NCBI GenBank assembly: GCA_018302785.1 | Contig: JAGVZF010000013.1 | Coordinates: 10,787 to 74,786, forward strand | Length of the DNA stretch: 64,000 nt | Source of the DNA: Candidatus Woesearchaeota archaeon | GTDB lineage: Archaea > Nanobdellota > Nanobdellia > SCGC-AAA011-G17 > JAGVZF01 | Direction of reading: 5' to 3' | Shown here: in pieces, positions 1 to 64,000 of the stretch | Numbering within the stretch: the first letter of the stretch is position 1 | Layout: every line of letters starts with the position of its first letter | Notes under the pieces: generated by a model | What the model saw: only the letters and a program-made list of their open reading frames with translations | What the model was told of the DNA's origin: nothing | The model's database searches: none | Translations under genes and position numbers: made by a program

Positions 1-1748
1 AATTTTCTATTTCCTAAAAGAATTACTTTACTCTTAAATTTAGCTTTAACTCCATGTCCTGGAATAGCTTTAAAATTAGTTATTTTTCCTAATTTTATTC
101 TTTTTTCTTTAGCTTTATTTACAATAGCATCTGCTAAAGGATGCTCAGAATTATTTTCAATCATTCCAGCAAACTTTAAAACTTCACTTTCTTTTGTAAA
201 ACTTATAATATCTGTAACTTCAGGCTTTCCTTTAGTTAAAGTTCCAGTCTTATCAAAGACTATTGTATTTAATTTATGGGCTGTTTCTAAAGCCTCTGCT
301 TTCTTAATTAAAATTCCATACTCTGCTCCTTTTCCAGTTCCAACCATAATAGCAGTGGGAGTTGCTAAACCTAAAGCACAAGGACAAGCAATAATTAAAA
401 CAGAAACAAAATTAACTAATGCAAATGTAAATGCAGGAGCAGGTCCAAAGAAATACCATATAACAAATGTTAAAATTGCAATAACAACTACAATAGGCAC
501 AAAAATTCCACTCACTTTATCAGCTAATCTTTGAATTGGAGCTTTACTGCTTTGGGCATCCTCAACTAATTTAATAATTTGAGCTAACATAGTATCTTTT
601 CCTACTTTAGTAGCTCTAAATCTAAAAACTCCGTTTTTATTTATTGTAGATCCAATTACAATATCATTTTTTTTCTTTTCAACAGGAATACTTTCTCCAG
701 TTATCATTGATTCATCAACACTAGAATTTCCTTCTATAATAATTCCATCAACCGGAATTTTTTCTCCTGGTTTAATTAAAACTATATCCCCAACAATAAC
801 TTCATTAATAGAGATAACAATTTCTTTTTTATTTCTAATTACTCTTGCAGTTTTAGCTTGTAAGCCAATTAATTTTCTTATAGCATCGCTTGTATGACTT
901 TTAGCAATAGCTTCTAAATATCTACCTAAAATTATTAAAGTTATAATTAATGCTGCAGTATCATAATAAACAGCTTTTTTAATACTCTCTCCTAATATGC
1001 TTGGAAAAAAAGTAACAACCATACTATAAATAAAAGCAGCACTAGTTCCTATTGCAATTAAAGAGCTCATATCAGCACTTTTATTCTTTAAAGCAGCCCA
1101 AAATCCCTTATAGAATTGACTTCCAACATAAAATTGAATAGGTAAAGTCAATAAAAATTGTACAATCCAATTACTTAAAAAAGTCTCTGGGATATTTGGA
1201 AAATAATCTCTTAGACTTCCAAATAGAACTAATAAACTTAAAATGGTTCCAACAATTAACTTTTGTCTTAATGTTTTTAGTTCCTTTAATCTAGCTTCCT
1301 TCTCAACATCCTTAGATTCACCAATTACAAAAGCCCCATAACCTGCATTTTCAATAACTTTTTTTAGTTGTTGTGCTGTAACTCTGCTTCCATCATATTC
1401 AACATAAGTCTTACCTTTTATAAAAGAAATATCTACCCTACTGACACCAATAGTTTTACTTAAACTTTTTTTAATTATGCCTTCACAATGAGGACTTTGC
1501 ATCCCTGTAACTCTAAATTCAACTTTAGCATTACTATCTGTTACAATGTATCCTACTTTTTTTACTGCTTCTTTGATATTATTTAAATTAGCCTTACTAT
1601 TATCATATTCAACAACAGCTTTTTCTGTTCCATAATTAACTTGGGCATTTATAATTCCATTAACTTTTTTTATACTTCTTTCTATTGTAACTGCGCAACT
1701 TGCGCAGTGCATTCCTCTAATCCCTAATATCTCCGTCTTAATGGCCAT
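1..1748 (-). CDS. copA: Copper-translocating P1B-type ATPase (CopA-like); the C-terminal part runs off the window edge
   Basis: Own minus-strand translation from the ATG at 1748: [20 protein letters not shown] (HMA, GMxCxxC), a second HMA-like domain ([11 protein letters not shown]), TM CPC motif ([13 protein letters not shown]), phosphorylation motif FDKTGTLT, and SEHPLA. It is absent from the ORF track because no stop lies inside the window. Confidence 0.93.
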
Positions 1749-2327
1749 TTACATTAAATCCTTTTTGAGTTTATCAAACTCCTTTTTGTTTATTTCCCCT
1801 TTTGCATATCTTCTTTTTAATATTTCTAATGAAGTTTCTTTCTTATTGTTCTTAGATAATTTTATAATGATCCACATTATTAATATTATTATTAATATCC
1901 AAAATAACATTATGAAAATATTTCCATAAAATCCAAAAAATGAACTATAATTACCCATCATTCCATAATTTTGCATATTTGTTCTCCCCATCATCATGTT
2001 CACCATACTTGGGGACATTGCATTCTGATCCCCACAATAAAAACTCTTACCCATATTAATATGAACATTTCTTAAAGCTAATGAACCTTCACCACCCATA
2101 ATATTATCCATTTTTTCATGCAACTCTCCAGGATGCATTTGTTCCATATAATAATCCCCTAGAACTTCTAATTGGTCTTCACTTAATTCGCTACAAGAAA
2201 TCCTATTATTAATAATTTTTTGTACTTCCTTAAAATCTTGACTACTTACAAAGCTGTTCATGCTAATTAAAATTAAAATTATTCCAAAAACCAAAAATTT
2301 TCCTAAAGTTCTCATTTCCATCACCAT
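1749..2327 (-). CDS. Met/His-rich secreted or membrane protein with a C-terminal SHOCT-like domain; candidate Cu-binding accessory protein of copA
   Basis: Signal-like N-terminus, Met-rich stretches (MEQMHPGELHEKMDNIMGG, MSPSMVNMMMGRTNMQNYGMMG), one TM, and a C-terminal LEILKRRYAKGEINKKEFDKLKKDL (SHOCT pattern). Its stop directly abuts the copA start. Confidence 0.55.
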   Translation of the reverse strand: MVMEMRTLGKFLVFGIILILISMNSFVSSQDFKEVQKIINNRISCSELSEDQLEVLGDYYMEQMHPGELHEKMDNIMGGEGSLALRNVHINMGKSFYCGDQNAMSPSMVNMMMGRTNMQNYGMMGNYSSFFGFYGNIFIMLFWILIIILIMWIIIKLSKNNKKETSLEILKRRYAKGEINKKEFDKLKKDLM

Positions 2328-2336
2328 ATATCTATA

Positions 2337-2352
2337 TTTAGATATATCTAAA
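2337..2352. promoter_or_regulatory. Perfect 16-bp palindrome TTTAGATATATCTAAA in the divergent copA-operon/regulator intergenic region; candidate operator
   Basis: Read directly from the sequence. It lies between the minus-strand Met-rich/copA unit (start 2327) and the plus-strand wHTH-TRASH regulator (start 2397). Confidence 0.5.
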
Positions 2353-2396
2353 TTTAGAAAAATATATAAACTTTTTGGTTATTATATTATATTTAT

Positions 2397-2973
2397 ATGG
2401 AAAATATAAAAATTAACAATTTAATAAAATTGTATACTATATTGCTTCTAAATAAAGGTAATGTCCATGGTTACGATATTCTTAAACAGTACAATAAGTG
2501 CATCTCAAGTTTATCCGTTTTTAAACGAATTAAAAAGAAAAAAACTAATTCAACTAATTCAAATAAAAAAAGAAGGACAAAGGGACAAAAAGGCATACAG
2601 CCTCACTCCAAACGGCAAGAGATTTATTTCAAACACATTAAAGAAATGGGATGAACTTCTAGAAATTGCTTTTGTAAATAAAATCACTAAATGTTATCAT
2701 TGTGGTTGCGAACTTTACAATAATAAATATAAAAAATTAATAAATAAAATAGAACTACCCTTCTGTTGTTCTCATTGCGCAGATTCTTATAGGGAGATGT
2801 TTAAAAATAACAAATTATATGCTTGTAAAATATGCAGTTTTTCTTATAAAAACAAAAAATTAAAAGATAAATGTCAAAATTGGTGTAAATTACATAAAAG
2901 TTGTAATTTGGAAATTATTAAATATGCAGTTAATCAAGGAGGCAATGATGATAAACAAGAAATTCAAAATTAA
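2397..2973 (+). pseudogene. PadR/ArsR-like wHTH regulator fused to a TRASH-type Cys domain, interrupted by a 1-nt frameshift near 2490-2500
   Basis: Frame of 2397 gives LYTILLLNKGNVHGYDILKQ (PadR helix). Frame of 2461 continues ISASQVYPFLNELKRKKLIQ...KKAYSLTPNGKRF (wing). Then CYHCGCEL...LPFCCSHCADSY (TRASH/YHS-like CxxC...FCSxxC), plus a second Cys cluster CKICSF...CQNWCKLHKSC. Confidence 0.6.
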
Positions 2974-3010
2974 GGGGATGCACTGTAACAGCTGCGAATT
3001 TTTAATTTAA
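2945..3010 (+). other. 21-codon stub encoding only the first strand and metal loop of an HMA domain (MMINKKFKIKGMHCNSCEFLI*)
   Basis: Own translation. It overlaps the end of the regulator ORF and sits 18 nt upstream of the next HMA motif. Confidence 0.4.
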
Positions 3011-3027
3011 AACTAAGAATATCAGGT

Positions 3028-3933
3028 ATGCATTGTGAATCTTGTGAAATTACATTAAAGAGAGCTTTTAAAAAACTAAATGATGTTAAAGATGTAAAAC
3101 TCTCTTATGATAATGAAATTGCAGAAATTATTTATAATCCGGATATAAACATAGACTCAGTAATTGAAACAATAAGGTCCGTAGGTTATGACGCAACAGT
3201 TTATGATGGAAAAAACATAGACATTGAAAAACCAAAATTTAGCCATTATGTTAATTCTTTATTAGACAAAAAAAATGAAGTTGAAGGAAGTTTAATCAAA
3301 ATAACTATTCTTACTTTTATTACTTTACTTGGTATTCAAGCAATTGCATATTATGGATTTTTTATGGATATCCCAGAATTTTGGTCAAGATTTGGCTATT
3401 ATATTATTTTTCTAATTATTAGTATTGTATTAAGTGCAGTTGCTGTGTGGCATGTAAAAGCTTATGGTAATAATTTTACTTGCACGACGGGGATGATGAT
3501 TGGAATGACTATAGGTATGGTATCAGGTTTTTTAATTGGATTAATGGTTGGAGCAACAAATGGTATGTTTATAGGCTCTGTTGCAGGAATTGTAATTGGA
3601 ATGGTTGTTGGTACTTGGACTGGAATGTGTTGTGGTGTTATGGGAACTATAGAAGGTATGATGGCTGGTCTAATGGGTGGTTTGATGGGGTCAATGACTT
3701 CATTAATGTTGTTAAATGATCACCTTAAATTAATCATCCCAATTTTAGTAGTTGCATCTTCAGTAATTTTAATAGGCCTTGATTATCTTATCTTCAAGGA
3801 AACTACTGGAACTCAAATTCGTAAAATTAATAAACAGAGCTTCTTACCTTTTTTAACAGTCTGTTTCATAACAATGATGCTATTAACATGGTTAATGGTA
3901 TATGGTCCAAAATCAGCTTTATTTAGATTTTAA
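3028..3933 (+). CDS. HMA-domain protein fused to a Gly/Met-rich polytopic membrane domain
   Basis: MHCESCEITLKRAFKKLNDVKDV...GYDATV (HMA), then TM helices including TGMMIGMTIGMVSGFLIGLMVGATNGMFIGSVAGIVIGMVVGTWTGMCCGVMG. The first HMA strand (LKLRISG) is encoded in-frame upstream of the ATG but has no start codon. Confidence 0.6.
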   Translation: MHCESCEITLKRAFKKLNDVKDVKLSYDNEIAEIIYNPDINIDSVIETIRSVGYDATVYDGKNIDIEKPKFSHYVNSLLDKKNEVEGSLIKITILTFITLLGIQAIAYYGFFMDIPEFWSRFGYYIIFLIISIVLSAVAVWHVKAYGNNFTCTTGMMIGMTIGMVSGFLIGLMVGATNGMFIGSVAGIVIGMVVGTWTGMCCGVMGTIEGMMAGLMGGLMGSMTSLMLLNDHLKLIIPILVVASSVILIGLDYLIFKETTGTQIRKINKQSFLPFLTVCFITMMLLTWLMVYGPKSALFRF

Positions 3934-3935
3934 AA

Positions 3936-4373
3936 ATGTCAGAAGAAATTAAGTTTAAGAAAAGTAATATTATAGGAATTTTAGGAATAGTAATTATAGT
4001 TGTATTTGTTCTAGTTGCAGTAAGAAATGCAATTTCAAAAGACAATAATATTGGTACTGATCTTGTTAAGGGAGGAGATTCTGGAGGAAATAAAGTTGTT
4101 ATAGATGGAGACACTCAAATAATTAACTTGGGCGTTGCAAATTACAATTATGATCCTTCGGAAATTAGTGTTAAATCCGGCAAGTCAGTTAAGATTATAG
4201 GTAATATGCAACAGCTTCAAGGGTGCTTAAGGGCCTTTACAATACCAAAAATGGGGATATCAAAGGTCTTTAGTAATAAAGATAATATACTTGAATTTAC
4301 ACCAACTCAAAAAGGAAGATTTGGCTTTAGTTGTTCAATGGGCATGGGAACAGGTACCTTAATTGTAGAATGA
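3936..4373 (+). CDS. Membrane-anchored cupredoxin-like domain protein (Cupredoxin_1 type)
   Basis: N-terminal TM, then YDPSEISVKSGKSVKI...C...FTIPKMGI...EFTPTQKGRFGFSCSMGMGTGTLIVE, the pattern of small cupredoxin-like proteins found in metal operons. Confidence 0.65.
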   Translation: MSEEIKFKKSNIIGILGIVIIVVFVLVAVRNAISKDNNIGTDLVKGGDSGGNKVVIDGDTQIINLGVANYNYDPSEISVKSGKSVKIIGNMQQLQGCLRAFTIPKMGISKVFSNKDNILEFTPTQKGRFGFSCSMGMGTGTLIVE

Positions 4374-4840
4374 TTAAGTCTGTTTTTAAGAGGCCATATA
4401 TTTATTTTTTCATTCTAATTTTCATTGTTTATCTAACACTTGATATTATTATAAGTCAATTTTATGTAACTATTAGATACATCCCAAAATATCTAAACAC
4501 AATAAATTGGTTTGAATTAGGATTATCTATTTTTCTTACATTGGTTATAGCCTTTCTAGTTTCCTTGACACTTTTACTTTCGTATTTAAAATACAAACAA
4601 AGACAGAACGTTAAAAAGGGACTTACAGTAGCAGCTTTGGGGACTACTGGTGGATTTGCAGCAGGAGTTTGTACTGCTTGCGTTGCAGGAATTTTTCCGT
4701 TTATTTTTTCTTTATTTGGCATTAGTTTCTCATGGCTTTCTCTTCCTTTTAAAGGACTTGAATTTCAAATTTTTGTTATAATTTTATTAATTATAAGTTT
4801 ATATTTATTAAATAAAAGCGATCATATAAAAATTCGATGA
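4370..4840 (+). CDS. Polytopic membrane protein with an intramembrane CxxC (GGFAAGVCTACVAGIFPF)
   Basis: The ATG at 4370 overlaps the upstream stop (ATGA). 4-5 hydrophobic segments. Function unknown. Confidence 0.5.
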   Translation: MIKSVFKRPYIYFFILIFIVYLTLDIIISQFYVTIRYIPKYLNTINWFELGLSIFLTLVIAFLVSLTLLLSYLKYKQRQNVKKGLTVAALGTTGGFAAGVCTACVAGIFPFIFSLFGISFSWLSLPFKGLEFQIFVIILLIISLYLLNKSDHIKIR

Positions 4841-4870
4841 ATTTTTATATCTAAAAGGAAGCAAAAAAAT

Positions 4871-5422
4871 ATGGAAATTTTAATTAAAAACAAAATTTTA
4901 GGATTAATATTAATCGGAATGGCAATAATATTCTTAATAGCAGTAGTTATATTTAAAATTCAAATAGATAATCTAACTAACTCTTTAATGGAAGAAAGTG
5001 GTGGCACATGCATAAGTGAAGGTAAATGCCTTCATGAACAAAGTGATTTACCAGTATATGTTGGCGTAGCCATAGTCTTCATCAATTTAGCGCTTGGAAT
5101 TTATTTACTTATATTTGAAAAAACAAAAGAAAAATCAGAAAAAATACAAAAAGAAATAATTTACACTTTAAAAGAAACTAGAAAGAAACAAGATTACGAT
5201 GAAAAATTTGATTTCTTATTAAAAGCATTAAATGATGATGAAAAAAATATCATGAAAGCCTTAAAGGAGCAAGATGGTATTGAACAAGCTACCTTAAGAA
5301 TAAGAACAAATATGAGTAAGACAAAATTAAGCATAGTCTTATCAGAATTAGAAAAAAAAGGACTAGTTAAAAAAGTTCCAGAAGGCAAAAAGAATAGAAT
5401 ATACCTAAAAAACGCTTTCTGA
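4871..5422 (+). CDS. Membrane-anchored winged-helix transcriptional regulator
   Basis: Two TM segments flank an extracytoplasmic loop with GGTCISEGKCLHE. The C-terminal part is MarR/TrmB-like: NIMKALKEQDGIEQATLRIRTNMSKTKLSIVLSELEKKGLVKKV. Confidence 0.55.
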   Translation: MEILIKNKILGLILIGMAIIFLIAVVIFKIQIDNLTNSLMEESGGTCISEGKCLHEQSDLPVYVGVAIVFINLALGIYLLIFEKTKEKSEKIQKEIIYTLKETRKKQDYDEKFDFLLKALNDDEKNIMKALKEQDGIEQATLRIRTNMSKTKLSIVLSELEKKGLVKKVPEGKKNRIYLKNAF

Positions 5423-5537
5423 ACGATTTTGAACATAAATTTGGCTATTCTGAACAATATTGACGTCTCAGTTTCATGGGTTAATTATATCATATAACTC
5501 CTCTACCCATTTTTAACAAAATTATTGGAGGTTAAAA

Positions 5538-6290
5538 ATGGAAGAAGAAATAAATTCAAAAAGTAAAAATTTATGGGAGAAGGCAATTATTGCAGTTTTA
5601 GTAATAGGTCTGTCCTTTGCTACATTTAACCAATTTCAAATTAGCTCAATAGGAACAGGTAAAGAAATTCCAACAGGAATGTCAACTGTACAAGCTGCGG
5701 TAATTCCAACAGGTATCCCAAAAATATATGGGTCTGAGCTTAATATTAAATACGATGACGTTAGTGTTAATGATGCAGCAAAAGCTGACCAAACAATAAA
5801 GCTTTTGGGAAATCTAGATAATACTATAACTTTAGAAGGTAGTAATTTAGATAGATATGTAGAAATTGCTTCCCAAATGAGTTGTGAGTATTGTTGCGGT
5901 GCTAAATCAATAATATTTACAAAAGAAGACATTACAAGCCTTGAATCTAAAATACAAGAGGCAATTGCAGCTGGAAAATTAACAGAAGATCAAGCCAAAA
6001 CATACAGAAGAAAAGCAGGAGAAGCAGCATGCGGTTGTGCACATAGTTTTGCTATGAGAGGAATTGCTAAGTATTTAATCAAGAATCATGGATCAGAGTT
6101 TACTAATGAAGAAATCTTAAATGAAATGGCTAAATGGAAAACTTTGTTCTTTCCAACTCAAATGACAGCAAAAGCAGAAGCACTAAAGAGCCAAGGAATT
6201 GAATTTAGTTATTCAAATTTAGGTAGCAATAAATACAGAGGCATTGAAAGTGGCTCATCCTCTAATGGAGGAATGGTAGGAGGTTGTTAA
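5538..6290 (+). CDS. Membrane-anchored Cys-rich protein of unknown function ending in MVGGC
   Basis: N-terminal TM plus FQISS motif, Cys clusters SCEYCCGA and AACGCAHSFAMRG, and C-terminus SSSNGGMVGGC. Confidence 0.5.
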   Translation: MEEEINSKSKNLWEKAIIAVLVIGLSFATFNQFQISSIGTGKEIPTGMSTVQAAVIPTGIPKIYGSELNIKYDDVSVNDAAKADQTIKLLGNLDNTITLEGSNLDRYVEIASQMSCEYCCGAKSIIFTKEDITSLESKIQEAIAAGKLTEDQAKTYRRKAGEAACGCAHSFAMRGIAKYLIKNHGSEFTNEEILNEMAKWKTLFFPTQMTAKAEALKSQGIEFSYSNLGSNKYRGIESGSSSNGGMVGGC

Positions 6291-6292
6291 AG

Positions 6293-6568
6293 ATGAAACT
6301 AAATGCAAAACATTTTATTTTCACAATGACAACTTTTGTTGCAGTAGTATATATTATATGTGCAATACTTATTTTAATGGCACCTGTGACATCAATAAAA
6401 ATAGCTAACTTACTATTTCATGGACTTGACCTAACAAAAATATCAAGAACAATAGGTTTTGTTGACATAGTTTATGGATTTATAGTTAGCACTATTGCAA
6501 CAGTAATATATTCAGCAATTTTCGTGACAATTTGGAATTATTTTTATGATAGAATGGAGGTAAAATAA
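6293..6568 (+). CDS. Small 3-TM membrane protein
   Basis: The ORF-track frame was trimmed to the first ATG (6293), just after the upstream stop. Hydrophobic throughout. Confidence 0.45.
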   Translation: MKLNAKHFIFTMTTFVAVVYIICAILILMAPVTSIKIANLLFHGLDLTKISRTIGFVDIVYGFIVSTIATVIYSAIFVTIWNYFYDRMEVK

Positions 6569-6570
6569 AG

Positions 6571-6801
6571 ATGAAAAGCTTAACCATAATGGGAGTGATT
6601 GCAGTAGCTCTTTTAGTTTTTGTAGCTATTCAATCATTCCAAATAAGTGCTTTAAAAAATAGCATTAGTGGAAATGTAGTAGAATCTAGCAGCGGCAGCT
6701 CTGGTGAAAGCTACAACGATATGATGGCTAGAATGCATCCGGATCAAGTTACAAAAAGCACTAGCCCATCAAGCCAGCCAACTATGGTAGGTGGTTGCTA
6801 A
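6571..6801 (+). CDS. Small membrane-anchored Ser/Met-rich protein ending in MVGGC
   Basis: TM plus IQSFQISALK, a Ser-rich linker, MMARMHPDQ, and C-terminus SSQPTMVGGC. Its stop abuts the start of the Trx-CcdA gene. Confidence 0.5.
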   Translation: MKSLTIMGVIAVALLVFVAIQSFQISALKNSISGNVVESSSGSSGESYNDMMARMHPDQVTKSTSPSSQPTMVGGC

Positions 6802-7983
6802 ATGAAAAAACTTTTTTTTATTTTTTTATTTTTTTTATTAGTAATTCCATTTGCTTTAGCAAGTAGCAAAGTAATAATATATCAAAATTCTGCATGTGGT
6901 CATTGCTCAGTTTACCTTAATACTTTTAAACAACTTCTTAATGAAAAATCTATCCAGTATGATGAAAAAAATATTATAGCTGACAAAGAAGCACTTCAAG
7001 AATTAAATGAATTTACTAAAAAGAGAAACATTCCATTTGAACTTCAAGGTCATATGGTTATTGTATTTAATGAAGTAGTATTAGAAGGCCATGTTCCATT
7101 TCCAGTTATAGAAGAATTATTTGAAAAATATCCTAATTATGACTTCCCTAAATTAGTTATATACCAAGATTCGATGGAGGATCTTGTTACAGATTATATC
7201 ATTTTAGATCAAGATGGAAATAAAAAAGAGTGTACTACTGCTAACTCAATAGAAGATTGTAAATTAACTAATAATAAAGAAAAAAATATTATAGATAAAT
7301 CCTTACCAATCTTAGTTATTGTTAATGGATTATTTGCAGGTATTCACCCTTGCACAATAAGTGTTTTACTATTCTTTATAGCATTTTTATTCACAATAAA
7401 AAAATCTAGATTAGGCATATTTAAAATAGGTCTAGCCTACATATTAGGGATATTTATAGCTTATTTAGCTATAGGTTTAGGAATACTAAAAGCTTTATCA
7501 TTTAGTAATAGCCCTCATTTGGCAGCAAAAATAAGTGCTGTATTAGTAATTACCTTAGGGATAATAAATTTAATAGGTTTCTTTTACAAAAAAAGAAAAA
7601 TATCCTTAGGACTTCCAAAGATACTAAAACCAAAAGTTGCAGAGTTACTTCAAAAATCTACAATTCCAGCAGTTTTTATTGTTGGATTAATTGTAGGTAT
7701 TTGCTCGTTTGGTTGTACAGCAGGTATTTATTTATCTATAACTAGTTTATTATTGGCAAATTCTACCTATATGCAAGGCTTAGGCTATTTATTATTGTAT
7801 AATATTATGTTTGTACTTCCTTTAGTTTTAATATTGGTATTTGCTTCAACAACTAAGATAGTAAATAAAGTAACTAAATGGGAAGAATCTGAAAAGAAAT
7901 ATATAAAATTAATAGCGGGAATAATAATGATATTATTAGGATTATTAATTTTGGGGATAACATACATGCCTAAAGGAGGTTAA
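6802..7983 (+). CDS. Thioredoxin-fold domain fused to a CcdA/DsbD-like transmembrane thiol-disulfide electron transporter
   Basis: Signal, NSACGHCSVY (CxxC), then a 6-TM region with the conserved Cys in GIHPCTISVLLFF and GICSFGCTAGIY. Confidence 0.7.
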   Translation: MKKLFFIFLFFLLVIPFALASSKVIIYQNSACGHCSVYLNTFKQLLNEKSIQYDEKNIIADKEALQELNEFTKKRNIPFELQGHMVIVFNEVVLEGHVPFPVIEELFEKYPNYDFPKLVIYQDSMEDLVTDYIILDQDGNKKECTTANSIEDCKLTNNKEKNIIDKSLPILVIVNGLFAGIHPCTISVLLFFIAFLFTIKKSRLGIFKIGLAYILGIFIAYLAIGLGILKALSFSNSPHLAAKISAVLVITLGIINLIGFFYKKRKISLGLPKILKPKVAELLQKSTIPAVFIVGLIVGICSFGCTAGIYLSITSLLLANSTYMQGLGYLLLYNIMFVLPLVLILVFASTTKIVNKVTKWEESEKKYIKLIAGIIMILLGLLILGITYMPKGG

Positions 7984-7984
7984 A

Positions 7985-8140
7985 ATGTTCGGTTTTAAGA
8001 AAAAAGATCCAATTTGTGGAATGAAACAAAGTGAAAATGGAATAGTAAAATATAGGCAATGGTTTTGCTCTAATAAATGTCTAGACATATATGAAAAAGG
8101 AATAAAAAAGATGAGTAAAAAACAAAGTTGCTGCAGCTAA
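7985..8140 (+). CDS. 51-aa YHS/TRASH-type metal-binding mini-protein
   Basis: Own translation: MFGFKKKDPICGMKQSENGIVKYRQWFCSNKCLDIYEKGIKKMSKKQSCCS. It has the DPxCGM...FCSxxC pattern and is tightly packed between its neighbours. Too short for the ORF track. Confidence 0.6.
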   Translation: MFGFKKKDPICGMKQSENGIVKYRQWFCSNKCLDIYEKGIKKMSKKQSCCS

Positions 8141-8141
8141 A

Positions 8142-8732
8142 ATGAAGAAAGTAATTGAAAGTAGGTTAAAAAAGAAATATTTAGTACAAAAACCAATATT
8201 TTTCGGATTAATTGGAAGCTTAATTTTACTTAGTCTATATTTCTTAGTCTTAATTTTGGCAAATTCACCACAGCATGCTATTCAAGAATTTGCAAGAATG
8301 TGGTATTGGATACTTTTTTTGGTTATTGGTTTTGGTATTCAAATTGGCTTATATACATATATAAGATCTTATATTAAATTAAAAAGTATTTTAGGTATAA
8401 AGGGAAATATTGCAGCTACCGGAAGTGTTTCAACAGCTTCTATGCTGGCTTGCTGCGCTCATCATTTGTCAGATATTTTACCAATTATTGGACTAAGCGC
8501 TGCAGCAATTTTCTTTAACAAATATCAAATATTATTTATTATAATAGGTCTTTTATCTAACATAATGGGGATAGTTTATATGTTGAGAATTATTCAAAAA
8601 CACAATTTGTATGAAGAAGATGGTCTCACAAAAAAGTTGATGACGGCTAATTTTCAAACTATATTTTATTACACTTTAAGTCTAAGTGTAATAATTTTTA
8701 TTATAGCTTTATTAATAATAAGGAGGAACTAA
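8142..8732 (+). CDS. Polytopic membrane protein with an intramembrane CC-HH motif (SMLACCAHHLSDILP)
   Basis: ORF track. 5-6 hydrophobic segments. Function unknown. Confidence 0.45.
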   Translation: MKKVIESRLKKKYLVQKPIFFGLIGSLILLSLYFLVLILANSPQHAIQEFARMWYWILFLVIGFGIQIGLYTYIRSYIKLKSILGIKGNIAATGSVSTASMLACCAHHLSDILPIIGLSAAAIFFNKYQILFIIIGLLSNIMGIVYMLRIIQKHNLYEEDGLTKKLMTANFQTIFYYTLSLSVIIFIIALLIIRRN

Positions 8733-8735
8733 AAT

Positions 8736-9134
8736 ATGTCAAATAAAATGTTGGCAATAATAATCTTAATTGTTTTAGTGGGCGGAGCATTATTTGCATC
8801 TTTTCAATTCAAAGGAAGCAAAAACAATGATTATAATGATTTATTTAGCTTTAATAGAATAGCTGATGGAGATGAAGTTACCATAACCCTACAACCACAA
8901 AGTTATAGCAACGGAAAATTTAATGTTGAATTCTCAATTAATACCCATAGTGTAGAACTATCTCAGTTTAACCTAAAAGAAATTGTAACTTTAGAATATG
9001 ATGGAAAATCATTTAAACCATTTTCTGCTCCTGAATTAAGTGGGCACCATAGCTCAGGAATTTTTACTTTTGAAGTTGACAAAAAACCATTAAACTATGA
9101 ATTTAAAGTAGAAGGATTTAAAATCTTGGTTTAG
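8736..9134 (+). CDS. Membrane-anchored extracytoplasmic protein of unknown function (His pair SGHHSSG)
   Basis: N-terminal TM followed by a beta-rich sequence. Context only. Confidence 0.4.
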   Translation: MSNKMLAIIILIVLVGGALFASFQFKGSKNNDYNDLFSFNRIADGDEVTITLQPQSYSNGKFNVEFSINTHSVELSQFNLKEIVTLEYDGKSFKPFSAPELSGHHSSGIFTFEVDKKPLNYEFKVEGFKILV

Positions 9135-9135
9135 A

Positions 9136-9462
9136 ATGATATTTTATGTAATTACTTCAATATTTGTACTGTTTTTTATATTTGCTTTAATTAAAGATTT
9201 TATTTATAAGGTAACAAAAATAAAAGTTTGTGCAATATGTGCTGCAGTAAGTTTAACTTGGATATTTTTAATTATACTAAGCTTAATTGGATACAATATT
9301 GATAAACTAATAATAGGAATTTTAATGGGTCAGTCGATTGTTGGTATTATGTACTATTTAGAAAAAAAACTAAAAAATAAGTTATTCCTATCATTATCAA
9401 AACTGTTTACTATTGTAATTGGCACATTAATTGTTTATTCAATATTAAGATGGCTACCATGA
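9136..9462 (+). CDS. Small membrane protein with an intramembrane CxxC (KVCAICAAVSLTW)
   Basis: ORF track; 3-4 TM. Confidence 0.4.
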   Translation: MIFYVITSIFVLFFIFALIKDFIYKVTKIKVCAICAAVSLTWIFLIILSLIGYNIDKLIIGILMGQSIVGIMYYLEKKLKNKLFLSLSKLFTIVIGTLIVYSILRWLP

Positions 9463-9539
9463 GGAAAAATATTATTAGAAAGTCAAGGAAAAAGAAGCTA
9501 ATGGATCGGTTAAAGAAAAAACTAGAAAACTGTTGTTAA
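9459..9539 (+). CDS. Possible 26-aa basic peptide ending in Cys-Cys (MRKNIIRKSRKKKLMDRLKKKLENCC)
   Basis: Own translation. Its ATG overlaps the upstream stop (ATGA). It may not be expressed. Confidence 0.25.
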   Translation: MRKNIIRKSRKKKLMDRLKKKLENCC

Positions 9540-9544
9540 CTATT

Positions 9545-10171
9545 ATGTTATCTAAAACTAAAGCTGTTGTACATAGGTATAATAGATTAGCAGCTAACTA
9601 CGATGAGCGGTGGCGAGGATATTTAGATTCGACCCTTTCTAAAGCTCTTGAGATTATTGGACCTTGTCTAGATGATATTATACTAGACGCGGGGGGAGGA
9701 ACTGGTTTGCTGCCTGACTTGATGTTAAGAAATAATTGCAGATTTAGGCAATATGTTATTGCAGATTTATCTCCAAAAATGTTACAAAGGGCTGTCAAAA
9801 CACACAAAGGTGACAATAATATTAGTTATACTCTATGTGATTCACACAAACTACCTTTTCTGTCTGGATCATTTACAACAGTTGTTTCTAACAGCTCACT
9901 GCATTATCATCAAAATCTTGAGCAATCATTGTCAGAATTTTATAGAGTTCTACAACCATCAGGAAAATTAATTATTGTTGACTGGTGTAATGATCCGCTT
10001 TATTTCAAACTAATAACCAGAACACTCAATTTAACAAGCATGCCCTACCTTAGGCCAATTTCAAGTAAAGACTTAAGTGCAGCCCTTAATGCAACCGGAT
10101 TTAAAGTTGAGCATCTTGAAAAATGGTATTTTGGTATCTTCCCTCTAATGATATTAAAAACTATTAAATAA
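9545..10171 (+). CDS. Class I SAM-dependent methyltransferase (Methyltransf_11-like)
   Basis: Motif I ILDAGGGTGLL, VVSNSSLHY, and LQPSGKLIIVD. Trimmed to the first ATG. Confidence 0.75.
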   Translation: MLSKTKAVVHRYNRLAANYDERWRGYLDSTLSKALEIIGPCLDDIILDAGGGTGLLPDLMLRNNCRFRQYVIADLSPKMLQRAVKTHKGDNNISYTLCDSHKLPFLSGSFTTVVSNSSLHYHQNLEQSLSEFYRVLQPSGKLIIVDWCNDPLYFKLITRTLNLTSMPYLRPISSKDLSAALNATGFKVEHLEKWYFGIFPLMILKTIK

Positions 10172-10230
10172 CCCGAAATAAGCATTATTGTATATAAATT
10201 AATTTAAATAAATTTCTTAGTGCCAATTGA

Positions 10231-10620
10231 ATGACTGAGTTAGTTTACTGTGCTACACCATCGAGATTGAGTAATCTTACTGAAACAATTGTTGACTACG
10301 TTGCTAAAGAAGGTTACGCTCCCCTCCATCCCTTTTTGGCTATGCCATATAAATATTTTGAAGGGGGTATAGTTGGTAGAAACAAAACAATAGAGTATTG
10401 TTTTAGATTAGTAGACATTTGCCCTCACTTTTGGTTATTTGGAATATCGGAAGGTACACTTGAGGAATTAAGTCGTGCACAATCAAGTGACAAGATATTT
10501 AGATTTCCATTTTTGCATTTTGACCCAGAATGGAATGAGTTTTATCAGAATCTTGCCTCAAAGTATGGTGATCCATTAGCGAATCTATTTCCGATTCAGA
10601 GATTAACTAAGCAGAACTAG
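10231..10620 (+). CDS. Hypothetical protein, possibly with a nucleoside 2-deoxyribosyltransferase-like (DUF4406-like) fold
   Basis: LVYCATPSR...AKEGYAPLHPF and DICPHFWLFGISEGTLEELSRA resemble the iYiAGP / cD.v..l.gw..S.G...E pattern. Weak, from memory. Confidence 0.3.
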   Translation: MTELVYCATPSRLSNLTETIVDYVAKEGYAPLHPFLAMPYKYFEGGIVGRNKTIEYCFRLVDICPHFWLFGISEGTLEELSRAQSSDKIFRFPFLHFDPEWNEFYQNLASKYGDPLANLFPIQRLTKQN

Positions 10621-13000
10621 CATCCTTAAAAAAATGAAATATATTTTCTCCACTTGTTCTTTTTGCTGCTAATCTGTCACAAATCATTCTATGTTCGGTA
10701 TAACATTTTTTGCAATTACCCTTTTCCTCTTGCATACTTTTGTATCTTATATAATAATTAGGATCTTCTTTAAGAACTTCTTTTTCTGTAGCTATTTTAC
10801 AAACCAATTGAGGCATTATCATATGCATAGGATCATCTGAATCAAATAAAGTAATAGGAGAAAATCTTTGTGGTCTATATATTGAATGTGGTATTGTAAT
10901 TACTCTTTTGGTGTAGAATGCATTCTTATTCAATACAGTATAAATATTGTGAATTTCTATGTTCAATTCACTTTCGACAATTTGTTTTAGAAGCCATCCA
11001 TAAAAAAATGTTTGTTGTAAATATTTGTGTTCAATATATGGTTTTACACTATTAGTTTTTGTATCAATTATTACAATATCATAATTACTGTCATCTCTCT
11101 TTAAAAATAGATACGCATCAGGATGCATAGAAACTGAAAAACTAACTCCATCAATATTTAAGCTCCAAGAGAAAGGTGTTTCTGTGTAAAGATTCGAAGG
11201 TTTTGGTTCTAAGCCTGCTCTAGTTAATGTATCATAATGAACTAATCCTTCTAAGGGTGAACTTGACAATCTATGTATAGCTGTTCCTCTGATTTGCGCA
11301 GAAGACTCTAAGGTAGTTTTATCAGCAAATCTGAACAACTCTTCTAAGGTTTCAGAAGATGCATATTGAATTTGTTCTCTTACCAAACTCTTTGCAACAC
11401 TTTCAGACAAACCGCTAATTAGTTTTTCTAATGTACATCCTACATCTAATACACCACTCTGTTGAAACCTTTCCAAAGATCTAGTATCAACTTTTCCTCC
11501 TGTTGGCAGTCCTAATTCAGAACCCCTAAAATCTGCTTTTTCTTCCTTGATAGCACGCATGTTAAAAAATCCAGAAATCATATCTGAAGTTACAATTCTC
11601 TTACCGTCTAATTCTACAAACCATCTTCTATTAGACTTATCTAACGCTCTTAAACCATGATAAATTGATGCATCAGTCTTTAATAACTCTACAATCCTTG
11701 GTTCAATTCTGCAAAAACCTATCCTATGCACATAAGAAAAATCTCTTAAAATAGAAATCTCTCTTTCAGATAAAATTTCATCAGCTAAGTCTTGCAAATT
11801 AGGATGTTTATCTCCCAAATTTTCTTCAACTAATAAGAATGGGTATTTCCCACTAGAATCATATCTAACTATTTCTTGAATTTTAGGTCTAGTTAAACTA
11901 ACAGTTCTTCTTGAGTATTGATTGCTCCAAGTCATATACATATTATCAAATAAACCTATTAACCTAGCCATGGCAGTCGGATGACAGATTCCTAAAAAAG
12001 GCATTCTCTCAGGAGTATTAGCCATTATACCATGGTCCCCACCAACAAAATGAAATCTTAGTGGTTTTCCACTATAATATGCTGAATCATTAACTATTCT
12101 AGCACTATCTGATGTTTTCTCCATATATAAGGGAATTCCATTTAAATCATAGTTTCTTAAGGTTTTTACCACAAAGGGAAATAGCTGATCTAAAACCCAT
12201 GCAAATTTTAAAGCCATAATTTGATTATTACAATGTATTTCATATCTTTTCAATTCCAATGACCTTTGAAAATCAAATATTCTATCGTGGTTATCCTCTG
12301 GCATTAATAATTCTGGAGAAGATTGAAGTGCACTTCTGAATCTTTCAAAAGAAAACATATTAGGATCAAATCTTGAATTACCTTGTTTGGGGGATGTATC
12401 TTCAAATTTAGCTAATGTACCAAAACCAATTCCATCTATTTCAGCATCAATTTCTCTCTCAATTCTTTCTCTTAATATATGTTCAAGTCCAAAATTTCCA
12501 CCCTGTTGCAAAATTCTTTGAATATAAGTAACAGGTTGAACATAAAATAACAAAAATTGATCTAAAAACTCTATTGGAAACCTTTCGTTTATCTGTTCAA
12601 TAAATAATGTTGAAAAAAGATGCAAATTAGAAAATGGATCAATTCCTTCTTTTCTTCCGTTAATAAGACTCGTAGCAGTTAAACCATTAATTAAAATCGG
12701 AAGTTTATCTCTAAATAAATTTTCATCAATGGACAATTCCCTAACAAGTAAATCTTCATGCATTAGATATTTTTTCATCCTTCCAGTTTTTCTTGGGTTA
12801 GCAGATTCACCAAAAGCATTGTCTAAAATATTAACTAAACTTAAACCTGTACCACTTGGGCCAAGAATAAAATTTCGTTTTTTAATTGCACTTGCTAATT
12901 TAACAGAATCATCTAATTCTTTTTTCGCCAAAAATGGTCTACATATTTCTATTAGACTATATAATCTTTTTATCGAAAAAATAGTATCTACTTCTGCCAT
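10607..13000 (-). CDS. 797-aa protein: unknown about-520-aa N-terminal region with a degenerate P-loop, plus a C-terminal Cas4/AddB-like PD-(D/E)xK nuclease with a 4-Cys cluster
   Basis: Residues 572-667: GTAIH, HPD(628)AY, IID(646)TK(648)T, and QQTFFY (QxxxY). Cys522 plus C763-x2-C766-x7-C774, as in Fe-S RecB-family nucleases. The N-terminal ILGPSGTGLS is Walker-A-like with Lys replaced by Leu. Confidence 0.6.
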   Translation of the reverse strand: MAEVDTIFSIKRLYSLIEICRPFLAKKELDDSVKLASAIKKRNFILGPSGTGLSLVNILDNAFGESANPRKTGRMKKYLMHEDLLVRELSIDENLFRDKLPILINGLTATSLINGRKEGIDPFSNLHLFSTLFIEQINERFPIEFLDQFLLFYVQPVTYIQRILQQGGNFGLEHILRERIEREIDAEIDGIGFGTLAKFEDTSPKQGNSRFDPNMFSFERFRSALQSSPELLMPEDNHDRIFDFQRSLELKRYEIHCNNQIMALKFAWVLDQLFPFVVKTLRNYDLNGIPLYMEKTSDSARIVNDSAYYSGKPLRFHFVGGDHGIMANTPERMPFLGICHPTAMARLIGLFDNMYMTWSNQYSRRTVSLTRPKIQEIVRYDSSGKYPFLLVEENLGDKHPNLQDLADEILSEREISILRDFSYVHRIGFCRIEPRIVELLKTDASIYHGLRALDKSNRRWFVELDGKRIVTSDMISGFFNMRAIKEEKADFRGSELGLPTGGKVDTRSLERFQQSGVLDVGCTLEKLISGLSESVAKSLVREQIQYASSETLEELFRFADKTTLESSAQIRGTAIHRLSSSPLEGLVHYDTLTRAGLEPKPSNLYTETPFSWSLNIDGVSFSVSMHPDAYLFLKRDDSNYDIVIIDTKTNSVKPYIEHKYLQQTFFYGWLLKQIVESELNIEIHNIYTVLNKNAFYTKRVITIPHSIYRPQRFSPITLFDSDDPMHMIMPQLVCKIATEKEVLKEDPNYYIRYKSMQEEKGNCKKCYTEHRMICDRLAAKRTSGENIFHFFKDASSA

Positions 13001-13053
13001 AAAGTAAGTCTAAGAAATAAGTTTAAAAATTTATTTCAATTACAATATTCATA
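13001..13053. promoter_or_regulatory. 53-bp divergent intergenic region shared by the nuclease gene and the PolB-like gene
   Basis: AT-rich, with the TATA-like element TTTAAAAATTTATTT. Position only. Confidence 0.35.
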
Positions 13054-15705
13054 ATGAAAACAGACTTTGTCACTTTATTTCAGCAACCATCATCAAAAAT
13101 TCAGAAACTTAAGGCAGGTATAGACGTAACAGTTTGGGAATATGATGAAACTACTGGAATTAGTAATCCACATGTTCGCAGATTAACTTTAGAACAAAGA
13201 GTTCCGACAAGTTTATCAAGAAATCCTGATTTACAAACTTTAACAGAATCTACTGAAAAATATAAAACTGCATTAATAGATATTTATAAAACTAAACTTG
13301 ATAGAATAAATGAACAAATCAAGTCTGCTCGACCTGGAACAAAGCTGAGAGCAAAACTTGACGAAGAAAAGATTATTATCGAAGAATTCTTATCCAACAT
13401 AAACAGATTAATAAGATTAGAAGGACCTTTTTCCAATGGAAATTATCAAGCTTTCCATTTAGTTTCACCATTTATTGAGCATCAGCTATCAGACATATTT
13501 TTATGTTCAGAGTTTGTAAAAAATAGATATTTAAATAATACACGTCAGACTGCCATCGCACTTAATTTTCCATTTGGCATTATTAATGAAAGTAATGAAC
13601 CTACAGGTGCAAGAATTTCATTAGAAACTTTATTAGAAGCAAAATCTCTGGCTATTGATTTCGAAACTCATAATTGGAGATCAATACAGATAAAAGATGA
13701 GCTTCGGAGAGAGCCTTTAGAATTATTAAGAAAAAGATTCTTAGAACTAGTTTCTCAACATAACATTTCCTTTGATTCAAGAAGATTAGAATGGATGGAT
13801 ATAGAAGACTATGTTAAAGAAATTTCAGATTTAATAAATTTAACTAAAGATGAAAGAATTACTGTTGCTGCACTTATTAACCTGAGAGACAATGAAAATT
13901 ATGTTGTTACAACTTTTAATCCAGATCATGATTCAATAATGGTCAGGATTCCTGGACGTATTGAGGACAGAGAAGTAAGAATTGTTAAGGCATCAAATCA
14001 GTTCTCTCTAATACAAAAAGTAAATAGATTAATTCAACAAATAAATCCCCTTTTTATGTATGGCCATAATCAGATGGGGTTTGATTACCAAACTGCAGAA
14101 AGACTTACGAGAAATTTTAGAGCCGGAGTTAATGAAAAAAAACCACTGCAAAAAGCACAAGCTGCAGCAGGATTTATCACTCAAAGAATTCTACCTGGTA
14201 GAATAGATATTGATCCTTCTTTATATGCATTAAATTACTTAGATTGTTATAATAATAGACTTGACACTGTTTTTGAGAATGTAATTGGAATAAAATCTGC
14301 CAAGTCTCTCACTCAAGAGCAATTAGAAATTAAAACCAGAAACGCAGAAGCTGGAAATCAACATGATATTGATGATGTATTGTCATATTCAGCTCAAGAT
14401 GCCATGAAGTCCTTTTTACTAGGAGAAAGATTAAAACTGGAACACCTAATTCTCAGCACAATTCACTATAGTTTACCAGCTAGAATTGATTCTACTGGTA
14501 GAAAAACAATAGGTGAGGATTATTGGGTGAACTGGTGGTATAAACATAAAAAAACATTTCCCTCAAGAGAAATAATTAAATCTGTTGCTACCATAACAAC
14601 TAATGGAGAAGATAGACAAGTAAGGTACGAAGAGTTTAGACCAATAGATATTTTACAAAGTGAACTTAAGAGAATACCTGTACAAAAAGGAATTCATGAA
14701 GGGAAGCTTATTGCAGTGTTTCCATTTGCAGATGCATTTAATCAATTACTCTCTAGAGATCCAAATGTTGATTCCTTATATAAAAGGTTACAAGAAACTA
14801 GTGACCCCAAAGAAAAAATTAGAATCTTGAAATCAATAGATTCTTTACTTGAATATCCATTATTTATGCTTCTTGATAAAGCTACATCTGAAACAAAATT
14901 TGCTGCTTCATTTATGCTTGGATTTTCAGGATTAGAAAAAGAGAAATACCTAAGAATTACAGATAAAAATCTAGAAATGATAATCCATTTAGCCCAACCA
15001 GCACAAATAATTAATAGTTGTAGAGAATATTTGGTGCTGCAACCATCAGTAGATTTACAAATTCTAAATCAACTAACACAAAGTAATATAGCAATATATT
15101 TAGGAGATGGAAGATTTTTGTCAGGGTCAAGAGGAAGATATGCAGGAATTATAAATGATGAATTTATAATGTTTGGTATAGCAGACTTCCATTCAAACAA
15201 GGGATTTAGATGTGACTTTGAACGAAATTTCTATGAGTATTTTTTAAGACAAACTCTAATTAGCGGTGATCCAAAATCTGCTTTACTTTACTTAGTAGGC
15301 AGAGCTAAACAACTATCTCAAGGAACTATAAGTCAAGATGAGTTAAAATTTGATAGAACTGCTAGAAGAGACCATACTGATTATTCGGCTCAGGCAAGAC
15401 AAAGTTACATTAGAGACATGGCAGAACAAAAAACCAAAAAAGGAGATATTGTAAGGCCAAGAAGGACAGTTCAAGAACTTCAATATAAATTCTTTGGTAT
15501 TACTCCTAAAGCAGAAGATCAATATGGTTTATTTGAGGATACTTCAACAATAACTGCAGAAACTACTAAAGTTGGGACCATTTCTGAAGTAGTAGAATGG
15601 TTATTTATACCTAAAACAATTAAGGAAGTAAGACCAATTTTGGAGAAATTATACCATGGCAAAGGTAGAGTAGAAGACGTTGATGCTATATTAAGCCACA
15701 CCTAG
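13054..15705 (+). CDS. Family-B DNA polymerase homolog with intact DEDDy 3'-5' exonuclease motifs but substituted polymerase catalytic motifs
   Basis: ExoI LAID(202)FE(204)T, ExoII GHN(339)QMGFD(344)Y, ExoIII Y(445)SAQD(449). The motif A position reads AVFPFADAFNQ (canonical lDFxSLYPS). Motif C reads IYLGDGRF (canonical YGDTDS). A downstream KGFRCDFERNFYEYFL resembles the PolB thumb-proximal region. Confidence 0.65.
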   Translation: MKTDFVTLFQQPSSKIQKLKAGIDVTVWEYDETTGISNPHVRRLTLEQRVPTSLSRNPDLQTLTESTEKYKTALIDIYKTKLDRINEQIKSARPGTKLRAKLDEEKIIIEEFLSNINRLIRLEGPFSNGNYQAFHLVSPFIEHQLSDIFLCSEFVKNRYLNNTRQTAIALNFPFGIINESNEPTGARISLETLLEAKSLAIDFETHNWRSIQIKDELRREPLELLRKRFLELVSQHNISFDSRRLEWMDIEDYVKEISDLINLTKDERITVAALINLRDNENYVVTTFNPDHDSIMVRIPGRIEDREVRIVKASNQFSLIQKVNRLIQQINPLFMYGHNQMGFDYQTAERLTRNFRAGVNEKKPLQKAQAAAGFITQRILPGRIDIDPSLYALNYLDCYNNRLDTVFENVIGIKSAKSLTQEQLEIKTRNAEAGNQHDIDDVLSYSAQDAMKSFLLGERLKLEHLILSTIHYSLPARIDSTGRKTIGEDYWVNWWYKHKKTFPSREIIKSVATITTNGEDRQVRYEEFRPIDILQSELKRIPVQKGIHEGKLIAVFPFADAFNQLLSRDPNVDSLYKRLQETSDPKEKIRILKSIDSLLEYPLFMLLDKATSETKFAASFMLGFSGLEKEKYLRITDKNLEMIIHLAQPAQIINSCREYLVLQPSVDLQILNQLTQSNIAIYLGDGRFLSGSRGRYAGIINDEFIMFGIADFHSNKGFRCDFERNFYEYFLRQTLISGDPKSALLYLVGRAKQLSQGTISQDELKFDRTARRDHTDYSAQARQSYIRDMAEQKTKKGDIVRPRRTVQELQYKFFGITPKAEDQYGLFEDTSTITAETTKVGTISEVVEWLFIPKTIKEVRPILEKLYHGKGRVEDVDAILSHT

Positions 15706-15780
15706 CCCAGCAATAATTTTATAATCTTTGCTGTAATCTAAATTGAATAGTAAATATAAAATGTATATACAAATACTAAA

Positions 15781-16788
15781 ATGACATCTATTCTAGGTAT
15801 TCAAACAGATGCGGAAGATGATGAAGTTGTTATGTTGGCCGCAGACACCCAAGTAACTCTATATTCGGGTCCTAATTATAGTGAAGAAAAAGATCCTTAC
15901 CCACAATCTAAGGTTAGGGAAGTAAATGAGTCTACAGTAATTGCAATGTGTGGCACTTACGACAGATATGTTGAAAATCTTTTCACTTATTTAAGGGATA
16001 AAGATTATAGAAAATTTCTGTCAACCTTACATGATAGAAAAACAATACCAGAATTGGATAATATCTCAAATCAACTAAGGTATTTGAAAAGAGACGTACG
16101 CAGGAGATTAAGAGAACTTCTAGAAAGTAGAAGTCAGCCTACATCAGAGTTGGAAGAATTTGTGATCCAATTAACAAAAGGTCAACCTGAAACTAAATCA
16201 GCACTAGATTTATTTATTACAGGCTTAATACAAAATATTCTAACACCCCCAGACCCTATACAAGAAGCACTTAGAAGCAGCGTATTCTATGAGGCTGCTG
16301 ATTTAAACAGACACTTCACAAGAAGAAATAGAGAAAAGGAAGAAGAAATTGGGTTAGATGACTATACAGAATTTGCAATCGCCACAAATTCTCCACTTGG
16401 GTTAAACACTGTAGATCTATTCGGTGGAATAAAGAAATTACAAATCGGATCTGGCGATATAGATTATATTAGTATGGGAAGTGGCTCTGAATTTTTGGAC
16501 CAATACTTAAGACAGGGTACTTATAGGGATGATCCAGAACTAAAAGAATATTCCCCAGAGTTTCACACAAATTTTAGAATTGATTCTATCTCATCTAGAT
16601 GCGCCTATGAACTTGCTTATGGAGCTATGATGTATGCAACAAAAAGAGATCAACATAGTGGTGGAGTTATTGAAATCGTGACACTTCGCCCAAATATTAT
16701 AATCCCCCATAAAGTTACGATCAAGAAAGCAATTCGTGAAGCAGAGAAGGCAGCTGTAAGATCTGAGGCGGCAAAATTGTCTTACTAA
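15781..16788 (+). CDS. Proteasome-beta/HslV-like Ntn-hydrolase without a propeptide and with an about-100-aa helical insertion
   Basis: MTSILGI..VVMLAADTQVT (Thr directly after Met, the aaDt motif), SKVREV..VIAMCGTYD (Lys33-like), YISMGSGSEFL (GSGS), and ATKRDQHSGGVIEIVTL. Confidence 0.6.
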   Translation: MTSILGIQTDAEDDEVVMLAADTQVTLYSGPNYSEEKDPYPQSKVREVNESTVIAMCGTYDRYVENLFTYLRDKDYRKFLSTLHDRKTIPELDNISNQLRYLKRDVRRRLRELLESRSQPTSELEEFVIQLTKGQPETKSALDLFITGLIQNILTPPDPIQEALRSSVFYEAADLNRHFTRRNREKEEEIGLDDYTEFAIATNSPLGLNTVDLFGGIKKLQIGSGDIDYISMGSGSEFLDQYLRQGTYRDDPELKEYSPEFHTNFRIDSISSRCAYELAYGAMMYATKRDQHSGGVIEIVTLRPNIIIPHKVTIKKAIREAEKAAVRSEAAKLSY

Positions 16789-16831
16789 AATCGACCACAA
16801 CCTTTTTAAATCTTAGTTATAGCTTAAAGTT

Positions 16832-17185
16832 ATGAAACCAAAGACTAGAAAGACAGATGAAGGGCTTTTAAGGCTAATTAGAGAGCTAAAAAAGACTTCA
16901 AATAAAGAAAATGTTAATATCTGGAAAGCAGTAGCTCAAAATCTAGAAAAACCTACTAGAAAAAGGGCTAACGTCAACCTTTATAAAATTGATAAATATG
17001 CTAAAGACAATGAATATATTATAGTTCCTGGAAAAGTCTTAGGAGTAGGAGAAATTAGTAAAAATATTAATATTGCTGCTTATAAATTCTCAGATTCAGC
17101 TAAATCAAAAGTAAAAAATAAAATGTCAATACAAGAATTATTAAGAAAAAACCCAAAAGGAAATAAAACAAGAATAATAATATGA
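16832..17185 (+). CDS. rpl18e: 50S ribosomal protein L18e
   Basis: Typical L18e sequence (NIWKAVAQNLEKPTRKRANVNLYKI...IIVPGKVLGVGE) and the conserved L18e-L13-S9 order. Confidence 0.88.
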   Translation: MKPKTRKTDEGLLRLIRELKKTSNKENVNIWKAVAQNLEKPTRKRANVNLYKIDKYAKDNEYIIVPGKVLGVGEISKNINIAAYKFSDSAKSKVKNKMSIQELLRKNPKGNKTRIII

Positions 17186-17601
17186 TAATTGACGGAGAAA
17201 ATTTAATTTTAGGAAGACTTGCAAGTTATGCTGCAAAAAAAGCATTACTTGGAGAAAAAGTAGATATTATTAATTGTGAAAAAATAGTTATAAGTGGAAG
17301 GAAAAAAGCAATTTTTCTTGATTTAAAAGAAAGATATGCAAGAGGCGAATTTATAAAAGGTCCTTTTCCAAGTAGAAGATGCGACAGATTTGTAAGAAGA
17401 ACAATAAGAGGTATGCTTCCATATAATCAATATAAAGGAAAAAGCGCATTTAAAAGAGTAATGTGTTATAGAGGAATTCCTGATAAATTCAAAAATGAAA
17501 AGCACGAAACTGTAGAAAAGCTTAATATTGTAAAAACAAAAAGCTTAAAATACATTAATTTAAAACTAGTAGAAAAATTCTTAGGATATGGCCAAAATTA
17601 G
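17182..17601 (+). CDS. rpl13: 50S ribosomal protein L13 (uL13)
   Basis: IIDGENLILGRLASYAAKKALLGEKVDIINCEKIVISG. Overlaps L18e by 4 nt. Confidence 0.9.
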   Translation: MIIDGENLILGRLASYAAKKALLGEKVDIINCEKIVISGRKKAIFLDLKERYARGEFIKGPFPSRRCDRFVRRTIRGMLPYNQYKGKSAFKRVMCYRGIPDKFKNEKHETVEKLNIVKTKSLKYINLKLVEKFLGYGQN

Positions 17602-17989
17602 TAATGCATCTGGAAGAAAGAAAAGAGCTATTGCTCGAGCAACAGTAACAGACGGATCTGGTTCTATTTTAATAAATTCAATTCCATTAGATGAATATAG
17701 AGATAATATCTCAAGAATGAAAATTATAGAACCATTAATATTAGCAGATTCTTTAAAAGATAAAGTAAATATTAAAGTAGATGTTCATGGCGGAGGTTAT
17801 TCTGCTCAAGCAGATGCTGTAAGACTTTCAATTGCAAAAGGTCTTGTTAAATACTCAAACGATAAAAAACTAAAAGAAACTTACTTAAATTATGATAGAA
17901 ATCTTCTTATAGCAGATGTAAGAGTGGCAGAAAGTTCAAAACCTAATGATTCTAAGCCAAGGGCAAAACGACAAAAAAGCTATCGCTGA
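17588..17989 (+). CDS. rps9: 30S ribosomal protein S9 (uS9)
   Basis: GRKKRAIARATV..., VHGGGYSAQADAVRLSIAKGL, and the C-terminal KRQKSYR. Confidence 0.9.
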   Translation: MAKISNASGRKKRAIARATVTDGSGSILINSIPLDEYRDNISRMKIIEPLILADSLKDKVNIKVDVHGGGYSAQADAVRLSIAKGLVKYSNDKKLKETYLNYDRNLLIADVRVAESSKPNDSKPRAKRQKSYR

Positions 17990-18084
17990 TAAGTAGTAAC
18001 ACATATAAAATTTTATTAATTAAACTTCATTTTTAATATATAAACATTATGTTAAACTAAAATATATTTTCTGTTCAATAGACA

Positions 18085-18117
18085 CGCGACATCCGCACGC
18101 GCGACATTTATAAATAG
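18085..18117 (+). promoter_or_regulatory. GC-rich direct repeat CGCGACAT (18085-18092 and 18100-18107) abutting a TATA-like TTTATAAATA, about 20 nt upstream of the ATG at 18137
   Basis: Read directly. An isolated GC-rich island in AT-rich intergenic DNA. Confidence 0.4.
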
Positions 18118-18136
18118 TTTAGTGCAATAAATTTAT

Positions 18137-19396
18137 ATGAACAACGACGACAAATACATAGATTTATTAGAATTTTTGCCACAAAATATTATATGTGGGA
18201 AATTAGAAAAACAATTCCCACTAAGTGTAAAATTAGATAATAAATATTTGTCTCTTTCATATATTACAAATTTGTCAAACCAAACTGGACAAGTTGGAGT
18301 TAAAGAATATTCTTTAACAATTCCAAGATTTCTTTTCAAAAATATTAGAACATTTGAAGTTATTGGATTGCTCCAAGCTGAAATGGGAAAAACTAACAAT
18401 GGAAATCTATCATTTGCAAATCATGAATACAAATTAATTAATTATGTTTTATATTGGTTTAAAAAAGAATTAGAATTTGATGTGAAAAATTGGAAATGGA
18501 GCATAAAACTAAATATGCAAGAACCTACTGACTTAAATTATAAACCCAAAATAGAGAACAAAGTAATAAAGCATTGGACGGAAAGAACTAAAATAACATT
18601 AGAACAATCTTATCCCAAAAAAGTAACTTATATCAGTAATACCAAAAATATCAAATTAAAAGATCATGATTATGGCACGCTGGTTTTAGAACATAAGAAT
18701 AATTTATTTAGTCAAATTATAAAGAATTTTGTAAAAATAATTACATATAGAGAAATAGTAAACTATGAAGCACAACTAATCCAGGGATATATGAAGGCTA
18801 TAATTGCTGGAGAAGGTTGTATAGAAATTTCAAAACAGGATAAAAAGTTTAGGGTACATATTTCGGCATCAAAAGAAGAAGAGAAAGAAATATTCTATCA
18901 ATGTCTAAGAAAGTTAGGGGTTGAAAGCATAAAATACAAGGGAGATAAATTAGTGATTTCAAAGCGTAAAAACAATGTCCAACTTCTTAAACAACGTTTA
19001 ATGACTTTATCTCCAGCAAAATACGCCAAATTTCTAAACATGATGCAACAATATCCAAACATCAAAGAAGAAACTGGCTACTTCAAAGAAAAAGGCAAAA
19101 ACGTTTGGAATAAAATTCCTCAAGAAATAATAGATAAAATTATTGAACTTTATAACTCTGGAATTACAAACACAAAAGAAATAGCAGAAAGATTAGGATT
19201 ACATATTCTAAAAGTTCAAAGAGTTCTCCAAATTAATAATTTAGGAAAAAGAATAACAACAATTCCAGAATCCAAAAGAATGGAAATTGCCAAATATGTT
19301 AAAGATCATCCCGAATTAAATCATGAACAAATTGCAAAACAATTTAATGTTAGTAAATCTGCAGTTAGTAGAGCTAACTTAAAGTATAATCTCTAA
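18137..19396 (+). CDS. Free-standing LAGLIDADG-like (double-motif) protein with two C-terminal HTH modules
   Basis: VIGLLQAEMGK and YMKAIIAGEGCIE (LAGLIDADG-type motifs with Glu). C-terminal ITNTKEIAERLGLHILKVQRVL and NHEQIAKQFNVSKSAVSRA. Confidence 0.6.
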   Translation: MNNDDKYIDLLEFLPQNIICGKLEKQFPLSVKLDNKYLSLSYITNLSNQTGQVGVKEYSLTIPRFLFKNIRTFEVIGLLQAEMGKTNNGNLSFANHEYKLINYVLYWFKKELEFDVKNWKWSIKLNMQEPTDLNYKPKIENKVIKHWTERTKITLEQSYPKKVTYISNTKNIKLKDHDYGTLVLEHKNNLFSQIIKNFVKIITYREIVNYEAQLIQGYMKAIIAGEGCIEISKQDKKFRVHISASKEEEKEIFYQCLRKLGVESIKYKGDKLVISKRKNNVQLLKQRLMTLSPAKYAKFLNMMQQYPNIKEETGYFKEKGKNVWNKIPQEIIDKIIELYNSGITNTKEIAERLGLHILKVQRVLQINNLGKRITTIPESKRMEIAKYVKDHPELNHEQIAKQFNVSKSAVSRANLKYNL

Positions 19397-19481
19397 AAAT
19401 TAATTCTACAATTATTTATTACTAACTTTAGAGTAGTAACAAATAGAAAGATTTATAAGCGTGAAAATTTCATGATAAAAC

Positions 19482-20045
19482 ATGGAAACTGAGCAAAATA
19501 AAGAATTTGAACTTGTATTACCCTTTTATAAAGATATAATTAATTATTTAATTATATTATTTTCAACTTTCATTCTTTTATTTATCTATTCAAAAAGTTG
19601 GATTTACTTACCAATAATTTTTGTTTTCATAATTCTTACTATAGTTGTAATGAAAAATAGATGCGTAAACTGCAAAAGAATTTTCTCTCAGACTTCTATT
19701 GGTAAAAAATATATTGAAACCAAGATTAGACCATATAAATATAGTATAGAGTCAAAGTATCTATATTCAGACGGTTCCTATAAAAATAGTAAATTCAGTG
19801 AACAAAAGGAAATGAATGAGAGAATAGAAATTTATCATGATACATTTAATTGTAAGGTCTGTAGTTTCGAGTGGTTCAAATTATGCGAGGTGAATTTGGA
19901 CAAGGAAAATAGACCATCCACTGAAAACATAATTACTACACATTTAAAGGCACCTAGGCGATGCGTGGACTGTGACGGAAGACTAGGAAAAGGAAGAATT
20001 AAATACTGCTCAAAATGTAGGCCTACATATAGTAGAACTGTATAA
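19482..20045 (+). CDS. Membrane protein with multiple zinc-ribbon CxxC pairs
   Basis: 2 TM, then CVNCKR, CKVCSF, CVDCDG and CSKCRP. Confidence 0.4.
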   Translation: METEQNKEFELVLPFYKDIINYLIILFSTFILLFIYSKSWIYLPIIFVFIILTIVVMKNRCVNCKRIFSQTSIGKKYIETKIRPYKYSIESKYLYSDGSYKNSKFSEQKEMNERIEIYHDTFNCKVCSFEWFKLCEVNLDKENRPSTENIITTHLKAPRRCVDCDGRLGKGRIKYCSKCRPTYSRTV

Positions 20046-20102
20046 AAATTGATCCTATATTTTCCCTAAAGACTTAAAAATACTGAGTTATAACAAAATA
20101 AT

Positions 20103-20402
20103 ATGAATCCATTATTACTTTTAATAAACTTCATCTTAGGAGTTTCCTCTTTAATTCTTGCATTTGTAGCAATAATTCTAATTATCATTGGGATTTTATT
20201 ATCTTTTACAGTAATAGGTCTAATTATAGGAATTCCTTTAATAATAATAGGAATTATAATTTTAATACTCTCAATCTTCATAAGAGGCGGAAAATTCCAC
20301 AGAATTAAAGTAAAAAAACCAAATTTTAGAATCTGCAAGAACTGCAAAAATAATAACACAATAAATTCAAAGTTTTGTTCTAAATGCGGAAAAGAATTAT
20401 AA
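20103..20402 (+). CDS. Small membrane protein with a C-terminal zinc ribbon
   Basis: 2 TM, then CKNCKNNNTINSKFCSKCGKEL. Confidence 0.45.
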   Translation: MNPLLLLINFILGVSSLILAFVAIILIIIGILLSFTVIGLIIGIPLIIIGIIILILSIFIRGGKFHRIKVKKPNFRICKNCKNNNTINSKFCSKCGKEL

Positions 20403-20470
20403 CTTTAATTTTTTTAAAGTATTGATTCTAAAATAAAAAGGTTTATATAGAAATAAGATTAGTCTTATTT

Positions 20471-20698
20471 ATGCAAATTGATACGACAAAAATGAGTTCT
20501 AGAGGGCAAGTAGTTATACCTTTAGAAATGAGAAAAGACATTAAAGAAGGAGATAAGTTAATTGTTATTAGAAAAGATGATGAAATAATTATTAAAAAGT
20601 CTATTCCTGAGTCAGCTCTTTTATCTGAAAAATCATTGGCTAAAGCATGGCTGTCAAAAGAGGATGAAGAGGCCTTTGCATATTTTCAAAAAAAATGA
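20471..20698 (+). CDS. AbrB/SpoVT/MazE-type antitoxin
   Basis: SSRGQVVIPLEMRKDIKEGDKLIV. Its stop overlaps the toxin start (ATGA). Confidence 0.75.
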   Translation: MQIDTTKMSSRGQVVIPLEMRKDIKEGDKLIVIRKDDEIIIKKSIPESALLSEKSLAKAWLSKEDEEAFAYFQKK

Positions 20699-21027
20699 AG
20701 TTTAAAAAGTATGATATTATTTTAGTTAATTTTCCTTTCTCAGATCTTAAGACAAGTAAAATCAGACCGGCAGTGGTTATTAAGTCATTGGAAGGGGAAA
20801 ATACTATTCTTTGTCAAATCACAACTAAAAAACGAAGTATATCTAAATACCAAGTAGTTTTAAAACGAAAATCTTGTGAAGGAGATATAAGATTTGACTC
20901 TAATATTTATATTGATATGATATTTACTCTACATGAAAGCCTTGTAATTGGTAAAATTGGCTATATAAGAGATGAAAGAATTAAAGAAGAAATTCAGAAT
21001 AAAATAAAAGAAATGTTTGATCTCTAA
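20695..21027 (+). CDS. MazF/PemK-family toxin (endoribonuclease-type)
   Basis: KYDIILVNFPFSDLKTSKIRPAVVI is typical of PemK/MazF. Paired with the upstream antitoxin. Confidence 0.75.
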   Translation: MKFKKYDIILVNFPFSDLKTSKIRPAVVIKSLEGENTILCQITTKKRSISKYQVVLKRKSCEGDIRFDSNIYIDMIFTLHESLVIGKIGYIRDERIKEEIQNKIKEMFDL

Positions 21028-21286
21028 GACCACTTATGCTATTGAATGCGGATTTATAATTATTTGCTTATCCTCAGAACTTTAATTAGCAAGTTATTTA
21101 AACATTCGAGAAATTTAATGAAATTTTAAATGAAATTCGCAATTTTCTAAAAAACTAAGACTTTCGCTTAACAACAATACTTATAGACTCGGGATTTATT
21201 TCTAGGAGTAATTTTATTATTAAAAGATAGTAACGATATATATATCTTTCTAATTAATTTAATTTTAAGTTAATAAAAGAGGTGAA

Positions 21287-21994
21287 ATGATGAAAAAAAT
21301 TTTAATTTTCTTAGCTTTAGTATTAATATTGCCTAATTTTGTTGCGGCAATTGAATCTGCAAGAATAGATGTAGATGGACTAAGCGATGTAATTCCAGAA
21401 GGTAGTGAACATACTGTAAATAACTTAACGGTTAAAGCTGTATGGATAACTGATTATCAAGGTATTGAATTTGATGTAGCAAATTTAAGAATCATTGAAG
21501 GCCCGCCTATAAATCAATGGCAGTTAAGGTCCGGCGATTCTATAACGGTTGAAGGTCATACTGTTTCTATGATTTGTGCTGCTCCAAATAATGCTGTAAG
21601 GATAGATGTAGATGGACTTACAGCAATTATAAGAGAAGGTCAAGAAATGAATATTAATGGATTATCAATTAAGGTTCTTAATATAGGTGATGATTCAGGT
21701 TGTGAGTTTGATTATGCTACATTTAGGATTATAGCAGGACCACCAGCTAATGAATATATAATGAGGGCCGGTGACTCAATAATAATTGCTGGTAGAACTT
21801 TAACTTTTGTTTCAGCTGCTGGAGGAAGTCAACCTGGTGGTACTAGTTCTCCGTCATTTATGAAAATTACGCCACCACAAGTTTTTGAATCACCCCAATC
21901 AAGTGTTCAATGGGTTGGAATAGTAATTAGCATAATTACATTAGCATTAGTTTTTCAACTTTATAGAAAACTTTCTAAGAAAAACAGAAAGTAA
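21287..21994 (+). CDS. Secreted surface protein with two about-95-aa internal repeats and a C-terminal SSPSFMK-TM-basic anchor module
   Basis: Signal peptide. Repeats ARIDVDGLSDVIPEGSEH...FDVANLRIIEGPP...RSGDSITVEGHTV and VRIDVDGLTAIIREGQEM...FDYATFRIIAGPP...RAGDSIIIAGRTL. C-terminus GGTSSPSFMKI...WVGIVISIITLALVFQLYRKLSKKNRK. Confidence 0.6.
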   Translation: MMKKILIFLALVLILPNFVAAIESARIDVDGLSDVIPEGSEHTVNNLTVKAVWITDYQGIEFDVANLRIIEGPPINQWQLRSGDSITVEGHTVSMICAAPNNAVRIDVDGLTAIIREGQEMNINGLSIKVLNIGDDSGCEFDYATFRIIAGPPANEYIMRAGDSIIIAGRTLTFVSAAGGSQPGGTSSPSFMKITPPQVFESPQSSVQWVGIVISIITLALVFQLYRKLSKKNRK

Positions 21995-22069
21995 ACTATT
22001 TTATTTTTTATTTGATTTCTAAAAATACGAAAAGCTATTAAATAAGGTATTATTTCTAATTATTCCATA

Positions 22070-23701
22070 TTGGAAAAATATATCTTTATTATAGGTGGAG
22101 TTATTTCAGGAGTCGGAAAAGGGGTTGCTACAGCGTCAATAGCAAAAATTCTAAAAGAATATGGTCTTAATATATCAGTAATTAAAATTGATCCATATAT
22201 TAATTGTGATGCAGGAACTTTAAGGCCAACAGAGCATGGAGAAGTCTGGGTCACAGAAGACGGCGGAGAAATAGACCAAGATCTAGGAACTTATGAAAGA
22301 TTCCTAGAAAAACCTTTATCAAAATCAAATAGTATAACAACAGGTCAAATATATAAAACTTTAATAGAAAAAGAAAGAAAAGGTGATTTTCTTGGAGAAA
22401 CTGTTCAATATATCCCACATGTTCCAGAAGAAATTAAATTAAGAATAAGGGAAATCGGAAAAAATCATGATATAGTTTTAATTGAAATAGGAGGAACTGT
22501 AGGAGACTATGAAAACATTCCATTTTTATTTGCAGCTAAGAGTTTAGAAAATGACATAGGAAAAGAAAATGTTTCATATATTCTAGTAAGTTATATGCCA
22601 ATTCCTTCTCACATTGATGAAATGAAAACAAAACCAACACAATTAGCAATTAAATTACTAAGAGAAAATGGCATTCAACCTGATTTTATTTTATGCAGAG
22701 GAAAAAAAGCCTTAGATAATGTAAGAAAAAAGAAGCTTGAAAAGTATTCTAATATAAATGCAGAATATATAATATCAGTTCCTGATGTAAGCTCAATTTA
22801 TATTATTCCATTACAACTAGAAAAAGAAAATCTTGGGGAAAAATTGCTTAAAACATTAAATCTTAAAAAGAAAAAAGAACCAAATTGGCAACCATGGATA
22901 AATGCCATAAGTAAATCGCAAAATCCTTCTAAAGAGATCAATATTGCTTTAGTTGGAAAATACCTAGATATAGGAGAATTTCAATTAAAAGATTCTTATC
23001 TTTCAGTAAATGAAGCAATTAATAATTCTGCTTCATTTAATAATATAAAAGTAAAAATAAATTGGCTTGATTCAAAAAATATTGAAAAAGGCCTTGTTGA
23101 TTTTAAAGGTTGTAATGGCATTATAATTCCTGGCGGTTTTGGGAATTCAGGAGTTGAAGGTAAAATTCAAGCAATTAAATATGCAAGAGAAAATAACATT
23201 CCATTTTTAGGCTTGTGTTTTGGTCTTCAATTAGCTGTAGTAGAATTTTCTAGAAATGTTTGTAAATTAAATGCACATTCTACAGAAATTGATCCTGAAG
23301 TAGAACATAATGTTATAGATATTCTTGATGAACAAAGAAACATTAAAGAAAAAGGTGCTACAATGAGATTAGGATCATATAAAGCAATTTTAAAAGATAA
23401 TACTAAAATTAAAGAAATCTATAATTCTAATGAAGTTTATGAAAGACATAGACATAGATATGAAGTTAATCCAAAATATCATTCAATTTTAGAAAAAAAT
23501 GGATTAATATTAAGTGGCTTAAGTCCAAATGGAAAACTTGTTGAATTTATTGAGCTAGAAAATCATCCATTTTTTATAGCCACACAAGCTCATCCAGAGT
23601 TTAAAAGTTCATTATTAAATCCATCTCCTTTATTTAATGCTTTTATTAAAGCATGTTTATTTAATCAAGAAATAGAAAAAGAGTTAATTAAAGAACTTTA
23701 G
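22070..23701 (+). CDS. pyrG: CTP synthase
   Basis: TTG start. GGVISGVGKG, the amidoligase region, and the glutaminase GLCFGLQ and HPEF motifs. Confidence 0.93.
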   Translation: MEKYIFIIGGVISGVGKGVATASIAKILKEYGLNISVIKIDPYINCDAGTLRPTEHGEVWVTEDGGEIDQDLGTYERFLEKPLSKSNSITTGQIYKTLIEKERKGDFLGETVQYIPHVPEEIKLRIREIGKNHDIVLIEIGGTVGDYENIPFLFAAKSLENDIGKENVSYILVSYMPIPSHIDEMKTKPTQLAIKLLRENGIQPDFILCRGKKALDNVRKKKLEKYSNINAEYIISVPDVSSIYIIPLQLEKENLGEKLLKTLNLKKKKEPNWQPWINAISKSQNPSKEINIALVGKYLDIGEFQLKDSYLSVNEAINNSASFNNIKVKINWLDSKNIEKGLVDFKGCNGIIIPGGFGNSGVEGKIQAIKYARENNIPFLGLCFGLQLAVVEFSRNVCKLNAHSTEIDPEVEHNVIDILDEQRNIKEKGATMRLGSYKAILKDNTKIKEIYNSNEVYERHRHRYEVNPKYHSILEKNGLILSGLSPNGKLVEFIELENHPFFIATQAHPEFKSSLLNPSPLFNAFIKACLFNQEIEKELIKEL

Positions 23702-23746
23702 TAAACTATATAAATTCTCTTGAAAACTTGGTAATTCTACAATTTA

Positions 23747-23819
23747 GGGCTCGTGGTCTAGCGGTTATGATAATTCCTTGACGTGGAATTGGTCCCAGGT
23801 TCAAATCCTGGCGGGCCCA
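23747..23819 (+). tRNA. tRNA-Val (anticodon GAC)
   Basis: 73 nt: GGGCTCG/CGGGCCC acceptor stem, anticodon stem ATTCC/GGAAT with loop TTGACGT, T arm CCAGG-TTCAAAT-CCTGG, discriminator A. No encoded CCA. Confidence 0.9.
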
Positions 23820-23846
23820 TTTTATACAAATTTTAGTGAAGGAATA

Positions 23847-24335
23847 TTAATTCTTAAATCTTTTAGTTTCAACAAAGTAATGATAAATTACAGTAAATAA
23901 ATAACCACTAACAGCAAACCATATTAAAATATTATCTCCTAAATAAAACATTCCAATAAAACCTAAAAAAGTCTGAATAAAGAAAAATATCATATGATAC
24001 CATCCACCAAAATTAAACTTTCCTAGTTTAGGTCTAGACCAATCATTTACTAAACTAATATTCTTTCTATGAATTCCCCAAAAAAATGACAATAAAACTG
24101 CAAAAACTAAGCAGAACCACAGATAACCGCTATTTTGTTTAATAAAATCAATAACATTATAATAAGCTAATAAAGCATTAAAAAAAGGAATAAACATACA
24201 ATCTCCTATAAAATCAATAACATCTACTGGATATTTAATAAGATTCTTATTTTTATAGAAATATCTACTTATAATAAAAAACATTATAGGCCCAAAAAGT
24301 AAAGTAACAAAAAATAAAAAAATAACATCTACCAT
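23847..24335 (-). CDS. Polytopic membrane protein, unknown function
   Basis: ORF track; 5 hydrophobic segments. Confidence 0.4.
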   Translation of the reverse strand: MVDVIFLFFVTLLFGPIMFFIISRYFYKNKNLIKYPVDVIDFIGDCMFIPFFNALLAYYNVIDFIKQNSGYLWFCLVFAVLLSFFWGIHRKNISLVNDWSRPKLGKFNFGGWYHMIFFFIQTFLGFIGMFYLGDNILIWFAVSGYLFTVIYHYFVETKRFKN

Positions 24336-24500
24336 AGACTAAAATTAATTGTTTAATTAATAATGTTTTATTGTAATTCAATAATTGCAAAAAGTTTAAT
24401 AAAAAAGATTTAAATACTACTAAAATTTCAATTATTTGGGGTGTTGAACTTATTAAAATTAATTTAAAATAGAAATATTTATATACTAAAAGTTAAACTC

Positions 24501-24570
24501 CTTAAAAGGTTTAAAAAGCTTAAAAGAGGTTAAAAAAGGCGTAAATAGCTTTTAAAAGGCTTTAAAAGTA
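24501..24570 (+). repeat. Seven tandem degenerate 10-mers of the TTAAAAGGNT type, ending at the start codon of the wHTH gene
   Basis: cttaaaaggt ttaaaaagct taaaagaggt taaaaaaggc gtaaatagct tttaaaaggc tttaaaagta, read directly. Confidence 0.6.
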
Positions 24571-24785
24571 TGATTCCAACAACAGAAGAGCTACTAGAGT
24601 TTATTAGTAAAAAAGAATTAGTAAATCTAACTATGATAGCTAAAAATTATGATATTAAAAATGCTACTGCTTCTGATATTGTTAATGATTTAGTCAAAAA
24701 AAAATTAGTGGAAATAAAACAGATTGGAGGATCAAAAATAGTTATTTTAAAAAAGAGGATTACCAATGAAAAGAGGTCAAATTAG
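24570..24785 (+). CDS. Small winged-helix (MarR/TrmB-like) DNA-binding protein
   Basis: LVNLTMIAKNYDIKNATASDIVNDLVKKKLVEIKQIGGSKIV. Confidence 0.5.
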   Translation: MIPTTEELLEFISKKELVNLTMIAKNYDIKNATASDIVNDLVKKKLVEIKQIGGSKIVILKKRITNEKRSN

Positions 24786-26760
24786 TATATTCATAATATT
24801 AGGAATTATTATAACAATTTTAATAGTAACAATAGTAATATTTAGAAATTCAATATTTAAAAATGAATTTGAAGTTCAATCAGAAAAATCTTTACAAGTT
24901 CCTGAGCAAATAAAACCAATTAAATCTTATATTGATTCATGTGTAGAATTAACAAGTAAAGAAGCAATAGATATTTTAGGATCACAAGGCGGTTATATTA
25001 ATATTCCAATAGACAGAGTTCCAAGAGGTCCATTTAATCAATTCTCTAATTCATTAGAAGTTGTTCCAAATAGCTTAGTTGCTTATTGGTTTTATGAAAC
25101 ATCTAATAATATTCAAAAAACTCAAATTCCATCATTACAATTTATGGAAAATGAAATAAGTAGATATGTAAATTTAAATTTAGATGAATGCCTAAAAGAA
25201 TTATTTTCATCAGAAGAATACACAAAGTATTCAATAAATTTTCAAGGAAGTCCTGAAACTCAAACTAGTATAAATACAAATTATGTAGAAGTAACTGTTA
25301 ATTATCCAGTAAATATTTATCTTAATGAAATAGGAAAATTAATAGAAACTCATTATGTAAAGTTAGACATTCCATTAGGAGAGTTATATGAAACTTCAAA
25401 TGAAATATTAAATAAAGAGTATAATGAAAATTTCTTTAGTAAAAAAACAATAGACATGCTTTCTGTTTATGAAGAAGTTCCATATTCTGGAATTTCTCTA
25501 GACTGTAATACTCCAACATGGTCAAAATCTCAAGTAATTAAAAATTTAAAAAACATAGTAAGCTTAAATATTGGAGCTACAAAATTAAAAGGATCTCAAT
25601 ATACTTTAAGTGATGAATCTCATAAATACTTTGAATTAGAAACTAGCACAAATAATAATCAAATAAATTCATTTTTCTTATATTCACAAAATTGGCCATT
25701 ATCTATAGAAATTTATCCATCAGAAAATGAAATATTATCAGCAGACCAAATTACAAGAGCAACTGGAAATAAAGCAACTGAAGTTCTTTCTAAGATTCTT
25801 TGTTTAAATACATATAATTTCATCTATGACATAAAATATCCAATTTTAATTTCACTTGAAAAAGATAATTACATATTTCAATATGGCTTACAAGTTATAA
25901 TAGATAATAATCAACCAAAAACAAATGAATTAGGAGATCTAGATCTTGATGAAGTTCCATTTGATATTTGTTCTAGAAAAGTTACTCCAATAACTGTAAA
26001 TGTTCTAGGGAAAAATGGAAATCAACTAAAACCAATAGAAGCAGAAGTATCATATCAATGCTTTGCAACATCTTGTTATATAGGTAAAACTCAGCTTGAT
26101 GAATTTAATGATTATAAATTAACAGCTTTATTTCCAGAATGCTTAAATGGTCAGGTAATAGCTGAAAATAAAGATTACTTTACAACAAAAGAAATTATAG
26201 ACTCTAATGAAGAAACTTCTGTTTCTGTAGTAATGAAGCAATATTATAATTTTAATTATGATATTAAAGTCATAGAAAAATCATCTGGATATATAAGAGA
26301 TCTAGCAGAAGATGAAGATGTAATGTTTGAATTTAAGAATTTAGATGAAGATTATACTTTATATTTATCAAAAGATGAAAATGATTTGAAATTAATAGAA
26401 GGAAACTATCAAATAAAATCATATTTATCTAAAAAAAGTGAAACTAAATTTAAAATAGATCAACAAGAAATTTCTAAATGCATAAAAATTCCTAGAGCAG
26501 GCATTCTAGGTTTATTCCTTAAAACAGAGAAATGTGCAACTTCAACAATAGAAGCAACAGAATTAGATGATGTAATTGTTGGAGGAATTGAAACAGAAAT
26601 TAAAATAGATCCATTAAAATCTAATAAAGATAAAGTATCATTATATACTGTATTTGATAAAATTCCAACTTCATATGATGATTTAAGCGAAATAGAAAAA
26701 AACATAGGAAGTAATTCACAAATTCCATCATATAAAAAGCCGGAGTTCCAAAATGAATAA
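24766..26760 (+). CDS. 664-aa extracellular protein with an archaeal class III (prepilin-type) signal peptide
   Basis: The N-terminus MKRGQISIFIILGIIITILIV fits the K/R-G|Q-x-S prepilin-peptidase pattern. The remainder has no recognisable domain. Confidence 0.5.
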   Translation: MKRGQISIFIILGIIITILIVTIVIFRNSIFKNEFEVQSEKSLQVPEQIKPIKSYIDSCVELTSKEAIDILGSQGGYINIPIDRVPRGPFNQFSNSLEVVPNSLVAYWFYETSNNIQKTQIPSLQFMENEISRYVNLNLDECLKELFSSEEYTKYSINFQGSPETQTSINTNYVEVTVNYPVNIYLNEIGKLIETHYVKLDIPLGELYETSNEILNKEYNENFFSKKTIDMLSVYEEVPYSGISLDCNTPTWSKSQVIKNLKNIVSLNIGATKLKGSQYTLSDESHKYFELETSTNNNQINSFFLYSQNWPLSIEIYPSENEILSADQITRATGNKATEVLSKILCLNTYNFIYDIKYPILISLEKDNYIFQYGLQVIIDNNQPKTNELGDLDLDEVPFDICSRKVTPITVNVLGKNGNQLKPIEAEVSYQCFATSCYIGKTQLDEFNDYKLTALFPECLNGQVIAENKDYFTTKEIIDSNEETSVSVVMKQYYNFNYDIKVIEKSSGYIRDLAEDEDVMFEFKNLDEDYTLYLSKDENDLKLIEGNYQIKSYLSKKSETKFKIDQQEISKCIKIPRAGILGLFLKTEKCATSTIEATELDDVIVGGIETEIKIDPLKSNKDKVSLYTVFDKIPTSYDDLSEIEKNIGSNSQIPSYKKPEFQNE

Positions 26761-27742
26761 ACAATTAATTTCATTACTAATGATTGTACTTTTTGTTAGT
26801 TTACCATTTGCTGTAGCTCAAGAAAGAGAAGATCTTGGGGAAGTAATTAATATTAATGTTAATACTTATCAACCAGCAGTAGTTCCATCTAATATTTTGG
26901 CAGAGCAAGATGTTCCAGTCTATGCATATCTAGAAGGAACTACATTAGGATCTTTACTTTTACAAAATAATGCTGTAAACATTCCTCCATTGTATAAACT
27001 ACCAAAAATATCAAAAATAAACATTGCAATAAAAGATCCTAGTAATTATGTAATTTCTGTTCAAGCTAAACCACCATATAAAAAAATTTATGCAAGAGAT
27101 AATAATTCAGTAGACTTAGGTTATTTAATTGTAAGACTAAGAAAAATAAAAAAAGAAAATGAAGTTCCAGATGTTATTAATGTAAATTTAACAGCAAAAA
27201 TAAACTTTGAATTAGATGAAGGTTTTAGTATATTTGGGACTCAAGATTTACTTTTAAGAGAATCAAATGATGAAAATAACTGGAAATCTACTAGAACTGA
27301 AGAATCTGCATTTTGGAATAAAAAAGGATATGTAAGAGCTTATAATATTAAAAGTGGAAAAGCAAGCTTTGAAGTTTATGATGGTTCATTTGATAGTTTA
27401 ACAACATTAAATGACAAAACATCTGATTTTGTTTCAAACTCAATTAGATTTAAAACAGGAGAGTTTGAAGATTCAAATTTACTAGATGATAGATTTAGAT
27501 TGAAAGTGCAAAGAATTTCAGTTCCAGAACCAAAAGCAAATTTAAGAATTATTGATTCCTCTGGAAAAATCTCTGATAAAACAGTAACAAAAGGGATGTC
27601 TATATTAGAAGGAAGTTCATATAGAGTAAAAGAAATAAGACCAAGAAGACCAACAGATAAAGGTCAACTAGAAGAAATTATAATTCAAAAAGGAAATGAT
27701 AAACAAATTTATCTAAGAACTTTATATCAATCCGGTAATTGA
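26753..27742 (+). CDS. Secreted protein (Sec signal, AVA-Q), unknown domain; probably the N-terminal part of a longer frameshifted gene
   Basis: MNKQLISLLMIVLFVSLPFAVAQE. The ORF end overlaps the open frame carrying the lytic-transglycosylase domain. Confidence 0.5.
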   Translation: MNKQLISLLMIVLFVSLPFAVAQEREDLGEVININVNTYQPAVVPSNILAEQDVPVYAYLEGTTLGSLLLQNNAVNIPPLYKLPKISKINIAIKDPSNYVISVQAKPPYKKIYARDNNSVDLGYLIVRLRKIKKENEVPDVINVNLTAKINFELDEGFSIFGTQDLLLRESNDENNWKSTRTEESAFWNKKGYVRAYNIKSGKASFEVYDGSFDSLTTLNDKTSDFVSNSIRFKTGEFEDSNLLDDRFRLKVQRISVPEPKANLRIIDSSGKISDKTVTKGMSILEGSSYRVKEIRPRRPTDKGQLEEIIIQKGNDKQIYLRTLYQSGN

Positions 27743-28175
27743 TGTAGAATCTGGAGGAGATTCTAAAGCAGTTTCATGCACAGGTCCAGCTGGTCTTATG
27801 CAACTAAGTATAGATGCTGCAAATGATGTTAGAACTTCATTAGGCTCAGAATCAGAATATCCAAAAATTCAACATTATCAATTAAATGGACAAGGAAATC
27901 CAATATGCAGCTGCAGTTATTCCAAAGATTGTAGAGATGAGTCTATCGACTGGAGATTTAATAAGGATAAAAATGTTAAAGCAGGAACTCAATATTTACT
28001 TAAATTAATCAACAAATATAATAAAGATTTAAGGCTTGCATTATTGGCATATAATGCTGGTCCTGGTTCAGTAGACCAAGTCTGTCAAACTCCACCTACA
28101 AATATTAAAGAAATAAATTTTGATTATGATTCCTGCAAAAATAACAATATGTGCAAAAAATCTTTAATAAATTAA
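27717..28175 (+). CDS. Lytic transglycosylase (SLT) domain segment in a shifted frame, with no start codon upstream of the catalytic Glu
   Basis: The open frame from 27717 reads ELYINPVIDVESGGDSKAVSCTGPAGLMQL...LLAYNAGPGSV (E-S, GLMQ and AYNAG motifs). The first ATG (27798) lies after the catalytic ES. Confidence 0.6.
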   Translation, partial: ELYINPVIDVESGGDSKAVSCTGPAGLMQLSIDAANDVRTSLGSESEYPKIQHYQLNGQGNPICSCSYSKDCRDESIDWRFNKDKNVKAGTQYLLKLINKYNKDLRLALLAYNAGPGSVDQVCQTPPTNIKEINFDYDSCKNNNMCKKSLIN

Positions 28176-31100
28176 AAGAGCAAACAGGAATAGAATTAGA
28201 TATTACAAAACCAGTATATTTAGATCAAACTACAGTTACAGTATCAACAGAAACGCAAGTAGGATCTCAAAATCCTTGCACTAACGCAAAAATACTTAGT
28301 GATAAAGAAATAGAAGAAACCTCAAGTTATATTGATTTATATTGTACTGCAATAAATGAATTAAAGTCTTTAATTGATAATTATCCAGAATCTCCATTAA
28401 TTTCTTCTTCATATGAATTAATAGCAGATATTTATTTTAATTATCTAAAAAACAAATTATTAGCAAGAGACAACTATGAACTCGCTTTGTTAACAGCTAA
28501 TAGCTTACAAAAAGACTCAATAGAAGTAAAATTAAAAGATTTAAATAAAGCTATTGGAGAAAGCATAGAATATGGTCATGCATTATTAGATGATGAAGCA
28601 CTTGAAGTTTCACTATTAAGAGTAATTCCTAAAGAAGATAATGCAGAAGCAACATTAAGAATTGATTCAACAACAACTAATAAGAAAGTAAATGACCCTT
28701 TATTTGATGGAATTGGAACAGATAATAAAGGAAATTATAGAGTACATCTTATAGAAATACAATCTGATTTTATAAGAATTATAAAAACATATAGTAAAGA
28801 AGATAATAATGGTAAAGAAAATTTACCAGATCCTCAGAGATATACAATAACATTAAACAATAGACTGGAATTAGTTGAAGACAAATCAATAAATAAATTT
28901 CGCTTAATAGAATTACTTGGAACAGATACAAAAGAAGAAGCAATAGTAACTATTTTGCCAGGATCTGGAAAAGAAACAAGTACATCTGATTTCTCTTTAC
29001 ATATTCCAATTGAAAAAAGAGCTATAAGATTTACCCCAGAAGAAATAGATAATAAAATTGCAAGAACTAAAAGATTAATAGACAAGCTTGATTCAGTAAT
29101 TTCTAAATTAGAAAAGACATTAAAAGTGTGGAAAGCAACTTGCCTAATAACAATGGCAGTTTTGACAGTTAAAAATTCATTCTTCAATCCAATTAAGAAC
29201 CTAGCAAGAAGAACAGTCATGAGAGGTCCTGATGGTCAAAGCGGTTGGAATCAAATTTGCAGTGATAGACTCAGAACTGAACTTGATCCAAAAACTGGTA
29301 GGCCACGATTTAGAACTATTGATGAATGTATTGAGGCTAATGCTGATGAAATTGAACAGGAGATTTCTAACACAGAAAATGTTATCAAAAGAACAGAAAC
29401 TCTTGTCAAAAGCCTTGGAAATATTAAAGAAACTTCATCACAAGCTAAGTTATCAGAATTAATAGGAAATGATTTATCACAAGAACAAATTCAAAGGCTT
29501 AATGAAATCGGTAGACTAGGAAATGATGAGGCAAGAAATCTAATTTTGTTAAAGAATTCCAATCTAGACTCACCTCAACAAGCAGAATATAATAAAAAAA
29601 TCGAAGAGTACAAAAAAGAAGCAGATTTAGAAATTGGAATTCAGCAGAAACTTCAAAGTACAACTTATGAAGGTGAGGATAAACTTAGACTAGAATTATC
29701 TTTAAGGAAATCATTACCAGCTACAATAAAAGCTAGGGAATTATATGAATCAACCTCAGATATAGTAAAAAATTACATTACTGAAAATAATTTGGAAGAT
29801 AAAGACTTTAAACCAATATTCTTAGTTTATCCAGAGGAAAATCAGCCAGGGAATCTTACACCACAAGAACAAAAATTCAGCACATTCTATGATGAAAAAA
29901 AAGAAACCAATCTTAAAAGACTCTTTATTGGAAATACTCAGGCAGCCTTAAACGGTCAAGAGATTTATATTCAAACAGACAATAGAGGAAATATTATTAA
30001 TTACTATGTTTCAAGTGGTGGAGTATCAGATGATTCAAGATGTCCAAAATCTTTAGTTTACAGTGGAAGTCCAAGTGTTATTTATGATGATAAAGGTAAG
30101 CCATTAATAATCCCAATACAAACCCCTCAACTAGATAGTAACTATGCAGATTATGTAATATTTGGTTATGATCTAGACACTAAATTGCCAAATCAATATA
30201 GTATATTTAATGTTGGTCTTGATCAAATTATTTCTGAATTAAATAGAAATACAAGTGATGATTGTGTTGTAGAAAATAAAGAAAGCTTTGATGATAAAAC
30301 TCAGACTTCAAAAATAGTATCTCAAGCTTATAATGAAGCATTAAAAGGTTATCAAACAGTTCAAGAAAAAGGAATTAGCTCAAAAGTAAAAATACTTGGA
30401 AAAGAATACTTTGTTAATTATGCATCAAATAGAGTTGATGAGTTACTAAATCCACAATGCACAGATGTATTTAGCATTTCAGATTGCCATATTATGTTTG
30501 GTATTTGTGATCCAGTAATTTGTCCTACTTCAAGATTTGACTTTGGTAATACATGGAAAGTTGACAATGTTGTTCAAACTGGAATCGTTGGAAGTGTTTT
30601 ACTAGGAATTAAAAATTTAGCTCCATATGAACCAGTTCCTGTATGTTTAACTGGAGTTTTAGCAGGCCTCCAGAATATAAAATCTATATTAGAAGGCTTA
30701 AATGAATGTCTTCAAACAGCAAAAGTCAAAGGAGAATATGTAGGAATTTGTGATGCAATAACATCTATTTATATTTGTGAAACTGTTTGGAGGGAAGGTC
30801 TTGCATTATATAGATTAAAAGGAAAAGTAATAAACTGGATGAGTAAAGATATATTACATCAAGATCCTGATGGTGGAGAATATCTTACATTTAAGAATTC
30901 CTTAAAAAATGTTGAAGATAGTGCAAAATTCCTTACAAAAGACTATGCGCAAAATACATTTAAGGATTATGCTGGAAAGAGTTTCGATGAAGTTGGTTCT
31001 GTAATTTGCAGACAAGCAATTTATTCAAGCACTCCAGGAGTAGGCAAATTCCTAGATCAAGTCCTTCAACCAGAAAGCCCTCCTCAATTTACTGCAATAT

Positions 31101-33223
31101 TAAATGTATATCCATGGGCAACACTTCCTGATGAAAAAGGAAGAGTAACTCAAGAGCAATCTAGGTATCAAATTTATTATCATGTATATGCTGGAAATAA
31201 TAAAGCAATTAGATATAGTGTAATATTAAAAGATCCATTAGGAAGACAAATTTATGTTACTGAAAATCCAGAGACTGTAAGAAGAATAAGAAATAGCTTA
31301 GAAGCAGGAGATTATAAAGATAAAACTATTGATTTTGTTGCTGCATCTGGTTATAATGAAGTTTGTATTGAAGTAGATGGTATTGAAAGATGCGGCTTTG
31401 GATCTGTAACAAGTGCATTTTCATTTAATTTCTTAAAAGATGAACTAGTAAAAAATGAATTAAGTAAACCTATTACAAATGAAGAAGAATGTACACTAAC
31501 AAATTCAGGTTTAAGTTCAAGCATTTTATCATTAACAAATACTCAAAGTAAATCAAGTTTTGGAGCAACTTATACAGGTATTATTAGAGAATGCCAATTA
31601 GATAACCCAGGAAAAGGAACTAATGCTCAAGACTGGAAAAAAATTCCAAATAGTGATTGTGGAAAAGATGAAAGAGGCAGAGATTTAGGTTATTGTTGGC
31701 TTTATGTAAATCCAGAAGTACTTAACCTAGATTATGTACAAGGCAATGAAAATTTAATTCTTAACCTAACTGGTTTAACAAAAGAACAAGTAATTACTTT
31801 AGATGATGAAGAAAAAACCAAAGAAAGAATTCAAACATTTAGTTTAGATGAAAGATTTAATGAATTAGCTAGTTTAACTTGTGATGATATAGAAAAAAAC
31901 AAAAAAGAAATAATTACAAAATCAAATGATTTTATTAGAGATTCAAGAGAAGTTATGTCAAAAAGCATGGCTACAAATATAGTTGACGAATTACAGTTTA
32001 ATATAGCAAAAGTATATATAAAATTAGGAGGTTGTGACTATCTAAAAGTACAAGAAACTGAAGCAGTAAAATACTCTGAATTAATAACTGGGATATCTAA
32101 AGTTGCATGTACAGAAGAAATGACTCTAGAATTAAAACAAGAAAAAGAGTTTAGAGATTATAAAATTAGAGTTGCAAGCATATATGCACCTGAAATTAAA
32201 GGAAATAAGGCTGATCCTCTTGATTTCGACGTTGAACCATTTAATCCTACTAGTGGAATTCCACAAGCATCAGAAGATAAAAAATATGATTACAGCAAAT
32301 GCAATGTAGAATTTGATATTATGAGAAATGGTAAACAAATAGATTGCGTTCCAATTAGTTCCTACCAGTTATTTAACTTATTTAGAAAAGCATTAAATGT
32401 TAAAGGAATAAATAAATATTCAGATTGTGAAAATTTACAAATTAAGTTGCTACAGTGTAATCAAGATAATGTTAAGTTAGAAATTAGAACTAATGAATTA
32501 TCAAACTCAGATAAAAATAGAATTGAGAAAGATATTCGAGACGCAATTGCATTAGAAAATCAAAATGGAGATAATATACAAATAAATAAAATAAGTTATG
32601 TGGAAGGTCAAAGCAAAATATTATTGGAGCTTTCTGGTTCAATTAGTCTTAGCTTAAGACAAAAGCTAGATGAAATAATTCAACCATGTCGTCAAACTCT
32701 AGAAATTAGCCAAGCTGCAACAGACTACGAAGGAGAGTTTCAAGACACTGTAGATACAATAAGAGCAGATATTAGAAGTATGTTAAGTGTATTTGACCTT
32801 AATGCCATTAAAATTACAATAAATCCGATAACAGCAAATGAAATTAGAGGATCAACATTACAATTACAAACAAACGAATTTTTATCAGAGCAGCTTGTTT
32901 TAGATATTCAAGAATATTTAAACCGATATGGTATCACATTAGAAATATTAAATGCCAATATTATTTGTTGGGAAATTAACAAACAAAATATTATTAGTGA
33001 AGAAGAATGTCATGGCGAAAATGATGAAAATGCATGTTTTATAAAGAAAGATAAAAAAATTTTCGGATTAGGCTTTATGAAGAAATCAAGTTGTTTGCCA
33101 TGCCAAGATTCAACAACAATGGAAGATCTAAATAATGATAAAGTAAGATGCAACGATAGATGTAAAGACATAGCCCCCTTCCACCTCTACTATTCAGATA
33201 GAGCAAAATTATGTGTAGTATAA
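28151..33223 (+). CDS. 1690-aa Cys-rich giant protein, unknown function; GTG start in the track, no signal peptide of its own
   Basis: ORF track. TPR-like N-terminal region, one internal TM (about residue 330, CLITMAVLTV), and many paired Cys (CTDVFSISDCHIMFGICDPVICP...). Confidence 0.5.
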   Translation: MQKIFNKLKEQTGIELDITKPVYLDQTTVTVSTETQVGSQNPCTNAKILSDKEIEETSSYIDLYCTAINELKSLIDNYPESPLISSSYELIADIYFNYLKNKLLARDNYELALLTANSLQKDSIEVKLKDLNKAIGESIEYGHALLDDEALEVSLLRVIPKEDNAEATLRIDSTTTNKKVNDPLFDGIGTDNKGNYRVHLIEIQSDFIRIIKTYSKEDNNGKENLPDPQRYTITLNNRLELVEDKSINKFRLIELLGTDTKEEAIVTILPGSGKETSTSDFSLHIPIEKRAIRFTPEEIDNKIARTKRLIDKLDSVISKLEKTLKVWKATCLITMAVLTVKNSFFNPIKNLARRTVMRGPDGQSGWNQICSDRLRTELDPKTGRPRFRTIDECIEANADEIEQEISNTENVIKRTETLVKSLGNIKETSSQAKLSELIGNDLSQEQIQRLNEIGRLGNDEARNLILLKNSNLDSPQQAEYNKKIEEYKKEADLEIGIQQKLQSTTYEGEDKLRLELSLRKSLPATIKARELYESTSDIVKNYITENNLEDKDFKPIFLVYPEENQPGNLTPQEQKFSTFYDEKKETNLKRLFIGNTQAALNGQEIYIQTDNRGNIINYYVSSGGVSDDSRCPKSLVYSGSPSVIYDDKGKPLIIPIQTPQLDSNYADYVIFGYDLDTKLPNQYSIFNVGLDQIISELNRNTSDDCVVENKESFDDKTQTSKIVSQAYNEALKGYQTVQEKGISSKVKILGKEYFVNYASNRVDELLNPQCTDVFSISDCHIMFGICDPVICPTSRFDFGNTWKVDNVVQTGIVGSVLLGIKNLAPYEPVPVCLTGVLAGLQNIKSILEGLNECLQTAKVKGEYVGICDAITSIYICETVWREGLALYRLKGKVINWMSKDILHQDPDGGEYLTFKNSLKNVEDSAKFLTKDYAQNTFKDYAGKSFDEVGSVICRQAIYSSTPGVGKFLDQVLQPESPPQFTAILNVYPWATLPDEKGRVTQEQSRYQIYYHVYAGNNKAIRYSVILKDPLGRQIYVTENPETVRRIRNSLEAGDYKDKTIDFVAASGYNEVCIEVDGIERCGFGSVTSAFSFNFLKDELVKNELSKPITNEEECTLTNSGLSSSILSLTNTQSKSSFGATYTGIIRECQLDNPGKGTNAQDWKKIPNSDCGKDERGRDLGYCWLYVNPEVLNLDYVQGNENLILNLTGLTKEQVITLDDEEKTKERIQTFSLDERFNELASLTCDDIEKNKKEIITKSNDFIRDSREVMSKSMATNIVDELQFNIAKVYIKLGGCDYLKVQETEAVKYSELITGISKVACTEEMTLELKQEKEFRDYKIRVASIYAPEIKGNKADPLDFDVEPFNPTSGIPQASEDKKYDYSKCNVEFDIMRNGKQIDCVPISSYQLFNLFRKALNVKGINKYSDCENLQIKLLQCNQDNVKLEIRTNELSNSDKNRIEKDIRDAIALENQNGDNIQINKISYVEGQSKILLELSGSISLSLRQKLDEIIQPCRQTLEISQAATDYEGEFQDTVDTIRADIRSMLSVFDLNAIKITINPITANEIRGSTLQLQTNEFLSEQLVLDIQEYLNRYGITLEILNANIICWEINKQNIISEEECHGENDENACFIKKDKKIFGLGFMKKSSCLPCQDSTTMEDLNNDKVRCNDRCKDIAPFHLYYSDRAKLCVV

Positions 33224-33224
33224 A

Positions 33225-33962
33225 ATGCAATACAAAAATATCTTTAAGATAGTAAAAATAACGTTTTTTGATATCTTATTTATATCAGTTATGATAGAAA
33301 TTTTAATATTCTCTAGAATAAGGTTAAAAAATTATATAGAAAAATTTAATGAAGTAATCCTAAATTTAAATATTCTCCAACCACAAATTCAAAATCAAGA
33401 TCTACAAGCAATAACACAAGTAGAACAAATTGTAAATAATATAAATAATCTCACAAATAAAGCTATCCTAGAATTAATTTTAATTTTTATATTTGTTTAC
33501 TTAATATATAGTATAATTTATTCTTTTAAATGGAAAATTATTATTAAGAAAATATCTTTTAAAACTGAATTTGTTAAAATTTTAATAGTTTCATTACCAA
33601 TTTTTATATTATTATTATTAACAATATTTCTATATATAATGAATCTTAATTTATTATTTTCTATAATTCCATTAATTATTATTTTATTTATTATTCTTAT
33701 TATTTATTCAACAAATAAATCTTTAAAAGAATCTTTAAAACATCTTAAACATATTATAAAAAATAAATTTAATCTACTAATCTCAAACTTTATGTTAATA
33801 TCAATGTTTATTATAATCTCAATATTTCTATTTTCACTAATATTTTCAAAAATTTATACTAAAATATATTCAGACATGTTAATTGATGTAATAATGTTGA
33901 TTTTTACATTATTTATTATAAATATATTAAAAATTTGGCTTTCTAAAATAACAAATGAATAA
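33225..33962 (+). CDS. Polytopic membrane protein, extremely Ile/Leu/Asn-rich
   Basis: ORF track. Starts 2 nt after the giant ORF's stop. Confidence 0.4.
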   Translation: MQYKNIFKIVKITFFDILFISVMIEILIFSRIRLKNYIEKFNEVILNLNILQPQIQNQDLQAITQVEQIVNNINNLTNKAILELILIFIFVYLIYSIIYSFKWKIIIKKISFKTEFVKILIVSLPIFILLLLTIFLYIMNLNLLFSIIPLIIILFIILIIYSTNKSLKESLKHLKHIIKNKFNLLISNFMLISMFIIISIFLFSLIFSKIYTKIYSDMLIDVIMLIFTLFIINILKIWLSKITNE

Positions 33963-34128
33963 TGCGGGAGACAGGGCTTTCGTTAACTTTTAGTTTTGCT
34001 TAAGCTTTTTACTAAAAGCTTAGTTCGAACCTGCGCAGGCACTAAGCCACTAGGTCCTAGGCCTAGCCCGTATAGTCGTACTTTACTACATTTATTTAAA
34101 GGTACATTGACCGCTCCGGCACTCCCGC
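33963..34128 (-). tRNA. Probable tRNA-Leu (anticodon UAG) carrying two non-canonical introns (D-loop and T-loop)
   Basis: Minus strand: GCGGGAG-TG-CCG-GAGCGGTCAA..[hairpin GTACCTTTAAATAAATGTAGTAAAGTAC]..CGG-G-CTAGG-CCTAGGA-CCTAG-TGGCTTAGTGCCTGC-GCAGG-TTCGAAC-[about 47 nt]-CCTGT-CTCCCGC-A. It has a 7-bp acceptor stem and a class II variable arm. C at position 33 is atypical. Confidence 0.55.
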
Positions 34129-34210
34129 ATAAAAAGAACTAAATTTTGAATATATAAATAACTTTTTATTTCATAGTTAAAGGATAATATATACCAAAAA
34201 TCTAGAATTA

Positions 34211-34399
34211 CTAATAATCTCTATTCCAAGGATGCGATTTCTTTTGCCAAGCATATTGCCTTAATTTTGTAGTAGCCCCAAAACCGCAATGACTACATCT
34301 ACTTTTCTGCTTATGATATGATGGTTGCCCACAACGTCTACATCTCAAATGAAGTCTAAATCGACTTCTTTTACCCATTGATGCAGTACCTTTTGTCAT
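34211..34399 (-). CDS. rpl37e: 50S ribosomal protein L37e
   Basis: MTKGTASMGKRSRFRLHLRCRRCGQPSYHKQKSRCSHCGFG (zinc ribbon). Confidence 0.9.
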   Translation of the reverse strand: MTKGTASMGKRSRFRLHLRCRRCGQPSYHKQKSRCSHCGFGATTKLRQYAWQKKSHPWNRDY

Positions 34400-34401
34400 T
34401 T

Positions 34402-34632
34402 TTACTCAGGTGATATTAATACTATAGTATCCCCTCTTATAAACACTGTTCCAACTTTTTTCTTTAATTGATTATCTTGCCATTCTTCACTTTCAGTAAG
34501 CACAGTATTAATATGAATATCAAAAGCTATTAATTTCCCTATATATTGTCTTCCATTCTTTAAATCTATAACAACTCTTTTATTTCTTGCTTCATTTAAA
34601 GCATCTAATGGTCTAGATGATGCATCGTTCAT
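34402..34632 (-). CDS. Sm-like archaeal protein (SmAP/LSm)
   Basis: PLDALNEARNKRVVIDLKNGRQYIGKLIAFDIHINTVL...VFIRGDTIVLISPE, with the conserved LSm-L37e gene pair. Confidence 0.88.
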   Translation of the reverse strand: MNDASSRPLDALNEARNKRVVIDLKNGRQYIGKLIAFDIHINTVLTESEEWQDNQLKKKVGTVFIRGDTIVLISPE

Positions 34633-34766
34633 TTTATTTTACCCCCAAATAAAAAAATAACATAGAATTAGCCTACTATTACTATTTAAAAACTTTACTA
34701 ATTATTAAACTTTTACTAAATTATATCAAAAATTATATAAACCATCATCTTCTATAAAATAGTAGC

Positions 34767-37700
34767 TTGAAATCTAAACTTAAAAAGAAGTTGGTATATA
34801 GTAAATTTTTTTATTTATTTTTATTTATTTTTATTTTATTTATCTTAATATTCACAATTAATAAAGTAACAAATTTACCTATTCAAAAATCTCCGTTAAC
34901 TTTGAATCCTCAAGGTACAATTGATACTTCAATAGGAACTCATTTATGGTTAATGGATGATTGTTCTCATAGAGATCCTCAGCGTGGTGCCCCACTTTAT
35001 CTCCCAGCTGATTTCAGTTACGACTTTATAGCTAATAATTTTGATGTTTTTGTGATTGGGGATTGGAGCAATGGTCTTGGTTATAGAGAGCCTATTGTTG
35101 AGGGATATATTAGTCAAATTAAACAAATAAAAAGTGATGCTAAGTTTGTATATTATTCTGATTTCCAGCAGTTTCTTTGGGAAGAAACAACATTAAATGA
35201 GATGGAAGATTCTTTTTTACATAGTACAGATCCAGCAGCCTTGAATCTTATTGCTAATGGAAATAACGTTATTATTGATTGGAATGATGATACAAGAGAA
35301 AAGTATAGGGGAGAAGGTGAACCTATTTTTAGAGTTAGTAGTTACAATATTTATAGAAATAATAATCCCATACCTATACAAAATAGACCATATGGGGCAA
35401 CACAAATTACTGATAATCCAGGAATAGGATTGCATGAATATGAAATAAAAACTAAAAGAGATAGTGGTCAAGAATATAGTTATTCATGGAAAAAATCAGT
35501 AAATGTGGATAATACCATGCCTAGTTTTTATTTAACAGATGGTTATGTTGAAGTAACTGAGAATTCCCCAAATTATAACTTAGTTTTCCATTTAAAGCCA
35601 AATATACCAGATACTTCTGGATTAGATGGTGTTTTGTATATAGATTTAGACCCACAAAACTATGCCTTAGACTTTGGTAATATTCCAAATGAAATTAATC
35701 AGATGACTTGGAATGGGAATGAATATGTATTAACTTTAAATAATATTCCAATGAATCCAAGAAGTCCTGGTAGTTCTGGTAAATTTGGTTATGTTTTCTA
35801 TTTTGAATTAAAGAATAATAATATTGCTGTAGCTAGATTACCTAAAGCAAACAATGAATATTATACAACTAATGTTAATAATAGAATTAAGGCTATAGCA
35901 TATGGTACTTACCAACAGAATATAGCTAGCTTAAGTTGGAGAAACTTTTATGTTCAACATGCCATAGATATTCTAAATAATCTTCAACCTTATTTGGATG
36001 GAGTATATGTAGATGAACCCACTTCAGACCTAAATACAAGAGGAGAAACAATTCCAAAAGACCCAAATGTTAATGTTGCAACTTACAATAGTAATAATAT
36101 TCAGTTTATGCAACAATTAAGAAATACAATTGGTCCTAATAAATTGATTTTTCATAATACTCTAACAGAAGTAAATTTGCAGCCAGATGCAGATGGAGGA
36201 CTTATAGAAGGTTATGTTTATGATACTAATATGCCTGGTGGTTATCTTCTCTTACAAACTTGGATATTCCACATGAACAAAATGTTAGAAGCTGAAAATG
36301 GGGGATTAAGCTTTGCATTACCTGAGGGATTTCAAAATAATTGGCAACTTAGGATGTATATGTTAGCTTCGTATTTACTAACTAAGAAAGATGGAAGTTA
36401 CTTAAATATATATGAATGGGGTTGTCCTAGTCCTTCAACACATATATTCCCAGAGTGGGATAATACTAAAGTTGGTTTAGGGCAAGCTATTGATAATCCA
36501 AATCTAATTTCTGAATTAAATTATGGTAGTACTGACTTATACATTAGAAGATATCAAAATGGATTAGTTGTTGTTAATCCAACAAATTCTACTAAATCCT
36601 TAAATTTAGGGGGTTTGTATAAAGAAGTAGTATTAAATGGTGCTGGAAATGATATTATTTTAGTTGATGTTGCATGGCCTTTAACAATGCAGGGAAATTC
36701 AGGAAAGATTTTAATTGCACAAGTTTGTAGTGATGGAACTCCATATGGTTATTGTAGTGTAAATCAACCATTATTCTGTAACACTAATGGTCAATTAATT
36801 AATAATTGCCAACAATGTAGATGTTCATCTCAACAAAACTGCCAACCTGATGGGAGCTGTCAAGCTATTAATTTACCTCCTACAGCAACTATAACTCAAC
36901 CAACTCAAACAATATTTACTGTAAATACACCAATAAATTATGCAGGAACAGGAACAGATCCTGAAGATGGAAATTTACTAGCTTCTAGTTTATGTTGGAG
37001 TTATGATATTATTGGAGATACACAAGGTTATTTTGATTTAAGTTGTACAAGTAGTGGGACATTTACTCCTTCAATTTTAATAAATAATCAGCCAACAATA
37101 TACACACTTAAGTTAACCGTAATCGACAGTGGACTTCTTACAGATGAAGATACAAAAGATTTAACTATAACTCCATCATGTAGTGATATAGATGGAGATG
37201 GTTATGGAAACCCAGGATCTATACAATGCCCCAATGGATCTCAAATAGATTGTAACGATAATAACATTAATATTAATCCATCAGTAATTGAGAATAATTC
37301 TATAAGATGCTCAGACAATATTGATAATGATTGCGATAATTTGATAGACTTAAATGACCCAGATTGTGTAAATCAATGTATTGATAATGATAGAGATAAT
37401 TATGGAAGTGGACTATTATGTCTTGGACCAGATTGTGATGATAATAATATAAATGTACATAGTAATATAACTTGTAATTACAATGGAAATAGTTGTGGGA
37501 ACTATCAATTATGTTTATTAACCTGTCCTGTCCCTCCAAATGAAATTTGTGGAAATAATATAGATGATAATTGTAATGGTCCAATAGATGAAGGTTGTAC
37601 TCAACAATTGCAATTAAGTTTACAACAAGGCTATAACTTTATTTCTGTTCCATTTGAATTAACTAATAATAATATAAATGATGTATTTGTTGGGATACTT

Positions 37701-38081
37701 AATGATTTAAGTAGAATCTATAGCTTTGATTCCAACTGGTTTGTATATAGAGTTAATCCTAATCCTCCAAGCACTCTAAATTCAGTAGAATCATTAAAGG
37801 GATATATCATAATATTAAATAATCCCACATCTGTAACAATTAGTGGAACTATAGATATAAATAAACAAAGAAACTTAAATCAAGGATGGAACTTAATAAG
37901 TATAAATAGCTTAACTCAGATTCAAATAAATACTGCTTTACAAGGTCTAGATTATACAAGTATATGGAAATTCGATAATAATTTACAAGATTATATACAA
38001 TTAAATCCTTCTATAGATTCATTAGAACCAGGAAAAGCTTACTGGATCTATTTAAATAACCCAGGAATATTTAATCCATAA
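34767..38081 (+). CDS. 1104-aa secreted surface protein: possible TIM-barrel glycosidase-like region, PKD/Ig-like segment, and MopE-type Cys/Asp repeats
   Basis: TTG start, then a TM/signal. YLDGVYVDEPTS (GH114-like, weak). PTATITQPTQ..GTGTDPEDGNL. Repeats CSDIDGDGYGNPG..DCNDNNININP, CSDNIDNDCDNLIDLNDPDC, CIDNDRDNYG..DCDDNNINV, and CGNNIDDNCNGPIDEGC. Confidence 0.5.
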   Translation: MKSKLKKKLVYSKFFYLFLFIFILFILIFTINKVTNLPIQKSPLTLNPQGTIDTSIGTHLWLMDDCSHRDPQRGAPLYLPADFSYDFIANNFDVFVIGDWSNGLGYREPIVEGYISQIKQIKSDAKFVYYSDFQQFLWEETTLNEMEDSFLHSTDPAALNLIANGNNVIIDWNDDTREKYRGEGEPIFRVSSYNIYRNNNPIPIQNRPYGATQITDNPGIGLHEYEIKTKRDSGQEYSYSWKKSVNVDNTMPSFYLTDGYVEVTENSPNYNLVFHLKPNIPDTSGLDGVLYIDLDPQNYALDFGNIPNEINQMTWNGNEYVLTLNNIPMNPRSPGSSGKFGYVFYFELKNNNIAVARLPKANNEYYTTNVNNRIKAIAYGTYQQNIASLSWRNFYVQHAIDILNNLQPYLDGVYVDEPTSDLNTRGETIPKDPNVNVATYNSNNIQFMQQLRNTIGPNKLIFHNTLTEVNLQPDADGGLIEGYVYDTNMPGGYLLLQTWIFHMNKMLEAENGGLSFALPEGFQNNWQLRMYMLASYLLTKKDGSYLNIYEWGCPSPSTHIFPEWDNTKVGLGQAIDNPNLISELNYGSTDLYIRRYQNGLVVVNPTNSTKSLNLGGLYKEVVLNGAGNDIILVDVAWPLTMQGNSGKILIAQVCSDGTPYGYCSVNQPLFCNTNGQLINNCQQCRCSSQQNCQPDGSCQAINLPPTATITQPTQTIFTVNTPINYAGTGTDPEDGNLLASSLCWSYDIIGDTQGYFDLSCTSSGTFTPSILINNQPTIYTLKLTVIDSGLLTDEDTKDLTITPSCSDIDGDGYGNPGSIQCPNGSQIDCNDNNININPSVIENNSIRCSDNIDNDCDNLIDLNDPDCVNQCIDNDRDNYGSGLLCLGPDCDDNNINVHSNITCNYNGNSCGNYQLCLLTCPVPPNEICGNNIDDNCNGPIDEGCTQQLQLSLQQGYNFISVPFELTNNNINDVFVGILNDLSRIYSFDSNWFVYRVNPNPPSTLNSVESLKGYIIILNNPTSVTISGTIDINKQRNLNQGWNLISINSLTQIQINTALQGLDYTSIWKFDNNLQDYIQLNPSIDSLEPGKAYWIYLNNPGIFNP

Positions 38082-38140
38082 TGTTATTATTATTAAGTAA
38101 ACAACAAAGTTTTTAATATAAATTTAAGAATAAAATTTTA

Positions 38141-38614
38141 ATGGTTAGTTCATTAATTGGAATTCATGCAGCTTCCGGAGAAATTGGTAGCATTCTATTT
38201 TTATGGGTTTTTATTGAACTATTAAATTCAAATGAACAAAGAATAAATAGGGCAAAAAAAGTAGCTTTATTCGGCTTTTTATCTTTTATACTTTCTTGGA
38301 TTATTGGAGGCTATTATTATTTAACAACTTATGCTAATATTATAAAACCATTAATTAAAGAAAGCACTAATTCCTATGCCCATTTAATTGTAATGGAAAC
38401 AAAAGAACATGCATTTCTTTTATTGCCTATTTTATCTTGTATAATATTTTGTATTCTTAAAAATGATTCAAAAGAAATTTTAAAAAATAATAAATACAGA
38501 AAATCTCTATTATTCTTATCTTTACTAACTTTCTTAATAGGAATGTCTATGGCATTTATGGGCTACTTAATTTCAGCAGCAGCTAGATTTGCATTAGAGG
38601 TCAAATTATTATGA
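38141..38614 (+). CDS. Membrane protein, unknown function
   Basis: ORF track; 4 TM. Confidence 0.4.
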   Translation: MVSSLIGIHAASGEIGSILFLWVFIELLNSNEQRINRAKKVALFGFLSFILSWIIGGYYYLTTYANIIKPLIKESTNSYAHLIVMETKEHAFLLLPILSCIIFCILKNDSKEILKNNKYRKSLLFLSLLTFLIGMSMAFMGYLISAAARFALEVKLL

Positions 38615-38922
38615 AAATTAATACTTCTTCATTGTCTATCTCAGCTATAATTAGTTTTATTTTTCTAGTATTTACTGTAATTTATTCTGAATTAAATGAA
38701 TCATTTAAGAAAATTCTAACTAATTTAACATCTCATCATTGGATTTCTAAAAGTATCTTAATAATAATTGTTTATCTTATTTCTTATTTTATTACACAAT
38801 TTTTCGTAAAAAATAAAAGTTCATCAAAACATAAACTTATTTATGCATTAATTTTCTTCACAATATTAAGTTATTTAGTTATTTTAGGCTTTTTTATATA
38901 TGAATTTGTAAATAAAACTTAA
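38611..38922 (+). CDS. Membrane protein, unknown function
   Basis: ORF track; 3 TM; overlaps the upstream gene by 4 nt. Confidence 0.4.
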   Translation: MKINTSSLSISAIISFIFLVFTVIYSELNESFKKILTNLTSHHWISKSILIIIVYLISYFITQFFVKNKSSSKHKLIYALIFFTILSYLVILGFFIYEFVNKT

Positions 38923-39028
38923 AAATATTTTATTAAATTTCATCTCTTTAGCACAATAAAATTTATATATAACATACTACTCTAAAACAGACACACATAC
39001 AACCCGTTGGATATTTTGGGCTTGGGGG

Positions 39029-39044
39029 GTACAATATATTGTAC
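39029..39044. promoter_or_regulatory. NrdR-box-like 16-bp palindrome GTACAATATATTGTAC, 10 nt upstream of nrdR
   Basis: The core CAATATATTG matches the published NrdR-box consensus acaCwAtATaTwGtgt. Read directly. Confidence 0.6.
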
Positions 39045-39053
39045 ATTTAAAAT

Positions 39054-39491
39054 ATGCAGTGTTCTTACTGTGATTCATTAGAAAACAAAGTAACCAATAA
39101 AAGAATGTCGCCTCAAGGCATTAGAAGAAGACGAGAGTGCCTTAAATGTAAAAAAAGATTTACAACTTATGAAAAAATTGAGATAAGCTCCCTTTATGTT
39201 ATAAAAAAAGATGGAAGAAGAGAAAAATTTAGTAGAGAAAAACTAGAAATAGGTGTTGAAAAAGCCTTTGAGAAAAGACCTGTTTCAAAAGAAATAATAA
39301 ACAAAATGGTAAATGAAGTTGAAGAATATCTAAGAAAAAGAGGAAAAGAAGTGAAAAGTTCTTTAATTGGACAAGTAGTAATGAAGAAACTAGAAAAAAT
39401 TGATAAGGTAGCTTATGTAAGATTTGCTTCTGTGTATAAACAATTTAAAGACATATCTGATTTTAAAAAAGAGTTTAAGGAGCTAAAATAA
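39054..39491 (+). CDS. nrdR: Transcriptional repressor NrdR (zinc ribbon plus ATP-cone)
   Basis: MQCSYCDSLENKVTNKR...RRRRECLKCKKRFTTYEKIE, then an ATP-cone (VIKKDGRREKFSREKLEIGVEKA...YVRFASVYKQF). Confidence 0.88.
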   Translation: MQCSYCDSLENKVTNKRMSPQGIRRRRECLKCKKRFTTYEKIEISSLYVIKKDGRREKFSREKLEIGVEKAFEKRPVSKEIINKMVNEVEEYLRKRGKEVKSSLIGQVVMKKLEKIDKVAYVRFASVYKQFKDISDFKKEFKELK

Positions 39492-39493
39492 AA

Positions 39494-42400
39494 ATGGTAG
39501 AATATAATCATTTAACTGAAGGTCCAGCATATGTAGAACCAATTAAATCATCAAGAAAAAATGGGTTAGAGCAAAGAATAGAATGGTACAAAGATAGATC
39601 AGAAATAGAAGGTCTTAAAGAAAATCAAATAAAAATAATTAAAAAAATCTATCTCAAAGATGACACAAAATATTCTGCATGGCTTGGCAGAGTTGCAAGA
39701 AACGTAGCATTAGGAGAATTAATTTATGTTCCTGAATTTCATCAAAGAATTTTTGAAGGAGTAGATTATAAAACAGAAACTAAAACAACTGTTGATGGTC
39801 AAACAACTGATGCATATCTTTTACACGATAATAAAGGTGTAGGGCATTCTGCACAAAGAGACCCTAATTTTAATATGTTTAGGGCAAACCTCTATATGCT
39901 TAGACAAGAAAACCAAGAAGCACAGTCACTTGTAGACAAAGTAGAAGAAGAATTTTACAGCATGCTTTCTCAATTCAGGTTTATTCCTAATAGCCCAACA
40001 TTAATGAATGCAGGACGTGATCTCCAACAACTTAGTGCATGCTATGTTTTACCTATAGATGACACTATTGAATCATGGGGATTAACTACACTAAATACAA
40101 TGCTCATTCACAAAAGCGGAGGAGGTACTGGTTTTTCAGGAAATCGTGTAAGACCAAGAGGTGATACTGTTAAGGGATCGTATGGAACAGCATCCGGACC
40201 TATATCAGTTTTCGAAATTATTGATAAAGCAACTCAAGAAGTAAAACAAGGTGGTACAAGAAGAGGTGCAAATATGGGCATACTTCCATATAATCATCCT
40301 GACATAAGAGAATTTATTGAATACAAAAAGAAAAATCCAGGACATTTAGAAAATTTTAATGTCTCTGTAGGAATAACTCAAGAATTTGTAAACGCAGTAG
40401 AAAAGGGAGAAACATATCTTCTAATAAATCCAAGAACAGGAAAAGTTCAAGTAGACCAAAATGGCAATAAAGTATCGGAAAATGCTTCAGAAATTTGGAA
40501 TTTAATCATTCAAAGTGCTTGGGAAACAGGTGATCCAGGATATGTAGTAATAGATAGAATTAACAATTCTACTTCAAATCCAACTCCTGCAATTGGTAAT
40601 ATTGAAGCAACAAATCCTTGTGTGGCTGAAGGCACACTAGTTAACACTCCAAATGGTTTTGTCCCAGTTGAAAATATTAAAGTCGGAGATCTTGTAAGCA
40701 CAGTTTTTGGATATGGACCAGTAAAAACTATAGAAATACATGAAAATACTCCAGTTTTCAAAGTTAAATTTTCAGATGGAGGAGAACAAATAGTTACAGC
40801 AGCACATAGGTATTTTGCAATTAAGAAAGGTAGTCAAAGCAAAAAACTTTCCGATATTAGGTTAGATCAATTACAACCTGGAGATTATGTAAGGGTAAAA
40901 TCAACATTACTGCAAAACTATTCTCCTGAAGATTATTTTAAAGGATTAAAAACTGGAATTCTTCTTGGAGATTGGTGTTATGCAAAAAAAATGCTTTCAA
41001 AAGGCACGGTCAAAATAGCTTCCAATCAAGAGGACATAGAATACAATAAAAACATTAAAATGCTTTTTGGAAATTTATCATTTCAAAAAGATGATACTAG
41101 CTCAATTAGTAAATCAGTTAATATGATTCTTTCTAATGGTCAACAACTTCTGCAAGAAGTTCAGCTTAATAGCGCCTATTCATTTGAGAAAAGTTTTGAC
41201 ATCACTAATATTAGAACTAAAGACATGGTATTAGGAATTTTAGACGGCCTTCTTGCAACAGACGGAGACATTAATTTAAAGTCTAACCATCCTCAAATTA
41301 GATTTGTAACATCTTCTGAAGCTTTAGCACAAAACATTAGAAGACTTCTACTAATGATAGGATGTCATGGTAGAATTTCAAAGAGTTTCTATGATGACGG
41401 AGGCAAGATAAATGGAAGAAAAATAATTAGAAAACATGACAAATTCTCAATTTGCTTATCTGGTGAAAGTGCTAGAACCTTTGCCAAATATTCATTACTG
41501 AAGAACATCAATCCTAAAAAAGGAAATCAATTGCAAAATTTAAGAAAACAATGGATGGCTACAGGAAACACATGGAAAGCAAGAATTATTTCAATTGAAC
41601 CTATGGGAAATGCTAAAGTATTTGATTTATATAATGAAGCTAGTGATACATGGATAACTGATGGATATGTACAACGAGGTTGTGGTGAACAGCCTTTATT
41701 GCCTAATGAACCATGCAATTTAGGAAGTATTAATCTCTTTGCTCATATGAGAAGAGATGATGGAAGAGCACTTCTAGAAATAGGAACTGGGGAAGATATT
41801 ACTGAATTTAATAGAGCTACTGTAAATGGTTCAGCTTACTTAGACATGCAAGCTTTAGAGAGAACAGTCAAATCAGCAGTTAGATTCCTAGATAATGTAA
41901 TTGACGTAAATAATTATCCCTTACCAGAAATAGAAGTAATTGCTAAAAGTAATAGAAGAATAGGTCTTGGTATTATGGGATTAGCTGAAACATTTTCAAT
42001 ACTTGGCATAGCCTATGATTCTGAAGAAGCAGTTGCAAAAACAAGAGGAGTAATGAAATTTATAAATGAAAAAGCTCATGATGAATCCAAAAAACTTGCC
42101 CAAGAAAGAGGTATATTCCCAAACTTTAAGAATAGTATATTTGATGAAAACGGAAGTCATTTTAGACCAAATCAAACTAGTCCAGAATATTATCCAAGGA
42201 ATTGTGCAGTAACCACAATTGCTCCAACAGGAACTATAGCATTAGCAGCAGGATTAGATGGTCAAGGCATTGAACCATTTTTTGCTATTGCCTTAGAAAG
42301 ATACACAGCAGATGGATTGGACGCAAAAAGACATGGAGAACAACCTAAAGACAGAGACATATTAAAGATAATGAATACTTTATTTGAAGAAGTAGCACAG

Positions 42401-43417
42401 GAAAATAATTATTTTGGTTTAACCAGAGATGAATTATGGCAAAGAATAAAGAATAGTAATGGTTCAGTTAGACATCTAGAAGAAATTCCCGAAGAAATTA
42501 GAAGAGCATTTCCATCAGCTCATGACATTGACTTAACATATCATGTTGGACATCAGGCCGCAACTCAAGAACATACTGATAATGCTGTTAGTAAAACAAT
42601 AAATTTCCCAAAACAAGCTACTGTTGAAGATGTAAATGCAGCTTATTGGCTAGCATACAAATCAGGTTGTAAAGGAATTACTATATACAGAGATGGAAGT
42701 AAAAAAGATCAAGTTCTTAACTTAGAAGGAAAACTAGCACAAGAGCCTTCACTAATACAAGTAGAAGTTCAAGATACACATGCAAGACTTGAGGTAAGTG
42801 CCAATGCTGGACATTATCGAATAACAAGGCCAGAAAAAAATAAAGACAAGTTACATGTAATTTTAGCAGACGATCTTTATGTAGATAGTAGTGGAAATGC
42901 TTTCCTTTTACCAAGAAGAGATTTCCAAGTAAGAGCTCCTCCTGGTCAAGAAACATCTGTTGATTTTGGAATGGAAGGACTATTGTTGACAGAAATCCTT
43001 AAAGGAGAAGATCCTAATTATGCAAAAATAGTTACATGGCTAAAGTCACCTCGATCAAATGAAGAAGAGGGAATAGGTCCTACTATACTTTGGACTAAAC
43101 ATCACGCAGTAGGAATTGCTTTGGAATATCATCTTTTAAAGAATGGAATTATAGCATATAATACAGATAATAATACTTTAGAAAATAAAGTAAGAAAAAG
43201 AGATTTAAGAAAAGTAGAAGACGAAGAAGAAAAGAATACAATACTACAAAGATCTAGAAAAACTAATGGATCAATAAATCAAATTACTGCAGGTAATACT
43301 ATAGGTAATAAGCTGTTTGAATGTCAACAATGTGGCTCGAATGAATTTACATACCATGCAGGCTGTCATGATCCTGTATGTGTTCCATGTGGTTGGAGCA
43401 GCGGCTTATGTGGCTAA
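39494..43417 (+). CDS. nrdJ: Ribonucleotide reductase, class II (adenosylcobalamin-type, NrdJ-like) with one intein
   Basis: FIPNSPTLMNAG. Radical-Cys motif ATNP/CGEQPLLPNEPCNLGSINL, split by the intein. TIAPTGT, and a C-terminal Cys-rich tail CQQCGSNEF..CHDPVCVPCGWSSGLCG. The class is assigned from the NPCGEQ motif only. Confidence 0.8.
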   Translation: MVEYNHLTEGPAYVEPIKSSRKNGLEQRIEWYKDRSEIEGLKENQIKIIKKIYLKDDTKYSAWLGRVARNVALGELIYVPEFHQRIFEGVDYKTETKTTVDGQTTDAYLLHDNKGVGHSAQRDPNFNMFRANLYMLRQENQEAQSLVDKVEEEFYSMLSQFRFIPNSPTLMNAGRDLQQLSACYVLPIDDTIESWGLTTLNTMLIHKSGGGTGFSGNRVRPRGDTVKGSYGTASGPISVFEIIDKATQEVKQGGTRRGANMGILPYNHPDIREFIEYKKKNPGHLENFNVSVGITQEFVNAVEKGETYLLINPRTGKVQVDQNGNKVSENASEIWNLIIQSAWETGDPGYVVIDRINNSTSNPTPAIGNIEATNPCVAEGTLVNTPNGFVPVENIKVGDLVSTVFGYGPVKTIEIHENTPVFKVKFSDGGEQIVTAAHRYFAIKKGSQSKKLSDIRLDQLQPGDYVRVKSTLLQNYSPEDYFKGLKTGILLGDWCYAKKMLSKGTVKIASNQEDIEYNKNIKMLFGNLSFQKDDTSSISKSVNMILSNGQQLLQEVQLNSAYSFEKSFDITNIRTKDMVLGILDGLLATDGDINLKSNHPQIRFVTSSEALAQNIRRLLLMIGCHGRISKSFYDDGGKINGRKIIRKHDKFSICLSGESARTFAKYSLLKNINPKKGNQLQNLRKQWMATGNTWKARIISIEPMGNAKVFDLYNEASDTWITDGYVQRGCGEQPLLPNEPCNLGSINLFAHMRRDDGRALLEIGTGEDITEFNRATVNGSAYLDMQALERTVKSAVRFLDNVIDVNNYPLPEIEVIAKSNRRIGLGIMGLAETFSILGIAYDSEEAVAKTRGVMKFINEKAHDESKKLAQERGIFPNFKNSIFDENGSHFRPNQTSPEYYPRNCAVTTIAPTGTIALAAGLDGQGIEPFFAIALERYTADGLDAKRHGEQPKDRDILKIMNTLFEEVAQENNYFGLTRDELWQRIKNSNGSVRHLEEIPEEIRRAFPSAHDIDLTYHVGHQAATQEHTDNAVSKTINFPKQATVEDVNAAYWLAYKSGCKGITIYRDGSKKDQVLNLEGKLAQEPSLIQVEVQDTHARLEVSANAGHYRITRPEKNKDKLHVILADDLYVDSSGNAFLLPRRDFQVRAPPGQETSVDFGMEGLLLTEILKGEDPNYAKIVTWLKSPRSNEEEGIGPTILWTKHHAVGIALEYHLLKNGIIAYNTDNNTLENKVRKRDLRKVEDEEEKNTILQRSRKTNGSINQITAGNTIGNKLFECQQCGSNEFTYHAGCHDPVCVPCGWSSGLCG
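40619..41680 (+). mobile_element. 354-aa intein with a LAGLIDADG homing-endonuclease domain, inserted immediately before the RNR radical Cys
   Basis: Block A CVAEGTLVNTPNGFVPVENI, block B IVTAAHRYF, LAGLIDADG motifs GILLGDWC and ILDGLLATDGD, block F KVFDLYNEASDTWITDG. It ends in VQRG and is followed by CGEQPL. Confidence 0.75.
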
Positions 43418-43464
43418 ATTTATAAATCAAAACATTTTTAAACTATTCATTTTCTCTTTTAACT

Positions 43465-43842
43465 ATGGCAAGATCAGCAGCAAGATCAAAAAGAAAAATA
43501 AGTGGAGGCCTTTACAAAAACTTTAGAAAAAAAAGGCTAACTGATTTAGCTAGAGACTCAACTTTAACAAAAATAGCAAACTTAAAGAGAAAAAAATTAA
43601 GAATGCAAGGTGGTCATGAAAAAACAATGCTTCTTTCATCAAATGAAGCCAATATATATGATCCTAAATCAAAATCTTATAAAAAAGCCAAAATTAAAAT
43701 GGTTGTTGAAAATAAAGCCAATAAAGACTTTGTTAGAATGAATATACTTACAAAAGGAGCTATTATAGAAACAGATCTAGGAAAAGCAAAAATAACAAGT
43801 AGACCAGGCCAATCAGGCTCAATAAATGCAATTCTTATCTAA
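43465..43842 (+). CDS. rps8e: 30S ribosomal protein S8e
   Basis: ARSKRKISGGLYKNFRKKR...VENKANKDFVRMNILTKGAIIETDLGKAKITSRPGQSGSINAIL. Confidence 0.88.
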   Translation: MARSAARSKRKISGGLYKNFRKKRLTDLARDSTLTKIANLKRKKLRMQGGHEKTMLLSSNEANIYDPKSKSYKKAKIKMVVENKANKDFVRMNILTKGAIIETDLGKAKITSRPGQSGSINAILI

Positions 43843-44070
43843 AACACAATAAAAACAAGCAAAATTCTATATATTATCATATTTTCTACCCTTTAGTTAA
43901 TAAATAAAATTTTAATATCTAAAATATTATAAAAAATAAGTCTTAAAACCTTTATAAAACTACTCCTTTTAAATGAAACAAAAGTTTTATATATAAGTAA
44001 CCATACATTAGCTTTATAAAGGTTATCATGACCTTATTATCAAGTAATAAACTCAGGTTCGGGGGTTGCA

Positions 44071-44991
44071 ATGGTAGATTATGTTAAAAAATGCCCGGAA
44101 TGTGGTGGCATTAACTTAATTCTAAATAAAGACAAAGGAGAAGTTATTTGTAGAGATTGTGGTCTTGTTATAGAAGAAAAAATGATTGATTTTGGTCATG
44201 AATGGAGAGAATTTGACCATGAACAAGCTGCCAAAAGAAGAAGAGCAGGAGCTCCAATGACCTATACAAAATATGATAGAGGTTTAGGAACTTCTGTAGG
44301 CCAAAAATCAGATGTTTATCAATTAGGAAGCAAAGAAAGAAATAAATTCTTTAGATTAAGAAAATGGCAATATAGAATAAGTACAGCTATTGAAAGAAAC
44401 TTAAAATTAGCTTTAGCAGAATTAAAAAGAGTAAGTTCATATTTAAAACTTCCAAAATCAGTAGAAGAAGAATCAGCTAGAATCTATACTATGGCAGTTC
44501 AACATAACTTAGTGAGAGGAAGATCAATGGAATCTGTTGTAGCAGGAGCTTTATATGCTGCTTGTAGACGTCATGAAGTTCCAAGAACCTTAGATGAGTT
44601 AAGCGAAGCTTCTGGTATAGATAAAAAAGAAATTGGAAGAACATATAGATTTATTACTAGAGAGCTGGGAATTAGAATACTCCCAAGCAATCCAGTAGAT
44701 TATATTCCAAGATTTGCTTCAGCATTAAAATTAAGTGCAGAAACTCAGTCAGAAGCAGTAGAAATTCTAGAAAAAGCTCAAAAAGCAGAACTTACAAGTG
44801 GAAGAGGTCCAACTGGAATAGCAGCAGCTTCCTTATATGTTGCAGCCTTAGCAAATAATGAAAAAAGAACACAAAGAGAAGTAGCTGATATAGCAGGAGT
44901 AACAGAAGTTACTATAAGAAATAGATATAAAGAATTACTAAAAGAACTTAATTTGAAAGATACAGTTAAAAAAAAGCTTAAAAACGAGTAA
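44071..44991 (+). CDS. tfb: Transcription initiation factor TFB (TFIIB homolog)
   Basis: Zn ribbon CPECGG..ICRDCGLVIEE, B-reader/linker, and two cyclin-fold repeats (RGRSMESVVAGALYAACR, TGIAAASLYVAAL). Confidence 0.93.
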   Translation: MVDYVKKCPECGGINLILNKDKGEVICRDCGLVIEEKMIDFGHEWREFDHEQAAKRRRAGAPMTYTKYDRGLGTSVGQKSDVYQLGSKERNKFFRLRKWQYRISTAIERNLKLALAELKRVSSYLKLPKSVEEESARIYTMAVQHNLVRGRSMESVVAGALYAACRRHEVPRTLDELSEASGIDKKEIGRTYRFITRELGIRILPSNPVDYIPRFASALKLSAETQSEAVEILEKAQKAELTSGRGPTGIAAASLYVAALANNEKRTQREVADIAGVTEVTIRNRYKELLKELNLKDTVKKKLKNE

Positions 44992-45000
44992 AGGAATAAA

Positions 45001-45381
45001 ATGAGAAATATAGAACCATATAAAAGTAAAGAATTTCAATTTCTAGAATTTATGGAACAAGAAGCACAAAAAGAAGGCTTAAAATATTATTATACTCATG
45101 ACCATAGAGCACTTCGTTTTGCACAAGTATCTACAGGATCATTTTCATTATACCAAATGTGGGGTGTCCGCGCTTTTGGTACTGGAGTTTTCTTAAAAAG
45201 ACCTATTGCAGTTGTCGATGATACAGATAGTTCCATCCAGTTAGAACCTCATGGATTTTCTGTAGTGCCAAATAAACTTGAAATAACTTTGATAGATCCA
45301 AAATTTGAAGGTGCTGTTGTTAGAATTTGCAAAGCCTTTGAACAAGAATTTGACAAAAAAGCAGTTATTATTAGACCATAA
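45001..45381 (+). CDS. Hypothetical protein
   Basis: ORF track only; no motif recognised. Confidence 0.35.
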   Translation: MRNIEPYKSKEFQFLEFMEQEAQKEGLKYYYTHDHRALRFAQVSTGSFSLYQMWGVRAFGTGVFLKRPIAVVDDTDSSIQLEPHGFSVVPNKLEITLIDPKFEGAVVRICKAFEQEFDKKAVIIRP

Positions 45382-45392
45382 AAAATTCTATA

Positions 45393-45689
45393 ATGGTAAA
45401 AATGGAAGATATTGCAAAAGAATTTAACATTTATGATCCTATTGAAGTAGTTATTAGAAATAATGCTAATGTTCAAACTATTCAAGGACTATTTTATGCC
45501 CCAAGTTATAAATGTAGTGCTTTTACATCAAAGTTAACTTTAGATGCATTTACAATGTTTACTGAACCATCAGAAGATGGATTAGGTAAAATTGCACATG
45601 GTGAAACTCTAAGAATTATTCATTTTTCAGATCTAGTTTCGCATAAAAGATTACCTAATCTAGACAAATCAAAATATTTATGCCAATAA
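45393..45689 (+). CDS. Hypothetical protein
   Basis: ORF track only. Confidence 0.3.
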   Translation: MVKMEDIAKEFNIYDPIEVVIRNNANVQTIQGLFYAPSYKCSAFTSKLTLDAFTMFTEPSEDGLGKIAHGETLRIIHFSDLVSHKRLPNLDKSKYLCQ

Positions 45690-45690
45690 T

Positions 45691-46002
45691 TCAAATTTTA
45701 CCTTCTTTTCTTTCTACTTTAATATCTCTAAAGTAACCAGTACCCTCATTTTCCAGCTCATCTGCTATTTTTTGGACTATTGCGGTAAGAGTCTTACTAT
45801 CCGCACTTTTATACGAACCTGGACTTGCTTTTCTTAACATATTTACTCTGAAAGTTGGAACAAATAAAAATCTACTATATTCATTTCCATTTAATATGTA
45901 GTTTTTAATAACTTCAACAATATCTCTTGATAAAATATCAGCTTCTGTTAAATAAACTTCAATGCATCTTTCTAAGAATTCTCTACTTAAAGAAACTTCC
46001 AT
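45691..46002 (-). CDS. Hypothetical protein
   Basis: ORF track only. Confidence 0.3.
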   Translation of the reverse strand: MEVSLSREFLERCIEVYLTEADILSRDIVEVIKNYILNGNEYSRFLFVPTFRVNMLRKASPGSYKSADSKTLTAIVQKIADELENEGTGYFRDIKVERKEGKI

Positions 46003-46050
46003 TAAAAAATGTCTAAAATTGCCTTTCTATTTAAATTTTATTATAACCTA

Positions 46051-46114
46051 TTAATGTATATTTAAATATACAAATCAAAATCTTTTTAAATTAGTTTAAT
46101 TATTTATTACCATG
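46051..46114 (+). repeat. Copy 1 of an about-62-bp duplicated promoter/5' segment (the partner is at 46547-46608)
   Basis: ttaatgtata..aatatacaaatcaaaatctttttaaattagtttaattatttattaccatg versus ttaatgtataaaaatatacaaatcaaaatctttttatattagtaaaattatttattcttatg. Confidence 0.7.
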
Positions 46115-46155
46115 CAAAAAAAGCATAAAAACAAGTAAAAAGGTGTCAATTCTAA

Positions 46156-46557
46156 ATGTCTTGCTATGGTGAATTTTATTCAAACTATATTAATTGGCAA
46201 ATTCATAATATTAGATATTCTCAAGGCTATACTGAAATATCAATAGGAACTGGTTCCATTAGTAATGATATGATAGTATTACTTTGGGTATATTTTAATC
46301 ATGATCGTGCAATTTCTACTTATGAGCTCCATAGTATAACAGACAAAGGTAAAATCAAAAGATTTATTCACCAAGGGACTTATACTCAATCAGAGTTAGA
46401 ACAACTTTTAAAGAAATATAGCATAAAAAGTACTCCTAAGACAGACTTAAAAACATTAATTGAAAACAATTTTATTAATACTAGTAGAAGAAATCCAAAT
46501 AATCAAGATGTTAATGAGTCAGATCAGAAAGTTACTACTAATATTGTTAATGTATAA
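46156..46557 (+). CDS. Hypothetical protein
   Basis: ORF track only. Confidence 0.3.
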   Translation: MSCYGEFYSNYINWQIHNIRYSQGYTEISIGTGSISNDMIVLLWVYFNHDRAISTYELHSITDKGKIKRFIHQGTYTQSELEQLLKKYSIKSTPKTDLKTLIENNFINTSRRNPNNQDVNESDQKVTTNIVNV

Positions 46558-46608
46558 AAATATACAAATCAAAATCTTTTTATATTAGTAAAATTATTTA
46601 TTCTTATG
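46547..46608 (+). repeat. Copy 2 of the duplicated segment, leading into the ORF at 46606
   Basis: See copy 1. Confidence 0.7.
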
Positions 46609-46938
46609 GAAAAAAGGGGAAATCAAGAAGTTCTAGTTAAACACTTAATTGAAAATAATGTAAGTCTTCAAAAAGCTTCATTAAATTTAATGGATTCAAT
46701 GAATACTTTAACTAAAAGAATAGATAAATTAGTTTCAATTTTTGAAGAAGCTTCTAAACATATTACAGATGTGGAGTTAAGTGATGAAAGACTAAAAAAT
46801 CTAGCTTCTAAACTAGAAGGATTACTAGATCAAAATAAAGAAATTGCAAGAGGCTTAATATTACTAGAGCAATATATAAGATCAAAATCTGATGTAAAAC
46901 AATTCTCTGAACGTCCGGTTGCAGAATTTAAGCTTTAA
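46606..46938 (+). CDS. Hypothetical coiled-coil protein
   Basis: ORF track; heptad-like Leu/Glu/Lys pattern. Confidence 0.35.
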   Translation: MEKRGNQEVLVKHLIENNVSLQKASLNLMDSMNTLTKRIDKLVSIFEEASKHITDVELSDERLKNLASKLEGLLDQNKEIARGLILLEQYIRSKSDVKQFSERPVAEFKL

Positions 46939-46939
46939 T

Positions 46940-48103
46940 ATGGAACCATTCTTTCTTTATGATGAAGAATTTGATACTAGAGAAAAAGAATTAAATAAAA
47001 TAATAGATTTTTCTTTAAAAAAAAATTATAACAACAAAAACACATTATTTTTAAAGAAATTAATATACTCTGCAATACTACATAATAAACCTAAAATTAA
47101 TATTAAAACCAAACAAGTAAAAACAAATATTCTTAAAAATCCGCAAATATCAAATTTAATTAAAAATCATCTACAAGATAGAAAAAATATGTTTATGCAG
47201 TTCCATAATAAACCAATTCATTTAAATAATAGACAAGAAGTAAAAAAATTTCCTATCCAAACAAATAAACCTATAGAAAATACACAAAGACCTAATATAT
47301 ATAAACCAAATTTGAATATACTAAGCATTCCAATAGCTCATGATAAACCTGAAATTGAAATTCCAAGACCATCTTTTGCAAAGCAGAACATTACAGTACC
47401 AAAACCAGAAATTATAAGAAAAGAAATTCCTACAACTAGATCTGAAATTAAACCTAATTTAATTAAGCAAGAAATTGAAATTCCTAAATTTGAGGACGTT
47501 ATACAAGAAGATTTAAATCCAGTTCCTCCAAGAATTGAAGAACCTTCTTTATTAGATCATAATATAACTAAGAATCCAGACAATTCTTTAATTTATATAA
47601 TAAAAGAATTAACTATAGACCCAAAAACTTATAGGGTCTTTTATGCCTTACAAAATAAATTATTTTCAATTATTGAAAAAGCTCCAAATTTAATAGACGA
47701 CATAGATTTCTTCTCAAAAAATCTCAAAGAAACCTTAAAACTTTTAAATATGAATATTCAAGATATAGACACTGAAAACTTAAAATTATATTTAAAGAAC
47801 TATATACTTGGCTTTCATAAACTACAGCAATTAATTCTTGATGGGAGTATAAAAACAATTTATTGCTATGGGGCTAATCAACCAATAATAATAGACCATA
47901 CCAAATATGGGAAGATTCAAACTAATCTTAATTTTAATAGCAACACAGAGCTAGACGACTTTATTAAATATATGGCAAAAAAAGCAGGTAAAGTTATTTC
48001 TTCAATGTCCCCAATAATAAATGTTTCATTTCCAAATGGAATTAAATTTGAAGCAACTATAGGTGGAGATTTTGCAAGCTCTAAATTTATATTAATTAAG
48101 TGA
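46940..48103 (+). pseudogene. Truncated type II/IV secretion (FlaI/VirB11/PilB-like) ATPase: only the low-complexity N-terminus and the N-terminal domain are present, with no P-loop domain
   Basis: The C-terminal 90 aa (IKTIYCYGANQPIIIDHTKYGKIQTNLNF.S..ELDDFIKYMAKKAGKVISSMSPIINVSFPNGIKFEATIGGDFASSKFILIK*) match the T2SSE N-domain up to the FxIRK position. The ORF then stops. Confidence 0.5.
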
Positions 48104-48145
48104 TTTTAAACATAAATTTAAATATTTTATGTATAGTTTAGTATT

Positions 48146-48448
48146 ATGAAAAATTATAAAAATATTAGAGAAGTGCCAAAAGATCAATTAAAGCTAATTA
48201 GAATTGATTTAGTTGAAAGACTATGTTCTCTAGAAAAAGAAGTTGATAGTTTGCAAGTTTCAAATCATAGAATTGCAGAATTAAGAAGGCAACAAGATAG
48301 CTATGCAACAGCTTTTAATATAACTCTTAGACTTGAAAGAAATGAATCAGATGATCATATTAGAAAAAAAGAAGCTCTAGGCTTTGATGGCTTAAATATA
48401 TTTTATAAAACTCTCTTAGAAACATATAATTCCTTACAATCTACCTAA
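48146..48448 (+). CDS. Hypothetical coiled-coil protein
   Basis: ORF track only. Confidence 0.3.
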   Translation: MKNYKNIREVPKDQLKLIRIDLVERLCSLEKEVDSLQVSNHRIAELRRQQDSYATAFNITLRLERNESDDHIRKKEALGFDGLNIFYKTLLETYNSLQST

Positions 48449-49363
48449 TAATTTTAACATAATTGTTTTTTGCATATGTAATCTATTTTCAGCTTGCGTC
48501 CAGACAATAGAATTTTTACCATCAATAACTTCTTTTGTAACTTCCTGCCCTCTTAATGCAGGCAAACAATGCATAAATAACGCATTTTTATCAGCATATT
48601 TCATTAATTTTTCATTAACCTGATAAGGTCTTAGTATTTTTGTTCGTCTTGCCTCTTGATTTTTGGGAATTCGATATGACATCCAACTGTCGGTATAGAT
48701 AACATTTACTTGCTTTGCCGCTTTTAATGGATCATTAAATATTTTTATTAAATTTTTATTATTACTTAATTTTATAGCATTTTTAAGTACATCATCCCTA
48801 ACATTAAATTCTTTTTGTGAAGGACATCCTATATTTAATTTGATGTTTAGAATTGAGCAAGCATAAATCAAAGAATTTGTAACATTATTATTAGAATCAC
48901 CCAAATAGCAAATAGAAATATCATTAAGTTTTTTCTTTTTTTCAAATATTGTGAAAAGATCCCCAATTATTTGAAATGGGTGCTCCTCATTTGTCATCAT
49001 GTTAACCACAGGAATTCTAGAACTATATGCAAATTTCAACAAATCTTCATGAGAATAAATTCTTAATGCGGCAATATCACAATATCTAGAAATTACTTTA
49101 GCAGTATCTTCTATAGTTTCCTTTCCTTTTCCTAAAGGGCTAGTAGATATATCATAATAAATAGCACTTCCTCCTAATTGATTCATTCCTGCTTCAAATG
49201 AAACCCTAGTTCTTAAAGAAGGGGCTTCAAAAAACAATAGCAGAGTCTTATTTTTTAACTTATCTTGATATTTTCTAGGTTTTTTTTTAATATCTATAGT
49301 TTTCTTTATTAAGTCAAGTATTTCATTTCTTGTTAATTTTTTTATTTCTAAAAAATTTTTCAT
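48434..49363 (-). CDS. Ornithine-carbamoyltransferase-family enzyme with atypical substrate-loop residues
   Basis: FFEAPSLRTRVSFE (canonical STRTR), HPFQ, GDSNNNV, HCLPALRGQEVT, and AENRLHMQK. The SMG-loop position reads YTDSWMSY. Confidence 0.75.
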   Translation of the reverse strand: MKNFLEIKKLTRNEILDLIKKTIDIKKKPRKYQDKLKNKTLLLFFEAPSLRTRVSFEAGMNQLGGSAIYYDISTSPLGKGKETIEDTAKVISRYCDIAALRIYSHEDLLKFAYSSRIPVVNMMTNEEHPFQIIGDLFTIFEKKKKLNDISICYLGDSNNNVTNSLIYACSILNIKLNIGCPSQKEFNVRDDVLKNAIKLSNNKNLIKIFNDPLKAAKQVNVIYTDSWMSYRIPKNQEARRTKILRPYQVNEKLMKYADKNALFMHCLPALRGQEVTKEVIDGKNSIVWTQAENRLHMQKTIMLKLLGRL

Positions 49364-50676
49364 ATTAATTTATACTTTCTCAAAACTTTCTCTAGATTTA
49401 TTTTACCTAATTCCTTTAATTCATAATCTACATCAATAATTGGTTTATTTACTTTAATTACTCTATTTAAATTAGTGGGAGTTCCATCCACAACATAGTC
49501 ACAATCAGCTTTATTTATAGTATCTTCTAATTCTTTTATTTGTTCTTTACTATAACCCATTGCAGGCAAAACTCCATCTAAATGAGGATATTTCTTAAAG
49601 ACTTCTTTAATTGAACCTACAGCATGTTTTCTAGCATCAATAATTCTTGCATTATTTTTCTTAGCAACAATATAACCAGCTCCATATTTCATTCCGCCAT
49701 GAGTTAAAGTAGGTCCATCTTCCACGACAATAACTTTTTTATTTCTAATTAATTTAGCTTGATGACATATTAATTCAGAATTTGCTTTAATAACAATTGC
49801 CTTATTATTTGCAATTTTAATATTATTTAGAATTTCTTTAACTCCACTTTTTGGAGCTGTATTTACTTTATTTATGATAATAACATCAGCCATCCTAAAA
49901 TTGGTTTCTCCAGGATAATAAAGTAATTCATGTCCAGGTCTAAAAGGATCTGCAACAGTAATTAATAAATCTGGCTTAAAAAAAGAAAAATCATTATTTC
50001 CTCCGTCCCATACTATAATATCAGCTTCTTTCTCCGCCCTTCTTAATATTTCTTTATAATCAACCCCAGCATAAACAACAACTTTTCTTGAAATCCATGC
50101 ATCATATTCTTCATGTTCTTCGATAGTACATTTTTGTTTAATCAAATCATCATAAGTTTCAAATCTCTGCCATTTTTGCTTAATTAAATTTCCATAAGGC
50201 ATTGGATGTCTAACTACAACAACTTTCTTCTTATATTTTCTTAAAATATCAACTATTCTTCTAGAAGTTTGAGATTTTCCTGCTCCGGTTCTAACTGCAC
50301 ATACTGCAATTATTGACTTTTTAGATTCAAGCATAGTGTCCTTAGGCCCTAGTAAAACAAAATTTGCACCATTTGCTAATACCACAGAAGCTTTGTGCAT
50401 AACATCTAAATGACTTAAATCAGAATAAGATAAAACTACGTCATTAATTTCATATTTTTTAATTAATTCTGGCAGAATATCTTCACTAAAAATAGGAATA
50501 TCTTTTTTATACAATCTTCCTGCCAATTCTTTTGGGAATTTTCTTTTTTCAATATTAGGTATTTGGGCCGCTGTAAAGCATTTAACATCATAATAAGGAT
50601 TATCCCTATATTTCATAATAAAATTTTGAAATTCTCTCCCGCCAGCTCCGCACAGAATTACATTCCTCTTTTTCAT
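49360..50676 (-). CDS. P-loop protein resembling the COG2403 / cyclic-2,3-diphosphoglycerate-synthetase-like predicted GTPase family
   Basis: 438 aa. VILCGAGGREF, and the P-loop-like AVRTGAGKSQTS. The family assignment is from memory and unverified. Overlaps the carbamoyltransferase gene by 4 nt. Confidence 0.4.
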   Translation of the reverse strand: MKKRNVILCGAGGREFQNFIMKYRDNPYYDVKCFTAAQIPNIEKRKFPKELAGRLYKKDIPIFSEDILPELIKKYEINDVVLSYSDLSHLDVMHKASVVLANGANFVLLGPKDTMLESKKSIIAVCAVRTGAGKSQTSRRIVDILRKYKKKVVVVRHPMPYGNLIKQKWQRFETYDDLIKQKCTIEEHEEYDAWISRKVVVYAGVDYKEILRRAEKEADIIVWDGGNNDFSFFKPDLLITVADPFRPGHELLYYPGETNFRMADVIIINKVNTAPKSGVKEILNNIKIANNKAIVIKANSELICHQAKLIRNKKVIVVEDGPTLTHGGMKYGAGYIVAKKNNARIIDARKHAVGSIKEVFKKYPHLDGVLPAMGYSKEQIKELEDTINKADCDYVVDGTPTNLNRVIKVNKPIIDVDYELKELGKINLEKVLRKYKLI

Positions 50677-50827
50677 TATAATTTAATTCATCTTTTTACT
50701 TTTTAAGCCTTTCGCATTATCTTATCAAGAATTCTCAACAAACATTTACAAACTTAATAATTAATCAACAATTAAGAAACACAACCTTTAAATATTACAT
50801 GTACTTACTGTATATACGGGTGTTACA

Positions 50828-51028
50828 TTGCCAATCAAATATAGTAAACATGCCAGAGAACAAATGATTGAGAGAGGAATTTCAGAAAAAGAAGTTGAAG
50901 AAGCCATACAAAGAGGTTCAAAATCACTACAATATCCAAACAAGATCCTGGCAGCTTATAGGTATTTTATTGTTGTTTACAAAAAAATTGGAAATGATGA
51001 ATATATCATTACAGTTAAACCAAGGTGA
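50828..51028 (+). CDS. DUF4258-like small toxin candidate
   Basis: TTG start. IKYSKHAREQMIERGISEKEVEEAIQRG is the typical pattern. Confidence 0.5.
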   Translation: MPIKYSKHAREQMIERGISEKEVEEAIQRGSKSLQYPNKILAAYRYFIVVYKKIGNDEYIITVKPR

Positions 51029-51034
51029 GAAAAA

Positions 51035-51361
51035 ATGAAATGTCCAATATGTAATAAAGGAATATTAAAAAAAGGAAATATCAAAGAATCTATGTTTGGT
51101 ATATACTTAGGCGAGTTTCCTGCTGAAATATGTACTAATTGTGGGGAATCTTTCACTAACCAAGAAACAACAAGATTAATAGAAGAAGCAGCTAAGAAAA
51201 GAGGTATATGGGGCCTTGGTAAGAAAATCAAAATAACAAAAACTGGGAATTCATTAGCTGTTAGAATACCAAAAGAGATTGCTCAGTATCTTAAGTTAAA
51301 AGAGGGAACTGATGCATATATTCACCCAGAGAAGGATAAGTTGGTTATAGAATCAGATTGA
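51035..51361 (+). CDS. Antitoxin candidate: YgiT/MqsA-type zinc ribbon fused to an AbrB/SpoVT domain
   Basis: CPICNKG...CTNCGESF, then ITKTGNSLAVRIPKEIAQYLKLKEG. Confidence 0.6.
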   Translation: MKCPICNKGILKKGNIKESMFGIYLGEFPAEICTNCGESFTNQETTRLIEEAAKKRGIWGLGKKIKITKTGNSLAVRIPKEIAQYLKLKEGTDAYIHPEKDKLVIESD

Positions 51362-51421
51362 ATATAGTTATCAGATCTTTTCAGCGAACATTTTGGGGTA
51401 TCATTTATGTCCTTATTTTTT

Positions 51422-52330
51422 TTATCTTTCAATAATGGTTCCTGCTCTTCCCTTTAAAGCTTTTTCTATATTATTTATATTAGTAATAATAACCTTTTTA
51501 CCTTTATTATTTAAGAAATTTATTGCAGCTTCAATTTTTGGGCCCATACTTCCCGCTGGAAAATGCCCTTCTTTATAATACCTTTTTAGTTCACTTAATT
51601 TCACTCCATTTAATTCCTGTTGATTTTTCTTTTTGAAATTCAAGTAAACTTTATCAACATCAGTTATCATAATAAAAGTATCTGCCTTAATCCCATTAGC
51701 TAAGCAAGCAGAAGCTAAATCTTTATCAATTACTGCTTCAACACCCTTTAATTTATTATTTTCGTAATTAACTGGAATTCCTCCACCACCTACTGCTATA
51801 ACAACAATATTCTTGTTTAATAAATCTCTAATTACATCAGCTTCAATAATAATTAAAGGCTTAGGAGAAGCTACAACTCTTCTATATCCTCTTCCTATAT
51901 CTTCTTTTATTATAAAACCTTTTTTCTTTAATAACTCTGATTGTTTTTTATTATAAAATGGTCCAATGAATTTACTTGGATTTTTAAATGCATTATCTTT
52001 TTTATTTATTAAGACCTGAGTTAAAATGCTTACAACATTTCTTTTAATTTTATTTTCTCTAAATAAATTGTAAATACATTGTTGTATTAAATATCCTAAT
52101 TGTCCCTCTGTTTCAGCATCTAAAACATCTAAAGGCATATTAGGGTCTTGTAAGAGGAGTTGCCCTACCTGCGGCCCGGAACCATGCGTAATTACTATAG
52201 AATTATTTTTAATAATTGTAATTAAAGGTTTTAAAGCTTTTTGAGTATTTTCAAATTGCTTTGCTATAGATGAATCTTCACCCTTTTTTAGAATGGCATT
52301 TCCACCAAGAGCTATCACAACTTTTTCCAT
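51422..52330 (-). CDS. arcC: Carbamate kinase
   Basis: VVIALGGNAIL, THGSGPQVG, AVGGGGIPV, and the overall length. Confidence 0.88.
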   Translation of the reverse strand: MEKVVIALGGNAILKKGEDSSIAKQFENTQKALKPLITIIKNNSIVITHGSGPQVGQLLLQDPNMPLDVLDAETEGQLGYLIQQCIYNLFRENKIKRNVVSILTQVLINKKDNAFKNPSKFIGPFYNKKQSELLKKKGFIIKEDIGRGYRRVVASPKPLIIIEADVIRDLLNKNIVVIAVGGGGIPVNYENNKLKGVEAVIDKDLASACLANGIKADTFIMITDVDKVYLNFKKKNQQELNGVKLSELKRYYKEGHFPAGSMGPKIEAAINFLNNKGKKVIITNINNIEKALKGRAGTIIER

Positions 52331-52363
52331 AATAAAATAAAAAAGAATTGTTTGTTTTTAAAT

Positions 52364-54094
52364 CTATCTTCTTCTTTTATTGTTTATCCTATTTCTATTA
52401 ATTCTATAAGCACTAAAGTTTCTATAGATTACAAATATTAAAATCATCGCAATAGCTGCTATAACTATAACTGTCCAATCATTACCTTTTGGAGATAGTC
52501 CTATAGTTTCTTGTCTAGTAGGTTTTAAGAATAATGGAGAACTACCTCCACCTCCACCTCCACAAGGTACTATTACTGCATTTTGCCAATTTCCTGCTCC
52601 AGCAATTTGTCCAGTTTGGAATCTACCCTCAACATAACCGCCGTTCACATAAATATTATTATTATCATTGTTGCAAACTCTATAACCTTCTAGAAGTCTA
52701 GCTCCAGTATCTACATATACACCATTTTCATTAGTATCACTTAATATATTTGAAGCTACAGAAAAGCCTTGTAATTGAATGCCATAATCACCTTGAGCTT
52801 CTCCATTGTATCTTGCAATTGAATTTGTTAACTGTGTAGAGTCAAATAATTTGTATCCATGAAAATGATTAGATAATGCTATGCTTTGATTTACAGAGGC
52901 GTTATTATACATTTCAAAACCATTATTATGGTTAATTGCTATACCATTCGTAAGTTGACTATTACCGGAAATATGAAATCCAGCACGTCCATTATTTCTT
53001 GCTGTAACCCCACTAGCCCTGGAATTATGTTGTAAGACGAATCCTATCATATTAATGTTACCGTCGCCACCATTGTTTGTCGCAATACTATCTTCAACAC
53101 TAGACCAACCTTGCTGCCAAAATCCCCAATAATCATTATTATTAGAAGTTGAACCACTTACTGAAGCATTATCATATAAAATAAACCCATCCTCTTCATT
53201 ACGAACTGCAGAGCTATCTTCAACCTTGGAATCGGTAAACATTTTAAAACCCCAGTCGTAGTTAGAGAGCGCTAGTGACGAAAAGACTTTTGCACTATCC
53301 TCTAAGTAAAATCCATTGTCTATATTTCCCCATGATTCACACTCTATACATTGGCTAGTATCCCACATAAAAAACCCGTTTGCTCCATTTTCATATGAAT
53401 GACTATTTAATACCCTTCCATTTTCCTGCACAACAAATCCAGAAACTCCATTGTTATTAGAAAAGCTTGATTCAACAAAGGATCCTTCACGAACATTAAA
53501 TCCCTCGTATCTATTATCTTGTGCTCTGCTCCCAAAAATATAAGTTGAATATGGTCCTTGAGCTGTATAGAAACCTTGGGAGTTATTTTCAGCAATACTA
53601 TCTAAAACTGTTGTATTATCATATAGCATGAAACCTATTCCTGCATTTACTACTTTGCAATTTTTTACAGTAGCTTCATCAAAGAGTCTTATCGCAAAGT
53701 TGCCATGATTTCCTCTTATTTTATGATTATTACATGTGAAATAAAATCCATCGCTTCCATCAGCTACATTAATGGAATAAGGAAAATAAATATCTTCTGT
53801 CAGCTCTACACACCCGCTTGCATATATGAAGGAAACACCACCTGTCTGTCCGTTAAAAAAAGCCTGATTTAGCTCGATACAACCTTCTCTTGGCATTGCC
53901 TGTTTTAACTTAAAGCCGCTAGGACTTTCTCTAGCAATTTGTAGATTAGGTTTAGTTAGTCTTTGTTCACTCATTTCAATATTCTTTAATCTATTAGTTG
54001 TTAAATCATCAATATTACTAGTAGCCAATACGACTGGAATAGAAATGCTTACTGAAATCAATACTAAGATTAATAATAGACTTCTCAAACTCAT
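52364..54094 (-). CDS. Secreted right-handed parallel beta-helix repeat protein with a C-terminal SSPLFLK-TM-basic anchor module
   Basis: Signal peptide. Repetitive NNxGxGFxxxxxS segments about 22 aa long. C-terminus GGGGGGSSPLFLKPTRQETIGLSPKGNDWTVIVIAAIAMILIFVIYRNF...KRRR. Confidence 0.6.
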   Translation of the reverse strand: MSLRSLLLILVLISVSISIPVVLATSNIDDLTTNRLKNIEMSEQRLTKPNLQIARESPSGFKLKQAMPREGCIELNQAFFNGQTGGVSFIYASGCVELTEDIYFPYSINVADGSDGFYFTCNNHKIRGNHGNFAIRLFDEATVKNCKVVNAGIGFMLYDNTTVLDSIAENNSQGFYTAQGPYSTYIFGSRAQDNRYEGFNVREGSFVESSFSNNNGVSGFVVQENGRVLNSHSYENGANGFFMWDTSQCIECESWGNIDNGFYLEDSAKVFSSLALSNYDWGFKMFTDSKVEDSSAVRNEEDGFILYDNASVSGSTSNNNDYWGFWQQGWSSVEDSIATNNGGDGNINMIGFVLQHNSRASGVTARNNGRAGFHISGNSQLTNGIAINHNNGFEMYNNASVNQSIALSNHFHGYKLFDSTQLTNSIARYNGEAQGDYGIQLQGFSVASNILSDTNENGVYVDTGARLLEGYRVCNNDNNNIYVNGGYVEGRFQTGQIAGAGNWQNAVIVPCGGGGGGSSPLFLKPTRQETIGLSPKGNDWTVIVIAAIAMILIFVIYRNFSAYRINRNRINNKRRR

Positions 54095-54192
54095 TTCACC
54101 TCTTTTAATATTACATCAAAAATTAACTCGAAGAATATATATATATATATCGTTATTCTCATTAAGTAGTTATTTAGTGAAAAAGAATTTAT

Positions 54193-54888
54193 CTAATTAT
54201 TATTTCTGTCATCAATAGGTTCTGCATCTTTAACTAACATATAAACATAATCATAATCAATTCCATCTTCATTGACAATATCATACACTTCAATTTCTAA
54301 ATCATTTAATTCTTTACTATTATCCAAAACAAAAGTTGCTTTTTTTCCGTTGACATCTAGAACTGCTCTGTCAGTTCCTCTTAAATCAACAGTAATTATT
54401 TTACCATCAAAATTTATTTTATCTTTGACATTAAAAACATATCTATATTTTTTTCCAACAGTTTGGGATTTCTTAAATTCTAAAACAAAATTATTTTCAT
54501 CAATTATCTTAATTATCCTTAAGTCAACATCAACACCTCTAATAGTTCTTAATTCATGCAAAGGTAATCTTATATTTTCACCATCAATTTCTAAAACTAC
54601 ATTATTATCATTTATTTCTTTAGCAAATATAATTCTACCATCAATATTTCTTCCTTCCCCATTTTCAAGTAAATATTCAAATTTATTTAAATTAACAATA
54701 ATTCTTTCATCTTGAATAGTATTATCTTCTTCATTTACTGGTTTTTCTTCAACCTTATCATCATCCTTATTTGTATCAATAACACTCCCACCAGTAACAG
54801 AATCATTTTCATTACTAATTTTATTGCATCCAGAAATAACTAACAATAAAACTAATACAATTCCTAGATATTTTATTTGAAATTTCAT
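54193..54888 (-). CDS. Lipoprotein-like secreted protein, unknown function
   Basis: Lipobox-like LLLVISGC; acidic linker. Confidence 0.45.
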   Translation of the reverse strand: MKFQIKYLGIVLVLLLVISGCNKISNENDSVTGGSVIDTNKDDDKVEEKPVNEEDNTIQDERIIVNLNKFEYLLENGEGRNIDGRIIFAKEINDNNVVLEIDGENIRLPLHELRTIRGVDVDLRIIKIIDENNFVLEFKKSQTVGKKYRYVFNVKDKINFDGKIITVDLRGTDRAVLDVNGKKATFVLDNSKELNDLEIEVYDIVNEDGIDYDYVYMLVKDAEPIDDRNNN

Positions 54889-55105
54889 ATAATTAATCTA
54901 TATTCTTTAGTATATAATATTTTTCATTTTACAAAATTATTGTTAAAGTCGACCAAAATAGAAACATTTATATAGTAGTATATGTTACTATTATTCAGTT
55001 ATATTATTAAGAAACATTGATAAGTTTTCTTTTTACAATTACAAAATTGTTCTTTAAGAGAAAGCTATATTAAGAGTTTCTTTGAAAACGGGGGGAAATC
55101 CTAAA

Positions 55106-55198
55106 ATGGTTAAACAAAAAACCAAAGTGTCTAGAAAGAAGTCAAGAGCTGTTAAAGCTAAAACTTCAAGAAAGACATCAAGAAAAAAGAAAAGGTAA
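55106..55198 (+). CDS. Possible 30-aa highly basic peptide (MVKQKTKVSRKKSRAVKAKTSRKTSRKKKR)
   Basis: Own translation. Preceded by a GGGGG purine-rich element 8 nt upstream. May be spurious. Confidence 0.25.
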   Translation: MVKQKTKVSRKKSRAVKAKTSRKTSRKKKR

Positions 55199-55224
55199 GC
55201 ATTTAGCTTACTTTTTTTCTTTTT

Positions 55225-56181
55225 TCATATTAATATTTTTCCATTATTAATTATAATTTTATTATCTAATTTTACTGTTACATTTTTAATTATTATGTCA
55301 AGATGTATTGTAGAATCAATAGTTCCACCTTCATAACTTGTATTATCACCAAAAGCAAAATGACATGTTCCTAAGACCTTTTCATCTTCTAGTGTACAAC
55401 CACTAATTTTTGCATATGGATTAGTTCCAATTCCAAATTCAGCTAAATTATAAGCATTTTTTGAGTTATCTACTCTATTAACTTCATCTAATAATTTTTT
55501 CAATTTAATTCCATCATTATTTTCTTGTATGTTTTTAATAAAACCATTTTCAATTTGAATTTTAGTTGGAATTTTAATTACATCACCACAGTAATCAGCA
55601 ACAATAATTCCACTTGCAGTTCTCTCGACAGGAGCAACAGAAGTTTCTCCAGCAGGTAAATTAGAAAAGCTTCCATAATCCTTTAGAGTTCCTGTATCTG
55701 CAGAAGCTTTATTTCCTAGTTTAAATGTAATATTAGTTCCATTATTGCTTGTAATTGTTGCAGTTTTAGTCTTGTCTAAGAATTTAGTTAATAACTCAGT
55801 AGTGTATTTAATTGAGCTATAATCAAATTGCATTGTCCTTAAAAAAACTTCTTCAGTAATCCCTGGCATAGTAGCTATTCTTGCTCCATTCTTAGTTGCA
55901 TTTCTTCTAGCATTAGTATGGGTTATACTCTTAGTTGTTGGGGCAATAATAACATCAGAAAATAACATTGCATGAGCAACAGCTCTGGGAGGTTCTTCAC
56001 CATCAAATCGTCTAGGCACCATTTCCATTATTATTGGATCTAATCCTATATCTAATGCTTCTTTATAAATTGCTAAAGCAATATTCTTCTTATTAACATC
56101 AGTAATTATTAAAATATCTTCACCTTTTTTTGTTTTAAAACAATTTAAAGTATTTTTTGCACTCAATTGCAAATTTCCCAT
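55225..56181 (-). CDS. M29-family (aminopeptidase T/PepS-like) metallopeptidase
   Basis: LPAGETSVAP, AEFGIGTNP, LEDEKVLGTCHFAFGDN, and DSTIHLDIII. Confidence 0.65.
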   Translation of the reverse strand: MGNLQLSAKNTLNCFKTKKGEDILIITDVNKKNIALAIYKEALDIGLDPIIMEMVPRRFDGEEPPRAVAHAMLFSDVIIAPTTKSITHTNARRNATKNGARIATMPGITEEVFLRTMQFDYSSIKYTTELLTKFLDKTKTATITSNNGTNITFKLGNKASADTGTLKDYGSFSNLPAGETSVAPVERTASGIIVADYCGDVIKIPTKIQIENGFIKNIQENNDGIKLKKLLDEVNRVDNSKNAYNLAEFGIGTNPYAKISGCTLEDEKVLGTCHFAFGDNTSYEGGTIDSTIHLDIIIKNVTVKLDNKIIINNGKILI

Positions 56182-56418
56182 AAGAATTTAAGTAAATCTC
56201 GAATTTATAAATCTTTTTTAAAATTAGGCTTTGCATAAAATCTAGACCTCTTTCTGTGCAAGATAAAGTTCTGCACAATTTTTAAAATCAATCTCAATAC
56301 CGAGCTCAAAGCTTTCATGGACTAAAACACAAATATTATGGGCAAGGCATTTGCACAATAACTCCAATTTTGCACAAAAAGCTAATAATTTGGTTAGTTT
56401 TTATTCTCTAAAGACTAT

Positions 56419-57189
56419 TTATCTATAAAGAGATTTGATTTTACCCCAACTAGTTTGATCTATTGTGGCTGGATCGCACGGTTGTATATCCCTAACAATA
56501 TTGCTTATTCTAATCTCGTCAATTACGCCAGGGAATGGAAGAGGTCTCCAATAACATCTTCCCATGTAAAGGATTTCTGAATGGTCCAATGGACTTATTT
56601 CGTCGGGGTCAGTAATTGCTCCATCAAGCACCCCATTTATAAAGAGCTGTGTAGTTCTTCCATCACAAGTCGCCGCCAAGTAGTACCATCGTTCTAGTTC
56701 TAAGTTAGTATTACTCCTTAATGACCCAGAAGACTCAAGTCCTGAAGGTACAAAAACTTTGATTTTATCTCCTTCAACATGGAAGTGAAAAGTACGACCC
56801 CCAATTATCTCTCTTACTGTATTGTAGGAGTGCAATTTTACCCAAGCCTCTACAGTCACTTCATATTCAAGATTCAACCTATCTCTTACATCTATGCTGA
56901 CATAAGATCTTTCATCATCAAATGTTAAAGCGTGACCATCAAATGAATCTGACAACCAATGTGGATTAAAAATTATTCCATTATTGCCCAAGTTTGAACT
57001 ATCATAAATAGAATCTCCGCTACCTTCATCAAGATGCCATAGACCTACTGTAGCTGAATCTGCTTCAAAAGGTCTGCATTGTGCACTTGAATATTTATTA
57101 AAACCAAGAATTCCTATACCGACCCCTAATGAAACTAAAGATCCTTTAACTAATTTTTCAAGTGATTTCTTAACCATTATAACTCTCAA
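56419..57189 (-). CDS. Secreted LamG/concanavalin-A-like lectin domain protein
   Basis: Signal. LWHLDEGSGDSIYDSSNLGNNG, HALTFDD..SYVSI, VEAWVKL, LFINGVLDG, and IDEIRISN. Visibly higher GC than its neighbours. Confidence 0.65.
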   Translation of the reverse strand: MRVIMVKKSLEKLVKGSLVSLGVGIGILGFNKYSSAQCRPFEADSATVGLWHLDEGSGDSIYDSSNLGNNGIIFNPHWLSDSFDGHALTFDDERSYVSIDVRDRLNLEYEVTVEAWVKLHSYNTVREIIGGRTFHFHVEGDKIKVFVPSGLESSGSLRSNTNLELERWYYLAATCDGRTTQLFINGVLDGAITDPDEISPLDHSEILYMGRCYWRPLPFPGVIDEIRISNIVRDIQPCDPATIDQTSWGKIKSLYR

Positions 57190-57341
57190 TTAATGTATAT
57201 ACTGCAGTATATAGGTTGTTTATAAAGCTTGCTTTCTTAATTACTAACAGTAATGTCAGACTCAAAATAAATATATAATATACAAAACAATTAATTGGTA
57301 TGAGAAACACAATTTTGACTATTTGATGTGCAAACCATAAA

Positions 57342-57578
57342 TTACTTAATGTCTAATGCTTTTTTTAATGCTGGTTTATCAAATCCAATAATAATTTGGC
57401 TATCAATATCAATTACAGGCACTCCTAGTTGTCCAGACTTCTCAACCATTTCATGCGCTGCTTTTTCATCTTCTTCAACATTAATTTCTTTATATTTAAC
57501 ATTATTCTCTTTAAAAAATTCCTTAGTGGCTTTACACCAGACGCAATGGCTTGTGGTAAATATAGTAACATTATGCAT
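57342..57578 (-). CDS. Glutaredoxin/NrdH-like small redoxin
   Basis: VTIFTTSHCVWCKATKEFF...GVPVIDI..IIGFD. Confidence 0.8.
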   Translation of the reverse strand: MHNVTIFTTSHCVWCKATKEFFKENNVKYKEINVEEDEKAAHEMVEKSGQLGVPVIDIDSQIIIGFDKPALKKALDIK

Positions 57579-57590
57579 AGATTATTCCTC

Positions 57591-58409
57591 CTAATCTTTA
57601 ATATAGGAATCTAGAACTTCTTTAAGTATTTTTTGTTTTCTCTTTATTGAAAAATTAATTAAATTATGATATCTAACTAAATTTTCTTTACCATAAATAT
57701 AAACTTCATACTGCATTTTAGTACTTCCAAACCCAGAATGAATCCTACTTTTGATTTTATGATTTATTCTAAGATCACTCAAAAATTTACATAATAAATT
57801 AACAGTATCTTTATTAGAATTAGAAAATGAAATCCACCTGCAAGCTCTGCGTCTATTGGATAAATTGTAACCAGCTACTGAACCTTCTGAATCAAAAAGG
57901 CCTTTCAAAAAGTATATTTTGTGGTTTTTATTGGGAAAAGAGTTTTCATTAAATGCAAATTGTCTTATGAATTTAGCTACCTCAACAGAGCTTAAACGTA
58001 CATGATATAAATTATTATAGCCTAAACCAAAACTTACTGGTAGCTTAGCCCACCTTTCCAACTTTTCTTTAAAGTAAATAGCGAAATCTTTATCTTTAAC
58101 ACGAAGAATTAATCCTGCTGAAGTTCCATGTGAAGATTTACTGTAAAAACAATGACCATCACCACGCTCTACTCCTAATATGTATGCTAGTTCTTTGGAG
58201 GATCTGAAGGCAGATTTTGGAAGTCTATGGTGTTTTATATCATTTATTTTCAATCCAGCTGCCTTTTTAGATCTGTTGAATCCTCCAAAATATCTTAAGC
58301 AAGCTTGATATAGTATTGCAGGAATTTCTCGAGCACTTGGAGAATGTTTTAATTCTTTGCTTCTAGCCTTTAGTTCAGCAACAATCTTTTTCTTAGACCA
58401 CTTTTTCAT
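57591..58409 (-). CDS. Free-standing double-motif LAGLIDADG homing-endonuclease-like protein
   Basis: LAYILGVERGDGH and IYFLKGLFDSEGSV. N-terminal repeat RSKELKHSPSAREI...YFGGFNRSKKAAGL. Confidence 0.7.
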   Translation of the reverse strand: MKKWSKKKIVAELKARSKELKHSPSAREIPAILYQACLRYFGGFNRSKKAAGLKINDIKHHRLPKSAFRSSKELAYILGVERGDGHCFYSKSSHGTSAGLILRVKDKDFAIYFKEKLERWAKLPVSFGLGYNNLYHVRLSSVEVAKFIRQFAFNENSFPNKNHKIYFLKGLFDSEGSVAGYNLSNRRRACRWISFSNSNKDTVNLLCKFLSDLRINHKIKSRIHSGFGSTKMQYEVYIYGKENLVRYHNLINFSIKRKQKILKEVLDSYIKD

Positions 58410-58518
58410 TAAATACTAATCAACCTTCTCTAATAAAAGTATTTGTTCAAAGCAAAAACAGTATTGGAAAATGTACAAAGAAAACTAGATTTAAATACTA
58501 ATTTAATTCATAAAAAAT

Positions 58519-59229
58519 ATGCAGCAAAATAGATTTTGGGAAATAGATTTCTTTAGAGGACTTGCTGTTTTCTTAATGATTATTTATCACTTTATATTTG
58601 ATCTAAATTATTTTAACTTTATTTCAATTAATATGTATTCCGGATTTCTAGGAATATTACAAAAATTTATTGCAATAACTTTCATTTCATTAGTTGGAAT
58701 ATCATTAAGTTTAAGTAGTAAAGCAAAAAGCAAAAAGCAAAATTTCAAAAGAGGTCTTTTAATATTTTCACTAGGATTAATCTTAACTTTATTAAGCTAT
58801 ATATTTGTTAAAGAGTCTGTAATTTACTTTGGAATTCTCCATCTAATAGGAATTTCAATAATTATATCAATACCATTTTTAAAATATTTTAAGCTTAATC
58901 TTTTTCTTGGGATATTAGTTTTAATCTTTAATAAGTTTATTTCTTCCATCTCTGTAAATTATAAATGGTTAATACCTATTGGAATTAGATATCCTAACTT
59001 TAAAACCCTAGATTATTTTCCATTAATACCTTGGTTTGCATTAGTATTATTTGGAATCTTTATTGGAAAAATATTATATGATGAAAATAGAAAGTTTAAA
59101 TTCATTAATGAACCAAAAATATTTATTATTAATATATTTAAATTTCTTAGTAAAAATTCATTAACCATATATTTATTACATCAACCAATTATGATAGCAA
59201 TTTTATATTTAATTAAATCAATAAAATAA
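58519..59229 (+). CDS. DUF1624/heparan-alpha-glucosaminide N-acetyltransferase-like membrane protein
   Basis: RFWEIDFFRGLAVFLMIIYHF, and multiple TM. Confidence 0.55.
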   Translation: MQQNRFWEIDFFRGLAVFLMIIYHFIFDLNYFNFISINMYSGFLGILQKFIAITFISLVGISLSLSSKAKSKKQNFKRGLLIFSLGLILTLLSYIFVKESVIYFGILHLIGISIIISIPFLKYFKLNLFLGILVLIFNKFISSISVNYKWLIPIGIRYPNFKTLDYFPLIPWFALVLFGIFIGKILYDENRKFKFINEPKIFIINIFKFLSKNSLTIYLLHQPIMIAILYLIKSIK

Positions 59230-59799
59230 TTATCTTCTTCTTTTATGTTTATTTTGCTTAATAGAATCAAAATTATTATAAATTAAATATAACATTACTA
59301 ATGCAACTATTATATAAATTAAGAATAACCAGTCTGTGCTTTCAGTAGGGGACTTATCAATATTTTGAACTATAGCAATTTTCATAAAAGAAGGAGAACT
59401 AGTCCCACTACCACTTACTGTGATATTTATAGAAGCAGTATTATTAAAGTAAAAAGGATCTAAAGCGCCATCTGTTGGATAAGAAAAAACTCTAAATCCA
59501 TGCAAACCAGCAACACTAGGAATAAAATTAAATGACCTTGGTATTCTCTGACCAGGATTAATCAAAACACAACAACCACTACCCCCAGTTCCTCCCCTTG
59601 GAGTACTAATTTCATTACCAAAAGATACTCTTACAGTATCAGGTCCACTATTTGCTATCACATAATTTACTGTAATTAATTCTCCAATTCTTGGATTAGT
59701 TGGATTTACAATAAATGATTCAATTCCAATATCAGCACTTGCTGCAAATACAAAACTACTAAGAATCACAAAAGTCAACAAGTAAATTAATTCTTTCAA
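59230..59799 (-). CDS. Secreted CARDB-like domain protein with a C-terminal SSPSFMK-TM-basic anchor module
   Basis: Signal. IESFIVNPTNPRIGELITVNYVIANSGPDTV. C-terminus GSGTSSPSFMKIAIVQNIDKSPTESTDWLFLIYIIVALVMLYLIYNNF...KHKRRR. Confidence 0.6.
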   Translation of the reverse strand: MKELIYLLTFVILSSFVFAASADIGIESFIVNPTNPRIGELITVNYVIANSGPDTVRVSFGNEISTPRGGTGGSGCCVLINPGQRIPRSFNFIPSVAGLHGFRVFSYPTDGALDPFYFNNTASINITVSGSGTSSPSFMKIAIVQNIDKSPTESTDWLFLIYIIVALVMLYLIYNNFDSIKQNKHKRRR

Positions 59800-59888
59800 A
59801 TTTAAACACCTTTTATTTAAACTAAAATATTTACTTATAAATTATTTGGTGCCACTATTTAATGTCAATTAAAAATAAAAAAGAAATT

Positions 59889-60311
59889 TTATTCAACAAT
59901 TAGTTTTCCTTGCATATCACTATGTCCTGATCCACAGAGAACGCTGCAAAAGAATGTAAATTCTCCTTTCTTATCAGCAGTAAACTCAATAGTTTCTGTT
60001 TTTCCAGATTCTAATTTCTTATTAATATTATAGTCACTTATAGCAAATCCATGTGCCACATCTTCACTAGTTATTATTAATTTCACTTTGTCTCCTTGCT
60101 TCACTTTAATAATAGATGGTTCAAATTCAAATTTTCTAGCTTTCATATTAATTACTACTTGATTTGCAGTAGTACCAGTATTCATATTATTATTTTCATT
60201 CACTTGATTATTACTATTATTATCTTGGTTATTAGAAGTATTAGTTTGTTGTTGACATCCAGAAACTACTAAAGTCATTGCTAATAATACTATTAAAAGA
60301 TATTTTAACAT
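59889..60311 (-). CDS. Lipoprotein-type cupredoxin with a canonical CuA-site spacing (COX2/NosZ-like domain)
   Basis: Lipobox LVVSGC. H-x34-C-x3-C-x3-H-x2-M counted directly (VAHGF...FFCSVLCGSGHSDM). Confidence 0.7.
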   Translation of the reverse strand: MLKYLLIVLLAMTLVVSGCQQQTNTSNNQDNNSNNQVNENNNMNTGTTANQVVINMKARKFEFEPSIIKVKQGDKVKLIITSEDVAHGFAISDYNINKKLESGKTETIEFTADKKGEFTFFCSVLCGSGHSDMQGKLIVE

Positions 60312-60323
60312 TTTAAATCCTCC

Positions 60324-61169
60324 TTAAACTTTTATTATTTTATTTGTTTTTAAATCTTTATATGTACCCATAGTTTCTACGTTTCTAAAAACTAGTGTTC
60401 CATCATCAGCTGTATCTCCCACACTACTCCAAATAAAATCAAATTGTGGATAATCCATAGCCTCTTTTGACAATAAAATTGTAGGAATCTTAGTTATTTT
60501 ATACTTTTGTATTAATTCTTTTCCTTCTTTAGAATTTATATCAATTTTCTCTTCATTTTTTATATACATTTTAATTTTTGCAATAGCTAATTTATGCTTT
60601 GTTACATCATAGCATTCTTTGCAATTTTCATCATATAACATAATTAAATTTACTATTCCTTTAATTTCATTAGTTTTTAAATCTAAATAAGGTGGATTTA
60701 TATTTCTTAATACAAAATAACCATCATTTTCTACAGTTCCAACTTTATCCCAAATATCAGTAATTACTTTATATTTAGATGCTTCTGGACTTAATATTAA
60801 TGCAGGAATTTTTTCGATTTTATATTTATTTATTAATTTATCTGCTTCAGCAAAACTATATTTTTTTTCATCATTGAATTTTATATTTAAATTTTTAAAT
60901 TCACTAACTGCTATACTCATATCAATACATTCTTTACAATTTTCATTTTCTATAATTACTAGGTTAATAGAAGGCAAACTTTGATTGCTTAAACCTCTAA
61001 TTTTATTTACCTCATCATTAGTATATTTCTCCAGCTGATAAATTTGTACAAAATTATAAGAAATTAATAATATGATTATAAGAAAGATAGAATATAAAAA
61101 ATGTTTATTATTAACAATTTTTAAGTTAATATGATAATTCTCCCTTTTTTTATTACTATTAATGTCCAT
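60324..61169 (-). CDS. Membrane-anchored protein with two tandem thioredoxin-like repeats, each with CKEC
   Basis: ENENCKECIDMS...KIPALILS...DGYFVLRNI..YLDLKTNEI, and YDENCKECYDVT...KIPTILLS...DGTLVFRNV..YKDLKTNKI. Confidence 0.6.
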   Translation of the reverse strand: MDINSNKKRENYHINLKIVNNKHFLYSIFLIIILLISYNFVQIYQLEKYTNDEVNKIRGLSNQSLPSINLVIIENENCKECIDMSIAVSEFKNLNIKFNDEKKYSFAEADKLINKYKIEKIPALILSPEASKYKVITDIWDKVGTVENDGYFVLRNINPPYLDLKTNEIKGIVNLIMLYDENCKECYDVTKHKLAIAKIKMYIKNEEKIDINSKEGKELIQKYKITKIPTILLSKEAMDYPQFDFIWSSVGDTADDGTLVFRNVETMGTYKDLKTNKIIKV

Positions 61170-61171
61170 AT

Positions 61172-61642
61172 CTAATTACTTAAGGTACATTCTGTTATAG
61201 AACTTAATCTCGATAAGGATTGAACTCCCACATATTTTTCTGCATTATAAATCCATGTTGGATATCCTTCAACTTGAGCATTAGCACAAGCTTCTTTTTC
61301 TTTAGTACATTCTACATAATTTACATATTTAAATGACTTTCCAAACATCTTTTTTTGAGCTTTACAATTAGGACACCAATCTGCCCCATACATTTTAATT
61401 CCTTTTTCACTTAAACATTTAGCAAAATCATCATATTGTCCAGGCTTACTATAATAAGAAACTGAGGCATAAACGATAGAAGCTAAAATTATGATGATTA
61501 TAGAATAAATTATGATTTTTTTACTATGTTTTTTCTTTTCGTGTTTTACTGGCTCTTCTTCCTTTTCTTGATGTGCCATTAATCTTCTTTTATGTTTACT
61601 TAAGTATTTATCTTCCATATTATGAAAAACATCCTTGGACAC
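61172..61642 (-). CDS. Membrane-anchored thioredoxin-like protein (WCPNC) of the kind fused to VKOR in other lineages
   Basis: MYGADWCPNCKAQKKMFG..YVECTKEKEACANAQVEGYPTWIY. The true start may be the internal Met. Confidence 0.65.
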   Translation of the reverse strand: MSKDVFHNMEDKYLSKHKRRLMAHQEKEEEPVKHEKKKHSKKIIIYSIIIIILASIVYASVSYYSKPGQYDDFAKCLSEKGIKMYGADWCPNCKAQKKMFGKSFKYVNYVECTKEKEACANAQVEGYPTWIYNAEKYVGVQSLSRLSSITECTLSN

Positions 61643-61847
61643 TAGAAGGAACTTCTCTTAAAGACTCTGGAACTTCATTTGAGTTCTGAGTATCTTTTAC
61701 TATTTGATTACTCTCAAGATTTAAGTCCTTACTAATTTCCTTAATATCATTAAAATTCTTTTTTAAATTATAAATTTGAATAGTTTGAATTACTGTAAAA
61801 ATTATTAAAAATACAAGTACTCCAAAAATAATAAAGTTTTTCCTCAT
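61620..61847 (-). CDS. Small membrane-anchored protein ending in SSVQGCFS (architecture like the MVGGC proteins)
   Basis: Trimmed to Met14 (MRKNFIIFGVLVFLIIFTVIQTIQIYNLKK...). Polar linker, and a C-terminal Cys. Confidence 0.4.
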   Translation of the reverse strand: MRKNFIIFGVLVFLIIFTVIQTIQIYNLKKNFNDIKEISKDLNLESNQIVKDTQNSNEVPESLREVPSSVQGCFS

Positions 61848-61869
61848 TTTTAATAAAAAAATAAAAAAT

Positions 61870-62709
61870 TTAAAGCTGTGCGTCAATCACTGCTTTAAAT
61901 GTCTCAAAAGGATATGCTCCAGCAATTCTAAACTGAACATATTTTCCATCTTCACTTTCAGTATACACTAAAGATTGTCCGTTATCCATTCCTTTTAATG
62001 CATCTACGTCAACACTACCTTTCTCTGCAATTACATAAAATCCTGGAGTTCCTGAAATTCCTGCATTAGATCCTTCACTTAAGTCATTATCAATTTCTGC
62101 TGTAGTTCCTTTATCTAAACAACTATCAAATTTCTTAGAATCTAACTTTAAGTCTTTAGCAATTTGTTTAAACATGTCAATTGCCTTATCATTACCACTC
62201 CATTCTGGATTTTTCTTAAATAATTCATCATGATACTCCCAATACTTATTTTGCTCTAAAGCACAATTTGCAGCTTCAGCAGCTTTTTGAGCTTGTGGAT
62301 GAATTTGTCTTAATGGATAATCCTTATAAACTAATTTTACCTTTCCAGTTTTAATATATTGTTCTTCTAATTGTGGTAATGTTCCTGTATAAAATCTCTC
62401 ACAGAAAGGACATTGATAATCGCTATATTCTATAATTGTAATCTTAGCATTTTTATCTCCCCTTACAGGATCATCTCCAATAGATAAAGAAACCTTTGAA
62501 GGATTTGTATTCCCTTGTGTTGGTCCAGCAGCAGTTGGATTATTATTGCCTGAGTTGTCTACAACAGCAGCTCCTGTTCCATCATTATTAAATCTAAAAC
62601 CACTTGTAAATATAGAAATTATTAAAAGTAAGCCTAAAACAGCGCTTAAACCTTGCCATATTGTTACTTTTTTAATTTTAAAAGATTCTTTTTCTGTATT
62701 TTCTTCCAT
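61870..62709 (-). CDS. DsbA/BdbD-like extracytoplasmic thiol-disulfide oxidoreductase
   Basis: N-terminal TM. AKITIIEYSDYQCPFCERFY. Confidence 0.8.
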   Translation of the reverse strand: MEENTEKESFKIKKVTIWQGLSAVLGLLLIISIFTSGFRFNNDGTGAAVVDNSGNNNPTAAGPTQGNTNPSKVSLSIGDDPVRGDKNAKITIIEYSDYQCPFCERFYTGTLPQLEEQYIKTGKVKLVYKDYPLRQIHPQAQKAAEAANCALEQNKYWEYHDELFKKNPEWSGNDKAIDMFKQIAKDLKLDSKKFDSCLDKGTTAEIDNDLSEGSNAGISGTPGFYVIAEKGSVDVDALKGMDNGQSLVYTESEDGKYVQFRIAGAYPFETFKAVIDAQL

Positions 62710-62783
62710 CTTAAAATCCCCCTAAAAATTATAAATCAATAACAATTTAACTATTATTTAAAGCTTATGGTAAATAAATTCTA

Positions 62784-63158
62784 CTAAAGTTTAGGAACTT
62801 TTATAATTACCAATCTAGCTGTTTTACTTGAATTATGTTGGTGTGGTTCTTTAGTTGGTATAAATAACCAATCTCATTCCTTAACTAAATAGATAATTCC
62901 ATTAACAATTTCATTATTTACTATTTCTCTACCACAAATAAACTCAACTTCTCCTTCTAAACAATACCATAAATCAGCTTCATTTTCATGAATTTCCGGT
63001 AAATTATTCAAAACTTCAGAATATTCTATAATACTTAATGGGATATTATTTTCTTTAGAAAAACTTTTTATAGGCTCTAAATGCTTAGTTTCTTTTGTTA
63101 CTTTACTCTTTAAACTTTCTTCTATAGTTTCTTTTTTAATTAAAACTGATTTTGGCAT
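62784..63158 (-). pseudogene. Cupin-fold gene interrupted by an in-frame TGA (62874-62876)
   Basis: Upstream: IHENEADLWYCLEGEVEF. After the TGA, the same frame continues DWLFIPTKEPHQHNSSKTARLVIIKVPKL* (cupin motif 2, P-x-x-x-PH-x-x-N). Confidence 0.6.
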
Positions 63159-63280
63159 AGTCTATTATTATTAAGTGTGTGTATAAATAATACCATAATA
63201 TATTTTACTACCAATAGTTAAACATAAAATTTATAAGCAAGTTCTATATAGAAGCAGTCTTATAAGGTGATTTATTTAAG

Positions 63281-63691
63281 GTGACTTGGCATTGGCAATA
63301 TTTTAATGGTAAAACTCTTGAAGAAAAAGTAGTTTTATCTGATTCTGAAACTAATGCTATAGTAATTTCTATAAATTTTGAAAGATATCCAGAATTGCCA
63401 GAAAGTAAAGATAAAGCTCTTGAGCAAATAAGACCTAAAAGAGATCCTTCTCAAATAAATCCTTATTCTATACAAGGAACTTGGAACGGTTTACAATTAT
63501 CTCCTAAAGAGTCAATAGACGGCTTAGTCTATTTTAAATATGAAGGCTTAAAAGTTGAAGATATAAATTACTTTAAAAACATCTGGAACCTTTTACAATT
63601 TGAAACTAATCCCCAACCAAATGGAACAATTACTTTTTCTTATAAATCAACAAGAAGAATTTGTGATTTTGTCCCCAAACTAAAAAAATAA
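63281..63691 (+). CDS. Hypothetical protein (GTG start)
   Basis: ORF track only. Confidence 0.3.
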   Translation: MTWHWQYFNGKTLEEKVVLSDSETNAIVISINFERYPELPESKDKALEQIRPKRDPSQINPYSIQGTWNGLQLSPKESIDGLVYFKYEGLKVEDINYFKNIWNLLQFETNPQPNGTITFSYKSTRRICDFVPKLKK

Positions 63692-63731
63692 ATCCAAAAC
63701 TTTTATAAACAGAAATTTTTAAAATAGTATA

Positions 63732-64000
63732 ATGAAAAAGAGGTATTTTATTTTAGTAGTTTATCTAATAATTTCTATAATATTCTCAATAAATAGTAAT
63801 GCTTCATCCCATATTCCATCAAAATATGATTCTTGGAAATACTCAATTTCAAGTGTCTCATTAATTAGTATTATTTCTTTGATAGGTGTTATAACTCTAT
63901 CAATAAAATCAACAAATTTAAAGAAGATTATACTTTATTTAGTTAGCTTTTCAGCAGGAGCATTATTAGGAGATGTATTTATTCATTTACTTCCAGAAGT
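63732..64000 (+). CDS. ZIP-family metal transporter, N-terminal part (runs off the window)
   Basis: Own translation: MKKRYFILVVYL...SFSAGALLGDVFIHLLPE (ZIP TM motif). Confidence 0.6.
   Translation, partial: MKKRYFILVVYLIISIIFSINSNASSHIPSKYDSWKYSISSVSLISIISLIGVITLSIKSTNLKKIILYLVSFSAGALLGDVFIHLLPE

Follow-up and report, generated by a model that had tools for sequence, protein, structure and literature searches.

A survey of the nr database by Fuchs, Alva and Lupas in 2021 brought to light 22 new proteasome homologues (PMC8665760). Among the families treated in that survey, PHI is devoid of a propeptide, is extended in the H1/H2 region by a long helical insertion and is closely connected to the proteasome clusters; it is found in bacteria as well as in archaea, including those grouped as 'Other Archaea', sometimes carries a C-terminal coiled coil, and has a gene context that is uninformative (PMC8665760). 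According to the same study, the position of the pore loop is the one that follows H2, and an insertion between H3 and H4 might stand in the way of double-ring stacking (PMC8665760).

Propeptide-less homologues that possess modules of their own offer a view of how proteases that form their own compartments were constructed and kept under control at a time when there were neither alpha rings nor AAA+ caps. A clade of such proteins from DPANN archaea is useful in this regard, since it grades from short forms close to the canonical subunit into long forms that bear a module of ~90 residues, since this module is without a counterpart in the PDB, and since the structural model is confident enough for structural and biochemical study of the insertions as cap, gate or specificity lid. 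The gene described here is a long form of this clade and resides in a stretch of 64,000 nucleotides from a Candidatus Woesearchaeota archaeon (GCA_018302785.1, JAGVZF010000013.1:10787-74786), hereafter the window, to which all coordinates refer. The window has a G+C content of ~29% and carries archaeal genes such as those for L18e, L13 and S9, a TFB-like ORF and an intein-containing ribonucleotide reductase (RNR). It comes from a population of the Rifle-aquifer type and lies on contigs of up to 109.9 kb. Members of the clade bear the NCBI name 'hypothetical protein'; the present finding constitutes a well-supported annotation of such a protein and no new principle.

Gene and active site

The peptidase gene (15781-16788, + strand) encodes 335 amino acids, and its assignment to the long forms of the DPANN family is based on the ORF, its homologues, a family alignment, an AF2 model and Foldseek matches to 20S beta. 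The reading frame extends from ATG to TAA, and this ATG is the first start codon past the upstream in-frame stop. All conservation counts given below as x/57 refer to one alignment of 57 family sequences, termed A1.

The second codon of the gene (aca, 15784-15786, + strand) specifies Thr2, the predicted N-terminal nucleophile after loss of Met and hence the equivalent of Thr1, which is Thr in 54/57 and Ser in 3/57 sequences; in the A1 family profile, M-T-T is aligned with the mature N-terminus of archaeal beta. An earlier note on this DNA had placed the Thr right behind Met, with no propeptide, and the family bears this out, for Thr or Ser stands at position 2 in 57/57 aligned members. The nucleophile is residue 2 of the protein in 55/57 members, the two exceptions resembling miscalled starts, and a propeptide is hence absent. 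Methionine aminopeptidase removes Met ahead of small residues, Thr included; the mature protein should thus begin with Thr.

Three further positions on the + strand are invariant (57/57 each), namely Asp22 (codon gac in AADTQV, 15844-15846; Asp17 equivalent), Lys44 (aag in SKVREV, 15910-15912; Lys33 equivalent) and Gly58 (ggc, 15952-15954), which corresponds to Gly47 of the oxyanion hole. These are followed on the same strand by G233-S-G-S236 (16477-16488), the equivalent of Gly128-Ser129-Gly130 (G233 in 55/57, Ser or Thr at 234 in 52/57, G235 in 54/57), and by D290-Q-H-S293-G294 (16648-16662), which supplies the equivalents of Asp166 (Asp in 52/57), Ser169 (Ser or Thr in 55/57) and Gly170 (Gly in 48/57). 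The latter motif belongs to the block R289-D290-Q-H-S293-G-G (D290 codon at 16648-16650), in which the best local match to both beta5i and TIGR03634 is located. Moreover, the spacing of 14 residues from K44 to G58 is identical to that between Lys33 and Gly47 of 20S beta, and the 3 residues from D290 to S293 are identical to the Asp166-Ser169 spacing.

The motifs listed in the earlier note (Met-Thr, the Lys33 equivalent, GSGS and RD..SGG) could all be read in the window protein, and they are not a product of chance, since their positions are invariant or nearly so in a family with 69 homologous cluster representatives. As judged from the alignment, the active-site residue set of 20S beta is intact in the window protein and conserved, or nearly so, throughout the family, and the gene product is predicted to be an active member of the proteasome family that hydrolyses by means of an N-terminal threonine.

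Homologues, fold and distribution

The homologues were collected by an exhaustive phmmer search against 1.84 billion representatives, which yielded these 69 cluster representatives and puts the size of the family at 69 or more. A word-indexed protein search returned a fragment of the protein itself and one member only (1 match for the single sequence, 2 for the 57-sequence profile) compared with the 69 obtained by phmmer, and negative results of indexed searches for low-G+C DPANN proteins are not to be taken as absence.

On its own, the window protein shows sub-threshold similarity to several proteasome-related models: it matches PF00227 with an E-value of 6e-4 (19.9 bits versus a cut-off of 22.4), TIGR03634 with 4e-5 over residues 269-303 (23.3 bits versus a cut-off of 224), the PHROG 'HslV family' with 3e-5 and, in the PDB, beta5i with 0.015. 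The A1 profile retrieves archaeal 20S beta as the best PDB match, with E-values of 5e-11 and 1e-10 and coverage of both halves of the protein, ahead of the weaker matches to alpha (2e-7) and HslV (4e-5). In a similar manner, TIGR03634 is matched by 48/57 members (best E 2e-13) and PF00227 by 40/57, while alpha models are matched by 4/57 and the HslV models of NCBIfam by 1/57 (E 3e-3 to 6e-3). The AF2 model of the window protein, computed with the family alignment, attained a pLDDT of 92.3 and a pTM of 0.88, and a Foldseek search with it gave 986 PDB matches at E <= 0.001, headed by 20S beta5, beta5i and the beta subunit of T. acidophilum (E ~1e-9, target TM 0.68). The match to phage HslV-like proteins is confined to the core.

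Hence, the peptidase is a proteasome-family Ntn hydrolase of the beta fold, and archaeal 20S beta is its closest known relative. The class proposed in the earlier note, a proteasome-like Ntn peptidase, is upheld by the profile match to archaeal beta and the fold match to 20S beta, and its distinctness from a canonical beta subunit is reflected in the scores that the window protein attains relative to the cut-offs of TIGR03634 and PF00227.

Every member with a named source stems from Candidatus Woesearchaeota, Pacearchaeota or Nanoarchaeota, so that, judging by the sequences of stated origin, the clade occurs in DPANN archaea only. One locus (L026, CAYSWQ010000014.1) is labelled 'uncultured Methanosarcinales archaeon'; its G+C content is 31%, and its ArsR and IscS neighbours recur at a Woesearchaeota locus (L025), for which reasons it is probably a mislabelled or contaminated bin. 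A scan of IMG/VR revealed no viral copy of the family.

The helical module and further additions

The family forms a graded series with respect to the length between the Gly47 equivalent and the next core strand, which amounts to 48-68 residues, and thus is near canonical, in short forms (230-255 aa), 69-103 residues in intermediate forms, and 125-145 residues in long forms (310-355 aa), among them the window protein. Insertions are the sole difference between long and short forms: the latter, taken as the forms of 230-290 aa, are devoid of most of the additions and feature the same active site. In the window protein, G58 and S234 are 176 residues apart versus 82 for Gly47-Ser129 in 20S beta, which corresponds to a net insertion of ~94 residues. 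The earlier note had postulated a charged helical insertion of about 100 residues between the conserved halves, and the spacing agrees well with that estimate. Charged residues (16 R, 7 K, 14 E and 11 D) account for 35% of the 137 positions from 60 to 196, a stretch that the model predicts to be all-helical.

The lineage-specific part of this region comprises residues ~75-158 (16003-16254, + strand), which are helical in the model (76-84, 90-100, 104-114, 123-132 and 141-154) and missing from short forms. The extra residues come after the first helix past Gly58 and before a conserved pair of helices (159-166 and 170-185; 16255-16335, + strand) that, by conservation and model DSSP, is assigned to the end of H1 together with H2. 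This segment, P159xxxA163I...E171LxxLN176R, is common to long and short forms, and its N176 is invariant. The secondary structure of the model and the comparison with short forms thus appear to place the module of ~90 residues inside the layer formed by H1 and H2 rather than behind H2, where a short acidic loop follows instead (residues 186-196, RNREKEEEIGL; 16336-16368, + strand). The loop occupies the position of the proteasome 'pore loop' and is short and acidic family-wide, with a mean of 7.7 residues, of which 2.9 are acidic and 0.2 basic.

Two further elements were noted in the second half of the protein. From S234 to D290 there are 56 residues, as opposed to 37 in 20S beta, and the spacing and the model assign the surplus to an extra segment between H3 and H4 (residues 245-271, ~19 net; 16513-16593, + strand). 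It contains short helices (247-264) in the model, shows conserved Y248 and D251 in long forms and is largely missing from short forms. At the C-terminus, residues 311-333 (16711-16779, + strand) form a long, H5-like helix according to model DSSP, with an A-E pattern that is conserved in the family.

In the model, the helical module is packed rigidly against the core (pTM 0.88), and it retained a pLDDT of 86 when modelled alone. Comparison of the module alone with the PDB gave no significant match, neither by sequence (best E 0.04) nor by fold (best E 5.3); the module is therefore without structural precedent in the PDB.

The H1/H2 helix layer of 20S beta contacts the alpha ring, a topology reportedly described by Löwe et al. 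in 1995, and the apparent location of the module in this very layer is one of several points that speak against regarding the protein as the working 20S beta subunit of the organism, i.e. as a fast-evolving orthologue with an alpha partner encoded elsewhere. Such an identity would fit with archaeal beta being the closest family, with the IMG label '20S proteasome alpha/beta subunit' of two short forms, and with the finding that neither the window and the 22 kb adjoining its ends nor any other locus examined contained a second proteasome-like ORF. The 86 kb of contig covered in this way, however, represent <10% of a typical DPANN genome, so that the lack of other proteasome subunits therein says little, and a literature search returned nothing usable on whether DPANN possess 20S. 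As the protein moreover lacks a propeptide and scores far below the curated cut-off of TIGR03634 as well as below that of PF00227, this identity is considered very unlikely.

Gene neighbourhood

The peptidase gene is preceded by an ORF of 883 aa (13054-15705, + strand) that is PolB-like on the basis of a sub-threshold match to DNA_pol_B_exo1 (E 9e-4), and it is followed by the ribosomal protein genes for L18e, L13 and S9 (16832-17989, + strand; Pfam matches); both are regarded as context and not as parts of a common system. Divergent to the PolB-like ORF lies an ORF of 797 aa (10607-13000, - strand), for which a weak PD-(D/E)XK match was the only one. A comparison of the PolB-like and 797-aa proteins with the PDB by sequence gave no match.

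Between the PolB-like ORF and the peptidase extends an A/T-rich spacer of 75 nt (15706-15780, + strand), which includes the TATA-like stretches tttataat (15717-15724) and aaatataaaa (15752-15761). In a relative (locus L007), TTTTATAT is found ~30 nt before the peptidase ATG. At a genomic G+C content of 29%, such stretches are weak evidence. In view of the A/T-rich, TATA-like stretch ~20-29 nt before the ATG, it is possible that the peptidase gene is transcribed separately from the PolB-like gene.

The nearest relative, Woesearchaeota RIFCSPLOWO2_02_FULL_30_14, has a peptidase that is 37% identical and shares the entire block, consisting of the 787/797-aa ORF, the 868/883-aa PolB-like ORF, the peptidase, L18e-L13-S9 and the upstream genes. 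Among the proteins compared between the window and this lineage, the peptidase evolves fastest, followed by the PolB-like (42% identity) and 797-aa (47%) proteins, while L18e is 62% identical.

The gene was viewed in ~19 distinct neighbourhoods, in which the PolB-like neighbour is confined to the lineage of the window and its nearest relative; the PolB-like and 797-aa genes are missing in the ~17 others. These contain unrelated housekeeping genes instead, including those for Lhr helicase, ABCE1, dUTPase, RNR and NrdR, for LonB, for an NFACT-domain protein, for IscS and ArsR with Ski2-like or DEAD-box helicases, for IleRS, for HtrA or a PD-(D/E)XK nuclease, and for ribosomal protein S2. No partner gene recurs across lineages in the ~19 neighbourhoods, in line with the absence of a conserved gene context reported for such proteasome homologues by Fuchs et al. 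2021 (PMC8665760). The LonB gene, at one locus, is the sole AAA+ neighbour, and neither a linked AAA+ unfoldase nor an HslU-like gene was seen in any of the ~19 neighbourhoods. 'Helicase' as a recurring conserved partner was considered and rejected, as the helicases in question are different ones (Lhr-type, Ski2-type and DEAD-box).

On these grounds, a function of the peptidase that is coupled to the PolB-like and the divergent nuclease-like protein, for instance in processing or degrading them, is regarded as exceedingly improbable. The genes for peptidase and PolB-like protein do lie on the same strand with a short spacer (75 nt here and 31 nt in L007), and the gene trio was kept between two lineages whose peptidases are otherwise quite diverged. 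However, the whole block is syntenic between these lineages, inclusive of L18e-L13-S9 and the upstream genes, so that its conservation reflects relatedness and not selection for adjacency; in addition, a PADLOC search with the peptidase and the PolB-like and 797-aa proteins gave no defence-system match. The position behind the PolB-like gene thus appears to be lineage-specific synteny, and a functional link is not supported. Of the interpretation offered in the earlier note, therefore, the protein class stands and the functional tie to the PolB-like gene is not borne out, given that this neighbour is present in two related lineages and absent from the rest.

Small ORFs abut the peptidase gene in some short and intermediate forms: at L013 (6717-8427), an ORF of 196 aa lies 23 nt upstream and one of 89 aa lies 1 nt downstream, and at L028 (3115-4244) and L029 (7678-8801) an ORF of 90 aa is located upstream. 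All of them are without a Pfam match and could be lineage-specific partners.

Further features were noted elsewhere in the window and just beyond it. The large subunit of RNR (1307 aa; 39494-43417, + strand), preceded by an NrdR-like gene (39054-39491), contains an intein with a LAGLIDADG endonuclease domain. Free-standing ORFs similar to LAGLIDADG-type homing endonucleases are found at 18137-19396 (+ strand), directly behind the L18e-L13-S9 genes, and at 57591-58409 (- strand), one of the two with HTH domains and the other with an HNH-associated repeat. A toxin-antitoxin pair of the MazE/PemK type is encoded at 20471-21027 (+ strand), and the 109.9-kb contig carries further genes for PIN/VapB and YafQ/ParE-type toxins just outside the window on either side (L043, L046).

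Proposed function

With slightly better than even confidence, sequence and model are taken to indicate a catalytically competent Thr hydrolase of the proteasome family that would operate as a self-assembling housekeeping peptidase and in which the helical module would provide an integral cap, gate or surface for docking. The Thr nucleophile would be exposed by the removal of Met1 through methionine aminopeptidase and not by autolysis, in which case it must fall to assembly or to the added parts to control activity. Self-assembly of the enzyme is held most likely, and it would constitute a compartmentalising housekeeping peptidase in protein quality control, comparable to HslV, BPH or an uncapped 20S. 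The module would be situated on the H1/H2 face, the one that docks the alpha ring in 20S, and this location suggests a cap, gate or docking surface that most plausibly takes the place of an alpha-like partner; its presumed orientation relative to the ring follows from predicted secondary structure and topology. In addition, the acidic post-H2 loop would line the entrance of the chamber, as it does in BPH.

The intact catalytic residues would be equally compatible with specific processing or ligase activity, and, as the main alternative, the protein may be pictured as a processing enzyme or transpeptidase similar to connectase, specific for its substrate and either monomeric or of low order, in which the module would serve as a lid over the Thr1 site. 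A large insertion modelled as rigidly packed on the core would suit such an enzyme, as would the lack of an AAA+ unfoldase partner in the neighbourhoods and the fast evolution of the peptidase relative to the adjoining L18e between the two syntenic lineages (37% versus 62% identity). Moreover, the ~19-residue insertion between H3 and H4, which could hinder ring stacking (PMC8665760), counts against a ring-forming protein. On the other hand, H1/H2 are kept, the insertion is located elsewhere than at the S3/S4 site of connectase, and the long H5-like C-terminal helix is typical of ring-stacking homologues. Finally, the short forms possess the same active site without the module, and catalysis therefore does not rest on the latter, which is accessory. 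The kept H1/H2, the H5-like helix and the module-less short forms favour a ring-forming peptidase, and the connectase-like alternative is deemed rather unlikely.

Extending the idea of a self-assembling peptidase, the protein might be the only proteasome-type protease of Woesearchaeota-type DPANN, i.e. a minimal proteasome encoded by one gene and capped by itself, which would have displaced 20S and in which the module would replace the alpha ring. This proposition is quite doubtful at present; if the reduced genomes of these organisms lack the canonical 20S, the family would also overturn the view of 20S as universal in archaea.

Comparison with known systems

Connectase resembles the window protein in being archaeal, in its proteasome-like fold and in an extra helical part by which entry to the active site could be regulated. 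It differs in that it is devoid of H1/H2 and carries a two-helix insertion between S3 and S4 (PMC8665760), whereas the DPANN protein keeps H1/H2, appears to accommodate the module within that layer, and has a canonical K44-G58 stretch with the helices following G58.

HslV and BPH share with the DPANN family the Met-Thr start, the exposure of the nucleophile by removal of Met and the single gene. Both are bacterial and compact, however, and lack the helical module; in particular, the HslV subunit comprises ~175 aa versus 335 aa, and the hslU-like neighbour is missing here. BPH has an acidic pore loop (PMC8665760), to which the acidic post-H2 loop of the DPANN family is similar. BPH and Anbu chains were not among the best 60 PDB matches of the A1 profile. 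Anbu is reportedly bacterial and encoded in an operon with ATP-grasp and transglutaminase-like genes (attributed to Valas and Bourne, 2008), while the hosts of the DPANN family are archaeal and such neighbours were not found at the family loci.

To 20S beta, as represented by TIGR03634 and PF00227, the protein shows the best match in sequence and fold, all active-site residues, and the identical Lys33-Gly47 and Asp166-Ser169 spacings. It is distinguished from 20S beta by the absence of a propeptide, by scores below the curated cut-offs, and by ~94 additional residues between Gly47 and Ser129 and ~19 between Ser129 and Asp166.

With PHI, as known from its published description, the DPANN family has much in common: both are propeptide-less and archaeal, with conserved catalytic triad and Gly47, a helical insertion in the H1/H2 region, proximity to proteasome subunits and no informative gene context, and some PHI proteins have a C-terminal coiled-coil helix. 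The differences concern the apparent site of the insertion, which in PHI comes after H1/H2 at the pore loop (PMC8665760), while alignment and DSSP place the extra residues of the DPANN family ahead of the conserved H2 segment and leave the post-H2 loop short and acidic. Furthermore, the DPANN family also possesses an H3/H4 insertion, a trait ascribed to PMI families (PMC8665760), and its named members are all DPANN, whereas PHI is represented by a protein from RefSeq; WP_012956871.1 is one of the PHI members. Woesearchaeota proteins of the DPANN family were already in nr by the time of the 2021 PHI survey. Set against PHI by its description, the DPANN clade probably lies inside this family and would otherwise be an uncatalogued sibling; either way, the gene encodes an uncharacterised enzyme of a kind, the propeptide-less homologue with a helical insertion, that had already been catalogued in 2021 (PMC8665760).

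What the first reader, a model, noticed from the sequence alone, without database searches (positions are those of the whole stretch)
21835..21994. Shared C-terminal tripartite module SSP[SL]F[ML]K - SPx(4-5)W - TM - basic tail on three unrelated surface proteins: candidate new sorting/anchoring signal
Three secreted proteins with different passenger domains end the same way.

- Two-repeat protein (21287-21994): GGTSSPSFMKITPPQVFESPQSSVQWVGIVISIITLALVFQLYRKLSKKNRK.
- CARDB-like protein (59230-59799, module at about 59233-59420): GSGTSSPSFMKIAIVQNIDKSPTESTDWLFLIYIIVALVMLYLIYNNFDSIKQNKHKRRR.
- Beta-helix protein (52364-54094, module at about 52367-52570): GGGGSSPLFLKPTRQETIGLSPKGNDWTVIVIAAIAMILIFVIYRNFSAYRINRNRINNKRRR.

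The Gly-rich linker, signature motif, TM helix and Arg/Lys tail recall sortase, archaeosortase and exosortase substrates (LPXTG, PGF-CTERM, PEP-CTERM). The motif and its 15-20-residue spacing from the helix match none of those I know.
Basis: seen in the sequence. Interest (0 to 1): 0.7.

Follow-up and report, generated by a model that had tools for sequence, protein, structure and literature searches.

The report
Woesearchaeal shared C-terminal membrane-anchor module
Three secreted proteins of an uncultured groundwater Woesearchaeota (DPANN) archaeon really do share a conserved, previously undescribed C-terminal tail, but it is confined to one narrow clade and looks more like a reusable permanent membrane anchor than a proven new sortase-type sorting signal.

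Summary
Three signal-peptide proteins (21287-21994 +, 52364-54094 -, 59230-59799 -) end in a Gly linker, SSP[SL]F[ML]K, a 13-16-residue stalk with SP, an 18-residue W...Y helix, [YF][RN]N[FI] and a K/R tail. SSPxFxK is expected 0.014 times in the window proteome and occurs 3 times.

The tails are homologous and under purifying selection (pN/pS about 0.2-0.5). They are not recent copies and match no Pfam or NCBIfam CTERM model.

An exhaustive HMMER scan of 1.84 billion representatives found only 8 members. All come from close relatives of this Candidatus Woesearchaeota MAG. They sit on four unrelated passenger families: CARDB-like, two-repeat beta, parallel beta-helix, and P0007-type.

The tail behaves as a constant cassette. 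Upstream of carbamate kinase it stays fixed while the passenger is swapped between relatives. A 91-aa passenger-less remnant lacking SSPxFxK is still under purifying selection.

No sortase, exosortase or rhomboid gene lies in about 82 kb of the source contig. The motif sits about 15 residues from the helix, unlike known signals.

Best reading: a lineage-specific retained stop-transfer anchor with a conserved juxtamembrane recognition motif. Enzymatic sorting is not excluded and not tested.

The parts
21287..21994 (+). Two-repeat beta-domain surface protein (235 aa) with a signal peptide (about 21287-21349). AF2 shows two beta domains, a disordered linker and stalk (res 180-211), and a C-terminal helix.
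   Evidence: orthologs P0005/P0022, paralog P0008/P0019
21836..21991 (+). Module copy A: GGT linker; motif 1 SSPSFMK 21845-21865; stalk 21866-21910 with SP at 21890-21895; 18-aa W...Y helix 21911-21964; cytoplasmic tail RKLSKKNRK 21965-21991.
52364..54094 (-). Right-handed parallel beta-helix surface protein (576 aa), immediately upstream of carbamate kinase (51422-52330).
   Evidence: pLDDT >90 over res 70-500; Foldseek matches to polysaccharide lyases, epimerases and tailspikes
52367..52555 (-). Module copy C: G6 linker; motif 1 SSPLFLK 52523-52543; stalk 52478-52522 with SP at 52490-52495; W...Y helix 52424-52477; cytoplasmic tail RNFSAYRINRNRINNKRRR 52367-52423.
59230..59799 (-). CARDB-like (sub-threshold) surface protein, 189 aa. 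It is identical to NCBI MBS3149514.1 (J4455_02355, Candidatus Woesearchaeota archaeon).
59233..59412 (-). Module copy B: SGSGT linker; motif 1 SSPSFMK 59380-59400; stalk 59332-59379 with SP at 59347-59352; W...Y helix 59278-59331; cytoplasmic tail NNFDSIKQNKHKRRR 59233-59277.
52331..52363 (-). 33-nt intergenic region (ATTTAAAAACAAACAATTCTTTTTTATTTTATT) between module copy C and arcC. It is conserved with the tail in all relatives and looks like a TATA-type promoter. That reading is inference.
   Evidence: alignment A3

Best explanation
The module is a lineage-specific, reusable C-terminal membrane-anchor cassette of a narrow clade of groundwater Woesearchaeota.

Proposed mechanism:
1. The N-terminal Sec signal peptide exports the passenger.
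2. The fixed-length 18-residue W...Y helix acts as a stop-transfer anchor.
3. The [YF][RN]N[FI] boundary and the 9-19-residue K/R-rich tail stay in the cytoplasm (positive-inside rule).
4. The passenger is left tethered by a disordered Gly-rich linker and a roughly 15-residue Ser/Pro stalk.

The invariant [GS]SPx[FVY]xK element is held at a constant distance from the membrane. It is most likely a juxtamembrane recognition site for a partner, such as a modifying enzyme, a sheddase or an envelope scaffold. The anchor itself is retained rather than discarded.

The cassette spreads and is homogenised among surface-protein genes by recombination. Passenger domains are exchanged in front of a constant tail.

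Shown: homology of the tails, purifying selection, narrow distribution, passenger swapping, gene conversion, and a disordered stalk followed by a helix.
Inferred: topology, retention of the anchor, and the existence of a partner for motif 1.
For: Reality of the module:
- Three copies in the window against 0.014 expected.
- The tails align over their full length. The helix has no indels, and G, SSP, K, S, W and Y are conserved.

Selection acts on the peptide:
- Motif codons differ at synonymous sites.
- Tail pN/pS is 0.07/0.31, 0.20/0.61 and 0.29/0.60, and tail pN is lower than passenger pN (0.175, 0.395, 0.45).
- Tails are more conserved than passengers in orthologs: 84 vs 70 %, 78 vs 60 %, 66 vs 43 %.

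Cassette behaviour:
- The gene upstream of arcC keeps the tail ...LIFxxYRNFSAYRINRNRxNxKRRR. Its passenger is a beta-helix in the window and L057, two-repeat in L059/L060, P0007-type in L048, or absent in L001-3 and L065-67.
- In one sample, the two-repeat gene (L055) and the CARDB-like gene (L056) share near-identical DNA across linker, SSPSFMK and stalk, but not across the helix. This is a gene-conversion tract.

Retention of the anchor:
- The cytoplasmic tail is conserved at the peptide level across passenger swaps, and most nucleotide differences are synonymous.
- The 91-aa remnant (P0001 vs P0009) lacks both passenger and motif 1 yet has pN 0.046 against pS 0.225.
- A distant beta-helix homolog, P0025, stops right after the conserved ...LPC. 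It carries an N-terminal TM anchor instead, so the module substitutes for another way of anchoring.

Structure:
- AF2 gives pLDDT <50 for linker, motif and stalk, followed by one long helix, in two different proteins.

No processing enzyme nearby:
- No sortase, exosortase or rhomboid family appears among the window's membrane proteins or in the flanks.
- The 7-TM ORF 33225-33962 has no Cys.
Against: - An invariant short motif at a fixed distance from the membrane, preceded by a flexible linker and shared by unrelated passengers, is exactly what an enzyme recognition site looks like. A plain anchor does not need it.
- Retention of the anchor is inferred from conservation, not observed.
- The strong tail conservation and the remnant belong to the arcC-locus subtype only. 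There the 3' end also abuts a conserved promoter-like region, although synonymous divergence in the tail is not depressed.
- Only about 10 % of the genome could be inspected for enzymes.
- No function is demonstrated for motif 1.
Confidence: 0.55

Rival explanations
1. It is a true protein-sorting signal. A dedicated, still unidentified sortase-, archaeosortase-, rhombosortase- or sheddase-like enzyme recognises SSPxFxK (or SP...W), removes the helix and basic tail, and either transfers the passenger to a lipid or envelope polymer or releases it.
For: - The layout is motif, TM helix, then basic tail, after a Gly-rich linker.
- The motif is invariant across paralogs that are otherwise 30-45 % identical.
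- The Lys-to-helix distance is constant at 13-16 residues although the stalk sequence varies.
- It occurs on four unrelated passenger families.
- The stalk is disordered and therefore accessible.
- It matches no known CTERM model, so it would be a new class.
Against: - In every characterised system (LPXTG, PEP-, PGF-, PEF-, GlyGly-CTERM) the signature directly abuts the helix. This rests on established knowledge (Haft 2006, 2012; review PMC6098224). Here it lies about 15 residues away.
- No candidate enzyme is found in about 82 kb of the source contig or in relatives' contigs.
- The cytoplasmic tail is long (up to 19 aa) and sequence-conserved.
- The remnant without motif 1 is under purifying selection.
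- Only 8 clusters exist among 1.84 billion representatives, and only 3 real loci among 241 million JGI records. That is far narrower than any known sorting system.
Confidence: 0.27
2. The similarity mainly reflects DNA-level processes: recent gene conversion among paralogs and constraint from the arcC promoter embedded at the 3' end. On this view the conserved peptide motifs have no function of their own.
For: - There is a gene-conversion tract between L055 and L056.
- The last ~90 nt of the ORF, the intergenic region and the arcC start are near-identical in five relatives, including L048, whose arcC protein is only 63 % identical.
- The intergenic sequence is also retained upstream of an inserted LAGLIDADG gene.
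Against: - The three window tails are only 36-40 % identical and diverge in DNA outside motif 1.
- Differences in conserved stretches fall mainly at synonymous positions, and pN/pS is well below 1.
- pS in the tail half of the remnant (0.31) is not lower than in its N-terminal half (0.14).
- Tails at two other loci, far from arcC, keep the same motifs.
Confidence: 0.1
3. It is a chance or low-complexity resemblance of generic Ser/Pro-rich stalks and TM anchors.
For: Ser/Pro/Gly-rich stalks, aromatic belts and basic tails are generic features of type I membrane proteins.
Against: - Shuffles give 0.014 expected against 3 observed.
- Profile hits reach E 1e-14 to 1e-32 against 1.84 billion proteins.
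- The tails can be aligned consistently over their full length.
Confidence: 0.02

Closest known systems
Archaeosortase substrates: PGF-CTERM (ArtA), PEF-CTERM (ArtC), Loki-CTERM and related C-terminal sorting domains
   Same: - Archaeal Sec substrates with a flexible Ser/Thr/Gly-rich linker, a short signature, one TM helix and a basic C-terminus.
- Several unrelated passengers per genome share the tail.
   Different: - The signature is not adjacent to the helix. It lies 13-16 residues upstream.
- The residues next to the helix are [DNQS]W, not P-G/E-F.
- HMM matches are sub-threshold and cover only the helix: PEF-CTERM 13.7 bits against a cut-off of 23, profile positions 8-22 of 25; Loki-CTERM 13 bits against 19.9.
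- The cytoplasmic tail is longer and sequence-conserved.
- No archaeosortase gene was seen.
- Distribution is limited to one narrow clade.
Sortase LPXTG and exosortase PEP-CTERM cell-surface sorting signals (bacteria)
   Same: Tripartite logic of motif, hydrophobic helix and positively charged tail. One tail is shared by many passenger types and shuffled among surface-protein genes.
   Different: - There is no LPXTG or PEP motif.
- The motif-to-helix spacing differs.
- The host is an archaeon.
- No sortase (PF04203) or exosortase (PF09721) was found in the inspected DNA.
Permanent C-terminal TM anchors of archaeal envelope proteins (for example Sulfolobus SlaB, reviewed in PMC6098224)
   Same: A signal peptide plus a single C-terminal TM helix that stays in the membrane and tethers an extracellular domain through a stalk. 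No processing enzyme is needed.
   Different: Such anchors are not known to carry an invariant short motif at a fixed distance from the membrane. They are also not known to be shared as a homologous cassette by unrelated passengers.
Juxtamembrane ectodomain-shedding sites of type I membrane proteins (eukaryotic sheddase substrates)
   Same: A recognition or cleavage region in a disordered stalk about 10-20 residues from the membrane. Distance from the bilayer is the conserved parameter, and the TM helix with its cytoplasmic tail is retained as a stub.
   Different: This is only a functional analogy. No archaeal sheddase is known for this motif, and there is no evidence of cleavage.

Membership tests
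Archaeosortase-type CTERM sorting domains (PGF-/PEF-/Loki-CTERM etc.) | Match to a curated CTERM profile at or above its cut-off | tested here: not met
   NCBIfam and Pfam scans of the full proteins and of 13 isolated tails at E<=10. The only matches were 13-14-bit, helix-only alignments to PEF-CTERM and Loki-CTERM, below their cut-offs of 23 and 19.9.
Archaeosortase-type CTERM sorting domains (PGF-/PEF-/Loki-CTERM etc.) | Signature motif directly abutting the N-terminal end of the TM helix | tested here: not met
   The Lys of [GS]SPx[FVY]xK lies 13-16 residues before the helix in all 13 tails. The helix-proximal residues are variable apart from W.
Archaeosortase-type CTERM sorting domains (PGF-/PEF-/Loki-CTERM etc.) | Single TM helix followed by a basic cluster at the extreme C-terminus of a Sec or Tat substrate | tested here: met
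   An 18-residue W...Y helix is followed by 9-19 residues with 5-8 K/R and 0-1 D/E. N-terminal hydrophobic leaders are present. AF2 predicts a helix.
Archaeosortase-type CTERM sorting domains (PGF-/PEF-/Loki-CTERM etc.) | Co-occurring archaeosortase or exosortase-family gene in the same genome | tested here: inconclusive
   None was found among the window's multi-TM ORFs, in window coordinates -8.2 kb to +73.7 kb of the 110-kb source contig, or in relatives' contigs.
Sortase / LPXTG | LPXTG-like pentapeptide before the helix, plus a sortase (PF04203) gene | tested here: not met
   The tails contain no LPXTG-like motif. No sortase family was found in any scanned protein or precomputed Pfam list.
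Rhombosortase / GlyGly-CTERM | Gly-Gly motif at the start of the C-terminal helix, plus a rhomboid-family gene | tested here: not met
   The Gly run lies more than 20 residues upstream of the helix. There is no NCBIfam GlyGly-CTERM match and no rhomboid Pfam hit in the inspected DNA.
Type I (stop-transfer) membrane-anchored surface protein | Cleavable N-terminal signal peptide, one C-terminal hydrophobic helix of TM length, and net positive cytoplasmic flank | tested here: met
   The actual topology and retention of the helix cannot be tested in silico.

The most novel reading that the evidence does not exclude
The module is the recognition signal of a new protein-sorting or processing system in DPANN archaea. 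A still unidentified membrane enzyme would read SSPxFxK at a fixed distance of about 15 residues from the bilayer. It would then cleave, cross-link or lipid/glycan-modify surface adhesins and polysaccharide-active beta-helix proteins that these episymbionts may use to contact hosts.
Probability: 0.2. Interest if true: 0.65.

Novelty: new variant of a known kind. Interest (0 to 1): 0.35.

Why it matters
DPANN archaea depend on contact with host cells, and almost nothing is known about how they display surface proteins. This module marks a small set of fast-evolving surface proteins in one Woesearchaeota clade: CARDB-like proteins, a polysaccharide-lyase-like beta-helix, and others.

It also shows that these genes diversify by swapping passenger domains in front of a constant anchor. 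If the motif proves to be an enzyme recognition site, it would define a new archaeal sorting class.

If it does not, it remains a useful sequence tag for finding surface proteins in this lineage, and an example of cassette-style surface variation in archaea. Because the distribution is very narrow, the general impact is modest either way.

Tried and rejected
Searches that gave little or nothing:
- **Word-indexed protein searches** with the tail profiles returned only the 91-aa remnants. They missed the window's own proteins, which are in the collection. I treated this as a blind spot of that tool and relied on the exhaustive scan.
- **GTDB genome scan** with the tail pattern gave 27 pattern matches, none confirmed.
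- **44 PyrG-flank loci** from other Woese-, Pace- and Nanoarchaeota (about 0.7 Mb) contained no module. The weak hits in L027 and L005 are antisense spurious ORFs.
- **JGI metagenome scan** gave 63 pattern matches, of which only 3 are real loci. L063 is a high-GC chance match.
- **Viral contigs:** none.
- **Foldseek** of the two-repeat model against the PDB gave nothing significant.
- **Literature:** no paper mentions 'pacearchaeosortase', and none describes this motif.

Candidate enzymes rejected:
- The 7-TM ORF 33225-33962 has no Pfam or NCBIfam hit and no Cys.
- The HGSNAT/DUF1624 acyltransferase 58519-59229 abuts the CARDB-like gene, but the adjacency is not conserved in L059/L060.

Ideas rejected or blocked:
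- A GPI-omega-site-like reading was considered and dropped. Pro follows the small residues, and a charged cytoplasmic tail is present.
- There is no N-glycosylation sequon in the stalk.

Full report
**Observation**

- 21287-21994 (+), 235 aa
- 52364-54094 (-), 576 aa
- 59230-59799 (-), 189 aa

A six-frame regex for S[ST]Px[hydrophobic]x[KR] finds the motif in real genes only in these three tails, each 49-59 residues before the stop codon. Residue shuffles of the 63 window ORFs give 0.014 expected occurrences of SSPxFxK, against 3 observed.

Each protein has an N-terminal hydrophobic leader and a single C-terminal hydrophobic segment. They are the only window ORFs that passed my screen for an N-terminal leader, a terminal TM segment and a basic end. 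That screen recovered two of them; the CARDB-like protein was missed for a technical reason.

**Organism**

The window has 28.6 % GC and one tRNA. It carries archaeal informational genes.

The CARDB-like and two-repeat proteins are identical to NCBI proteins MBS3149514.1 and MBS3149477.1 of a Candidatus Woesearchaeota archaeon MAG, locus tags J4455_*. The closest PyrG in the GTDB species representatives is 74 % identical and belongs to Woese-/Pacearchaeota MAGs.

The same contig occurs in several groundwater assemblies (ENA, JGI, Logan) at up to 110-118 kb.

**Anatomy of the module**

I compared 13 non-redundant tails, taken from the window and its relatives. Their layout is:
1. A Gly-rich linker.
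2. Motif 1, [GS]SP[SLI][FVY][MLA]K.
3. A stalk of 13-16 residues (mode 15). It varies in sequence but usually contains SP (SQ in two members).
4. An 18-residue hydrophobic segment without any indel, bounded by W (absent in the CARDB2 subtype) and Y/F.
5. A cytoplasmic-boundary motif, [YF][RN]N[FI].
6. A tail of 9-19 residues with 5-8 Lys/Arg and almost no acidic residues.

AlphaFold2 models were made for the two-repeat protein and the beta-helix protein. Both give well-folded passengers, pLDDT below 50 for linker, motif 1 and stalk, and then one long helix. Motif 1 is therefore not part of any passenger fold.

The beta-helix model has pLDDT above 90 over residues 70-500. It matches polysaccharide lyases, epimerases and phage tailspikes. 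The two-repeat fold has no significant PDB match.

**Not a recent duplication or a DNA artefact**

The window tails are 36-40 % identical to each other. They diverge in DNA outside motif 1, and the motif codons differ at synonymous positions.

| Ortholog pair | Tail pN/pS | Passenger pN | Tail vs passenger identity |
|---|---|---|---|
| two-repeat | 0.07/0.31 | 0.175 | 84 vs 70 % |
| beta-helix | 0.20/0.61 | 0.395 | 66 vs 43 % |
| CARDB-like | 0.29/0.60 | 0.45 | 47 vs 43 % |

A closer beta-helix ortholog (P0003) gives identities of 78 vs 60 %; no pN/pS was computed for it. The tail is under purifying selection at the peptide level.

**Distribution**

No Pfam or NCBIfam model matches the tails. 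This includes all curated CTERM sorting domains, scanned at E<=10. When every tail was scanned separately, the only CTERM-related results were two alignments:
- PEF-CTERM at 13.7 bits, against a cut-off of 23
- Loki-CTERM at 13 bits, against a cut-off of 19.9

Both cover only the helix positions of the profiles, not the signature positions.

An exhaustive HMMER search with the three-tail profile covered 1.84 billion representative proteins. It found 11 hits at E<=0.001, of which 8 are real:
- the window's CARDB-like protein itself
- two beta-helix orthologs
- a two-repeat ortholog
- a second CARDB-like protein
- a new 225-aa passenger (P0007)
- a two-repeat paralog carrying the beta-helix-type tail (P0008)
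- a 91-aa remnant (P0009)

Local profile searches of the fetched contigs added two more groups. One is a second CARDB-like subtype with GSP[LI]FLK or SSPIFAK. The other is a P0007-like protein (L064).

Other scans were negative or nearly so:
- A scan of 241 million JGI metagenome records yielded only three real loci.
- GTDB representatives gave none.
- Viral contigs gave none.
- About 0.7 Mb of PyrG-flanking DNA from other Woese-, Pace- and Nanoarchaeota gave none.

Genomes that carry the module share 85-88 % identity in PyrG or carbamate kinase. One locus, L048, is more distant at 63 %.

The family is therefore real but tiny, with about 3-5 proteins per genome in one narrow clade. The three-sequence profile missed the CARDB2-type tail, so more divergent variants elsewhere cannot be excluded.

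**Passengers and cassette behaviour**

BLASTP of the passengers alone defines four mutually unrelated families: CARDB-like (two related subtypes), two-repeat, beta-helix and P0007-type.

The tail and the passenger do not co-evolve as a unit. The gene immediately upstream of carbamate kinase (arcC) always ends in ...LIFxxYRNFSAYRINRNRxNxKRRR. Its passenger varies between relatives:

| Locus | Passenger at the arcC-upstream slot |
|---|---|
| window, L057 | beta-helix |
| L059/L060 | two-repeat |
| L048 | P0007-type |
| L001-3, L065-67 | 91-aa remnant (N-terminal TM segment only) |

In a DNA alignment, the last ~90 nt of the ORF, the 33-nt intergenic region (with a TTTAAAAA TATA-like box) and the arcC start are almost identical in all five lineages. 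The differences inside the ORF fall mostly at synonymous positions.

In one sample, the two-repeat and CARDB-like genes share near-identical DNA over linker, SSPSFMK and stalk, but not over the helix. This is a gene-conversion tract.

A distant beta-helix homolog from a 44 %-GC archaeon (P0025) stops just after the conserved ...LPC. It carries an N-terminal TM segment instead of the module.

Together these results show a constant anchor cassette in front of which passengers are exchanged.

**Mechanism**

Sortase-type processing would make the helix and tail disposable. Four observations argue that they are not:
1. The cytoplasmic tail is long and conserved in sequence across passenger swaps.
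2. The helix has a strictly fixed length, with conserved aromatic and RN boundary residues.
3. The 91-aa remnant lacks motif 1 and any passenger, yet it shows pN 0.046 against pS 0.225 between two populations. It is therefore maintained by selection.
4. Synonymous divergence is not depressed in the tail half of the remnant (0.31 against 0.14). The conservation is therefore not simply promoter overlap.

In addition, motif 1 lies about 15 residues from the helix. In LPXTG, PEP-, PGF-, PEF- and GlyGly-CTERM signals the signature abuts the helix (established knowledge; reviewed in PMC6098224).

No sortase, exosortase/archaeosortase, rhomboid or CPBP family was found in any of the following:
- the window's membrane proteins
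- other window ORFs
- window coordinates -8.2 kb to +73.7 kb of the source contig
- relatives' contigs

The only unannotated 7-TM ORF (33225-33962) contains no cysteine.

Against this, an invariant motif held at a fixed distance from the membrane on a disordered stalk strongly suggests recognition by something. Only about a tenth of the genome could be examined.

My estimates are:
- 0.55: a retained stop-transfer anchor cassette whose juxtamembrane motif is a docking, modification or shedding site.
- About 0.27: a genuine cleaved sorting signal served by an unidentified enzyme.
- About 0.1: mainly recombination and DNA-level constraint.
- About 0.02: chance.

**Comparison with known systems, and novelty**

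The module works like the C-terminal anchors and sorting signals of archaeal and bacterial surface proteins. It is not a member of any defined CTERM family. The profile test and the motif-adjacent-to-helix test were both run and not met. The co-occurring-enzyme test is inconclusive.

I classify it as a new variant of a known kind: a C-terminal anchoring module. Interest is moderate to low because the clade is narrow and no enzyme is in sight. The passenger-swapping behaviour in a DPANN archaeon is the most informative by-product.

Noticed in passing
window 52331-54094 (-); L057 2703-4331; L059 10001-10741; L048 319-996; L001 482-757; L065 2076-2351: The slot immediately upstream of carbamate kinase is a hot spot for passenger replacement. 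The 3' tail, the 33-nt intergenic region with a TTTAAAAA box, and the arcC start are near-identical in DNA across relatives. The passenger is a beta-helix, two-repeat, P0007-type, or reduced to a 91-aa two-TM remnant that is still under purifying selection. In L065/L066 a LAGLIDADG-type gene is inserted behind the same intergenic sequence.
   Followed up: yes
L055 10520-10705 and L056 10376-10561 (same sample, SRR22388314): About 60 nt encoding GGTSSPSFMKIxPAQVFESP are nearly identical between two unrelated genes of one population, while the TM-coding DNA has diverged. This is a gene-conversion tract centred on the motif.
   Followed up: partly
L070 412-2319 (P0025, NCBI GCA_053529855.1, 44 % GC): A distant homolog of the beta-helix passenger (32 % identity) has an N-terminal TM anchor and ends just after the conserved ...LPC. 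It lacks the C-terminal module altogether.
   Followed up: partly
window 24766-33962 (+): A gene cluster of unknown function. It contains a 664-aa protein with an N-terminal TM, a 329-aa secreted protein, a 125-aa SLT lytic-transglycosylase-domain protein (Pfam E 1.4e-10), a 1690-aa giant protein, and a 245-aa 7-TM protein without Cys or any family match. An SLT domain in a DPANN archaeon may point to action on bacterial peptidoglycan.
   Followed up: no
window 58519-59229 (+): An HGSNAT_cat/DUF1624 transmembrane acyltransferase (Pfam E 1e-68) ends exactly where the CARDB-like module gene ends (convergent, no gap). The adjacency is not conserved in the relative L059/L060.
   Followed up: partly
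window 39494-43417 (+); 57591-58409 (-); 18137-19396 (+): The ribonucleotide reductase is interrupted by an intein with a LAGLIDADG domain. Two further free-standing genes are present: one LAGLIDADG/HNH-like and one LAGLIDADG-like with HTH. The region appears rich in homing endonucleases.
   Followed up: no
window 59889-62709 (-), 6802-7983 (+), 8142-9462 (+): Envelope thiol-redox and metal genes surround the module genes. They include a DsbA-like thioredoxin, thioredoxin-like proteins, a cupredoxin lipoprotein, a glutaredoxin fused to a SfLAP/DsbD-like membrane domain, and small Cys-rich membrane proteins. HMA/P-type ATPase and VKOR genes lie just outside the window (L068, L069).
   Followed up: no
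window 10607-16788: Three large cytoplasmic ORFs (797, 883 and 335 aa) have only sub-threshold hits: the DNA polymerase B exonuclease domain at E 9e-4 and a proteasome subunit at E 6e-4. Their function is unknown.
   Followed up: no
tool behaviour, versus 30 and 36: The word-indexed protein search did not return the window's own tail-bearing proteins or their orthologs, although exact look-up shows they are in the collection. Negative results from that tool should not be read as absence.
   Followed up: partly

Follow-up and report, generated by a model that had tools for sequence, protein, structure and literature searches.

The region at 24570-33962 of the 64-kb stretch of DNA that we analysed (the window) is best read as one operon of Woesearchaeota and Pacearchaeota, coding for a complex on the cell surface that presents murein hydrolases to bacterial walls, a reading to which, taken as a whole, we give a probability of about 0.5. 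Its conserved unit is the gene for a 664-aa protein, here called the partner, followed by the gene for a very large Cys-rich protein, here called the giant. As called in the window, the region holds six co-oriented ORFs that overlap or are separated by no more than a few nt. An earlier note on this DNA had described a tightly packed cluster of six genes; the ORF calls bear out the spacing and the coordinates, but the 329-, 125- and 1690-aa ORFs turn out to be pieces of one gene.

The 329- and 1690-aa ORFs lie in the same frame, with the SLT-coding piece in the +1 frame. Two segments, one of 47 nt that would follow position 27732 and one of 49 nt that would follow 28142, are absent from the window and present in 9/9 independent assemblies of the same organism, and the window's deletion junctions occur in 0 of these nine other assemblies. 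With the two deletions excepted, the window is 100% identical to the other assemblies across 22 kb, and a single 2188-aa ORF is called in all four assemblies that cover the entire gene, where a Sec-signal protein, an SLT ORF and a giant lacking a signal had previously been described as separate. The 47-nt deletion, placed at 27732..27733 (+ strand) by alignment to assembly L086, with the segment retained in every covering assembly, takes out TSTQATQINIQPIVNA, the helix before the catalytic Glu, and moves the frame by +1; the 49-nt deletion was placed at 28142..28143 (+) by assembly comparison. The two deletions lie on either side of the SLT segment and put it out of frame, and since 47 + 49 = 96 nt, or 32 codons, the original frame is regained after the second. 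The earlier note had listed two properties of the 1690-aa protein, a GTG start within the preceding frame and a missing signal peptide; both are products of the two deletions. P0002, a protein of 2195 aa, is collinear with the giant across both junctions. Programmed frameshifting at the A6 run at 28155-28160 and at 27717-27740 was also considered, and was dropped in view of the 47- and 49-nt deletions relative to the independent assemblies.

The intact gene consists of three parts on the + strand. Part 1 (26753..27732) codes for a Sec signal peptide (~26753-26818) and a conserved N-terminal module, which aligns collinearly with P0002 and forms the N-terminus of the core-containing ORF in 81/85 loci. 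Part 2 (27733..28142), recognised by Pfam and motifs, is the SLT/GH23 domain that is out of frame in the window, and part 3 (28143..33223), defined by homologue alignment, comprises an M-module, a Cys-rich core and a variable C-terminal region. We think it rather improbable that the broken gene is real in the strain, as a very recent pseudogene with its SLT knocked out and no assembly or curation artefact. Such a pseudogene would be in keeping with deletions that are clean and constitute the sole differences over the compared 22 kb, and also with the breaks in several assemblies ~800 nt downstream, near window position 28955, which suggest population heterogeneity within the giant gene. However, every other assembly keeps both segments, there are no flanking repeats that could explain the deletion, and two independent out-of-frame deletions that jointly restore the frame, exactly around one domain and with the rest identical, look more like an error of local assembly or gap closing.

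The SLT assignment, on which the earlier note had staked its proposal, held up in profile searches. The intact 2188-aa protein scores 58.8 bits against Pfam SLT (PF01464; cut-off 21.3 bits), and the window's 125-aa ORF scores 41.2 bits (E 1.4e-10). The family-1 motifs are present (VIDVESGG...GLMQ...AYNAG), with the catalytic Glu codon (E-S) at 27747-27749, GLMQ at 27792-27803 and AYNAG at 28047-28061. The SLT frame is open from 27717, reading VIDVESGGDSKAVSCTGPAGLMQ, so the E-S motif precedes the ATG at 27798 from which the domain had formerly been read. No ATG, GTG or TTG occurs between 27717 and 27798 in the SLT ORF, and a non-canonical start there was rejected on this ground. The domain has E-S, GLMQ and AYNxG in common with Slt70, MltC and MltE (PF01464, GH23), and its best solved relative is MltC 9vi7, to which the E-S/GLMQ block aligns (IMQIESS...GLMQ). 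Unlike these family-1 lytic transglycosylases, it is a 150-residue module within a 2188-aa archaeal protein, it contains a Cys-containing insertion between motifs, and the archaeon that encodes it makes no murein. By its profile score and motifs, this is a genuine family-1 lytic transglycosylase domain inside a giant protein with a Sec signal, and the neighbouring gene codes for a protein with a class III signal.

The Sec-type signal noted before on the 329-aa ORF was found again (MNKQLISLLMIVLFVSLPFAVA/QE); the intact giant, which has 44 Cys, contains no further hydrophobic segment. An N-terminal hydrophobic signal is likewise present in 157/171 full-length giant homologues, and DsbA-like thioredoxins are coded within the window. 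The giant is predicted to be Sec-exported and disulfide-rich. Its helical M-module (~28847-29440) is followed by the conserved Cys-rich core (~30068-31750), which contains a CDPVICPxSR motif, and in alignments of 35-49 homologues more than 20 Cys of the giant do not vary. At the 50%-cluster level, 969 relatives of the core are known, and all full-length proteins among the 150 listed are giants. Homologues of the giant measure 1500-3700 aa and occur only in Woesearchaeota, Pacearchaeota and Nanoarchaeia records, in at least 588 species genomes. Part 3 of the giant was modelled with AF2 at a mean pLDDT of 62; Foldseek searches of the core against PDB and BFVD gave no match at E <0.001, the only matches being generic ApaG/Ig-like beta-sandwiches at E >=0.01. 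Neither Pfam, PDB nor viral proteins gave a match to the Cys-rich core, and profile searches of the giant and the partner against PDB sequences returned nothing below E 0.01. SLT was said earlier to be the sole nameable domain in the large proteins, and we too found no other Pfam domain. A thioester (alpha-2-macroglobulin/C3-like) reading, taken from weak C3b matches, was rejected, as the conserved ICDEI has no Gln partner.

A recognisable murein hydrolase is present in ~40% of giant homologues, with varying class and position. Five murein-acting classes are found in the homologous giants (SLT, Amidase_3, M23, glucosaminidase and lysozyme), the modules occupy two different slots, and one homologue carries a pretoxin HINT (PT-HINT) domain. 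Because all five classes act on bacterial murein, the bacterial cell wall is supported as the target; because only ~40% of giants have such an enzyme, the universal core must do something else. A literature search found no expression or localisation of the giant.

The partner (24766..26760, + strand) has a homologue directly 5' of the giant in 78/85 loci, and the start and stop of the two genes overlap. The protein begins MKRGQISIFIILG, and a class III (prepilin-type) signal, MKRG/QISIF (cut mark after G) plus a hydrophobic helix, takes up residues 1-26; the archaeal class III signal that the earlier note had recognised is conserved in homologues. The pattern that we used, [KRDE][GA][ALIFQMVED][ILMVTAS]x3 followed by a hydrophobic H-domain, is said to go back to Szabo in 2007. 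This FlaFind-type motif is strictly matched by 49/60 partner homologues, most of the others being near-matches or shortened gene calls, and the matching sequences have G or A at -1 and Gln at +1 in 49/49 cases. Pfam Class_IIIsignal (PF04021) was not among the matches at E up to 0.1 in the 60 homologues. We compared the class III processing sites with published ones (PMC4371748), and the KGQ(V/I) processing motif of EppA substrates in M. maripaludis is the same as the partner's (PMC4371748, Table 1). M. maripaludis EpdB-E (KGQV, KGQL, KGQI) and the partner have in common [KR]-G-Q-[VI] and then a hydrophobic stretch of ~20 residues (PMC4371748), but the partner has Phe or Tyr, not Glu, at +5 where it is compared with the pilin-like proteins of M. 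maripaludis. The motif points to an EppA-type class III signal (K-R-G/Q), with predicted processing after G.

Downstream of the signal, the partner consists of alpha/beta domains followed by three C-terminal beta-sandwich domains, with 10 Cys in total. Its AF2 model has a mean pLDDT of 87.6 and an N-terminal helix at residues 2-30, and Foldseek matches it to the pilus adhesins SpaC and PitA and to the S-layer stalk SlaB; the partner has no Pfam or PDB sequence match. It differs from archaeal pilin-like proteins in that its mature form has ~640 residues in several globular domains, in that assembly genes are not adjacent, and in that a winged-helix (wHTH) domain is fused ahead of the signal in some lineages.

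In the window, a separate gene for a 71-aa MarR-like winged-helix protein (24570..24785, +) overlaps the next gene by 20 nt. The many Pfam wHTH matches of this protein are all sub-threshold, and its homologues fused to the partner protein reach Pfam MarR at E 4.1e-5. The wHTH gene is confined to a subclade, standing directly 5' of the partner gene in 15/84 loci, and it is fused in frame with the partner in six proteins. A candidate archaeal TATA box, TTTATATA, was read from the sequence at 24478..24485 (+), ~85 nt 5' of the wHTH start codon; orthologous loci have a similar (T/C)TTATATA box 80-110 nt upstream of that start, and we infer a promoter role for it. TRF detected an array of 6.7 imperfect 10-nt repeats at 24502..24568 (+; repeats TTAAAAGGCT, with partly palindromic cores CTTTAAAAG), which is the sole cluster with at least four such motifs per 70 nt in the 64-kb window, and comparable repeats precede the wHTH gene in 10 other loci. 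We infer that the array is a candidate operator bound by the wHTH protein, which would regulate the operon through these repeats. At the other end of the cluster, a 245-aa polytopic protein (33225..33962, +) is encoded from 1 nt past the giant's stop codon; its ~6 TM segments agree with the polytopic membrane protein reported there. A jackhmmer homologue of this 6-TM protein lies downstream of the giant in 32/63 loci that extend far enough, within ~40 nt in most loci that have both. It has no Pfam match, and a DsbB/VKOR-like oxidase was ruled out, the protein having zero Cys.

The locus is vertically inherited and lineage-wide, and it is not a mobile element. It is flanked by tRNA-Val and tRNA-Leu, with L37e, LSM, S8e and TFIIB nearby and CTP synthase as a further neighbour, and this tRNA/ribosomal-protein neighbourhood recurs at loci whose giants are only ~30% identical. 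Comparison with orthologous loci identifies the GC-rich element after the operon as an intron-bearing tRNA-Leu; an Rfam search of that element returned nothing. The cluster is strongly conserved and its proteins contain structured domains, in place of the unconserved, unstructured, fast-evolving ORFs that had been held out as the finding that would overturn the idea.

Under the surface-complex reading, the N-terminal helix of the partner would keep it in the membrane or in a pilus-like fibre, and the partner would hold the giant, which itself has no membrane anchor. The giant would act as a scaffold whose murein-hydrolase "cartridges" are brought to the peptidoglycan of bacteria that serve as host or prey. 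The SLT cartridge in the window's giant would cut MurNAc-GlcNAc bonds, an amidase, M23 peptidase, glucosaminidase or lysozyme would serve as cartridge in relatives, and the wall may thus be opened locally, for attachment or scavenging. This reading has to be set against the majority of homologous giants in which a hydrolase is not recognisable, a core fold that remains unmatched, the disruption of the giant gene in the window's own sequence, and Pfam scans of the window's ORFs in which prepilin peptidase and pilus-assembly ATPase were not found.

VirB1-type proteins carry SLT domains, and the adjoining gene has a prepilin-type signal, so that the giant could instead be a conjugation or T4SS VirB1 analogue, an alternative already raised in the earlier note, or an enzyme that remodels the wall for a type IV pilus machine. 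We consider this very unlikely. VirB4, VirD4, relaxase, PilB/ArlI, PilC and prepilin peptidase (peptidase_A24) are absent from Pfam scans of the window's ORFs and from the genes listed around the module in other loci, T2SSE and T2SSF genes were found neither in the window nor adjoining the module in other loci, the tRNA/ribosomal-protein/TFIIB surroundings are a vertically inherited housekeeping neighbourhood rather than a mobile element, and the archaea concerned lack a murein wall that such an enzyme could remodel. Partner and giant might also make up a surface layer or canopy of two components, with an anchored stalk and a very large outer protein as in SlaB/SlaA of Sulfolobales, which would be mainly structural, with hydrolases optional; it is a minority possibility to which we give some weight. 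Nearly all members of the clade have the pair, at a conserved locus of the core genome, ~60% of giants are without a hydrolase domain, the genes are adjacent with overlapping start and stop, and the partner's beta-sandwich stalk matches SlaB (8qox_B) at a Foldseek probability of 0.99. However, that match is to a generic beta-sandwich (TM 0.13-0.18), the partner's anchor is N-terminal and pilin-like rather than a C-terminal TM, which reverses the polarity, and there is no sequence homology with SlaA/SlaB. The giant also differs from SlaA in being Cys-rich and enzyme-carrying. In addition, S-layer genes are annotated separately in Woesearchaeota, among the top-expressed genes (PMC11606122), which counts against a surface-layer role.

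It is also possible, though unlikely, that the giant is a freely released antibacterial or scavenging effector, similar to polymorphic toxins, that lyses bacteria or digests wall debris remotely with no cell-bound apparatus. The giant's lack of a membrane anchor, hydrolase modules that vary and shift between slots, and the pretoxin HINT in one homologue are consistent with such an effector. Polymorphic toxins, reportedly described by Zhang and Aravind, join exchangeable enzyme modules to a conserved part that serves for delivery or as a scaffold, as the archaeal giant does. Giant cell-wall-degrading proteins are also known from predatory and episymbiotic bacteria, and Omnitrophota have giant genes. 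In contrast to these toxins and bacterial giants, the archaeal giant has a core that is unrelated by sequence and fold searches, belongs to an archaeal clade and comes with a dedicated partner. Killing of bacteria by archaeal peptidoglycan hydrolases is documented, and such enzymes are prominent in Nanoarchaeota (PMC12352652), which favours release. However, a diffusible toxin would not typically have a core that exceeds 1000 residues and a partner gene of its own, both kept in at least 588 species, an immunity-like gene is not evident, and the 6-TM protein and pilin-like partner suggest association with the cell.

The system had been thought not yet characterised, but as an idea it has a precedent: fam00969 of Castelle 2021 already comprises the giant family and the hypothesis (PMC8204110). 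There, fam00969 consists of large murein-like lytic transglycosylase (LT) proteins of Woesearchaeota and Pacearchaeota, proposed to bind and degrade the bacterial wall in an episymbiont lifestyle (PMC8204110). We matched the intact giant to this family by description, as the taxa, the size range (up to ~3000 aa or more), SLT/GH23 and the proposed role are the same; with 2188 aa, a Sec signal and SLT, it is a very large, secreted, lineage-restricted LT protein. A "large lytic murein transglycosylase" also appears in Vigneron et al. 2022 (PMC9723730). To the protein family itself, to which the accessible text of the two accounts is confined, we add the pilin-like partner gene as an obligatory companion, the genes for the 6-TM and wHTH proteins, a conserved Cys-rich core, present also without any hydrolase, the swapping of hydrolase classes between two slots, and the fixed tRNA/ribosomal-protein neighbourhood.

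More speculatively, and with a low probability in our estimate, the partner-giant pair may be the machine for host contact, or of the envelope, that defines Woesearchaeales and Pacearchaeales, a two-component surface scaffold with an unmatched Cys-rich fold and interchangeable hydrolase cartridges. A MarR-type wHTH domain would couple it to gene regulation in some lineages, being encoded as the cytoplasmic leader of the class III signal, with prepilin-peptidase processing or membrane tethering linking surface assembly to transcription.

Users of the deposited ORFs would miss the giant's signal peptide and the catalytic residue of its transglycosylase, and the gene model is now corrected. The actual unit is also defined, as partner, giant and accessory 6-TM and wHTH genes, and it offers concrete proteins and motifs for experiment. 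Woesearchaeota and Pacearchaeota are among the most widespread uncultivated archaea, and their hosts and lifestyle are at stake; a lineage-wide surface module with exchangeable enzymes all aimed at bacterial murein would be, among genomic hints of an interaction between many of these archaea and bacteria, the strongest.

All six open reading frames (ORFs) proposed by the earlier note as a cell-surface module are present at 24570-33962, in one orientation and nearly contiguous, but its gene model was wrong, as the 329-, 125- and 1690-aa ORFs belong to one gene. Reading three frames across 27600-28200, we found that the 329- and 1690-aa ORFs share one frame and that the SLT piece between them lies in the +1 frame, which stays open from 27717 onwards, with the sequence ...PVIDVESGGDSKAVSCTGPAGLMQLS.... 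The ATG of the 125-aa ORF is the Met of the GLMQ motif, leaving the catalytic E-S motif upstream, which is why this ORF matches the Pfam SLT profile (PF01464, E 1.4e-10) only over profile positions 57-109. Of the six ORFs, this one and the 71-aa ORF alone drew Pfam matches. Using a conceptual fusion of the three ORFs (2157 aa) as query, we retrieved about 50 giant proteins, 1600-3700 aa in length; the best match, P0002 (2195 aa), shows 45% identity over 91% coverage and is collinear through both junctions.

At least 21 contigs of independent assemblies (ENA, JGI, Logan) encode the module's 664-aa protein without a single sequence change, and one 2188-aa gene with an SLT domain is called in all four assemblies that span the whole gene. 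Over 22 kb, the window matches these other assemblies at 100% identity, save for two segments missing from it: 47 nt after 27732 and 49 nt after 28142, together 96 nt or 32 codons. Both segments are present in 9/9 assemblies covering the sites and the window's junctions in 0/9. The deletions, which have no flanking repeats, bracket the SLT domain, so that it shows up as an ORF in the wrong frame, lacking its first helix. From the sequences, we judge an assembly or gap-closing artefact to be a better explanation than a very recent knockout variant; that the deletions are real is doubtful, and this question is independent of the functional readings. Either way, it is the intact 2188-aa protein (the giant; 26753-33223) whose biology matters. 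Several independent assemblies (contigs L088, L091, L092) show a break, gap or divergence near window 28955, ~800 nt downstream of the SLT domain, which suggests strain heterogeneity inside the giant gene; such heterogeneity may have caused the local mis-assembly.

On the intact giant, the Pfam SLT match reaches 58.8 bits against a cut-off of 21.3, bearing out the SLT assignment. The E-S, GLMQ and AYNAG motifs are all present, and the domain's catalytic block can be aligned with that of MltC (9vi7). The murein hydrolase domains carried by giants (cartridges) are accessory and mobile. SLT is found in 13 of the 50 homologues, other cartridges among them being Amidase_3, M23, glucosaminidase or phage-type lysozyme, and ~60% have no Pfam domain of any sort. 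One homologue carries OmpA and one other, P0049 (2761 aa), pretoxin-HINT. LT motifs, present in 32/195 giants, occupy one of two slots, either N-proximal (~residues 350-490, as in the window's giant) or C-terminal to the core (~1700-2470).

The intact giant contains 44 Cys; its sole hydrophobic segment is a Sec signal that ends in AVA|QE. The Sec signal read earlier at the 329-aa ORF stands, but the 1690-aa ORF is not a separate, signal-less giant. An N-terminal hydrophobic signal is also present in 157 of 171 full-length homologues. Family alignments delimit three conserved modules: an N-module (intact residues ~25-330), a helical M-module around IGIEKRAI...KNF, and a C-module of ~560 residues with >20 invariant Cys and the motif CDPVICPSSRCDLGG. 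Searched on its own against 1.84 billion representatives, the C-module matched 969 clusters at 50% identity (846 below 1e-30), and all full-length proteins among the 150 listed matches are giants. The core has no match in Pfam or in PDB-sequence profile searches, and Foldseek of an AF2 model (mean pLDDT 62, about half of residues >70) against PDB and BFVD returned only generic beta-sandwich similarities; by these searches, the core is without a recognisable relative. Elsewhere in the window, two DsbA/thioredoxin-like proteins (60324-61169 and 61870-62709, both minus strand) and a glutaredoxin fused to an SfLAP-type membrane domain (6802-7983, plus strand) may form the extracytoplasmic disulfide machinery that such Cys-rich proteins at the surface would require.

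Scanning one genome per GTDB species, we found giant relatives in at least 588 genomes, all labelled Woesearchaeota, Pacearchaeota, Nanoarchaeota/Nanoarchaeia or 'archaeon'. Of 85 loci analysed, 78 have a homologue of the 664-aa protein (the partner) directly upstream of the giant; the remaining seven gave no match, several of them lying on short contigs truncated on that side. In 81/85 loci, the '329-aa' module forms the N-terminus of the giant. In profile searches, 32 of the 63 loci long enough had the 245-aa membrane protein (about 6 TM segments; the 6-TM protein) after the giant, mostly within ~40 nt, and the winged helix-turn-helix (wHTH) gene precedes the partner gene in 15/84.

The class III signal claimed for the partner is upheld by a FlaFind-type rule, which 49/60 homologues match. 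The partner's conserved N-terminal pattern is M(x)K-R-G-Q-(V/I)-(T/S)-x-(F/Y), after which come ~20 hydrophobic residues; the 49 matching homologues all have Gly or Ala at -1 and Gln at +1. These predicted processing sites are those of Methanococcus maripaludis EppA-dependent pilins, which are processed at KGQV, KGQI and KGQL and require Gln at +1 (PMC4371748). In the confident AF2 model (mean pLDDT 87.6), an N-terminal helix precedes alpha/beta domains, and three beta-sandwich domains make up the C-terminal part; the latter resemble, at low TM-scores, those of the Gram-positive pilus adhesins SpaC and PitA; neither Pfam nor PDB sequences yielded a relative.

The 71-aa protein is a MarR-like wHTH: its own winged-helix Pfam matches are weak, and fused versions reach E 4.1e-5. 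Directly upstream of its start codon, 6.7 tandem copies of the 10-nt unit TTAAAAGGCT (24502-24568) form the sole such cluster in the 64-kb window, and in ten other loci comparable repeats separate a TATA-like box from the wHTH start, making operon autoregulation via the wHTH a reasonable inference. Six homologues have the wHTH joined in frame to the front of the partner's class III signal (...VGGSKVVQVKEDKMKKRGQVT...), an unusual layout that gives a prepilin-like protein a DNA-binding 'leader' in the cytoplasm. The fusions are P0063, P0066, P0081, P0086, P0091 and P0094 (loci L044 and L066).

Genes for TFIIB, a family-B DNA polymerase and an intein-bearing ribonucleotide reductase mark the window (GC ~28%) as archaeal; its 1690- and 664-aa ORFs are identical to J4455_02205 and J4455_02190 of Candidatus Woesearchaeota archaeon at NCBI. 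The module is flanked by CTP synthase and tRNA-Val(GAC) (22070-23819) and, on the other side, by minus-strand L37e and LSM genes, as annotated in the identical locus L086. Because tRNA-Val(GAC), tRNA-Leu(UAG), L37e, LSM, S8e and TFIIB recur around loci whose giants are only ~30% identical, the locus is core-genome and vertically inherited, not a mobile element. The tRNA-Leu(UAG) gene (33964-34130, minus strand), missed by both ARAGORN and Rfam, has two insertions relative to orthologues in L024, L002, L064 and L021, one of 35 nt in the D-loop region, the other of ~46 nt in the T-loop, which look like non-canonical introns; position 33 of its anticodon loop is C, not U. The next large gene past the module (34767-38081, plus strand, TTG start) has a 1104-aa product containing a GHL15 (hypothetical glycosyl hydrolase 15) domain and is placed identically in the identical loci L086 and L087. 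A MazE/PemK toxin-antitoxin pair (20471-21027, plus strand; Pfam labels from L086) lies a few kb upstream of the module. A ribonucleotide reductase split by a LAGLIDADG-endonuclease intein and two free-standing LAGLIDADG or HNH-repeat ORFs occupy 39494-43417, 18137-19396 and 57591-58409.

The earlier note's interpretation is partly supported, and its view of the system as not yet characterised no longer holds, as the locus belongs to a published giant family. Castelle et al. propose attachment to bacterial cell walls for this family (PMC8204110), and in Woesearchaeota Vigneron et al. 2022 describe 'large lytic murein transglycosylases' (PMC9723730); according to a 2025 study, peptidoglycan hydrolases are prominent in Nanoarchaeota (PMC12352652). 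The central idea is therefore already published. In the accessible portions of these three papers, we found no mention of an obligatory pilin-like partner, accessory 6-TM and wHTH genes, a hydrolase-independent Cys-rich core, cartridge exchange between two slots or a fixed genomic neighbourhood.

Several readings of the giant and its partner can be weighed. The partner's beta-sandwiches also resemble the S-layer stalk SlaB, again at low TM-scores, and the two proteins could be a general S-layer-like envelope pair, which we consider unlikely. Pretoxin-HINT is typical of polymorphic toxins with releasable C-terminal modules; that the giant is itself a freely released, polymorphic-toxin-like effector seems rather improbable. 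The T4SS/VirB1 alternative is disfavoured, as Pfam scans of the window's ORFs found no T4SS component and the locus is core-genome rather than mobile; the same scans found no prepilin peptidase, PilB/ArlI ATPase or PilC platform, and we give very little credence to the SLT being a T4SS or pilus-machine enzyme. We favour, at a probability of about 0.5, a mechanism in which the giant would be exported by Sec and then oxidised, the partner's N-terminal helix would hold it at the surface, within either the membrane or a pilus-like fibre, perhaps assisted by the 6-TM protein, and its cartridge would cut the peptidoglycan of a contacting bacterium. The strongest argument that giants would target bacterial murein is their recruitment of several unrelated enzyme classes that share their substrate alone.

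Follow-up and report, generated by a model that had tools for sequence, protein, structure and literature searches.

A giant lytic-transglycosylase gene, broken in one Woesearchaeota draft genome and intact in independent assemblies

Giant extracellular proteins with a domain of the murein-like lytic-transglycosylase type have been described from Woesearchaeota and Pacearchaeota as family fam00969 (Castelle et al. 2021, PMC8204110; also Vigneron et al. 2022, PMC9723730). According to the citations of Castelle et al. 2015 in PMC8204110 and PMC9723730, such giants were first noted in AR20, and the binding or degradation of bacterial cell walls has been proposed as the role of the family (PMC8204110; PMC9723730). 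The locus analysed here lies in a 64,000-nt stretch of DNA (the window, here always meaning that whole stretch) from a 0.95-Mb draft genome of 48 contigs, in which a lytic-transglycosylase (SLT) domain is found in a reading frame of its own between two open reading frames that share another.

An arrangement of this kind calls to mind genes that are expressed by programmed frameshifting, among them prfB (+1 at CUU UGA C), dnaX (-1 at A AAA AAG) and fucA1 of Saccharolobus solfataricus (-1 at A AAA AAT). The likeness is superficial: the frames at the locus overlap by ~26-31 nt, with UGA-U in the first overlap and an A-run in the second. In contrast to those genes, the breaks at this locus arise from 47- and 49-nt deletions, lie off the candidate slippery sites and are absent in near-identical genomes.

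Reading frames at the deposited locus

The frame layout is as the original prediction had it. ORF1 and ORF3 (28151-33223) lie in one frame, both starts being 2 modulo 3, and the SLT segment between them is in frame 0, open from 27717 to 28175. No ATG, GTG or TTG precedes the ATG at 27798 in the SLT frame, and the codon for the predicted catalytic Glu (GAA, 27747-27749) lies upstream of it. ORF1 encodes 329 aa and ORF3 encodes 1690 aa when counted from the GTG at 28151, its frame being open from 28145; this GTG encodes an internal Val and does not start a gene. The depositor's annotation of the locus lists three proteins, of 329, 125 and 1690 aa. The SLT open frame, 152 codons long in DNA of 28% GC, is not a product of chance: it keeps the ES, GLMQ and AYNAG motifs. 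The window segment matches Pfam SLT PF01464 with E = 1e-17 (64.2 bits vs a cut-off of 21.3). The TAA (27714-27716) that opens the SLT frame and the TGA that ends ORF1 both come from out-of-frame reading around the first of the two junctions in Table 1, as do the final residues of ORF1 (GN, then stop), which are read past it.

Table 1 Coordinates of the features discussed (window positions, unless another locus is named)
Feature	Position	Strand	Basis
Whole gene as assembled, a broken copy of a 2188-aa secreted giant with an SLT domain	26753..33223	+	P0007 equals the three window pieces plus 33 residues
ORF1, 329 aa, N-terminal part with a Sec-type signal peptide, MNKQLISLLMIVLFVSLPFAVAQE	26753..27742	+	Identical to P0007 residues 1-327
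Junction 1, 47 nt absent (AACATCAACTCAAGCCACTCAAATAAATATTCAACCTATAGTTAATG)	27732..27733	+	Alignment with four independent assemblies; blastn vs L025
410-nt island with the SLT core (VIDVESGG ... GLMQ ... AYNAGPG ... DYDSCKN)	27733..28142	+	100% identical to intact assemblies; frame differs here
Junction 2, 49 nt absent (ACAGCAAGATTCTTTATTAATGGAAAGGAAAAAGAAATACAAGTAGACA)	28142..28143	+	Alignment with four independent assemblies; blastn
ORF3 frame, starting with QYVQKIFNKL, then the remaining ~1690 residues of the giant	28143..33223	+	Identical to P0007 residues 497-2188
A6 run, proposed slippage site, uninvolved	28155..28160	+	Same length (GTGCAAAAAATC) in all four intact assemblies
Homologous giant genes in same-family genomes	L014 (G003:C38) 1953-8378; L015 (G002:C11) 707-7474		
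Gap or junk sites in scaffolds of the giant gene	L029 3960-4140 and 1110-1140; L028 ~980-1048		

Elsewhere in the window, positions 39494-43417 encode a B12-dependent ribonucleotide reductase of 1307 aa; it contains an intein whose endonuclease region is of LAGLIDADG type (hits in NCBIfam and Pfam at residues ~420-632). In the same genome (contig C1, minus strand, reverse-complement frame 6402-8439), translation of the S12 gene points to an apparent intein-like insertion of ~500 aa, which sits between ...SAMRKC and NCVSCQV....

The intact gene and the two missing segments

A single gene comprises ORF1, the SLT segment and ORF3, as the original prediction had proposed at a length of about 2150 aa; its intact form encodes 2188 aa. 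A single 90% cluster takes in ORF1, the 125-aa SLT ORF, ORF3 and two proteins of 2188 aa, P0007 and P0009. P0007 is encoded without interruption on 16 contigs, which derive from ENA MEGAHIT assemblies, JGI 3300002502 and 3300002105, and Logan SRR2090153 and SRR2090155. It is letter-identical to the window pieces save for 16 extra residues before VIDVES (TSTQATQINIQPIVNA, between ...LYQS and VIDVESGG) and 17 before QYVQKIF (TARFFINGKEKEIQVDK, between ...DYDSCKN and QYVQKIF). The 329-aa product of ORF1, by contrast with the intact form, was found solely on the window's own contig. At the nucleotide level, four of the 16 contigs aligned to the window are fully identical to it except at the two junctions. 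Against these findings on four contigs may be set the longer comparisons: blastn of the window against ENA contig k141_1835907 gave 26,567 nt with 0 mismatches and two gaps only, of 47 and 49 nt, and window 29494-53417 aligned to a JGI contig with 0 mismatches and 0 gaps. Window proteins of 575 and 437 aa appear on independent contigs as 576/574 and 438 aa, most likely because another start was called. At window 43905, the window and the JGI contig have one copy fewer of an intergenic 15-nt tandem unit (TAAAATTTTAATATC) than ENA k141_1835907, which is the sole difference in 24 kb.

The breaks in the frame had been envisaged as single-base shifts, one of +1 and one of -1; they are instead deletions of 47 nt (3n+2) and 49 nt (3n+1), and because these add up to 96 nt, ORF3 is back in the frame of ORF1. 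The segment lost at junction 1 encodes (S)TSTQATQINIQPIVN(A), the helix leading into the predicted catalytic Glu, and that lost at junction 2 encodes TARFFINGKEKEIQVD(K). The position of junction 2 is ambiguous by 1 nt (an A), so that it falls either between 28142 and 28143 or between 28143 and 28144; no useful microhomology was found at junction 1. A first comparison, with the sister-species genome G001 alone, had given losses of ~50 and 49 nt that were ambiguous at 46% identity, and was superseded by the 100%-identical contigs.

These data bear directly on recoding. In that reading, slippage of the ribosome or during transcription would move the frame by +1 at AAT-TGA-T (27737-27743) and by -1 at the A6 run or close to it, and the sequence as assembled would yield a fused protein. 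A +1 shift at UGA-U would indeed read GAU GUA GAA and so keep the predicted catalytic Glu, and the A6 run lies inside a 31-nt frame overlap. Near-identical genomes, however, need no shift at all, and the junctions supported by homology are 8-13 nt off both proposed sites. No in-phase slippery motif coincides with the switch in homology: the A6 run is present at 28155-28160, as had been stated, but it is not the downstream junction, being identical in the intact assemblies and situated 12 nt downstream of junction 2, and its phase is AAA AAA T, which does not form an X XXY YYZ heptamer. The fused product would, moreover, be without the helix before the catalytic Glu and would carry NNNMCKK in place of QYVQK. 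The orthologues P0004 and P0005 and the proteins of G003 and G002 are all encoded in a single frame. The frame break is thus not conserved, a single frame being found in the 16 contigs of the same population and in all orthologues examined, and the probability left to recoding is close to nil. Programmed frameshifting and homopolymer phase variation, both offered in the original prediction, are excluded, since 16 independent contigs of this population have the frame uninterrupted. As regards phase variation, the A6 tract is moreover invariant in five sequences, and what differs is the loss of two segments of complex sequence, 47 and 49 nt long. Two further candidates were tried and rejected. 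Under an alternative genetic code, reading TGA 27740 as sense runs into TAA/TAG within a few codons. BHB-type introns or an RNA-derived assembly do not fit missing segments that encode conserved residues and whose removal breaks the frame, which holds likewise for 22 nt missing from the thermosome gene of this genome (see below).

The intact gene product is a 2188-aa secreted giant surface protein of a Woesearchaeota (DPANN) archaeon. It consists, in order, of a Sec signal peptide, an N-terminal domain of ~330 aa, a GH23/SLT domain at ~335-520 and a long Cys-rich C-terminal part that contains hydrophobic segments. Intact P0007 matches PF01464 with 58.8 bits (E = 4.9e-16). Its stretch with ES followed by GLMQ, PIVNAVIDVESGGDSKAVSCTGPAGLMQL, aligns to the lytic transglycosylase chain 9vi7_A, and this alignment to a solved lytic transglycosylase predicts Glu348, in the ES motif, as the catalytic residue; the helix residues before VIDVES fall within the 47 nt that the window is missing. 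The AYNxG motif is present in LLAYNAGPGSV. Beyond the core, QYVQKIFNKL aligns to AYVKQILNQI in P0004 and to SYANDVFNLY in P0005, in both cases just past their SLT cores. The downstream frame break thus falls inside the sequence that surrounds the SLT core, and a stand-alone SLT gene is untenable.

Orthologues bear this out, the question having been whether they are fused or separate: they are fused. In same-genus G001, one frame runs from an ORF1-like domain through the SLT domain into an ORF3-like continuation. The full-length orthologue P0004 (2195 aa, 42% identity) and a relative, P0005 (2210 aa), have the same order of parts. In same-family G003 and G002, ORF1-like and ORF3-like parts are joined in single proteins of 2141 and 2255 aa; ORF1 shares homology with the N-termini of P0004 and of the 2141-aa protein of G003. 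The SLT domain of the G003 and G002 giants is located at the C-terminus (~1950-2070 of 2141), whereas in the genus studied here it follows the N-terminal domain (~335-520); it has moved within the giant protein family. The orthologue proteins of the sister species are listed at NCBI under Candidatus Woesearchaeota archaeon.

A reading as three separate genes, with the SLT protein starting from a non-canonical ATT at 27738 or ATC at ~27726, or from the ATG at 27798, would accord with the depositor's list of three products. A product from ATG 27798 would, however, be without the catalytic Glu, and a stand-alone SLT product would have neither a signal peptide nor QYVQKIFNKL, which is in the ORF3 frame. 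No SD-like sequence was found before the ATT, the ATC or GTG 28151. Relatives of the same genus and the same family encode the parts in one frame and none has a separate SLT gene at the locus; orthologous three-gene loci with a proper SLT start were not found among the relatives examined. Termination-reinitiation, or an ATT/ATC start for a lone SLT gene, was rejected on the same features: SD and signal peptide are both lacking, and what follows the core is in another frame. Three genes are thus extremely unlikely, and a start-less separate SLT gene, as had been suggested, is excluded by the uninterrupted frame in the 16 contigs of the same population.

Origin of the deletions

Very probably, then, the double frameshift is an assembly artefact of this MAG, and represents neither recoding, nor phase variation, nor a start-less gene. 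Among the four causes that the original prediction had offered, sequencing or assembly indels is the one supported, on the basis of independent assemblies rather than of reads. Neither deletion junction of the SLT gene is present among 241 million JGI metagenome records, and both are absent from all other assemblies; the junctions were judged to occur only here on records other than those of the window's own genome.

Similar defects occur elsewhere in the same MAG. At window 2488, within a gene at 2461-2973, 20 nt (ACTTGGAGAATAATTTGGGG) are absent in comparison with three independent assemblies, so that a PadR-like regulator is split that the independent assemblies encode intact (198 aa); this frameshift is an artefact of the same kind as that in the SLT gene. 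ENA and JGI contigs have 150 nt that the window is missing at ~3007 (between 2993 and 3012). With them go the last part of a 67-aa HMA gene and the first part of a 311-aa HMA gene, which leaves a window ORF (3028-3933) of 301 aa. As 519 nt separate the 20-nt and 150-nt deletions, these form a second pair around a short island, and the deletions in the window are accordingly paired, bracketing islands of 410 and 519 nt. A genome-wide scan for overlapping open frames returned 38 candidate pairs, mostly ordinary neighbouring genes, from which the thermosome and rtcA genes were examined further. The thermosome gene (contig C13, 11322) has a 22-nt deletion within its conserved ECK-NPKAVTL-IVRGG stretch and is split into 368 + 173 aa; the intact 546-aa thermosome (P0030) is encoded on 20 independent contigs. 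Contig C13 also shows, at ~1485, the loss of 107 nt from a TP_methylase gene and, at 10201, the tandem duplication of 7 nt (TGGGGGT). In the rtcA gene (RNA 3'-phosphate cyclase; contig C21, 12643-13648), 5 nt are deleted in comparison with relatives of 88% identity, which breaks the gene (119 vs 336 aa). Over the ~78 kb compared with independent assemblies of this population, there are ~7 indels vs at most 3 SNPs. Indels therefore outnumber SNPs, the opposite of natural divergence, which shows the reverse ratio.

The giant gene is broken in further assemblies too. In the MAG of the sister species (L013, G001:C14, 810-850, minus strand), the orthologous giant gene is without 119 nt that are present in contig k141_2086229 of ENA ERZ4903185; this contig is 100% identical to the G001 locus and encodes the intact 2195 aa, whereas the G001 products are MBS3146710.1 (763 aa) and MBS3146709.1 (238 aa). 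The 119-nt gap is flanked by just 4 nt of microhomology (AGTT). ENA scaffolds of the series ANAN16-1_SAMN0384xxxx (ERZ285636xx) have gaps of 10 N and longer, together with junk sequence, inside the same giant gene. Breaks in these records that seemed recurrent, namely an ENA split of the same gene into P0011 + P0008 (822 + 1356 aa) and 450-aa forms of the sister gene, trace to the N-gaps and junk; they too are assembly artefacts and do not speak for real variants.

The deletions could in principle be real: a subpopulation might truly have lost the 47 + 49 nt, inactivating the SLT domain and truncating the giant after 329 aa, which would amount to pseudogenisation or to losing a surface or attack protein. 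Both deletions are clean and have otherwise perfect flanks, the orthologous G001 gene likewise has an out-of-frame deletion (the 119 nt), and inactivation frequently targets giant surface proteins. Yet such an allele would have two independent deletions separated by 410 nt, and not a single SNP over 26.5 kb. The same type of defect affects the essential thermosome and other genes of this MAG, with indels far above SNPs, and the junctions are missing from the JGI records, while the intact form comes from several samples and assemblers. The second deletion cannot be understood as a rescue of the frame, because a TGA lies 8 nt past the first junction. A real deletion allele is therefore, on the balance of these points, unlikely. 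The bolder version, in which the 47- and 49-nt deletions and the 119-nt deletion of the sister species are real, recurrent minority alleles that switch off a giant peptidoglycan-attacking surface protein, is very unlikely; if true, it would mean irreversible on/off variation of a DPANN host-interaction apparatus in part of the population.

An origin in assembly or scaffolding, rather than in a rare real allele, is what we infer, and the same applies to the route by which gaps may have been joined. The MAG sequence is without 47 nt right before the predicted catalytic Glu and without 49 nt right before QYVQKIFNKL. Each loss shifts the frame, so that the SLT core is seen as a start-less ORF and the downstream part returns to the upstream frame. 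The three pieces were likely butt-joined over small unfilled gaps, and the 410-nt island may represent a short contig placed between its neighbours. Scaffolding with gaps of such a size was evidently used, because the MAG keeps two N-runs, of 35 and 38 nt. No provable assembler signature was found at the junctions: the two deletions differ in length (47 and 49 nt), and repeats of k-mer length are not present.

Comparison with known giants and transglycosylases

It had been anticipated that, should assembly errors be responsible, a single gene would be confirmed and the interest in recoding would vanish; this is the outcome, reached through independent assemblies rather than through reads. What remains is, first, a caution. 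This MAG and at least one sister MAG carry deletions of 5-150 nt at about one per 10 kb, and such deletions produce false frameshifts, start-less ORFs and truncated genes, the thermosome included. Further oddities of this genome (a frameshifted PadR, a truncated Dph2, genes without a start codon) need to be checked against ENA, JGI and Logan contigs first.

Second, the intact gene is a clean full-length example of a kind of giant surface protein with an SLT domain that was already known from Woesearchaeota. In common with bacterial family-1 lytic transglycosylases (PF01464; MltC, PDB 9vi7), it has the ES, GLMQ and AYNxG motifs, and both halves of its domain align to 9vi7_A, the similarity to solved structures being weak (E = 0.0097). 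Unlike in those enzymes, the domain here forms part of an archaeal surface protein of 2188 aa, and a Cys-rich insert of ~45 residues separates GLMQ from the domain's second half. With fam00969 the protein shares a DPANN (Woesearchaeota) host whose genome measures ~0.95 Mb, a length above 2000 aa, a signal peptide and a single SLT/GH23 domain, with the binding or cutting of bacterial peptidoglycan as its presumed role. The giants of fam00969 reach up to ~3000 aa, and the protein described here agrees with them in being a large extracellular SLT protein from a small genome, its membership in the family being by description only. Once the assembly error is removed, there is no substantive difference between this protein and fam00969.
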